Shown: positions 1 through 25,965 of the stretch, in pieces
Layout: each line of letters starts with the position of its first letter
How positions within the stretch are numbered: position 1 is the stretch's first letter
Made by a program: the position numbers and the translations under genes
The notes under the pieces: model-generated
What the model was told of the DNA's origin: nothing
Database searches by the model: none
What the model saw: the letters and a program-made list of their open reading frames with translations, nothing else
Assembly: GCF_035285525.1 (NCBI RefSeq)
Contig: NZ_JAYKGW010000081.1
Location: 1-25,965 of the forward strand
DNA: 25,965 nt
From: Okeania sp.
Lineage (GTDB): Bacteria > Cyanobacteriota > Cyanobacteriia > Cyanobacteriales > Microcoleaceae
Direction: 5' to 3'

Positions 1-702
1 CGGAAGAATAACGAGTACAAAAACAAAGATGACATTGGTTTCACCAGAGGTGTTCGTAATACTAATGACTTCTACAACTTTACTCTAGATTCCGATAGCA
101 ACTTCACCCTCACATTAGACCAATTGAAGCGTGATGCTAATGTGATGGTACTCGATGACGAGGGCAACATGGTTCTGAGTGGGTTCAACCCTGGTAATGC
201 TCCAGAATTTGTGAATGGGGAATTAGAAGCTGGAGACTATACTGTTCAAGTATTTCCAGTGGGAGCAGCTAAGACTAACTACTTCCTGAAAATGAACGCC
301 GATCCTATTACTGGCGGTGGTGGTGGAGTGCCAGACCCAGATCCAGTTCCAGAACCTGGAGAAGACCCCGATGGTACTCTAGCTACTGCTAATGACTTGG
401 GCAACTATCAAATGAGCGCACAAAGTGGTGCAGTTGGCTTTAGCGAAGACGGATATGATGATCTTAACGATTATTATAAGTTTACGCTTCCAGCAGCCGA
501 TAATGTGCAGATAGTTTTGGACGATCTAGACCAGAATGCTGATTTAAGTCTCTTAGCTAGCGATGGGTCTATACTCTATACCTCTTCTGAATCAGGTATT
601 GACCCTGAGTTTATTAATGTCTCATTAGATGCTGGTGATTACTACCTGCAAGTTACAGCGGTTGGCAGCGCCCAAACAGATTATACGGTTCAATTTTTCT
701 AA
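1..702 (+). CDS. 3' end of a PPC (pre-peptidase C-terminal, PF04151-type) repeat protein; the 5' part lies upstream of the window
   Basis: Frame 1 is open from nt 1 (RKNNEYKNKDDIGFTRGVRNTNDFYNFTLDSDSNFTLTLDQLKRDANVMVLDDEG...) to TAA 700-702, so the listed ATG at 124 is internal. There are two PPC-type units (D-x-Y-x-F-x-L ... NAD/N-h-x-h-x-D-x-x-G ... GDY-h-x-V ... Y-x-h) joined by a GGGGVPDPDPVPEPGEDPDG linker. The repeat type matches the next gene. Confidence 0.8.
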   Translation, partial: RKNNEYKNKDDIGFTRGVRNTNDFYNFTLDSDSNFTLTLDQLKRDANVMVLDDEGNMVLSGFNPGNAPEFVNGELEAGDYTVQVFPVGAAKTNYFLKMNADPITGGGGGVPDPDPVPEPGEDPDGTLATANDLGNYQMSAQSGAVGFSEDGYDDLNDYYKFTLPAADNVQIVLDDLDQNADLSLLASDGSILYTSSESGIDPEFINVSLDAGDYYLQVTAVGSAQTDYTVQFF

Positions 703-770
703 GCTCGTCTTGTAGTAAGCGTTTTAGCACTAAAATAATTAACTTTGTAGAGATTGCTTCGGCTAGTAAA

Positions 771-799
771 TTGACTCTTTTTTTAAGGTTGAGTGTAAT
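771..799 (+). promoter_or_regulatory. candidate sigma70-type promoter for the 918-4352 gene
   Basis: TTGACT (771-776), 17 nt, TGTAAT (794-799), about 120 nt upstream of ATG 918. An AAGGAAG Shine-Dalgarno-like motif lies at 905-911. Motif match only. Confidence 0.35.
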
Positions 800-917
800 A
801 TTACCGCCTCCCTGCGGACAAGCACAATCTTTTTAATCGGTACTTTATTTAGTTGCAAATCCCTTACTACTAATTAACTCAAACTAAAAATTTTCAACAA
901 AACAAAGGAAGAAAACA

Positions 918-3900
918 ATGGCAGAGATTCTTCAAGGTTCCTCTAATGGCTCCTGGGGCAAAGCTGACCCCGGGCCCAACCCCAGTCCCAAACTTTATCC
1001 TGGAGACCCCGATACCACTTTTCGTTGGGGAAAACCAGCTTTCGATGACTTAGAGCCAAATGGTTTAATCTTTACTGGAGGAAGTTTTACTGGGGAAATT
1101 GGTGAGCAGTTTGAAATAGGTAAGCTCAACTACTTTAATGGTTCTATTTATGTAGAAACAGCAGTAGAGTCTGTACCACTGGAAATCGAATTAGATTTAG
1201 ACGTTCCCACAGATGAGACTACTACTTTCACTTTCGATTTAGACTTAGATACGACTTTAGATACCTCCGATGACATAGACCTGTGGTCTGATTTCGTCTA
1301 TTTTCCAGAAGTGTTGCCATCGGAAACTTTCAACATTGATGGGAAAAAATACACCCTAGAATTAACTGGCTTTAGTAAAGATGGGGGGGAAACTCTAGAA
1401 AACCGTTTCCGAGTCAGGGAACAAGAAGCAGATGTAGCCAGTTTATTTGGGAAAATCACCAAGGCGCCTATAGGCGATGTCAAAGATCCGAATGCTTACC
1501 CAGAGGGTGCTGTTGATATTGGCGACTTGAACAAACGAACCAAAGAATACCGTAATACCGAGGAAATTGGTTTTACTGAAGGTGGTATTCGTGACTTACA
1601 GGATTTCTACAGTTTTAGTCTGAGTAAGGAAAGTGAGGTTGACATCACTTTAGACCAACTCAAGCAAAATGCTAACGTGGAAATTGTGGATGGAGATGGC
1701 AGCACAGTATTATTCCAATCAGTAGAACTGAACCGGAAAAAGGAAAATATTACCGAAAATTTAGAACCAGGTGAATATTTCATCCGGGTTTATCCTGAAG
1801 GAGATGACCGCACTAAATACCGCTTGGGTGTAAATGCTGAAGCACTGGACAACGAAAAAGACGAAATTGCTACTGCGAAAGACCTGGGCAATATTGGACT
1901 GGAAGAGGTAACTGAACTCGACCGGGTAGGCTTCGGCAAGGGTAAAAACCGGGACGAACAAGACTACTACAAATTCAGCCTCAACGAAAAAAGCGACTTT
2001 TTCCTGACTTTAGACCAACTGAAAGGAAATGCCAACGTTGAAGTTTTAGATGATGATGGTACTACCGTTCTTTACCAGTCTCTTAACAGTAGCCGTAAAG
2101 CAGAAAAGATTCGCGAAGAATTAAATCCTGGAGACTATTACGTTCGTGTCTTTCCTCAAGGTAGTGCCAAGACAGACTATCGGTTGGGTCTAAGTGCCAA
2201 TCCGATGATTGATGAACAGGATGACAAATCACCAGGTATTGATTTAGGAACAGTTACTGAGCTGACCCCTGTCGGCAAAACTGATAAGCTCGGTAGCAAC
2301 AAAGACCAGGTGGACTGGTACAACTTTACTATACCTGTAGAGAGCGATGTCAACATTACCTTAAATAAACTCAGGGCAGACCTGAACATAGAAGTATTCG
2401 ATGACGGTGGTGAAATAGTTGATGATAGCACGAACACTGGTAAAAAGACAGAAACAATTGAATTAGAAGAGCTAGACGCGGGAACTTACACAGTGAAAGT
2501 TTCTCAAGGTAAGGCTGGTGCTAAGAGTAACTATCGCTTGGGTATAACTGCTGCTGTTCCTTACGTTGACGACTATCCCACTCCAGAAGAATCTCTGGAT
2601 TTAGGGTTGGTTCCTGAAGGGGAGACAATAGTCTTCAACAACGAGATGGGTCGTACAGTGGGTCGTTCTGGTCGGGACGAACGGGACTGGATTAAGTTTG
2701 AAGTTTCTGAAGAGAGCTTTGTTGATATCAACTTAGGTCGTCTGCGTCAAGATCTAAATATGACATTGTATGATGATGATGGCGCTACTGTTCTCAATAA
2801 TGCCCGCAGTAAGAGTCGCAAAAGCGAAAATCTTGGTGTCTTTTTGGAAGAGGGTACTTACTACGTTGAAGTCAAACCTCAGGATAATCAGCGTAGTGAC
2901 TATCGGTTCTCAGTTAATATAGAGGGACTTCCTGATGACGGAGGGTTTGAAGTTGGTGACCTTCTAGCTCAAGGTGGTAGCTACAGCAAGTTAGGGGAAA
3001 AAATCGGCTTTACTTCTAGCGGAATCCGCAACGTGGTCGATCGTTATAAATTTACCCTCACTGAGGAGAGCGATGTAGAGATTGACCTGACAGGGTTGAA
3101 AGCAGATGCTAACCTCGCCTTGTACAGTGACGATGGTACTTTCTTACGTGATTCCCGTCAGAGTGGTCGTAGCAACGAAAACATTAGCGACACTCTAGAA
3201 ACTGGTGATTATTATGTATATGTAACACCACAGGGCAATACTAAAACCAAGTACGATTTGGATATTTTTGCTACTGGTGCAGGTCCTGACTTAGATGGTG
3301 GTCCCGTACCGGAAACCTCTTTGTACAATGATATTGGGACTCTCACTGAAGATTACAGTAAGTTTGAGAATGTTGGTTTCGGAACAGGTACTAATCGTGA
3401 CGAAGTAGATTTCTATCGCTTCATCCTCAGCGAAGAGAAGACCCTGAATATCACTTTAGAAAATCTGACCGATAACATCAATCTGGAATTGCTGGATAAC
3501 TCTGGTGCAACCATTTTTGATTCTCGCAACTCTGGTAAGAAGAACGAACAAATCAATGAAGATTTAGATCCTGGTACTTACTACATAGGTGTTGAGCCTC
3601 AAGGCAGCGCTCGTGGTGCTTACAACTTGAATATTACTGGTGCAGGGTCTGGTTCTAGTATCGATCCAGACGGTGGTAAACCTCCAGAAAACGTCAATGA
3701 TATCGGCGTTCTGACTGCTTACGAAGAAAGCGATACCATTGGTTTCACTACAAGCTATCGCGATGTTAATGACTACCGTAAGTTCACTTTAAGTCAGGAG
3801 AGCAAGGTTGACATCAATTTAACTAACTTGAATGCCAACGCTGACTTAGAGTTACTTGATAGCGATGGTCTGACATTATTAAACCGTTCTGCTAAAGGTG

Positions 3901-4352
3901 GTAGCACCGATGAAAAAATCAATACTACTTTAGAAGTTGGCGATTATTATGTGCGGGTATTACCGAAGGGTGCTGCTAAAACCAGCTATCAGCTAAATAT
4001 GAGTGCAAATGGAGTAGGGGGAACAGAAGACGACACCCCACCAGGAATTTCTCTTGGTACTGTTACTGATTCACTCACTCAGGGAGGCAACCTTGGCTTC
4101 GGTTCTGATACTAATGACTATTACAACTTTGATGTTGCTACTCCTGGTTTTGTTAGCGTCGCACTTGATGGACTCATTGCCAACGCTGACCTAGAGCTAT
4201 ATGATAGCACTGGTAACGTATTAATTGGTAGTTCCACCAACTCTGGAAGCACTGCTGAAGAAATTGATACTTTCTTGAATGCTGATACCTACGTTGTTCG
4301 TGTATTTGGTCAAGGTAATCAAACTTTCTATGACTTAAGCGTTTCCATTTAA
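918..4352 (+). CDS. large acidic repeat protein: choice-of-anchor-like N-terminal domain plus 8 tandem PPC domains, with no catalytic domain and no signal peptide
   Basis: 1144-aa ORF with an SD-like AAGGAAG 7 nt upstream of the ATG. Residues 1 to ~185 (FRWGKP...LIFTGGSF...FEIGKLNYFNGSIY...YTLELTGFS) resemble what I recall as the choice-of-anchor K N-domain; this needs an HMM check. Eight units of ~105-115 aa follow, each with DxYxFxL, LxxNAN/D-h-E-h-xDxxG, G(D/T)YY-h-xV and YxL signatures typical of PPC domains. The N-terminus MAEILQGSSNGSWGK has no hydrophobic stretch. Confidence 0.85.
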   Translation: MAEILQGSSNGSWGKADPGPNPSPKLYPGDPDTTFRWGKPAFDDLEPNGLIFTGGSFTGEIGEQFEIGKLNYFNGSIYVETAVESVPLEIELDLDVPTDETTTFTFDLDLDTTLDTSDDIDLWSDFVYFPEVLPSETFNIDGKKYTLELTGFSKDGGETLENRFRVREQEADVASLFGKITKAPIGDVKDPNAYPEGAVDIGDLNKRTKEYRNTEEIGFTEGGIRDLQDFYSFSLSKESEVDITLDQLKQNANVEIVDGDGSTVLFQSVELNRKKENITENLEPGEYFIRVYPEGDDRTKYRLGVNAEALDNEKDEIATAKDLGNIGLEEVTELDRVGFGKGKNRDEQDYYKFSLNEKSDFFLTLDQLKGNANVEVLDDDGTTVLYQSLNSSRKAEKIREELNPGDYYVRVFPQGSAKTDYRLGLSANPMIDEQDDKSPGIDLGTVTELTPVGKTDKLGSNKDQVDWYNFTIPVESDVNITLNKLRADLNIEVFDDGGEIVDDSTNTGKKTETIELEELDAGTYTVKVSQGKAGAKSNYRLGITAAVPYVDDYPTPEESLDLGLVPEGETIVFNNEMGRTVGRSGRDERDWIKFEVSEESFVDINLGRLRQDLNMTLYDDDGATVLNNARSKSRKSENLGVFLEEGTYYVEVKPQDNQRSDYRFSVNIEGLPDDGGFEVGDLLAQGGSYSKLGEKIGFTSSGIRNVVDRYKFTLTEESDVEIDLTGLKADANLALYSDDGTFLRDSRQSGRSNENISDTLETGDYYVYVTPQGNTKTKYDLDIFATGAGPDLDGGPVPETSLYNDIGTLTEDYSKFENVGFGTGTNRDEVDFYRFILSEEKTLNITLENLTDNINLELLDNSGATIFDSRNSGKKNEQINEDLDPGTYYIGVEPQGSARGAYNLNITGAGSGSSIDPDGGKPPENVNDIGVLTAYEESDTIGFTTSYRDVNDYRKFTLSQESKVDINLTNLNANADLELLDSDGLTLLNRSAKGGSTDEKINTTLEVGDYYVRVLPKGAAKTSYQLNMSANGVGGTEDDTPPGISLGTVTDSLTQGGNLGFGSDTNDYYNFDVATPGFVSVALDGLIANADLELYDSTGNVLIGSSTNSGSTAEEIDTFLNADTYVVRVFGQGNQTFYDLSVSI

Positions 4353-4395
4353 TAGTGGTAGTAGGAGGGCGATAGTCTTTCTACCTCATTTTGAT

Positions 4396-4418
4396 AGAAT
4401 AGACAAACTGTCTATTCT
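4396..4418 (+). terminator. possible rho-independent terminator after the PPC-array gene
   Basis: AGAATAGAC (4396-4404) pairs with GTCTATTCT (4410-4418) around a 5-nt loop, followed by a T-rich stretch (gcctttaattttcctatttt). The stem is AT-rich and there is no clean U-run. Confidence 0.35.
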
Positions 4419-4491
4419 GCCTTTAATTTTCCTATTTTCAGCATTGGTAGTGCATCTAGTGTTTTCACACAAAACTTAAGTATAGGAAGCT

Positions 4492-4557
4492 AGAAACCTG
4501 GTTTTTCCTAGATGTCTATTGTCAAAAACAATGATTTATCTGGGAAACCGGGTTTCT
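4492..4557. repeat. small dispersed repeat: AGAAACC(n)GG ... tagatgtctattgtcaaaaacaatgattta ... ACCGGGTTTCT
   Basis: Long-range inverted arms flank a core that recurs almost verbatim at 23011-23060 (agatgtttattgtcaaaaacaatgatttac). The AGAAACCCGGTTTCT palindrome also occurs at 11110-11125 and 17219-17232. Confidence 0.7.
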
Positions 4558-4788
4558 TTTTATTTATCCCCCTTTGATGCGCTATCCCTGATCAGGAACT
4601 CCTGAAACCCTTGTGGGAGCAGGGGAGAAGGGAGAAAACATCATACTAGCTAAGTAAAACTGCTTAAGCGATCGCTCTTCTAATGTGTTTTTTTATACAT
4701 TTTTCTCCAGAAAAAGGCGAACTAAGACTTACACATAACTGGTCATTAATGCCCAAGTTTTATGAAAAGCGAGAGATGTTTATAAAGC

Positions 4789-4874
4789 ATAGCTTTGAAA
4801 GGGGGGCAGAAGAGATAGCTTTGAAAGGGGGGCAGAAGGTATCCCCACAACCCCCCTTTGAAAGGGGGTAGAAG
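4789..4874 (+). repeat. 26-bp-period tandem repeat (ATAGCTTTGAAAGGGGGGCAGAAG x2 plus a degenerate palindromic third unit)
   Basis: Units at 4789-4812 and 4815-4838 are identical. 4853-4874 contains cccctttgaaagggggtagaag. Related gaaagggggg motifs occur at 21850-21880 and 21975-22000. This repeat explains the spurious ORF 4683-4871. Confidence 0.75.
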
Positions 4875-4945
4875 ATGCAAAGTTTTTCATTAACTAATTA
4901 TGCGGATTCTATATCAGTCCTGATTGATTAGTACAGCCGAAAATT

Positions 4946-4972
4946 GTAGGGGTTTGGTCTCCAAACCCCCCA
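4946..4972. repeat. GTAGGGGTTTGG-loop-CCAAACCCC hairpin repeat
   Basis: A 9-bp stem GGGGTTTGG/CCAAACCCC (4949-4957 and 4961-4969). The same motif occurs at 12445-12501. Confidence 0.6.
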
Positions 4973-5014
4973 CGAGTTCATAGTCGTTATTCCATATTCC
5001 TCAAAAAAAAAATT

Positions 5015-6967
5015 ATGGCCAAGACAACTAAAAGCCAAATAACCAAAGTAGTAGATAACAAAGGCGGTTTAGACCCAGACATAGTAGACGTAACTATTGT
5101 ACCTGGAGATGATGTCACAATTGACATCACTGCCAACGTTACGAAAAACAGTTCCACAAAGCAACCTCTAGACCTAGTTTTTCTCGCCGACCTTTCCGGT
5201 TCCTATAGCGATGACTTGCCAGTATTGCGGGACTTAGTTCCCAAGCTGGTTTCCTCTGTTCGAGATGTCCAGCCAAATAGTCAATTTGGTTTAGCATCTT
5301 ATGTTGACAAACCAAAGTCTCCCTTTGGCAATAGCGGGAGCGGGGACTATGTATATAAGACAGAGCAAGAACTAACCAAATCTAAGAACGATTTTCAAGA
5401 CGCGATGGATAGCTTGAAAACTAGAGTTGGTGGGGACTTTCCAGAATCTCAACTTGAGGCATTAATGCAGGTAGCTCTCAGGGAGGAAGAAGTAGGCTAC
5501 CGTAAGAACTCTCGCAAGGTGGTGGTTCTCTCTACTGATGCTGACTATCACGAAGCAGGAGACGGAAAGAAAGGAGGTATCACAACTCCTAATAATGGGG
5601 ATGCAGTTCTTGATGGTACACCAGCAGGTACAGGGGAAGATTATCCCAGTGTTGCTCAAGTCAGAGATGCTTTGCAAGAAGCAGGTGTGGTTCCGATTTT
5701 TGCTGTTACTAGCAATCAGAAAACAAACTACGAAAAACTGGTTGATAAATTAGGTTTTGGTGCAGTAGAAGTATTATCGCGAGATAGTTCTAACTTAGTC
5801 AAAGTAGTAACCAATGGTTTAGAAGAAATCTTCAGCGATTTAACCATGGTATCTCAAAGTGATGATTTTGGTTACGTTAAAAAAATTAAGCCTGCTACTT
5901 ACGAAAACGTCCGTTCTGGGGAAAGTCGCACTTTTGAAGTGACACTGGGTACAAAAGATATGACTGCTGGTGAAGACAGTCTTTCTTTAGAAGTATTGGG
6001 TTACGGAGAAACTGTGGTTAATGTTAGCACTTTTGTGAATACAGACCCTGTAGCGAGAAATGACAAGAATAAGAAAAAACTCACCACCGATGAGGGTAAA
6101 AAATTGATCATTAGACCAGGAGTATTACTGGCAAATGATACAGATGCAGATGGTGACAAGCTAAGTATTACCAAGGTCAGCAATGCAGACAATGGTAAAG
6201 TGAAACTTGCCAAAAACGGTAAAATAACTTTTACCCCTGATAAAAACTTTAGTGGTAACGCAAGTTTTGAATACATTGTTGATGACGGCAATGGAGGTAC
6301 TGATACTGCTAAAGTTACTGTCAAAGTAGAGGAAGGTAATAATAAGCCAGTTGCAAAGGATGACGCCACTTTTTTCTTCTGGAATAAAGCTCGTACTATT
6401 GAAGCAGAAGATTTATTAGAGAATGATAAGGATAAAGATGGCGATAAGTTGACTATTACTAAAGTCAGCAAACCTACAAACGGAACAGTGAAATTAGATA
6501 AAAAAAGTGGTGAAATAACTTTCACTCCTGATACAGACGTTATCAAGGGGAGTTTTGAGTACACTATTAGCGATGGGAAAGGTGGTCGAGATACGGCTAA
6601 AGTAGAGCTGGGAGCGCTCGGAGACCGTTCGGCGATCATGCCTCGTTCTGCTAAAGTAGATGACTTAACTGGTGCAGAAGAAGGAGAACGCTTTGTTTAC
6701 GACGACTTGCTAGATGCGGGCAACAATATCACTAACTTTGAAGTAGGTGACGATATCATTGTTCTTAGCAATGTATTAGGAAGTGTTGGTTATGAAGGCA
6801 GTGATGCGATCGCTGACGAGTATGTTCGAGTTGTATCCAAAGGTGCAGGAGCGATGGTGCAGATTGATCCCGATGGTCCAGAAGGTCCTGAAGGCTTTGC
6901 TCCATTCCTTTCTGTGAGAGGAGTAACAGCAGAAGTTTTAAATGACTCTAGTAACTTCGCGTTTTAA
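5015..6967 (+). CDS. secreted adhesin-like protein: integrin-beta-like hybrid/betaI (VWA) head, 2 cadherin-like repeats and a type I secretion C-terminal target domain
   Basis: 650-aa ORF. Residues ~50-275 align along their length with my memory of the human integrin beta3 betaI domain (details in findings): [62 protein letters not shown]...[19 protein letters not shown]. Residues ~344-438 and ~443-532 are two [18 protein letters not shown]...G.V.L...G.ITFTPD...G..SFEY...DG.GG.DTAKV units of cadherin-like/VCBS type. Residues ~545-650 ([16 protein letters not shown]...[16 protein letters not shown]...YVRVV...[10 protein letters not shown]...FLSVRGV) look like the VC_A0849-subclass T1SS C-terminal domain. 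There is no N-terminal signal peptide. Confidence 0.85.
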   Translation: [650 protein letters not shown]

Positions 6968-6987
6968 TCTAACCAGAGAAAGATGAT

Positions 6988-7030
6988 ATAGGTAGTACAG
7001 GCAAAATGCCTATGCTACCTATGTTTTTTT
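6988..7030 (+). terminator. rho-independent terminator after the integrin-beta-like gene
   Basis: ATAGGTAG (6988-6995) pairs with CTACCTAT (7015-7022), with an inner AGGC/GCCT pairing. A T7 run follows at 7024-7030, about 20 nt after the stop codon. Confidence 0.6.
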
Positions 7031-7071
7031 AGTTATAGCGTCTATTCAGAGAAACAGGGATAATCACTTCA

Positions 7072-7178
7072 TACAGAGCTTTTCAAATGAATGAACCACA
7101 TCGCCATAACCTTGCATCTTGTAGGGACGTTCCATGGAACGTCCCTACTGTGGTTTACTAATTATGAAAACCGCTGTA
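7072..7178 (+). mobile_element. MITE family A copy (107 bp)
   Basis: Terminal inverted repeats TACAGaGCTTTTCA ... TGAAAACCGCTGTA. The core is a perfect 28-bp palindrome GTAGGGACGTTCCATGGAACGTCCCTAC (7121-7148). A second copy lies at 8211-8358 and a core-only copy at 11048-11075. Confidence 0.75.
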
Positions 7179-7249
7179 ATCCCCTGCTTACTTGCTAAAG
7201 GCGATCGCGACTTCCACCAACATCTTGAAAAACCATAGCATCAGATTTG

Positions 7250-7302
7250 CTGAAAAAAGCAGAGTTTTGAACCCACCCCTAACCCTTTTCAGGAGGGGAA
7301 AA
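7250..7302 (+). repeat. dispersed repeat family F (…AGTTTTGAACCCACCCCTAACCC.T.TCAGGAGGGGAAA)
   Basis: Matches the reverse complement of 8901-8951 with a few mismatches or indels. The two copies are in inverted orientation around the decayed 7.3-8.9 kb zone. Confidence 0.65.
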
Positions 7303-7569
7303 TAGAGAAAGTAGAAAGAATAAATGTTCCTTGATTTTTATATCCAACTCTTACCCAAAATCCTAATTTTTTGGTAGCTCAAGCTGGAAAAGTTACACTT
7401 TTTTTCACTCCTTAAAAGCACTTTTCTTGATCTGTAAATCTCAAAGTATTTACAGCTTTCTACTATATCATAATTCTACCTTATCGTCACTACTCTTCAG
7501 CCAATGCTATTGCCAAAGCTACTCCGTTGAAGTATAATTAATAATTTATTTAAAAATAAAAAAATTATT

Positions 7570-7674
7570 ATGACAACCGAACAAAAAATAGCTAATTTAT
7601 TTCAAATGACAGATGAAGTTTGGGCACGTTATGCTAATCCTTGGAGTGGATTAACTAGATTTTCTATATTACTT
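7570..7674 (+). pseudogene. N-terminal remnant of a small conserved membrane-protein gene, truncated by MITE insertions
   Basis: MTTEQKIANLFQMTDEVWARYANPWSGLTRFSILL resembles the (H/Y)ANPWS...TR N-terminus of a small membrane-protein family I recall as DUF6653 (uncertain). The reading frame runs straight into MITE C at 7675, MITE B follows at 7788, and no continuation is visible. Confidence 0.3.
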
Positions 7675-7763
7675 AGGACTTACGCAAAGGGACTATATAT
7701 AGCGTATCGGTGCGTGACACTGACGTTAACGCACCCTACTAATAGCGTTCATGCGTAAGTCCT
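7675..7763. mobile_element. MITE/SDR family C copy (89 bp), with AGGACTTACGCA ... TGCGTAAGTCCT termini
   Basis: Perfect 12-bp terminal inverted repeats at 7675-7686 and 7752-7763. TTACTT is present on both flanks (7669-7674 and 7765-7770). The same termini recur at 11088-11137, 17204-17243, 22924-22969 and 22981-23072 with different internal cargo. Confidence 0.7.
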
Positions 7764-7787
7764 GTTACTTTTAATTATTGTTTCTAT

Positions 7788-7905
7788 TAGACATCTCCAA
7801 AAATAAAAAATCAAATCAATTCTTATCCATAAATTATCAATTATTTCTTCCTGTTCCCAGTTAAGTGTTCTTAGTTAAGTGTTCCCTCTTGTCTGGAGAT
7901 GTCTA
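7788..7905 (+). mobile_element. MITE family B copy (118 bp), with TAGACATCTCCA ... TGGAGATGTCTA termini
   Basis: 12-bp perfect TIRs at 7788-7799 and 7894-7905. The internal sequence is roughly 80% identical by eye to the reverse complement of 22061-22181. Confidence 0.75.
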
Positions 7906-7946
7906 TTTGGATATGAACATATACTATATAACCGGATTCTATATCA

Positions 7947-8004
7947 GGGGCGGGTTTATGTAAATTCTAGAATAAGCATGAAAATTTCTGATCAAACCCG
8001 CCCC
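7947..8004. repeat. inverted repeat GGGGCGGGTTT ... AAACCCGCCCC (11-bp arms, 36-nt loop)
   Basis: Arms at 7947-7957 and 7994-8004 are perfectly complementary. It is immediately preceded by a fragment (7906-7946) related to MITE E at 21173-21272 (atgaacatatac / aaccggattctat). Confidence 0.55.
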
Positions 8005-8057
8005 TACCCTATGCACTATTTTAGCTGTGTTAATCCACTACTGAACTGATAACTGAA

Positions 8058-8821
8058 ATGATTTGTACCTCATCCAAACAACTGAACTTTGCAGAATTTA
8101 TTACCCAATATGGGGACAATACAAGCTATGAATTAATTGACGGAGAACTAAGAGATATGCAGCCTAATGGTGTTTACGAAGCTGTTGCTGGAAGTATTGC
8201 TGGTAGAATTTACAGCGCTTTTCAAATGAATGAACCACATCATCATCACCAAAATCTTGTAGGGACGTTTCGCTGCGCGACATGAAAAGCATTTTTGTTA
8301 TGCAACGTCCCTACTGTGGTTTACTGATTTCTCGGGAATCGTAATGAAAACCGCTGTATGTGGAAGTTTTTCGGAATAATTTCAACTGGTTGATTCCCAA
8401 AAATTCTGTGGTGCGGGCATCTTGCCCCCGTACTGTAGGTGAAATAACTGCCCTACGTCCTGATGTGATTGTTTTAGACAAATCAGAACTTATTAAAGAA
8501 CCTCTTTGGCAAAAAGAACCAGTAATTTGTAATGGTAATATTATTAAACTTGTCGCAGAAGTTGTTAGTAAAAATTGGCAAGATGATTATGCTATAAAAG
8601 TATAAGAATATGCTTTTTTAAATCTTTCAAAATATTGGATTGTGGATTTTATGGGGTTAGGTAGTTTACAATTTATTGGTAATCCTAAACAACCTACTTT
8701 TACAATTTTTCAGTTAGTTAATGGTGTGTATCAACAACAGCAATATCGTTTGGGAGAACCCATTTATTCCTATCTATTTCCTAATTGAAAATTGCGACTC
8801 GACGATATTATGCCAATTTAA
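8058..8821 (+). pseudogene. Uma2-family (DUF820, PF05685-type) endonuclease pseudogene, disrupted by a MITE and two in-frame stop codons
   Basis: N-part: MICTSSKQLNFAEFITQYGDNTSYELIDGELRDMQPNGVYEAVAGSIAGRIY. After the MITE the same protein continues from 8360: VEVFRNNFNWLIPKNSVV...ALRPDVIVLD...LVAEVVSKNWQDDYAIKV. It then hits TAA (8603-8605), continues EYAFLNLSKYWIVD...YRLGEPIYSYLFPN, hits TGA (8786-8788), and ends KLRLDDIMPI before TAA 8819-8821. The motifs PD-V, E-V-V-S, D-Y..K..EY...YWIVD are typical of Uma2. Confidence 0.75.
8211..8358 (+). mobile_element. MITE family A copy (148 bp) inserted in the Uma2 gene
   Basis: TIRs TACAGCGCTTTTCA ... TGAAAACCGCTGTA match at 13 of 14 positions. 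The central palindrome is split by about 40 extra nt (8259-8313). TA is present at both ends. Deleting 8213-8358 in silico restores the Uma2 reading frame. Confidence 0.8.
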
Positions 8822-8900
8822 AATACTGACTAATGTAAATATTTTTTGCTTTTTTCCTATCCCAAAATATGCTGTATATTTTTTCCCAAACCCCCCACAC

Positions 8901-8951
8901 TTTCCCTCCTGAGAGGGGTTAGGGGTGGGTCTCAAACTTGGCTTTGTTCAG
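8901..8951 (-). repeat. dispersed repeat family F, inverted copy
   Basis: tttccctcctgagaggggttaggggtgggtctcaaacttggctttgttcag is the reverse complement of the 7250-7302 type. Confidence 0.65.
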
Positions 8952-8990
8952 TAAACCCTAATTATTCATTATCAATTAATGAACTTACTG

Positions 8991-9006
8991 TCTATATTAA
9001 TATAGA
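8991..9006. promoter_or_regulatory. 16-bp perfect palindrome TCTATATTAATATAGA upstream of the kinase gene
   Basis: The sequence is perfectly self-complementary and ends 23 nt upstream of ATG 9030. It could be an operator or part of a promoter. It is AT-rich, so chance occurrence is not negligible. Confidence 0.25.
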
Positions 9007-9029
9007 GATAGTAGCCTAATCTTGTTAAT

Positions 9030-10997
9030 ATGAGTTATTGCCTCAATCCTCAATGCCAAAATCCTCAAAATCCTGAAGGGACATTATATTGCCTTGCCTG
9101 TGGAGCAAAATTGCTGCTGAGAGAAAGATATCGCCCTATGAAACCTATCGGTAGAGGTGGGTTTGGTCGGACTTTTCTGGCTGTAGATGAAGATAAACCT
9201 TCTCATCCCCCTTGTGTAATTAAACAATTTTTACCTCAACATACTGGGGACCCTAAAAAAGCTGCCGAGTTATTTCAACAAGAGGCAGTTAGATTAGATG
9301 AACTTGGTAAACATCCACAAATTCCTGAATTATTAGCTCACTTTGAACAGGATAATAATCAATATTTAGTACAAGAATTTATTGATGGTTCTAATTTAGC
9401 TGCAGAGTCAATTAAAAGGGGTCCTTTTAATAGTAATCAAATTAAACAAATTTTAAATGAATTATTACCAGTTTTACAATTTATTCACGAACATAAAGTA
9501 ATTCATCGAGACATTAAACCAGAAAATATTATTCGTCGTAATTCTCCTCCACAAGTTACTGGATGGATGAATAATACTAATCAATTAGTTTTAGTTGATT
9601 TTGGGGCAGCTAAAGTGATTACTGGAACTTCCTTAATGCAGCCAGGAACAATTATTGGTAGTCCGGAATATGTTGCTCCAGAACAGGTAAGAGGTCATGC
9701 AATTTTTGCCAGTGATATCTATAGTTTGGGAGTAACTTGTATCTATTTATTAACTCAAGTATCTCCTTTTGATTTATTTGACGTAATGAAAGATAAATGG
9801 GTATGGCGAGATTATTTAAGTCAACCTATTAATAGTGTTTTAGCCAGAATTATTGATAGGATGCTGGCCACTAATCCGCAAATGCGTTACCAGTCTGCGG
9901 CGGAAGTAATGAAGGAATTAAATCCACAACAGGAAACTCCTGTTCTCCCTAATATTCCGGCACCGACACCATCTCCAACTCCTATTCAACCAACTATATC
10001 CACATACACACCTCCGCAACCGCAAGCAAAACCAAAGACCAGTTCGATGACAGCACCGCCTCATATTGTGCAACCGACGGTTATTCCTCAACCAAAACGG
10101 TCAACTTGGAAATGTGTTTTGACTTTGACCGGACATTTTGACTCGGTGAATACGGTAGCGTTTAGTCCCAATGGAGAAATATTGGCGAGTGGGAGTCGCG
10201 ATAAAACTATTGAAATTTGGGATATGAAGAAAAGCAAACGTTGGTTTACTCTGACTGGTCATGGTGACTCTGTGCAAGCGGTCGCGTTTAGTCAAGATGG
10301 AGAAATGTTGGCGAGTGGGAGTCGGGATCAGACTATTGAAATTTGGGATATGAAGAAAGGCAAACGTTGGTTTACTCTGCTTGGTCATTCTGACTGGGTG
10401 GATACGGTGGCGTTTAGTCCGGATAGTCAAATGTTAGCAAGTGGAGGTAGAGATAAAACTATTGAAATTTGGAATTTGCGGAAAGCAAGGCGCTGGTTTA
10501 CTTTAAACGGGCATGACGATCGGGTTTATAGTGTTACTTTTAATCAAAATGGGGAATTTTTGGCAAGTGGTGGTCGCGACCAAACTATTAAAATATGGAG
10601 TTTGGAAAAGGGGAAAGAGTTATTTTCCATTAAGGGTCATTCTGACTGGGTGCGATCGCTAAGTTTTAGTCAAGATGGTAAGGGTTTGGCAAGTGGGAGT
10701 CGGGATGGCACGATTAAGTTATGGCAGGTTTATGGAGGGGAACTTATTTCCACACCTGTACAAAATTTGAAATATGGTATGAGTGATGTTTTATCGGTGA
10801 CGTTTAGTCCGAATGGCAAAATAGTTGCGGGTGGATATCGGAATGGGAATATTAATTTATGGGATGCTCTCACTGGGGAATTATTGGAAACATTGAATGG
10901 TCATAAGAGTGATGTGTTTTCAGTGATGTTTAGTCAGGATGGTAAGAGTTTAGCAAGTGGGAGTAATGATAAAACCATTAAAATTTGGCAACAGTGA
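9030..10997 (+). CDS. Ser/Thr protein kinase with N-terminal 4-Cys zinc ribbon and 7 C-terminal WD40 repeats
   Basis: CLNPQCQNPQNP...YCLACG zinc ribbon. Kinase motifs GRGGFGRTF, VIKQF, HRDIKPEN, DFG and SPEYVAPE are present. A Pro-rich linker (PNIPAPTPSPTPIQP...) follows, then seven GH...(ASG)S.D.TI.IW(D/N/S/Q) repeats. Confidence 0.9.
   Translation: MSYCLNPQCQNPQNPEGTLYCLACGAKLLLRERYRPMKPIGRGGFGRTFLAVDEDKPSHPPCVIKQFLPQHTGDPKKAAELFQQEAVRLDELGKHPQIPELLAHFEQDNNQYLVQEFIDGSNLAAESIKRGPFNSNQIKQILNELLPVLQFIHEHKVIHRDIKPENIIRRNSPPQVTGWMNNTNQLVLVDFGAAKVITGTSLMQPGTIIGSPEYVAPEQVRGHAIFASDIYSLGVTCIYLLTQVSPFDLFDVMKDKWVWRDYLSQPINSVLARIIDRMLATNPQMRYQSAAEVMKELNPQQETPVLPNIPAPTPSPTPIQPTISTYTPPQPQAKPKTSSMTAPPHIVQPTVIPQPKRSTWKCVLTLTGHFDSVNTVAFSPNGEILASGSRDKTIEIWDMKKSKRWFTLTGHGDSVQAVAFSQDGEMLASGSRDQTIEIWDMKKGKRWFTLLGHSDWVDTVAFSPDSQMLASGGRDKTIEIWNLRKARRWFTLNGHDDRVYSVTFNQNGEFLASGGRDQTIKIWSLEKGKELFSIKGHSDWVRSLSFSQDGKGLASGSRDGTIKLWQVYGGELISTPVQNLKYGMSDVLSVTFSPNGKIVAGGYRNGNINLWDALTGELLETLNGHKSDVFSVMFSQDGKSLASGSNDKTIKIWQQ
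10185..10436 (+). repeat. intragenic 126-bp tandem repeat (WD40 units 1-2 and 2-3)
   Basis: 10185-10262 and 10311-10388 differ at 6 of 78 positions by hand alignment. The following ~48 nt of each unit are much more diverged. Confidence 0.8.
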
Positions 10998-10999
10998 TA

Positions 11000-11023
11000 C
11001 AGTTATCAGTTATCAGTTATCAG
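11000..11023 (+). repeat. heptamer tandem repeat (CAGTTAT)x3 plus a partial unit, STRR-like
   Basis: Starts 2 nt after the kinase TGA (10995-10997). Related TAGTTAT/ATCAGTA heptamers occur at 17110-17144 and 14251-14264. Confidence 0.8.
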
Positions 11024-11047
11024 CAGTTTTCATTCTGGTAAACTACT

Positions 11048-11075
11048 GTAGGGATGTTCCATGGCACGTCCCTAC
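11048..11075. repeat. core palindrome of MITE family A (GTAGGGAtGTTCCATGGcACGTCCCTAC)
   Basis: Same 28-bp palindrome as 7121-7148 with 2 substitutions. A hairpin here could also act as a 3' structure for the kinase gene. Confidence 0.65.
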
Positions 11076-11087
11076 TAGATTATCATC

Positions 11088-11137
11088 AGGACTAAAGCCA
11101 CGCGAACCCAGAAACCGGGTTTCTTTGCGTAAGTCTT
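11088..11137. repeat. SDR family C-type unit enclosing the AGAAACCGGGTTTCT palindrome
   Basis: AGGACTaaaGCc ... CAGAAACCGGGTTTCTT ... TGCGTAAGTCtT. The termini are related to 7675-7763. Confidence 0.6.
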
Positions 11138-11147
11138 GATCGTATAA

Positions 11148-11189
11148 AATCCAGATAATTACTATATCTAAGTCATTGCGAAATGACTT
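11148..11189. repeat. dispersed repeat family G (AATCCaGATAATTAcTAT.. CTAAGTCATTGCG...)
   Basis: Shares aatcc(a/g)gataatta.tat..ctaagtcattgcg with 25721-25752. Here it closes as the palindrome AAGTCATT-gcga-AATGACTT (11170-11189). Confidence 0.6.
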
Positions 11190-11246
11190 TAATAGTTAAT
11201 GTTTATCCGAACATAATATTGTAGTTTTCATTATCAATACTCTTCA

Positions 11247-11274
11247 CTACTCCCTACTCTCTACTCCCTACTCC
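11247..11274 (+). repeat. heptamer tandem repeat (CTACTCC/T)x4, STRR-like
   Basis: Ends 4 nt from the cheB stop codon (11279-11281, minus strand). In cheB mRNA sense it reads GGAGTAG repeats. The same heptamer occurs at 19632-19652. Confidence 0.8.
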
Positions 11275-11278
11275 CTGA

Positions 11279-12397
11279 TTAATTATTAATTATCATAAGT
11301 AATTTCTGACTAATATCATTGATTGGCAAAATATATTGAGCAGCTCCCAAAACAATAGCTTCTTTAGGCATACCAAATATGATAGAAGTAGCCTCATTTT
11401 GAGCAATTGTCAATCCACCAGATTGAGCGATCGCCTGCATTCCATCTGCTCCATCTCGACCCATTCCTGTTAGTAAAACCCCTATAGAAGAGGAGCCATA
11501 AAATTTAGCAATTGAATTAAAAGTGACAGTAATTGAAGGGCGATGTCCTCCAATTGCTGGTGTTTTTGAACAGACAAATTTACCCCTATTATCTAATTCT
11601 AAATGATGCTTTTCAGGTGGGAAATAAATTACGCCAGCTTTTGGCAATTCTCCGGAAATAGCAATTTTTATTGGTAGTTGACATCCATTAGCTAACCAAT
11701 TTATTAAACCATTTAAAAATCCATTACTAATGTGTTGAACACAAATTATTGGTAGAGGAAAAGTTGAAGGTAAATTATGAAGAATAGTTTTTAAAGCTTG
11801 AGGACCACCAGTAGAAGCTCCGATTGCTAAGACTTTAATATTTTTGGCAGAACGAGGATATTTAAGTATAGTTTTAGGAGTATCTACAAGATAATTTTTA
11901 ACTAGCTTATCTTGTATATTTCTGATAAATAATTGTTGTTGACGTTCTTGGTTAATCTGCCGACGATGTAGGGTAAAAACTTTAACCCCAGAAAGAATTT
12001 TAATCTTATTAATTAATTCTTGCTTAATCGCATCATAATCTGAATTTAATCCAGTTTCTGGTTTAGGAAAAACATCAACAGCTCCTGCCTCTAAAAGTTG
12101 AAAAACATTTTCGGTATCATGTTCTTGAACGGAGTTGCTAATAACTAAAATTGGTCGTGGGTATTCGTGCATAACTTCCCTAGTAAATTCTAATCCATTC
12201 ATAAATGCCATGTGTAAATCAGTACAAATTACATCTGGCTCGATTTTTGGGATTAGTTTTAATGCCTCTAAACCATTTTGAGCTGTACCTACAACTTCAA
12301 TTTCTGGAGAGGTAGCAAAAATTCTTTTGAGAATTATTAAAGCTACTGGTGAATCATCAACAACTAATATTTTAATGACTTTTCTTTTCTTTGTCAT
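11279..12397 (-). CDS. cheB: chemotaxis response regulator protein-glutamate methylesterase/deamidase
   Basis: N-terminal receiver (ILVVDDS, phospho-acceptor context VICTDLHM). C-terminal CheB_methylest-type domain with the catalytic Ser in IGASTGGPQAL, His in CVQHI and Asp in TGMGRDGADG. 372 aa. Confidence 0.9.
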   Translation of the reverse strand: MTKKRKVIKILVVDDSPVALIILKRIFATSPEIEVVGTAQNGLEALKLIPKIEPDVICTDLHMAFMNGLEFTREVMHEYPRPILVISNSVQEHDTENVFQLLEAGAVDVFPKPETGLNSDYDAIKQELINKIKILSGVKVFTLHRRQINQERQQQLFIRNIQDKLVKNYLVDTPKTILKYPRSAKNIKVLAIGASTGGPQALKTILHNLPSTFPLPIICVQHISNGFLNGLINWLANGCQLPIKIAISGELPKAGVIYFPPEKHHLELDNRGKFVCSKTPAIGGHRPSITVTFNSIAKFYGSSSIGVLLTGMGRDGADGMQAIAQSGGLTIAQNEATSIIFGMPKEAIVLGAAQYILPINDISQKLLMIINN

Positions 12398-12444
12398 TTG
12401 ATTTATTCAGGAAGTAAGAAGTAAAAAGTAAAAAGGAATTTTTC

Positions 12445-12501
12445 GTAGGGGTTTGGAAACCAAACCCAAGTAAAAATCGGATTTGAAAAGCAAACCCCTA
12501 C
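12445..12501. repeat. GTAGGGGTTTG ... CAAACCCCTAC inverted repeat with a nested GGTTTGG-aaa-CCAAACC hairpin
   Basis: Outer arms at 12445-12455 and 12491-12501 are perfectly complementary, with an inner 8-bp stem at 12449-12467. It lies in the divergent cheB/MCP intergenic region and has the same motif as 4946-4972. Confidence 0.6.
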
Positions 12502-12729
12502 AATTTTTTTTAACTTACTTATTATATCAATTATACTATTAAATTAATCAAGTAGTTCCAGAGGAAATAAATATAGAATAGATGTTAGTATGCTGTAATA
12601 CTAACTTTTAGTTCTCCTTGGAGACTAATTTTTTCTTCCAGGGTAATGAGATAATGAGTTAATAATTTATAGCTGATAGCTAACGGCTGTTTGCGCAGCA
12701 TTACGCAGTAAACACTCACTAATAGATCA

Positions 12730-14172
12730 ATGAATCTTAGACAAGTTTTACCTGTAGGAGTAATCATAATTATTGCTACATTTGGAATTAGTAATATTTT
12801 TTCTCAAAGTAGTATTCGTACTTTGAAAGAATCTTCTGAATGGGTTGCTCATACCTATCAAGTTAAAAGTTTATTAAAAGGATTAGAAAAAACTTTAGTT
12901 GATGCAGAAACAGGACAACGGGGATTTATTTATTCTGGTCAAGGAAATTTCCTCGAACCATATAATTTAGCTCAACAAACAATTGATGATAATTTAGATG
13001 AACTTCAAGCTAAAATATCTGATAATCCTGAGCAATTAAAAAGATTGGCTAAAATTGCAGATCTAACAGAATCTAAAATATCAGAATTAAAAGAAACTAT
13101 AAAACTAAAAAGAGCTGGTGAAGAAAAAAAAGTAAGACAGTTAATATTATCTGGTTTAGGTAAACAGATAATGGATGAAATTAGACAAAAAATTGATGAG
13201 ATGATGGCAGTAGAAGACCAACTATTGAATGAAAGAAAAAAACAAGCAAAACAGGCTTTTCAGTTAGTCATAATTATTTCCTGGAGTAGCTTGATGATAG
13301 TTGTGATAGTAAGTATAATTATCATATTTTTGATTAATAAAATTGCTATTCAACCTATTAATATTATAGCTAATTTGATTGCTACTTCTACTAATGAAAT
13401 TTCTGCTACAGTCGAACAACAAGAACACACTGCTTTTGTACAAGCTAATTCTGTTCATACTACCACTAACAATATGGATGAGTTAGGAGCATTTTTTCGT
13501 CAGTCTTCCCAAGAAGCAAATGCAGCTAATAATACTGCTCAATTAGCTTTAGAAGCAGCAGAAAAAGGAAGCGATACTGTCTGTGAAACATTTGATGCTA
13601 TGAATAATTTAAAAGTAAAAGTAGAGGCGATCGCTCATCAAATTTTTAGATTAAATGATCAAATAAATCAAATTGGTCAAATTTCTCAAATGGTCAGTAA
13701 TTTAGCAAATCAAATAAATATGTTAGCTTTGAATGCGAAGGTAGAAGCGGTGCGTGATGGAGATAATACTCAAGGTTTTTCTGTTGTTGCTGCTGAAATT
13801 AAGAAATTGGCAATACAGAGTAAATTATCTGCGGAAAAAATCAGAATTTTAGTAGAGGAAATTCAAGATTCAATTCATGCAACAGTATTGGTAACTAAAG
13901 AAGGAATTAGAACTGTAGAATTGGGAATGAAAATAACAGATCAAACAACTGCATCTTTTTCTAGAATAACTAAGTCGGTAAATAATGTAGTTATTAATAA
14001 TCAACAAATTTATTTGAATATTCAACAGCAAGTTCATGGTATTAAACAAGTATTAGAAGCAATGGAAAATATTAATCAAGTAGCAAAGGAAACGGCATTA
14101 GGAATTGGTCAAACTCATTCAGGTGTGGAGAGTTTAAAGAAAGCAGCAGAAAAGTTGAAAAATATAGTATAG
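12730..14172 (+). CDS. methyl-accepting chemotaxis protein with a CHASE3-type periplasmic sensor and a divergent hairpin tip
   Basis: TM1 VLPVGVIIIIATFGI. CHASE3-like WVAHTYQVKSLLKGLEKTLVDAETGQRGFIYSGQGNFLEPYN. TM2 LVIIISWSSLMIVVIVSIIIIFLI. The MCP signalling domain reads NMLALNAKVEAVRDGDNTQGFSVVAAEIKKLA. 480 aa, collinear with the MCP at 19655-21106. Confidence 0.85.
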   Translation: MNLRQVLPVGVIIIIATFGISNIFSQSSIRTLKESSEWVAHTYQVKSLLKGLEKTLVDAETGQRGFIYSGQGNFLEPYNLAQQTIDDNLDELQAKISDNPEQLKRLAKIADLTESKISELKETIKLKRAGEEKKVRQLILSGLGKQIMDEIRQKIDEMMAVEDQLLNERKKQAKQAFQLVIIISWSSLMIVVIVSIIIIFLINKIAIQPINIIANLIATSTNEISATVEQQEHTAFVQANSVHTTTNNMDELGAFFRQSSQEANAANNTAQLALEAAEKGSDTVCETFDAMNNLKVKVEAIAHQIFRLNDQINQIGQISQMVSNLANQINMLALNAKVEAVRDGDNTQGFSVVAAEIKKLAIQSKLSAEKIRILVEEIQDSIHATVLVTKEGIRTVELGMKITDQTTASFSRITKSVNNVVINNQQIYLNIQQQVHGIKQVLEAMENINQVAKETALGIGQTHSGVESLKKAAEKLKNIV

Positions 14173-14238
14173 TTAATAATGAATAATTAATGAGTTTAAT
14201 TCTTCGGTCGTTAATTATTGAAAAGGAGCTTTAAAATT

Positions 14239-14421
14239 TAATCCTATTGATAACTAATAACTGAAAAAAGGGAATTGACAAAAAAAATTTGACATGATAC
14301 TATAAGCATAATGGAGAAGGTGCGCTCATATATACTATATTGAATTTATTTCAATTAGAAAGCTTTTTCTATGATTTCCTCATTTTTTTGAATATTTCTC
14401 TCTTCATTCCTTCTTCCTTCT
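14239..14421 (+). repeat. 183-bp direct repeat, copy 1
   Basis: Identical to 14481-14663 at 182 of 183 positions (g14306 versus a14548). Compared base by base by hand. Confidence 0.9.
14275..14303 (+). promoter_or_regulatory. near-consensus sigma70 promoter inside repeat copy 1
   Basis: TTGACA (14275-14280), a 17-nt spacer ending in the extended -10 TG (14295-14296), then TACTAT (14298-14303). ATG at 14311. Confidence 0.5.
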
Positions 14422-14480
14422 CAAACTCAAATAATCTCTGAGTAAGTTTAAACATTTATAAGTTTCCTCAACTATTTGTC

Positions 14481-14663
14481 TAATCCTATTGATAACTAAT
14501 AACTGAAAAAAGGGAATTGACAAAAAAAATTTGACATGATACTATAAACATAATGGAGAAGGTGCGCTCATATATACTATATTGAATTTATTTCAATTAG
14601 AAAGCTTTTTCTATGATTTCCTCATTTTTTTGAATATTTCTCTCTTCATTCCTTCTTCCTTCT
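14481..14663 (+). repeat. 183-bp direct repeat, copy 2
   Basis: See copy 1. It ends 13 nt before the cheA stop codon (14677-14679). Confidence 0.9.
14517..14545 (+). promoter_or_regulatory. near-consensus sigma70 promoter inside repeat copy 2, pointing into the 3' end of cheA
   Basis: TTGACA (14517-14522), 17 nt with TG at 14537-14538, then TACTAT (14540-14545). Confidence 0.5.
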
Positions 14664-14676
14664 TATTTCCTCCTTC

Positions 14677-17094
14677 CTAAACTAATCTTTTTAAAGTTTC
14701 TAAAAGAACTTCTTGATTAAAATTATCTTTAGGAATGTAAGCATTAGCTCCTAATTCTGCACCTTTTTGTTTATCTTGATTAGAGGATAAAGATGTTACT
14801 AAAATAATAGGTAATTCACTATATTTTTTATTCTCTCTAATTTTAGAAGTTAAACTAAAACCATCCAAATTAGGCATTTGTACATCAGAAACTACTGCAT
14901 CAACAGAGCGAGTTTGTAACTTATTAAAAGCATCTAATCCATCAATTGCCGTAATAACTTCATAACCAGCACTTTCCAAAATTCTTTTCTCTTGAGTTCT
15001 GGTAGAAATAGAATCTTCTGCTAATAAAATTACAGATTTTTTATTAATTATTTCAACTTCTGCTAATTTATTACTTGACTCCTGAATAAATTGAGAAGTA
15101 TTAATAGATGTAGATATTTTCCGCGCTGACTTAAGCAAATCTTGAGGATTTAAAACCATACAAACATCACCAGTACCAAGAATAGTTGCACCAGCAATAT
15201 TTCTCACCCGTTTCAATAATTTACTTTGGGGTTTAAGTACAACATCTTGCTCATCAATTAAACTATCAACAAATAATCCTAATTTTTCATTTCCTACTTT
15301 TAAAATAATGCAAGGTTTCTCTATTTCATTAGCAACTTTCTCCTGATTAATAACTGAAACTTCTAGCAAATCTGCAAGTTGAGCAACAGATACTGGTTCA
15401 TTATTAAAAATAATAGTATCCCTACCTTCAATAGTAAAAATTGATGCTGTAGAAACTATGAAAGTTGTTTTAACAGACTCAACTGGCAAAGCATAATAAG
15501 TATTTTCAATTCCTACAATTAATACATTTATTGTAGCGAGGGAAGCACTTAATACTACTTTGATAGAACATCCTTTTTTGGGCTGAGATTCTATAGAAAT
15601 ATTTCCTTTTAATTCTTCTACATTTGTCTTAACTACATCTAAACCGACACCTCTACCAGAAACTTCAGTAACAAATTTTTTAGTAGAAAATCCAGGGGTA
15701 AAAATTAGAGATTGAATTTGTATTTGTGTCATATACTCTAATTCATATTCATTACAAATACCCTGTTTTATTGCTGTTTTAGTAATTTCGTTAATATCTA
15801 AACCCCGACCATCATCTATCACTTCAATTATTACATTAGTTGCAGTATTATATGCTCTTAATTTAATTGTAGCGACTTCTGATTTTCCTAACTTTTTACG
15901 TTCTTCAGGTGTTTCAATTCCATGATCTATAGCATTACGAATTATGTGCATTAAAGGGTCTTTCATCTGTTCAATAATTCGCTTATCTGCTTTAGTATTT
16001 CCCCCTTCAATTATTAGTTCTACTTTTTTACCTTCTTGTCTAGCTAAATCTCTGACAACTCGGGGGAACATATTAAAAATAGTAGATAAAGGTAGCATTC
16101 GCAGAGTACGAACTCCCATTTCTATTTCATTACTAATTAAGTCAAGTTTAGCCACATCTTCATAGATGGAATTTCTGAGATTATTAATTAATAGCCCTAG
16201 CTTTTCTAGTTGTTCTTCGGCTCGATGATGATAACTTTGTAATTGTTTAATTGAGTAATCATTAATAGTGGTGCTATTACTAACATTTATATCATGGATA
16301 ATAAAGCGATTTCTAAACGTATCTCTACTCCAGTCTTCCCACAAATTTGCGATTTCTTCTATTTTTGCTACTCGGTGAGCAAGTCGAATTTGAGTGACAG
16401 TTAATTCCCCAGTTTGAGTCATCAAAGAATCTAAATTTCGAGTCGGTACGCGGACTGTTTCAATATGGTAAGAATTTGATGAAGTATGGGAAGATTGAAT
16501 GCTAAGATTAGTTTCATTTTTAGTGAGAGATAAAGCTGATTTAGAAGTTATTTTTTCTTTATTGTCTGGAGCTTTTTCTGCTGTTGTTTCTAATTCTATA
16601 TTTGAGGATGATAAATCATTTTCATTGATTTTTTCTGCTTCTACAGAAGTATAATTAATAGTATTTTCTTGAGGATTTGAATTAGTTTTATTTTCTGTTT
16701 TTGATTGGGGATTAAGATTTTTAGCACCCATCAAATTTGCTAAGACATGAACAGTATTAATACCTGATGGTTCTCCAGTAACTGCCTCTTGTACAAGTTT
16801 ATAAATAGCATCTAATCCAAGTGAAAGGCGATCGCTTATTTCTGGAGAGATAGTTTTTTCTCCTCGTTTAATTTCTCCTAATAAATGTTCTATTTGATGA
16901 GCAATTTGAGATACATCTCTAACTCCTAACATTCCAGCATCACCTTTTAAACTGTGAGCTTCTCGTAATAATTCTTCTAATTTTTCTAAGTCTTTTGGAT
17001 ATTTTTCTAAGTATAAAAAACCTTCCTCAAGCTTTTGGATATGTTCTTCGCTTGCTGTTTGAAATACTTCCCGAAGTTCAGCATCTTCAATCAT
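14677..17094 (-). CDS. cheA: hybrid chemotaxis histidine kinase CheA (Hpt, long dimerisation region, HATPase, CheW-like P5, C-terminal receiver)
   Basis: Hpt with EAHSLKGDAGMLG. Low-complexity N/S/T/E linker. Dimerisation helix TVRVPTRNLDSLMTQTGELTVTQ. N box HIIRNAIDHGIE, G1 DDGRGLD, G2 GRGVGLDVV. CheW-like NVLIVGIENTYYALPVESV...GATILGTGDVCMVLN. REC ILLAEDS...VVSDVQMPNLDG...AYIPK. 805 aa. Confidence 0.9.
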   Translation of the reverse strand: MIEDAELREVFQTASEEHIQKLEEGFLYLEKYPKDLEKLEELLREAHSLKGDAGMLGVRDVSQIAHQIEHLLGEIKRGEKTISPEISDRLSLGLDAIYKLVQEAVTGEPSGINTVHVLANLMGAKNLNPQSKTENKTNSNPQENTINYTSVEAEKINENDLSSSNIELETTAEKAPDNKEKITSKSALSLTKNETNLSIQSSHTSSNSYHIETVRVPTRNLDSLMTQTGELTVTQIRLAHRVAKIEEIANLWEDWSRDTFRNRFIIHDINVSNSTTINDYSIKQLQSYHHRAEEQLEKLGLLINNLRNSIYEDVAKLDLISNEIEMGVRTLRMLPLSTIFNMFPRVVRDLARQEGKKVELIIEGGNTKADKRIIEQMKDPLMHIIRNAIDHGIETPEERKKLGKSEVATIKLRAYNTATNVIIEVIDDGRGLDINEITKTAIKQGICNEYELEYMTQIQIQSLIFTPGFSTKKFVTEVSGRGVGLDVVKTNVEELKGNISIESQPKKGCSIKVVLSASLATINVLIVGIENTYYALPVESVKTTFIVSTASIFTIEGRDTIIFNNEPVSVAQLADLLEVSVINQEKVANEIEKPCIILKVGNEKLGLFVDSLIDEQDVVLKPQSKLLKRVRNIAGATILGTGDVCMVLNPQDLLKSARKISTSINTSQFIQESSNKLAEVEIINKKSVILLAEDSISTRTQEKRILESAGYEVITAIDGLDAFNKLQTRSVDAVVSDVQMPNLDGFSLTSKIRENKKYSELPIILVTSLSSNQDKQKGAELGANAYIPKDNFNQEVLLETLKRLV

Positions 17095-17109
17095 AATTAG
17101 TTATAAATT

Positions 17110-17144
17110 ATTAGTTATATATTATTAGTTATTAGTTATCAGTA
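17110..17144 (+). repeat. heptamer tandem repeat (ATTAGTT-type, 5 units), STRR-like
   Basis: attagtt atatatt attagtt attagtt atcagta, located 16 nt upstream (in gene sense) of the cheA start codon. Confidence 0.7.
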
Positions 17145-17203
17145 AGACTGACGCCAAGCAACCAAAAAACTGGGTTTATTGTCGTGATATTGCTGATAAA
17201 TTC

Positions 17204-17243
17204 AGGAACTTTCCGCAAAGAAACCCGGTTTCTGCGTAAGTCC
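17204..17243. repeat. SDR family C-type unit enclosing the AGAAACCCGGTTTCT palindrome
   Basis: AGGAACTTtCcGCA-AAGAAACCCGGTTTCT-GCGTAAGTCCc, related to 11088-11137 and 7675-7763. Confidence 0.6.
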
Positions 17244-17292
17244 CGATCGGTTATTATTTTGAGTGCATCTCATATTCCCAAAAATACTTTTT

Positions 17293-17383
17293 TTCCTATT
17301 CCTTATTTCCTATTTCCTATTCCTTATTTCCTATTTCCTATTCCCTTTTTCCTGTTACCTGTTCCCTATTCTCTGTTCCCTAT
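17293..17383 (+). repeat. heptamer tandem array, 13 units of TTCCTAT/TCCTTAT/TCCCTAT type
   Basis: Ends 1 nt before the stop codon (17385-17387) of the Cache-MCP. In mRNA sense it reads AUAGGAA/AUAGGGA repeats. This array explains the spurious ORF 17184-17570 (FPIPYFLFPIPYFLFPIP). Confidence 0.85.
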
Positions 17384-17384
17384 T

Positions 17385-19280
17385 TTAAACTATAGTTTTA
17401 AGTTTAAGTGCTGCTTCATAAAGTTTTTGAGTATTAGTTGTAACTTGGGAAATTCCCTGAGCTGTTTCCGCAACACCATAGTTAAGATTATTCATAGATT
17501 TAATCACCTTTTGAATAGCAACTTTTTGCTGTTCAGTATTATGATAAATTTCCTGATTACTAGCAAATAAATCAGAGACAACTGCTGTTAAATTTTGAAA
17601 AGTATTAGCAGTTTCTTGAGCTGTTTTAATAGTAGCATCTACTGTATTTTTGCCTTCATTTGTTACCTTTATATTAGAGTTAATTGCGGTTTTAATTTCT
17701 GGCACAATAGCATTAATTTTTTTTGCAGCTTCAGAACTTTTATCTGCTAATTTCCGAATTTCTTTAGCAACAACAGCAAATCCAGCACCTTCCTCTCCAG
17801 CTCGTATAGCTTCGACTGCAGCATTTAAAGCTAAAATATTAGTTTGCATTGCTAAAGAACTTACTAAATTTGCTAAAGCAGAAATATTACCAATTTGACT
17901 TGTTTGTTCACCAAGTTCCTGATTTTGTTGAGTAATACTATTAACAGTTTCTCTCAAATTATGCATTTGGGCAAAAGTTTTTTCTACCATTTTATTACCT
18001 TCTTCAGCTAAAGTTAAAGCTTTACTTGCTGCTACTGCAACTGATTCTGCTTTTTGAGATATTTCTTGAGAAGCTTGACCTAGAGTAGTAATATTATTAT
18101 TAGTTTCATTTGCCACTAATGACTGTTCAGATGTAATCTTTTCTTGGTGATTCATTGTAGACAGTATATTATGGGAAAAATTAGATACATTATTAATCAT
18201 ATTTCTGACTATTTTAGCTATATTAATTATATTCAACCACCCAATAGATAAAAAAGTTATTAGGGATAAAAATACAACTATCAAGGCAATATTTCTAAAA
18301 TTGTTTACTGTAGCAAATACAATTTTGTTCGGCAAATCATAAACTATAACTAAAAAGTTATTAGCATGGCTTTGTCCTAAAAGAATAGTGTTGTAAGCAA
18401 TCACCATATCTACATCATTAACAATGTAACTTTGACCTCCAGATAAAATTTGATTAGTTACTTTTTCTGAATAATATTTTTGAATTTTTTCATCCCTATT
18501 TAATTCAAAACCCCATTCTCTTTCTGCTTCAGGATGAGATAAATAGTAACCATCTTGATTAATAATAAAAGCTGTACCAAAATTGCTTTTGTTGTCTTCT
18601 TTTATTTGTTGGAAAACACGCTCAACTAGCAAGTTGCCAATTATTATTCCTTTTTGTTTACCATCGGTGGCAAAAATAGGAGTAGCATATCTAATTGTTG
18701 GTTTGTAGGGAACTTCTATTTTTCCTCTTTCGCGATTAAGATTCAAAGGCGAAACATAGACTTCACCAAAGTTAAGTTTCATTGTTTCTATAAAATAGTC
18801 TCGATTTGCTTTATTTTGTAATTGTTTTTTAGGAATAGTTTCGATAATCAATCCATCAGAATCTACCCTTACCATTTCATTGCCATTTTCATCTAAATAA
18901 CGTAACTGCATATAGTATGGTTTCCCTTGCATAAATGCTGTAAATATTGCGCTTAATCTTTCTACCCAAATATCATAAGTAGAATTATCTTTTGGGTCTA
19001 TTCCTGTGTTATTTCTAGCTCTAACAATTCCTTGAATTGGCGGTACTTTACTAATAAATAAAATATCAGAACTAATACTTTTTAAGTAGTTAACAATTTG
19101 TTCTGTACTATCATTGACTTTAGCTTGAAGATTACTTTTAGCCAAATCCTGTAAAGCATTGGTAGCAGTATTAATACTATAACCACCTACTATTAATAAA
19201 GGAATAATCATACTAAAAAATAGAACTATAATAATTTTATATTGTATTTTTATCAAAACATTATTAATCATATTTAACAT
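17385..19280 (-). CDS. methyl-accepting chemotaxis protein with a large Cache-type periplasmic sensor
   Basis: TM1 [19 protein letters not shown]. The ~290-aa periplasmic region ([12 protein letters not shown]...[19 protein letters not shown]...[29 protein letters not shown]...) has a double-Cache look. TM2 [19 protein letters not shown]. Signalling tip [33 protein letters not shown]. The exact start is ambiguous because of several nearby ATGs. Confidence 0.85.
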
Positions 19281-19317
19281 ATAAGTAGTCCTGCAAAATT
19301 AATTTCCTAGTATAAAT

Positions 19318-19376
19318 AGGGAACACTTAATTGGGAACAGGACATAAGGGAAAAGAATTGATGATTTTTTCATAAT
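19318..19376 (-). mobile_element. internal fragment of MITE family B
   Basis: agggaacacttaattgggaacagg...aagaattgatgatttt..cataat aligns with 22080-22150. Neither TIR is present. Confidence 0.5.
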
Positions 19377-19631
19377 AGCAGATATAATATAATGTGTAAT
19401 TAGAGCTTGCTAATTAAATTTCAAAGCATTTAGAGATATAGATTTGAACAATTTTAGGTGCTGATTTCTTGGGAACCATAAAAGTACCAGTTTTTCGGTT
19501 GATGGAGGGGAAAAAGTGAACCTAAATGGAGTAATTATGACAGAAAAATTAAGGAGGAATTCGCAGTTGATTTCTAGTTTTTGAATTATTTCAACCTATT
19601 TAAGATTGCTATAATTCTTTCTTCCTATTTC

Positions 19632-19652
19632 CTACTCCCTACTCCCTACTCC
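19632..19652 (+). repeat. heptamer tandem repeat (CTACTCC)x3, STRR-like
   Basis: Ends 2 nt before the stop codon (19655-19657) of the MCP at 19655-21106. It is the same heptamer as behind cheB. Confidence 0.8.
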
Positions 19653-19654
19653 CT

Positions 19655-21106
19655 TCATACAATAGACTTTAACTCTGTACTAACTTCATTAAGCTTTTGA
19701 ATCCCTTGTTGAGTTTGTCCTAAACCAGTTGCTGTTTCTTGTGCTCCAGTATTTAATTCATTCATGGCATCCACTACTTGCTTAATAGCGATCGCTTGTT
19801 GTTTAATATTAAGAGAAATTTGCTGATTATTTAATACCACATTATTAATTGCCTCTTTAACACCATTAAAAGTTGTCGCTGTTTGTTGAGCAATTTTCAC
19901 TCCTAATTCGACATTTTTTGTTCCTGCTTCTGTTGCCATAACTGTAGAATTAATTGATGTTTGAATATCAGAAACTAAGGTATAAATTTTTTCTGCAGAC
20001 TTTCTACTTTCATCAGCTAATTTACGAATTTCACTAGCAACCACACCAAAACCTTTACCATATTCTCCAGCACGAACCGCTTCTACTGCTGCATTTAAAG
20101 CCAACATATTAGTTTGATTAGCTAAGTCACTAACAAGCTGAGAAATATTACCAATTTGATTTGTTTGTTCACTTAAACGAGTAATTTGTTGAGCGATCGC
20201 CTCTACTTTTTCACTCAAAGATGCCATACTTTCTAAACTTGTATCTACCGCTTCTGTTCCTTCTTCAGCTAAACTTAAAGCTTGTTTAGCTGCTGTTGCT
20301 CCGGCTTCTGCTTGTTCTGCTGTTGCTTGAGAAGAAGCACCTAATTCATCCATAGTTGTAGTAGTTTCATTTACAGAGGTAGCTTGTTGAGCAGCAGTAC
20401 GTTCTTGTTCATTTATTGTCTCAGAAATTCCTGTAGAAAAAGCGACTATATTTTCAGTTATTGTTTTGATTTTTTGACTAAAATTACCTGTAATTAACAA
20501 TGCCATCATTATGACAATAACTATCAACAATATCGAACCTATACTGAGTAACCATAACAATATAATTAGATTTTTTTTAGTTTGTTCTGTTTCTGTTTCT
20601 AGTAGCTCTCTCTCTCCAGTTATAAGTTCATTACTTAATCTGTCAAATTCATCTAGTAATTGTTGACCTTGTAAAGTATTAAATAAAGCCACAGCTTCAG
20701 TTTGTTTACCATCTTTTACCAATTGAATAACTTGATCTGCAAAATATTTAAAATCATTTTTATCTTGCTCCATTTCTTGTAAAATTTTTTTGTATTCATC
20801 AATACTAATTGATTCCTTAAGAGACTGAATATTTGCATCTAAGGAGTTTGAAGCTTGATTATATTCGTTAATAAATATACCGTTTCGACTAGCTAGATAA
20901 CTAAGAAAATTACTAACTATTTTTTCTTCATTTAATGTCATCTTATTTATATCGAGAACTAAAGTTTGTACTCTAGCAACTTCTTTTAAAGTATCAAATA
21001 CTTTATTAGCAGTTCTATAAACTATTCCTCCTAATCCTAGAAATAAAATTACTGGCACTATATATCCTAATAAGAAAATGTTTCTGAATGTTATTTTTTT
21101 CCACAT
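19655..21106 (-). CDS. methyl-accepting chemotaxis protein with a helical (4HB-type) periplasmic sensor
   Basis: TM1 IFLLGYIVPVILFLGLGGIV. ~150-aa helical periplasmic region. TM2 LIILLWLLSIGSILLIVIVIMMALLI. Canonical tip [33 protein letters not shown]. 483 aa. Confidence 0.85.
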   Translation of the reverse strand: MWKKITFRNIFLLGYIVPVILFLGLGGIVYRTANKVFDTLKEVARVQTLVLDINKMTLNEEKIVSNFLSYLASRNGIFINEYNQASNSLDANIQSLKESISIDEYKKILQEMEQDKNDFKYFADQVIQLVKDGKQTEAVALFNTLQGQQLLDEFDRLSNELITGERELLETETEQTKKNLIILLWLLSIGSILLIVIVIMMALLITGNFSQKIKTITENIVAFSTGISETINEQERTAAQQATSVNETTTTMDELGASSQATAEQAEAGATAAKQALSLAEEGTEAVDTSLESMASLSEKVEAIAQQITRLSEQTNQIGNISQLVSDLANQTNMLALNAAVEAVRAGEYGKGFGVVASEIRKLADESRKSAEKIYTLVSDIQTSINSTVMATEAGTKNVELGVKIAQQTATTFNGVKEAINNVVLNNQQISLNIKQQAIAIKQVVDAMNELNTGAQETATGLGQTQQGIQKLNEVSTELKSIV

Positions 21107-21172
21107 AAATTTTTTCTTTTGTCCTTAATTAGTTAATTAGAATTTGCTGATTAAATATAAAGTAAGCATTCA

Positions 21173-21272
21173 TATATAATCCGGTTACAAGTGTATATGT
21201 TCATAATTTTATCTACACTTCAATCTCCTCATCTCCCACAACTATATAACGAGTATTCAACCGGATTTTATG
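21173..21272. mobile_element. MITE family E copy (TATATAATCCGGTT ... AACCGGATTTTATG termini)
   Basis: Imperfect inverted termini at 21173-21186 and 21259-21272. The internal gtgtatatgttcat recurs inverted at 7911-7922. TATAGAATCCGG-type ends also occur at 4903-4915, 7931-7946 and 25716-25730. Confidence 0.55.
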
Positions 21273-22060
21273 TCAGATCAGCAGTCAGCTGCGTCGGCTA
21301 TTATGTGCGCAATAAAATCTTTATAAATATTGCTCCCAAACCAGATTTCTTTGAACTTAAATATTGATTCATTTAAACACTATTTAAGACCGAACAATTT
21401 TGTTGCTGTTGGCGCTGCATTCCACAGAAAATGCTGACAATATCAAAACATTGATAGATCAAAAATTAGCTTTTTTTTAAGGTGTAAAAAAGTCTGCTTG
21501 TTTGACCTATTTAGAATCAAGAAAGTTACAGCGGATTCCACCAGAAGTGAGGTACGCCTACGGGAGCAAGATGTCCGCACTGAAAATAGTTTATTATTAA
21601 CATCTGTACTTGATATACTTGGAATCTGCTGTAGGATTTTTGGCAACAGTTGGGCAACAAAATTTACCTAAAAATCAAGGTATAAAACCTCTCCATTTAT
21701 GGAGAAAAAAGAAAAAAATTCATTTTCACCAATCCTCTTTTTTATAAGAAAAAATAATTATAACATTTCCCAGGTTATTCAGCAATTAACAATGAAAAAA
21801 TTAATAATTACCCTTTCTTAAAAGAAGGGGATTAACTAAAAGGAATTTTTTTTATTTATCCCCTGAAAAGGGGAGGCCTCCAGGTGTGAATTGTTAAATC
21901 AATAATTATCGACTATAAACTCTTGATTGTTAATTATTAACTATTAATTTTTTGGTAAGGTATAGTTCTGGATATATTCTCTAGCCTTGAAAGGGGGGCA
22001 CTGAAAGTTATCCTTAAAAAGGAGGAGCATTAATGTACCTCACCAGCTTGAAAAATGCTA

Positions 22061-22181
22061 TATTAATTATTAGACATCTCCATAAAAGAGGGAACGCTTA
22101 ACTGGGAAAAGGGAGCAGAAAGAAAGAATTGATAATTTATGGATAATAATTGATTGGAGCTTTTATTTTTAGAGATGTCTA
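22061..22181 (-). mobile_element. MITE family B copy (121 bp)
   Basis: TAGACATCTCCA (22061-22072) ... AGAGATGTCTA (22171-22181). The interior is the reverse complement of the 7788-7905 copy. It ends 14 nt from the queC stop codon. Confidence 0.75.
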
Positions 22182-22195
22182 TTAATTATTAATTA

Positions 22196-22864
22196 TTACA
22201 TCACCGGATCTGTTAATCCTAATTCCTCAAAAGCAGTCAACCTTAACTGACAAGAATCACAGACACCACAAGGTTTATCTCCACCTGCATAACAAGACCA
22301 AGTTTTTTCCCAAGGTACTCCTAAACTATTCCCCAATTGAATAATCTCTGTTTTTTTCATCTCCATCAGTGGAGCAACAATAGCGATCGCTTCTCCTTCT
22401 CTCCCCTGTTTCGTTCCTAGTCGAAACACCTCTTGCATTGCTTGAATATAGTCAGGACGACAATCTGGATAACCAGAATAGTCTAAAGCGTTCACTCCAA
22501 TATAGACTCGACTCGCATTTACAACTTCTGCATAAGCGAGGGCAAAACTAAGAAAAATAGTATTTCGTGCTGGAACATAAGTAATCGGAATATTTTGTGA
22601 CATTTCCTCAACCGAGCGATCGCTAGGCAAATCTATTTGATTATCTGTTAATGCGGAACCTCCCCATAATCTTAAGTCAAAATTAACCATCTGATGTTCT
22701 ATTACACCCAAAGTATCAGCAATTTTTTTAGCTGATTCTAATTCTCGACGGTGGCGTTGTTGATAGTCAAACGATATAGCATAACATTCACAACCATCTG
22801 CCTTTGCTTGATACAAAACTGTTGAGGAATCTAATCCTCCTGATAATAAAATAACTGCTTTCAT
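22196..22864 (-). CDS. queC: 7-cyano-7-deazaguanine synthase
   Basis: PP-loop MKAVILLSGGLDSST. YVPARNTIFL. C-terminal zinc-binding cysteines CYAG...CGVCDSCQLR. 222 aa, typical QueC length. Confidence 0.9.
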   Translation of the reverse strand: MKAVILLSGGLDSSTVLYQAKADGCECYAISFDYQQRHRRELESAKKIADTLGVIEHQMVNFDLRLWGGSALTDNQIDLPSDRSVEEMSQNIPITYVPARNTIFLSFALAYAEVVNASRVYIGVNALDYSGYPDCRPDYIQAMQEVFRLGTKQGREGEAIAIVAPLMEMKKTEIIQLGNSLGVPWEKTWSCYAGGDKPCGVCDSCQLRLTAFEELGLTDPVM

Positions 22865-22923
22865 TATTAATTTCTTATTTGAGAGAGGGAACAGGTAGGA
22901 GTTTCGCGAGTTTTTTATAAATC

Positions 22924-22969
22924 AGGACTTACGCCAAGGTACTATATCTATGGTTGCTCCGTAAGTCCT
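22924..22969. repeat. SDR family C minimal unit (AGGACTTACGCc ... cCGTAAGTCCT)
   Basis: 46-bp element with the same termini as 7675-7763. Confidence 0.6.
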
Positions 22970-22980
22970 ACTATGCTATG

Positions 22981-23072
22981 AGGACTGACCCAGGGGAACC
23001 CAGAAACCCGGTACGAGGGTAGATGTTTATTGTCAAAAACAATGATTTACTTTCTTAACCGGGTTTCTTTGC
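22981..23072. repeat. SDR family C-type unit carrying the 4492-4557 cargo
   Basis: AGGACTgAC ... CAGAAACCCGGT ... agatgtttattgtcaaaaacaatgatttac ... ACCGGGTTTCTTTGCGTAAGcCCT. Confidence 0.6.
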
Positions 23073-23313
23073 GTAAGCCCTGTGTTATGATATATATTTA
23101 TGACTAAAATAGCAACATCTAAGCAATGACCACAGCTTTCATTCTGTGAAGCATCCAGAAAGATGTCAAAAAAAAGTATATCATATACTTAATTTATGAT
23201 AAATTGATGTATGTAGCTATACATAATTTTTTTTTATTCAACACTAAAAGTATGATATATCAACCCAGTTTCTACAAATATAAGGTTTGCTGAATAAGCC
23301 TCTTAGTGAGGCA

Positions 23314-23334
23314 AGGGAACAGGGAACAGAGAAC
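23314..23334 (+). repeat. heptamer tandem repeat (AGGGAAC x2 plus AGAGAAC)
   Basis: Three adjacent units. The same GGGAACA/TGTTCCC word occurs in MITE B and in the 17293-17383 array. Confidence 0.6.
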
Positions 23335-23612
23335 CGTTTCGACATTCTGCTACGACCAAATTTTCTGATAGTATAGGATCAAAATTCTACCATTTTGAGA
23401 CGACAACAGCTAAAAACTAGGTACTTTTTCCAGAAAAAAAGGCTACAGCCTTTGCCAGTAAAAGCTTTGATATTTAATCAGCCAGCCCTAAAATAGTAAA
23501 TCAATCAGAGAAAAAAGCTTAATGCTATCTTCCACAACTGAATATGATATAAAGAAACCAGGTTTTAACTAAAAACCCTGAAACAATATCTTTATTAAGT
23601 AACATCTTTTTT

Positions 23613-25703
23613 ATGGTCATTAGTTTTGAACGAGAAAATTGTCATAATCTGAACATAGCAGAATCCCGTGAATGGTTGGTCACAAATGGAATAGGTGGTT
23701 ATGCCTCTGGGACAATAGCTAACCTCCCTACCCGTCGGTATCATGGACTACTCGTCGCCGCTCTCAAACCCCCATTAGGACGTACTCTACTACTAACAAA
23801 ATTAGATGAAACTGTTAGTTATAAAAATCAAAACTATCCCCTCTATTGTAATCGTTGGGCAGATGGAACAGTAAACCCAGAAGGTTATCAACAAATAGAG
23901 AGCTTCCATTTAGAAGGAACAATAGCAGTCTGGAAATTTACATTTGCAGATGTAATTTTGGAGAAACGAATCTGGATGGAGCAAGGAGAAAATACTACTT
24001 ATATTCATTATCATCTACTCAGTAGTAGTCAACCAATAAATCTAAACATCAAAGCATTAATCAACCATCGGGATCATCATCATCATACCCAGGCCAAAGA
24101 TTGGCAACTCAACATCAACAAAACTAACAAAGGAGTTTCCATACAAGCTTTTCCTAAAGCTACTCCCCTATATCTACTAACCTATCCTCGTATAGACGAA
24201 AAAACCATAGTATCCACACCTACTAACGATTGGTATTATGGATTTAACCTAGCAGTAGAAAAATATCGGGGACAACAAGAATTAGAAGACCACCTACACG
24301 CTATCACCTTCGATGCCGAATTAGAAGTAGGAAAATCTCTAACTATAACTGCTAGCACAGGAGAAAACCCAATGACTAATGGTGAACAAGCATTAGTATT
24401 CCGTCGCAGTTATGAACAACAGATAATACAAAAATTTGCTACCGCTCAAAAATCTCAACCAGAACCCAAAAATCTATTGAGCAAACTCTCGAAAAGGTTA
24501 ACCCAGAAAACACCTAATACCCAACCCACACCAGAATGGATTAACCAATTAATATTAGCAGCTAACCAATTTATAGTCAATCGCAAATCCCCCAAACAAC
24601 CAGACGGCAAAACTATCATTGCTGGTTATCATTGGTTCGAAGACTGGGGACGGGACACCATGATTAGCTTACCTGGTTTAACCATTTGTACAGGACAACT
24701 TAATGTCGCCCGTTCAATTTTACAAACTTTTGCCAAATATGTCGAGCAGGGAATGTTACCTAACCGCTTCCCAGATAGTGGTACAACACCAGATTATAAT
24801 ACTGTAGATGCCACACTTTGGTATTTTGAAGCAGTTCGGGCATATTATGAAGCAACCGAAGATGACAAATTAATAGAAGAGTTGTTCCCAGTGTTAGCAG
24901 AAATTATTGATTTCTATCGTCGAGGAACTCGTTATGATATCCATGTAGATGCTGATGATGGTTTAATTTATGCGGGAGAAGCAGGTAGTCAACTTACTTG
25001 GATGGATGCGAAAGTAGGTGATTGGGTAGTGACACCGCGTATTGGGAAACCGATTGAAATTAGTGCTTTGTGGTATAATGCTTTGCAAATTATGGATAGG
25101 TTTGCCCAAAAGTTGCGTAAGGATAAGTTAGATTATGAAAGGTTAGCACGGTTAATCAAGGAAAAGGGTTTTGCTCGTTTTTGGAATCAAGAAGGTGGTT
25201 ACTGTTACGATGTGTTAGATACGCCTAATGGTAATGATGCTTCTTTGCGACCAAATCAAATATTTGCTTTGTCGTTGCCACCAATGAGTAAATATAGTTA
25301 TGCTCCCCTGCTAACACCAGAACAAGAAAAACAGGTGATGGATATATGCACTCAAAAGTTATTAACTCCTTATGGGTTACGCAGTCTTGCTAGTGACGAG
25401 CCAGAGTATAAGGGTGTTTATGGTGGAGATATTTATCAACGTGATGGCGCTTACCACCAAGGTACTGTTTGGGGTTGGTTGATAGGTGCTTATGTTACGG
25501 CGCATTTACGAATTTATAATGATCCGACCAAAGCTGAGGAATTATTGAAACCAATGGCAGAGCATTTAATGGTGCATGGTGTTGGTAATATCAGTGAGAT
25601 TTTTGATGGTAATGAACCAATAACACCTCGTGGTTGTATTGCTCAAGCATGGAGTGTGGCAGAAGTTTTGCGAGCTTGGTCAATGATTAATCGGGTTAGT
25701 TGA
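23613..25703 (+). CDS. glycogen debranching enzyme, amylo-alpha-1,6-glucosidase family (GDE_N plus GDE_C)
   Basis: N-terminal REWLVTNGIGGYASGT...TRRYHGLL. C-terminal six-hairpin domain motifs AGYHWFEDWGRDTMISLPGL, QLTWMDAKVGDWVVTPR, GAYHQGTVWGWLIG and CIAQAWSVAEVLR. 696 aa. Confidence 0.85.
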   Translation: MVISFERENCHNLNIAESREWLVTNGIGGYASGTIANLPTRRYHGLLVAALKPPLGRTLLLTKLDETVSYKNQNYPLYCNRWADGTVNPEGYQQIESFHLEGTIAVWKFTFADVILEKRIWMEQGENTTYIHYHLLSSSQPINLNIKALINHRDHHHHTQAKDWQLNINKTNKGVSIQAFPKATPLYLLTYPRIDEKTIVSTPTNDWYYGFNLAVEKYRGQQELEDHLHAITFDAELEVGKSLTITASTGENPMTNGEQALVFRRSYEQQIIQKFATAQKSQPEPKNLLSKLSKRLTQKTPNTQPTPEWINQLILAANQFIVNRKSPKQPDGKTIIAGYHWFEDWGRDTMISLPGLTICTGQLNVARSILQTFAKYVEQGMLPNRFPDSGTTPDYNTVDATLWYFEAVRAYYEATEDDKLIEELFPVLAEIIDFYRRGTRYDIHVDADDGLIYAGEAGSQLTWMDAKVGDWVVTPRIGKPIEISALWYNALQIMDRFAQKLRKDKLDYERLARLIKEKGFARFWNQEGGYCYDVLDTPNGNDASLRPNQIFALSLPPMSKYSYAPLLTPEQEKQVMDICTQKLLTPYGLRSLASDEPEYKGVYGGDIYQRDGAYHQGTVWGWLIGAYVTAHLRIYNDPTKAEELLKPMAEHLMVHGVGNISEIFDGNEPITPRGCIAQAWSVAEVLRAWSMINRVS

Positions 25704-25720
25704 AACCAAGAGTAATATAG

Positions 25721-25808
25721 AATCCGGATAATTAATATCCCTAAGTCATTGCGGGTGGAATGAAGCAATCTCCGTGCGCCTCTGAGATTGCTTCCTATCG
25801 TCGATAGG
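25721..25808. repeat. dispersed repeat family G with two hairpins
   Basis: Shares its first ~32 nt with 11148-11180. It has an 11-bp stem GAAGCAATCTC/GAGATTGCTTC (25762-25772 and 25784-25794) and then CCTATCG-t-CGATAGG (25794-25808). It begins 18 nt after the GDE stop, so it may double as a terminator-like structure. Confidence 0.6.
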
Positions 25809-25841
25809 GACGACTTTACTTTTCAACTGGATTTTATAGCC

Positions 25842-25886
25842 TAAAAATGTAGGTTGGGTTGAGGAACGAAACCCAACAAAAGCTTA
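25842..25886 (+). repeat. 45-nt direct repeat unit 1 (TAAAAATGTAGGTTGGGTTGAGGAACGAAACCCAACAAAAGCTTA)
   Basis: Identical to 25921-25965. It contains the internal hairpin GTTGGGTT-gaggaacga-AACCCAAC. Confidence 0.85.
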
Positions 25887-25920
25887 CTAATTTTAGGTGA
25901 TCCTTGTAGATTGAGACCCG

Positions 25921-25965
25921 TAAAAATGTAGGTTGGGTTGAGGAACGAAACCCAACAAAAGCTTA
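25921..25965 (+). repeat. 45-nt direct repeat unit 2, cut by the window end
   Basis: Identical to 25842-25886 and separated from it by a unique 34-nt spacer (25887-25920). Confidence 0.85.

Follow-up and report, generated by a model that had tools for sequence, protein, structure and literature searches.

The five chemotaxis-type genes on this cyanobacterial contig probably make up the intact receptor-kinase-esterase core of a chemosensory pathway that adapts by methylation and whose cognate cheR-TPR and two-domain cheW genes lie on another contig, a reading to which we give a probability of roughly 80%. Conservation of the pathway extends across filamentous, gliding cyanobacteria, among them Okeania, Dapis, Trichodesmium, Microcoleus, Kamptonema and Coleofasciculus, and in this Okeania metagenome-assembled genome (MAG) its genes are spread over two or more loci. 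Because the seemingly missing genes for CheR and CheW are neighbours on a different contig, the cluster is better viewed as an ordinary one than as a novel incomplete system.

Gene content of the window

The window, by which we mean the whole stretch of DNA analyzed, comprises all 25,965 bp of an Okeania sp. MAG contig, and its genes are deposited as GenBank MEB3340668-674 under TaxID 3100323. The initial annotation referred to model Nostocales strains; the organism is no member of that order but belongs to the Oscillatoriales/Microcoleaceae. Five che/mcp genes, all with Pfam support among the window ORFs, make up the block:

11279..12397, minus strand: cheB, 372 aa (Pfam Response_reg and CheB_methylest, E=1.8e-58; GenBank MEB3340669.1)
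12730..14172, plus strand: mcp with a CHASE3 periplasmic sensor, 480 aa (Pfam CHASE3 and MCPsignal; GenBank MEB3340670.1)
14677..17094, minus strand: cheA hybrid kinase, 805 aa (Pfam Hpt, H-kinase_dim (weak), HATPase_c, CheW and Response_reg; GenBank MEB3340671.1)
17385..19280, minus strand: mcp with a dCache_1 periplasmic sensor, 631 aa (Pfam dCache_1, HK_sensor_dom_bact and MCPsignal; GenBank MEB3340672.1)
19655..21106, minus strand: mcp with a 4HB_MCP_1/CHASE3 helical periplasmic sensor, 483 aa, the first gene of the block

The orientations described initially were borne out, with the plus-strand CHASE3-MCP gene convergent with cheA and cheB divergent from the CHASE3-MCP gene. Elsewhere the window encodes PPC-domain proteins, a VWA/cadherin protein, Uma2 and DUF6653 fragments, a Ser/Thr kinase-WD40 protein, QueC and a glycogen debranching enzyme. 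An Rfam scan of the window gave zero matches, and promoter and terminator scans were uninformative in this AT-rich DNA because their counts were the same as in shuffled sequence.

Pfam searches of the window ORFs also agreed with the earlier statement that no CheR, CheW, CheY/REC or PatA-type gene is present. Since the cluster sits mid-contig, their absence is not a contig-end effect, and tblastn searches of the window with the CheR-TPR, CheW-CheW, REC and PAS/GAF histidine kinase sequences of relatives found no remnant at E<=10.

Receptor features and intact catalytic residues of CheA and CheB

PF00015 is found in 3/3 receptors, whose hairpin tips read EAVRAGE, EAIRAGE and EAVRDGD, with ~20 heptads per arm. 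The CHASE3-MCP has two transmembrane (TM) segments and no HAMP domain. Methylation-consensus sites with Gln pairs occur in 2/3 MCPs: the 483-aa receptor has four methylation-like sites, among them a mirrored site at residue 453 and the Gln pair TAAQQATS, correctly picked out in the initial annotation, at residue 237, and the CHASE3-MCP has a single one (TVEQQEHT, residue 227). No site in the dCache-MCP fits the strict methylation consensus. The dCache-MCP and the 483-aa MCP are 79% and 80% identical to their Dapis orthologues, and the Dapis copy of the latter lies directly after cheW-cheW.

The catalytic Ser/His/Asp contexts and receiver Asp of CheB had been described as intact, and both motif positions and structure alignment confirm this: receiver Asp60, Ser195 in GASTGG, His222 in VQHI and Asp315 in GMGRDG are all present, and the protein aligns with the CheB structures 6YMZ and 1A2O. 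CheA likewise retains His47 in HSLKG, the N, G1, F and G2 boxes and receiver Asp737. Its layout is Hpt, an extended P3, HATPase, P5/CheW-like and a C-terminal REC, with no P2. In the alignment with Thermotoga maritima CheA (1B3Q/3JA6), residues 244-310 (~65 aa) of P3 are unaligned, falling between P3 helix 1 and the remainder of the alignment, and P3 is ~122 aa long compared with ~60 in T. maritima.

These observations bear on the idea that the block is a decaying or recently imported remnant, that is, a fragment of a low-GC island, horizontally acquired or left over from a deletion, heading to pseudogenization. The cluster does have a GC content of ~30% (GC3 0.14-0.17) against ~42% in the left flank, the flanks hold degraded genes (the Uma2 and DUF6653 fragments) and many repeats, and the cluster appears fragmented in Okeania KiyG1. 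Yet 5/5 ORFs are full length, and the suggested check for loss of the CheB triad or the ATP-binding residues of CheA found every catalytic motif intact. Low GC is, moreover, a trait of the whole cluster in every relative, cheR and cheW-cheW included, so that it is ruled out as a sign of recent horizontal transfer and the cluster is not a recent import. Neither an integrase nor a transposase is present in the window, and a search for a plasmid copy found no close one (best match 31% identity). We therefore regard a remnant as scarcely credible.

Gene order in relatives

The proposed check of synteny in related genomes recovered the same block in eight relatives (Okeania, Dapis, Trichodesmium and other Microcoleaceae), where it is preceded by cheR-TPR and a two-domain cheW. 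The order in these eight is cheR-TPR, cheW-cheW, one to four mcp genes, cheA-REC, in some cases an inverted CHASE3-mcp, and cheB. Past cheB, where the sequence extends that far, comes a divergent single-domain REC gene (three relatives) and then a PAS/GAF histidine kinase gene (two). The downstream kinases of Dapis and Microcoleus resemble each other only at the domain level (28%), too little to count as firm support for a conserved linkage to the cluster. The synteny map defines a gene set: cheR-TPR, cheW-cheW, 1-4 mcp, cheA-REC, cheB, REC and PAS/GAF histidine kinase.

Gene order is not fixed across the group. In Microcoleus FACHB-68, an isolate genome, the same system is split over two loci; in Coleofasciculus PCC 7420 the order differs; and in Okeania KiyG1 the cluster is interrupted by an IS605-family (OrfB/TnpB) element, an insertion which implies that rearrangement in the lineage is real. 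The initial description of an atypical, incomplete cluster thus holds as far as the genes absent from the window are concerned, but its framing was overstated, since the inverted orientation of the CHASE3-MCP gene is kept in Dapis M126 and Okeania KiyG1 and cyanobacterial clusters with cheB and cheR had already been reported.

CheR and CheW are encoded elsewhere in the same assembly

A search for cheR and cheW beyond the window, as had been recommended, found both in the same assembly. A CheR-TPR protein (P0271, MEB3341568.1) and a two-domain CheW-CheW protein (P0130, MEB3341569.1) are encoded on a separate contig of 27,242 bp; the adjacency of their genes is read from the GenBank accession numbers and the shared contig size. 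Both proteins share the accession series and TaxID (3100323) of the window genes, and both have their orthologues in the genes lying immediately ahead of the block in the eight relatives. Identities to relatives are 81/81/77/70% for CheA, 84/80/78% for CheB (84% being to Dapis), 77/76/69/68% for CheW-CheW and 72-73/68/62% for CheR, and the order of identity is congruent across all four: SIO3I5/Dapis, then Trichodesmium, then MAG08/KiyG1. This adjacent pair supports the earlier suggestion of a module that borrows CheR and CheW from elsewhere. Because the genome is a MAG, it is conceivable that the two contigs derive from two co-occurring strains.

Alternatively, the pathway could be genuinely reduced, with no dedicated CheR or CheW, a CheB acting only as a deamidase, direct coupling of the receptors to CheA P5 and output through the fused REC, while the off-contig cheR and cheW serve another system. 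The Gln pairs of the receptors and the receiver domain of CheA fit such a scheme, as does the lack of a cheR, cheW or REC gene within 10 kb on either side (searched across the 25,965-bp window). However, the off-contig CheR-TPR and CheW-CheW are specific orthologues of block-linked genes in eight relatives, with congruent divergence, and cheB-cheR linkage is conserved across the family. We also found no second CheA of the same lineage in the assembly that they might serve, nor any CheA match on a 27,242-bp contig. A reduced pathway is accordingly very improbable, and the deamidase-only adaptation proposed initially is not supported because a cognate CheR exists. The fused REC, put forward at the same time as the output, is unlikely to be the sole one because three relatives have a stand-alone REC gene after cheB, with the PAS/GAF kinase gene next in two.

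The borders of the block are rich in repeats

Similarity to relatives stops at ~21139 at the upstream border and at ~11298 at the downstream border. Repeats mark both borders as well as the spacer between the convergent genes:

10998..11278, no strand: downstream border of the block, with a heptamer tandem repeat and a small palindromic dispersed repeat (families D6, D8, D15 and I5)
14239..14663, no strand: two direct repeat copies of 183 nt, 99% identical, at 242-nt spacing, between the convergent CHASE3-MCP gene and cheA (family D5)
21107..22195, no strand: upstream border of the block, a repeat-rich non-coding stretch where cheW-cheW and cheR-TPR sit in relatives

The upstream stretch contains no ORF >67 aa and no cheR or cheW remnant by tblastn, and its dispersed repeats also occur in intergenic DNA of Okeania KiyG1 and at 7785-7858 of the window. 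At the downstream border, relatives carry the REC gene past cheB and two also the PAS/GAF kinase gene, whereas neither follows cheB here.

Such borders invite the explanation that the arrangement is an artefact of assembly or binning: the real block would be contiguous with cheR-TPR/cheW-cheW and with the REC and PAS/GAF kinase genes, and the contig would be the product of wrong joins at short dispersed repeats to either side of the block. One repeat family has copies at 11098-11138, 17211-17237 and 22990-23082, and a second at 22063-22184 and 7785-7858. Dispersed repeats lie across the junctions between block and flanks, neither of which is bridged by an independent assembly: Logan contigs built from the same reads stop at border repeats, L008 ending at 11111 inside a dispersed repeat, and L008 and L001 also break at the direct repeats at 14239..14663. 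Furthermore, the block is contiguous in 8/8 relatives. Against this, two independent mis-joins would be needed on one contig, the repeats measure only ~40-120 nt and diverged (74-93% identity), a split arrangement exists in the isolate genome of Microcoleus FACHB-68, and the IS605-family insertion in Okeania KiyG1 is a real rearrangement. We consider an artefact unlikely.

Two more specific accounts of the borders were rejected. A breakpoint within the 3' end of cheB was ruled out, as the CheB C-terminal tail varies in KiyG1 too. A cluster-splitting inversion caused by a 74-nt inverted repeat pair (7785-7858 and 22111-22184) was also ruled out; because both repeat arms lie within the window, reversing it would not place cheW beside the block.

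A proposed mechanism and its significance

Taking together the gene content, residues, synteny and off-contig cheR and cheW-cheW described above, homology to characterized Che pathways suggests how a methylation-adapting pathway divided between contigs would operate. The three two-TM, HAMP-less receptors would sense periplasmic ligands and form complexes with CheW-CheW and with CheA, the latter through its P5 domain. CheA would autophosphorylate on His47 and pass phosphate to its own C-terminal receiver, as a sink or relay, to receiver Asp60 of CheB, and probably also to a stand-alone CheY-like REC, for which the candidate gene is the one just past cheB in relatives and beside the PAS/GAF histidine kinase gene in two. 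Phospho-CheB would deamidate Gln pairs and strip methyl groups from the receptors, CheR-TPR would add methyl groups back, and adaptation would result.

The output may lie in controlling pilus-based gliding or aggregation, or in a function other than motility; its periplasmic chemoreceptor domains and full methylation adaptation make the pathway a reasonable candidate for chemical control of gliding or aggregation, or for an output unrelated to motility. A broader and more tentative proposal, to which we give limited credence, is that the whole family serves true chemical sensing in marine cyanobacteria that form colonies and mats (Trichodesmium, Okeania and Dapis). Its output could run through a CheY-like REC, shared with a PAS/GAF kinase, to control gliding reversals or aggregation, and the split arrangement, here and in Microcoleus, would mean that the receptor-kinase-esterase module and the CheR/CheW module act in trans.

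The incomplete look of the cluster vanishes when its relatives and the remainder of the genome are taken into account. For annotation, this suggests that the completeness of Che pathways should be judged per genome and not per locus, notably in fragmented MAGs. Ecologically important cyanobacteria that fix N2 and form blooms or mats, such as Trichodesmium, Okeania and Dapis, have conserved the family.

Comparison with known systems

The features of a Che-type pathway are present, with the MCP hairpin tip, the CheA domains and the CheB triad in the window and CheW and CheR off-contig. The type IV pilus (Tfp) chemotaxis-like systems of cyanobacteria include the Pix and Tax loci of Synechocystis and the Hmp, Ptx and Pix loci of Nostoc punctiforme, which have PatA-type (PATAN-REC) and CheY-like genes upstream, a single CheW, and receptors with TPR or GAF/cyanobacteriochrome modules, and which lack cheB and cheR. 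The Okeania system shares with them its cyanobacterial host, a CheA that ends in a REC and lacks P2, and an extended dimerization domain. It differs in having cheB in the block, cheR-TPR in the genome and periplasmic chemoreceptor domains, and no PATAN regulator was found in the window or in the clusters of relatives.

The Wsp-type (ACF-class) operon of Pseudomonas comprises WspA-F plus WspR, a REC-GGDEF output protein. The initial annotation raised a Wsp/ACF-like resemblance, and the parts list does match: a membrane MCP, two CheW domains, a C-terminally extended CheR, a CheA-REC lacking P2, and CheB. Of the CheW domains of P0130, the N-terminal one comes closest to the WspB-like protein and the C-terminal one to the WspD-like protein, though both matches are weak. 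However, identity to the Wsp-type operon used as comparator, that of Mesorhizobium ciceri pMESCI01, is low (26-34%; CheA 27%, CheB 34%, CheR 26%), and no GGDEF gene, and hence no REC-GGDEF output, was found in the window or any of 10 related loci. Also unlike the Wsp type are the fused CheW domains, the several receptors with periplasmic dCache/CHASE3 sensors and the extended CheA dimerization domain. Hints as to class conflict: CheR-TPR occurs mainly in ACF clusters (PMC3447774), whereas an unusually long dimerization domain has been reported for Tfp-class cyanobacterial CheAs (PMC10782961).

Earlier work describes cyanobacterial che clusters with both cheB and cheR in Arthrospira, N. punctiforme and T. 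erythraeum (PMC2853384, PMC3447774, PMC2829493). They include the Arthrospira platensis NIES-39 clusters A07840-A07910 and H00230-H00290 and the N. punctiforme CheR-TPR cluster (B2J4R2), and Trichodesmium erythraeum is counted among the genomes with CheA/B/R/W/Y. Compared by description, the Arthrospira and Nostoc clusters resemble the present one in their non-photosensory MCPs, CheA, CheW, CheB and CheR (often CheR-TPR) and in having no PatA-type regulator (PMC2853384 section 3.4.5; PMC3447774 Tables S1-S2; PMC2829493). For an N. punctiforme locus with cheB, cheAWR and an MCP, likened to ours by gene content, the account given in PMC5913679 (citing Campbell 2015) is that deletion produced no motility or phototaxis phenotype. 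The Okeania cluster is set apart from other cyanobacterial cheB-cheR clusters by the location of its cheR-TPR and cheW-cheW on another contig, and direct orthologues of its genes belong to complete clusters in Trichodesmium, Dapis, Okeania, Microcoleus and Coleofasciculus.

Results

Five che genes in a window of otherwise unrelated genes

Pfam assignments bear out the five che genes of the initial annotation, with their coordinates and orientations:

11279-12397, minus strand, cheB
12730-14172, plus strand, CHASE3-mcp (480-aa receptor, MCP480)
14677-17094, minus strand, cheA, with Hpt, dimerisation, HATPase, P5 and REC domains
17385-19280, minus strand, dCache_1-mcp (631-aa receptor)
19655-21106, minus strand, 4HB/CHASE3-mcp (483-aa receptor, MCP483)

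The window is an entire 25,965-bp contig from an Okeania sp. MAG. The window CheA is 100% identical to GenBank MEB3340671.1 (WP_324236089.1), which is surrounded by a protein kinase (MEB3340668), CheB (669), the CHASE3-MCP (670), the dCache-MCP (672) and QueC (674). This identity and the neighbouring MEB3340668-674 proteins therefore place the host (TaxID 3100323) in the Oscillatoriales/Microcoleaceae and not in the Nostocales.

None of the ORFs outside the block is che-related. They encode secreted PPC-domain and VWA/cadherin proteins, a Ser/Thr kinase-WD40 protein, QueC and a glycogen debranching enzyme, and they include degraded fragments of Uma2 and DUF6653 genes. Genes for large surface or secreted proteins occupy the left end (124-6967), followed by a gene-poor stretch with apparently degraded genes (7000-9000):

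918-4352, protein with PPC-domain repeats and a Por_Secre_tail-like domain
5015-6967, integrin-beta-like VWA protein with cadherin-like/Big_9 repeats
7072-7163 versus 8211-8329, internal repeats within the gene-poor stretch
7570-7758, DUF6653 protein fragment
8058-8605, Uma2-family endonuclease fragments

The reported absence of CheR, CheW and CheY from the window also held: tblastn with the relatives' orthologues (E<=10) returned no remnant of CheR-TPR, CheW-CheW, REC or the PAS/GAF kinase anywhere in it. Because the che block sits in the middle of the contig, the lack of cheR and cheW is not due to a contig end.

Integrity of CheB, CheA and the receptors

CheB aligns along its length with the CheB structures 6YMZ and 1A2O, and it retains the receiver Asp60 and the catalytic Ser195 (GASTGG), His222 (VQHI) and Asp315 (GMGRDG), confirming the intact motifs read earlier. 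CheA keeps His47 (HSLKG), the N, G1, F and G2 boxes and receiver Asp737. The losses that were to mark a decaying cluster, of the CheB triad or of the CheA ATP-binding residues, are thus not found, and the block is a working set of genes rather than a decaying one. CheA has no P2 domain; residues ~110-210, where P2 would be, form a low-complexity linker rich in Asn, Ser, Thr and Glu. Its P3 domain is about twice the canonical length (~122 aa versus ~60 in T. maritima), with residues 244-310 (~65 aa), inside the P3 hairpin, unaligned to T. maritima CheA.

The three receptors share an identical 135-aa C-arm, and each combines two TM segments with arms of ~20 heptads, lacks a HAMP domain and terminates in K-(S/T/N)-I-V. 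Despite this common signalling module, consensus methylation sites number four in MCP483 (TINEQERT at 230, TAAQQATS at 237, ATAEQAEA at 261 and TGAQETAT at 453, the last mirroring site 237 about the hairpin tip), one in MCP480 (TVEQQEHT at 227) and zero in the dCache receptor.

The same block in relatives

We examined eight related loci, from Okeania SIO3I5, SIO3B5 and KiyG1, Dapis BLCC M126 and M172, Trichodesmium MAG_R03, Microcoleaceae MO_207.B10 and a tar-biofilm MAG. As far as sequence extends, their order is cheR-TPR (~517 aa), cheW (346-366 aa, with two CheW domains), one to four mcp genes, cheA-REC and cheB. Window che genes are 77-86% identical to these (nucleotide or protein), and homology runs from ~21139, which lies 33 nt before the start of the first mcp, to ~11298, at the variable CheB C-terminal tail. 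The inverted CHASE3-mcp, previously regarded as atypical, also lies between cheA-REC and cheB in Dapis M126 and KiyG1, and is therefore a conserved lineage feature and not an oddity. Synteny of the exact arrangement holds in part: the mcp/cheA/cheB block recurs in relatives, which carry cheR-TPR and cheW-cheW as well. Past cheB, Dapis M126, Trichodesmium and KiyG1 have a divergent gene for a single-domain REC protein (120-126 aa), followed in the two loci read that far, Dapis M126 and Trichodesmium, by a PAS-PAS-GAF-HisKA-HATPase kinase. The sole peculiarity of the window contig is that it has no cheR, cheW-cheW or REC gene.

Gene order is fluid in this family, and the window is one further variant. 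Coleofasciculus PCC 7420 has dCache-mcp, cheA (1395 aa), cheB, cheR (no TPR) and cheW-cheW in succession, and in KiyG1 an IS605-family (OrfB/TnpB) element and a kinase/FGE-sulfatase gene part cheA from CHASE3-mcp and cheB. The KiyG1 locus (L006 2838-9498 and 12695-17612) has cheR in four ORF pieces and cheW-cheW and dCache-mcp in two each, reflecting either pseudogenisation or assembly frameshift errors. Microcoleus sp. FACHB-68, whose orthologous CheA is 57% identical, is a second case of this chemosensory system split over loci: cheA, cheB and a PAS/GAF histidine kinase gene (L016 10001-19515) lie directly downstream of ribosomal protein, rpoA and prfA genes, within 10 kb there is neither an mcp nor a cheR or cheW gene, and CheR-TPR and CheW-CheW are encoded on another contig (967,674 bp). 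The PAS/GAF kinases of Dapis and Microcoleus are 28% identical, and linkage to such a kinase is conserved between the two at the level of domain type only.

Base composition sets the genes apart as well. GC3 is 0.14-0.17 in the che genes of the window versus 0.24-0.37 in flanking genes, and in every relative (KiyG1 and the clusters L002, L004 and L007) GC is 28-34% throughout the cluster, cheR and cheW-cheW included, against 40-45% in adjacent housekeeping genes. Weak codon selection and ancient foreign origin are both possible sources of this family-wide AT-richness.

CheR-TPR and CheW-CheW are encoded elsewhere in the assembly

The suggestion that the module borrows CheR and CheW from elsewhere proved right, as protein searches recovered both from the same assembly. 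Searching with CheR-TPR identified a 516-aa "CheR family methyltransferase [Okeania sp.]" (MEB3341568.1, WP_324236994.1) and searching with Okeania SIO3I5 CheW-CheW a 361-aa "chemotaxis protein CheW [Okeania sp.]" (MEB3341569.1, WP_324236995.1), each on a contig of 27,242 bp. Their accession numbers are consecutive, and they share TaxID 3100323 and the accession series with the window genes. CheR-TPR, CheW-CheW and the window CheA and CheB all rank the relatives alike by identity (SIO3I5/Dapis, then Trichodesmium, then MAG08/KiyG1). Among close clusters, the assembly contributed no further CheA of this lineage, and no CheA match fell on a 27,242-bp contig. The simplest reading of these sequence matches is that one chemosensory system is encoded at two or more loci. 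With CheR-TPR encoded in the same assembly, a deamidase-only mode of adaptation is not supported.

Alternatively, a double mis-join at repeats may have produced the window arrangement. The source genome is a MAG, both block borders lie in repeat-rich DNA, and Logan contigs of read set SRR19514071, 100% identical to the window, break at the border repeats and span neither junction. A palindromic dispersed repeat of ~40 nt (core AAACCGGGTTTCTTTGCGTAA) has three intergenic copies (11098-11138, 17211-17237 and 22990-23082), one of them at the downstream border, where Logan contig L008 ends. Another repeat of ~75-120 nt, present at 22063-22184 and 7785-7858, also occurs in KiyG1 intergenic DNA; 7785-7858 and 22111-22184 form a 74-nt inverted pair, 88% complementary, that flanks the kinase-WD40 gene and the che block. 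The pair belongs to a MITE-like family with further members between KiyG1 genes (22063-22180 matches L006 2585-2690 and 7332-7364), one of them upstream of KiyG1 cheR. We nevertheless consider a double mis-join improbable, and because cheR-TPR and cheW-cheW are encoded in the genome with or without it, the functional conclusion stands.

Within the block, the convergent CHASE3-mcp/cheA spacer holds a 183-nt direct duplication (14239-14421 and 14481-14663; 99% identical, 242-nt period), each copy with a TTGACA-17-TACTAT promoter-like match, and Logan contigs end there. Heptanucleotide tandem repeats (GGGAGTA or AGGAAAT on the coding strand), similar to cyanobacterial STRR repeats, lie directly 3' of the stop codon of every minus-strand che gene (11233-11276, 14638-14679, 17278-17382 and 19607-19662).

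Discussion

From established Che biochemistry, we infer a mechanism in which ligands would be bound by the periplasmic 4HB/CHASE3, dCache_1 and CHASE3 sensors of receptors arrayed with CheW-CheW and the CheA P5 domain. CheA would autophosphorylate at His47 and pass phosphate to CheB and to its own fused REC domain, which would serve as sink or relay. Another probable recipient is the stand-alone REC protein encoded past cheB in three relatives. The latter may double as a substrate of the adjoining PAS/GAF kinase, allowing signal integration. Phospho-CheB would deamidate Gln pairs and demethylate receptors, and CheR-TPR would methylate them.

Related systems have been noted in genomes before. 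A 2010 account of Arthrospira platensis NIES-39 set its clusters with cheB and cheR apart from Synechocystis-type loci (PMC2853384), and T. erythraeum is among the genomes with CheA, B, R, W and Y (PMC2829493). A 2012 catalogue of CheR-TPR genes in che clusters of cyanobacteria, N. punctiforme B2J4R2 among them, ascribed these genes mainly to ACF-type pathways (PMC3447774). According to the passage of PMC5913679 that cites Campbell et al. (2015), deletion of an N. punctiforme cheB/cheAWR/MCP cluster left hormogonium differentiation, motility and phototaxis unaffected.

The description "Wsp-like" suits the parts list but not membership. A Wsp-type operon on a Mesorhizobium plasmid (MCP-CheW-CheR-CheW-CheA-REC-CheB-PleD) has components similar to those of the window system and its relatives, yet the proteins are only 26-34% identical and, in a further difference from Wsp, neither the window nor any relative examined has a GGDEF output. 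The extended dimerisation domain of the window CheA is a trait attributed to cyanobacterial Tfp-class CheAs (PMC10782961). However, Pix/Hmp/Ptx loci are defined by a PatA-type regulator, which the present system is without, and unlike them it has cheB and cheR. The window system is a split-arrangement member of a genomically known, functionally uncharacterised cyanobacterial chemosensory family.

Follow-up and report, generated by a model that had tools for sequence, protein, structure and literature searches.

The window, that is the whole stretch of 25,965 nt of Okeania sp. DNA analysed here, contains a CHASE3-MCP gene and a hybrid cheA gene that converge on each other and whose stop codons delimit a gap of 504 nt (14173-14676). 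This gap harbors a direct repeat whose two copies agree at 182 of 183 positions, the sole mismatch being G14306 in the first copy versus A14548 in the second; the repeat search and the Pfam assignments of the flanking genes confirmed the repeat, the 59-nt spacer and the convergent gap that had been described in the original prediction. A 32-mer from the repeat unit occurs exactly twice in the window and in none of 100 shuffles, and BLAST of the unit against all 25,965 nt did not reveal a third copy. An exact 32-mer of the unit found no match in the GTDB species representative genomes and the unit was also without match in plasmid, phage, and viral collections. The features of the locus are collected in Table 1.

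Table 1. Features of the MCP/cheA convergent gap and of the repeat unit; the column "Copy 2" gives the corresponding positions in the second repeat copy.
Feature	Position	Copy 2	Strand	Remarks
CHASE3-MCP gene, upstream of copy 1	12730..14172		+	Pfam: CHASE3 + MCPsignal
Repeat copy 1	14239..14421		+	183 nt; repeat search
Spacer between copies	14422..14480		.	59 nt, no similarity detected
Repeat copy 2	14481..14663		+	183 nt; ends 13 nt short of the cheA stop codon; repeat search
Hybrid cheA, towards which copy 2 is directed	14677..17094		-	Pfam: Hpt, HATPase_c, CheW, REC (receiver)
STK-FGE promoter-leader module, copy 1	14247..14339		+	STRR heptamers, promoter and first ~29 nt of leader; nhmmer E=1.6e-23
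STK-FGE promoter-leader module, copy 2	14489..14580		+	nhmmer E=1.7e-23
GATAACT-type heptamer (STRR-like) tract TGATAACTAATAACTGA	14248..14266	14490-14508	+	alignment
Predicted promoter P1	14275..14303	14517-14545	+	-35 TTGACA 14275-14280, -10 TACTAT 14298-14303
Second -10-like hexamer CATAAT	14307..14312	14549-14554	+	alignment, sequence reading
Putative leaderless 10-codon mini-ORF MEKVRSYILY*	14311..14343	14553-14585	+	ATG 14311, TGA 14343
Window-specific 3' part	14340..14421	14582-14663	+	AT-rich hairpin, T7 run, (CCTTCTT)2 tail; outside the profile alignment

Each unit is made of two parts with different distribution. The module, which accounts for 93 of the 183 nt, begins with GATAACT-type heptamers and GAAAAAAGGGGG, followed by a TTGACA box, an A-run, a second TTGACA box, a TG-n-TAyyrT element located 16-17 nt past the first TTGACA, and an nATAAT hexamer overlapping an ATG; the nearly invariant leader consensus GGArAAGGTGCGCTCATATATACTCAAA comes next. 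In P1, the second TTGACA (14289-14294) and the TG (14295-14296) are both included in the 17-nt spacer, and the two hexamers match the consensus at 10 of 12 positions. The nATAAT hexamer is better conserved than the -10 of P1, being kept in all aligned copies but one, and the first 27 nt of the mini-ORF coincide with the nearly invariant leader ATGGAGAAGGTGCGCTCATATATAC. The remaining 82 nt (14340-14421) have no detectable homologue elsewhere, with the exception of the terminal (CCTTCTT)2 tail (14407-14421), which matches the 7-nt-periodic STRR tracts of Okeania loci and is a common heptamer repeat in the genomes of this clade. The MEKVRSYILY ORF, the T7 run (14383-14389) and the CT-rich tail were located where they had been predicted; the 82 nt that lack a detectable homologue contain the T7 run and the CU tail as well as the hairpin and, on the minus strand, the ORF MKREIFKKMRKS. 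The minus-strand ORFs and the SD-like tract of the original prediction belong to this non-conserved part too.

Promoter-like hexamer pairs are not enriched in this AT-rich region (35 observed vs 34.3 expected) and, because they occur at chance density, the promoter call is based on cross-genome conservation and not on the match to the consensus. A module profile built solely from non-window sequences recovered both copies in an nhmmer search of the window; in the 17 copies compared, which belong to at least 8 loci or organisms, the conserved elements are TTG(A/C)CA, both TTGACA boxes, the TG, the first two -10 positions TA and nATAAT. The predicted arrangement of TTGACA, a 17-nt spacer ending in TGa and TACTAT is present in both repeat copies and conserved in at least 16 copies from other genomes. 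On the strength of this conservation the promoter in each unit is very probably genuine, and the predicted starts at ~14310 and ~14552 become much more credible through the promoter and leader shared with the foreign copies. If the upstream -10 were in use, the transcript would begin at or beside the ATG, as a leaderless mRNA, while the use of nATAAT would place the start inside the mini-ORF.

The distribution of the module in other genomes points away from chemotaxis. In a scan of metagenome contigs the 22-mer ATGGAGAAGGTGCGCTCATATA is carried by just 4 contigs, whose alignment displays a conserved island with sharp limits; it takes in the -10 region along with the TTGACA boxes and the initial ~30 nt of the predicted transcript. 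In three of these contigs the module is located upstream, on the same strand, of an STK gene starting with MQSGKILRNHY or MQLGKILRNHY, and the fourth stops short of any downstream gene. The STK genes encode a protein kinase domain followed, in the single complete gene (L035), by an FGE-sulfatase domain. The STK-FGE (Ser/Thr-kinase/FGE-sulfatase) family comprises many paralogs in each of Okeania, Dapis, and Trichodesmium; all seven further Okeania/Dapis loci of this family (L036 and L040-L045) have from 1 to at least 5 modules upstream on the same strand, with E between 1e-15 and 1e-18 for a small nhmmer profile. In the Okeania, Dapis, and metagenome loci examined, all 10 STK-FGE starts for which upstream sequence was available are preceded by the module on the same strand, at a distance of 76-290 nt, and no module away from STK-FGE upstream regions was found in the ~190 kb of Okeania/Dapis-clade DNA examined.

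These modules are often arranged in tandem. In Okeania SIO3B5 (L036) at least 5 copies recur with a period of 331 nt, each unit comprising the module, the 5' UTR and the first 15 kinase codons; in L040, L041, L042, and L045 the modules form pairs 414-665 nt apart, and behind the distal copies of such pairs lie hundreds of non-coding nt. A GATAACT-type tract precedes the module in most Okeania/Dapis copies and is also found just before STK start codons; heptamer tracts also border duplicated segments in Okeania loci. Among gene-proximal copies, the first 30 nt of the leader reach a mean pairwise identity of 94% and the kinase CDS, over its first 45 nt, reaches 88%, the leader being at least as conserved as the protein-coding start. 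The STK-FGE arrays of T. erythraeum IMS101 are without the module and share another upstream sequence instead, so the published Trichodesmium TSS map is not transferable to it. In the window, no kinase of the same family lies behind the modules, which are followed instead by cheA, oppositely oriented and with its 3' end nearest; the sole window kinase (9030-10997, Pkinase+WD40) belongs to a different family and has no module. The module family goes with STK-FGE kinase genes, not with che genes, and the link to the che cluster that had been proposed is not supported, the other cheA loci examined being without a complete module.

In the reading that is considered rather probable, the pair represents active orphan promoter modules that give rise to non-coding or antisense RNA towards the 3' end of cheA. 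The first ~100 nt of each unit carry a copy of a conserved sigma-70-type promoter with its 5' leader, which in the Okeania/Dapis clade normally heads paralogous STK-FGE (CLec-type) genes; in the window, two near-identical modules are orphans, with the kinase gene absent, in the plastic convergent gap between MCP and cheA, and the second copy would be a recent arrival or would have been homogenised by gene conversion. Since every conserved promoter and leader position is intact in both copies, rightward firing from the two predicted starts is expected. The STK-linked copies run on to the start codon without a terminator, so the window transcripts would likewise be leader-like and read on; they would be unstructured RNAs, that of copy 1 would read through copy 2, and that of copy 2, whose predicted start is 125 nt from the cheA stop (14677) and directed into the gene, would enter the 3' end of cheA as a cis-antisense or convergent RNA. 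The consequence, if any, would be an inverse coupling of cheA expression to the signal that drives the promoter of the kinase family; equally, it may be neutral promoter noise. Of the original prediction, a recently duplicated or homogenised promoter-bearing unit is retained, while its linkage to the che cluster and a structured, stand-alone sRNA are not supported.

A serious, though on balance rather unlikely, alternative is that the units are inert relics, i.e., module leftovers of a rearrangement, for example after the loss of an STK-FGE gene, which were neutrally duplicated and whose transcription is inconsequential. Proteins of Okeania sp. SIO3I5, Dapis spp., and Trichodesmium MAGs show 77-81% identity to the window CheA, which places the window in this clade of filamentous marine cyanobacteria. 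Of the gaps compared, only that of Dapis BLCC M126 has sequence in common with the window gap, with high significance over the 66-nt flank past the MCP stop and over the initial ~52 nt of the unit. It still has the heptamers, the first TTGACA and the A-run, after which comes an unrelated repeat element that is also seen behind a distal module of an Okeania locus. Neither the remainder of the unit nor the spacer is significantly similar to this gap; for the 3' half of the unit a 12-nt match, CCTCATTTTTTT, with p=0.06 was all that spoke for homology to it. This ~52-nt remnant is what the cheA loci examined in other genomes have of the unit, and none of them carries a complete module. In Dapis BLCC M172 and in the MAG P01_H01_bin.35 the gap is unrelated, and in Okeania SIO3I5 an STK-FGE gene is convergent to cheA and the gap is filled by a tandem array (164 nt, ~7 copies). 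Intergenic tandem repeats are commonplace in the genomes of this clade.

At its left edge, copy 1 continues into sequence orthologous to Dapis BLCC M126, which marks this edge as native and not as that of an insertion; one copy was probably inherited from the ancestor shared with Dapis BLCC M126, which has kept no more than its left part. Agreement at 182 of 183 positions is a sign of very recent duplication or of gene conversion. The 59-nt spacer is unlike the cheA 3' end (p=0.32), the Dapis gap (p=0.69), the left flank (p=0.60), and all examined loci, which excludes an origin by simple 242-nt tandem duplication with later divergence. The turnover of a gap that is wholly different among close relatives fits neutral turnover, and the relic explanation draws further support from the decay of the module in Dapis BLCC M126, from the wide occurrence of intergenic tandem repeats in these genomes, from the STK-FGE gene that adjoins cheA in Okeania SIO3I5, and from the fact that nothing 3' of the module is conserved. 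It has to account, however, for the intactness in both copies of all conserved promoter and leader positions, including a 22-mer identical to STK-linked copies elsewhere, when the Dapis ortholog offers an example of real decay; yet a recent duplication or conversion could explain this intactness without selection.

A more ambitious version of the active reading, regarded as doubtful, is that the module is a dedicated cassette, composed of a promoter and an invariant ~30-nt leader or operator, which would be better conserved than the coding sequence, would co-regulate all the DGR-type, hypervariable kinase "sensor" genes of Okeania/Dapis-like cyanobacteria and would be tandem-amplified to tune their output, with the orphan pair wiring the chemotaxis-like motility cluster into the same regulon by antisense. 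In T. erythraeum the DGR has at least 12 target genes, and the STK-FGE protein type is among its targets (Pfreundt et al. 2014, PMC4143802); proteins of this type are diversified by the retroelement in Trichodesmium and have been proposed to be tunable sensors. No mention of a promoter or leader common to DGR-target genes was found in PMC10907252 or PMC7517822.

A stand-alone small gene in each copy, i.e., a trans-acting sRNA or a leaderless micro-peptide (MEKVRSYIL-), whose link with kinases would be that of an sRNA or uORF located upstream of them, is distinctly improbable. In its favor, the ATG and the 9 initial codons hardly vary among the 17 copies, several of which stop after exactly 10 codons (MEKVRSYILK*), the ATG lies 7-8 nt past the TAyyrT -10 as for a leaderless mRNA, and the distal tandem copies precede non-coding DNA; multi-copy, promoter-bearing sRNA arrays such as NsiR1 are described in cyanobacteria (PMC4030482). 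The changes in the mini-ORF argue against a peptide: 3 distinct synonymous versus 8 non-synonymous changes were counted, with 22% synonymous expected at random, and the ORF ranges in length between 10 and more than 37 codons, so that peptide-level selection was not supported and the leader is conserved at the nucleotide level. Of the micro-peptide that had been proposed, the start is conserved, but as nucleotides only. The nucleotide conservation of the leader suggests a protein-binding or other sequence-specific site. The window copies, moreover, lose conservation ~30 nt past the ATG.

Nor is a structured RNA supported by the data. Rfam 15, with its cyanobacterial sRNA families such as NsiR1 and the Yfr2 type, gave no match at the gathering threshold in the whole window and, at E<=10, RybB alone in the gap, with 15.8 bits vs the 40 required, which is a chance match; folding of both strands and of the predicted transcript gave z-scores of +0.91, -0.49, and -0.92, none of which beats the shuffles. 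RNAalifold returned 0 consensus pairs on 15 distinct leaders, which argues that the leader is no structured riboswitch-like element or structured sRNA, and no terminator-like site is present on either strand in 14173-14676. The folding and covariation analysis that had been recommended for the putative stand-alone sRNA thus yielded neither a stable fold nor consensus pairing.

A mobile element, MITE-like or in the form of a promoter-carrying transposable cassette inserted twice, would explain a multi-copy module that is dispersed between loci and flanked by short repeats. This is highly improbable: the repeat search found no inverted repeats at the ends of the unit, as had been predicted in setting the element apart from MITEs, and target-site duplications are absent, the flanks being AAATT..CAAAC for copy 1 and TTGTC..TATTT for copy 2. 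In addition, the continuity of the left edge of copy 1 with the Dapis ortholog, the confinement of the copies to the upstream regions of one gene family, and the lack of a phage, plasmid, or viral match do not fit transposition. An assembly artefact due to a collapsed or expanded repeat, conceivable for near-identical copies in a repeat-rich genome, is practically negligible, as the copies differ at one fixed position and have distinct flanks, and two independent Logan unitigs of run SRR19514071, on the MCP side (L046) and on the cheA side (L001), each terminate after exactly 30 nt of repeat sequence, in copy 1 and in copy 2 respectively, which is k-1 for the k=31 of the unitig graph, so that each outer edge has two different neighbours and the duplication is present in the reads.

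With active orphan modules as the preferred reading, the pair is for the che cluster a stray duplicated promoter of another gene family and not a chemotaxis-specific sRNA. The ~70-nt promoter and leader cassette, common to STK-FGE paralogs across genera and repeatedly found in tandem, is a more useful lead than the pair itself; it provides a handle on the regulation of these hypervariable kinase genes and a sequence for pull-downs (ATAATGGAGAAGGTGCGCTCATATATAC), reporters, and regulon searches. The window locus, for its part, may be a natural example of an orphan promoter that creates convergent transcription into a signalling gene.

In comparison with known systems, the window unit is closest to the promoters and leaders of the Okeania/Dapis STK-FGE genes, with which it has in common 93 homologous nt (E~1e-23), the heptamers, the double TTGACA, the TG, the -10 elements, the leader, and the tandem habit; it differs from them in that the kinase is missing, the leader past ~+30 is an unrelated AT/CT-rich sequence, and the unit faces cheA within a convergent gap. 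Heptamer tracts of the GATAACT and CCTTCTT types border the unit, as in the STRR (short tandemly repeated repetitive) heptamers of filamentous cyanobacteria that Mazel et al. reportedly described in 1990, but here the heptamers form the edges of the unit only and its core is a unique 70-nt promoter and leader sequence.

NsiR1 of heterocystous cyanobacteria is likewise a set of direct repeats arrayed in tandem, each with its own promoter and near a particular gene (PMC4030482, and Ionescu et al. 2010 as cited there); NsiR1 is a defined RNA of ~60 nt of an Rfam-type family, whereas the window unit has no Rfam family, terminator, or conserved structure. An array by Tery_0080 in IMS101 offers a parallel from the same clade: it is made of 7 tandem repeats of 736-973 bp, each with its own TSS, which contain partial duplications of the 3' end of the neighbour gene and give rise, from the strand opposite to this gene, to the most abundant ncRNA of the cell (PMC4143802). 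The two loci share intergenic tandem direct repeats with a promoter per repeat (predicted in the window, mapped as a TSS in IMS101) and an orientation opposite to the adjacent gene; the window has 2 x 183 bp with no detectable cheA fragment, and in IMS101 expression is proven. Trichodesmium generally has an unusually high share of non-coding and antisense TSS (PMC4143802), with which an orphan convergent promoter in the window is consistent, and the pair is another case of the already known duplicated promoter-bearing intergenic repeats of Trichodesmium-like cyanobacteria.

The promoter-leader module, a conserved cassette of 93 nt within each 183-bp repeat that heads Ser/Thr kinase and FGE-sulfatase (STK-FGE) genes in Okeania and Dapis, is tandemly amplified at the STK-FGE locus of Okeania sp. 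SIO3B5, in which at least five copies are present in an array broken by an assembly gap. Within each 331-nt unit, the module and the 5' UTR are followed by codons 1-15 of the downstream STK-FGE gene and a stop (MQLGKILRNHYKIVQ*), and the intact STK-FGE gene is located immediately 3' of the array.

In Okeania sp. SIO3I5, tandem repeats also occupy the gap that follows the orthologous cheA: about seven copies of a 164-nt unit (92-97% matches), an array of a 25-nt unit (x7), and heptamers of sequence AGCTATC. Past this gap, the neighbouring gene is an STK-FGE kinase convergent to cheA. In the che gap of Dapis M126, a truncated module is followed by a MITE-like element, and the same element follows the distal module at L042, an Okeania STK locus with two modules. 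On a metagenome contig (L034), a further module copy is found downstream of a DUF4403 gene, with a repeated segment of about 70 nt behind it that reaches the contig end; the contig stops short of any downstream gene, so this copy could represent a second non-kinase context.

Table. Positions of the repeats, modules, and associated genes
Feature	Position	Source or remark
Protein of 1144 aa, 8 PPC (pre-peptidase C-terminal) domains and Por_Secre_tail (T9SS sorting)	918-4352	window
Short dispersed repeats and heptamer tracts	7786-7853, 11230-11293, 19613-19654, 21799-21938, 22121-22181	window; match metagenome contigs L033, L034
Heptamer tandem repeat ATTAGTT x6.9	17096-17143	window; gap upstream of cheA
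Heptamer tandem repeat TTTCCTA x13.4	17292-17385	window; gap upstream of cheA
Module tandem array	L036:5056-6420	JAAHHG010000245.1, Okeania sp. SIO3B5; period 331 nt, 95% matches
cheA downstream gap repeats	L002:12463-14290	Okeania sp. SIO3I5; orthologous cheA locus
MITE-like element (ACCGAAAwATTGTGGTwTrAAGCCTCC ... GGAGAGGTAATT)	L003:12600-12735; L042 ~9240-9400	Dapis M126; Okeania
Single module copy	L034:1-240	JAAUYJ010166726.1, metagenome contig
Four tandem STK-FGE genes	L037/L038, ~721-746 kb	CP000393, T. erythraeum IMS101

The five window segments matching the metagenome contigs, with identities of 73-92%, are probably the MITE and short tandemly repeated repetitive (STRR) heptamer elements that the original prediction placed elsewhere in the window. 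The G+C content of the window shows a step: it is about 41-43% over the initial 7 kb (1-7000), which is occupied by adhesin-like genes, versus 28-32% over the che/MCP cluster (12000-22000). In the eight-PPC protein, the Por_Secre_tail is located at residues 473-532, in the middle of the protein and not at the C-terminus, an unusual arrangement for a cyanobacterium.

The four STK-FGE genes of T. erythraeum IMS101 have in common an upstream region of about 240 nt (..CATTATAAAAATGGGTGTTGTAGTT..), which differs from the module found in Okeania and Dapis.
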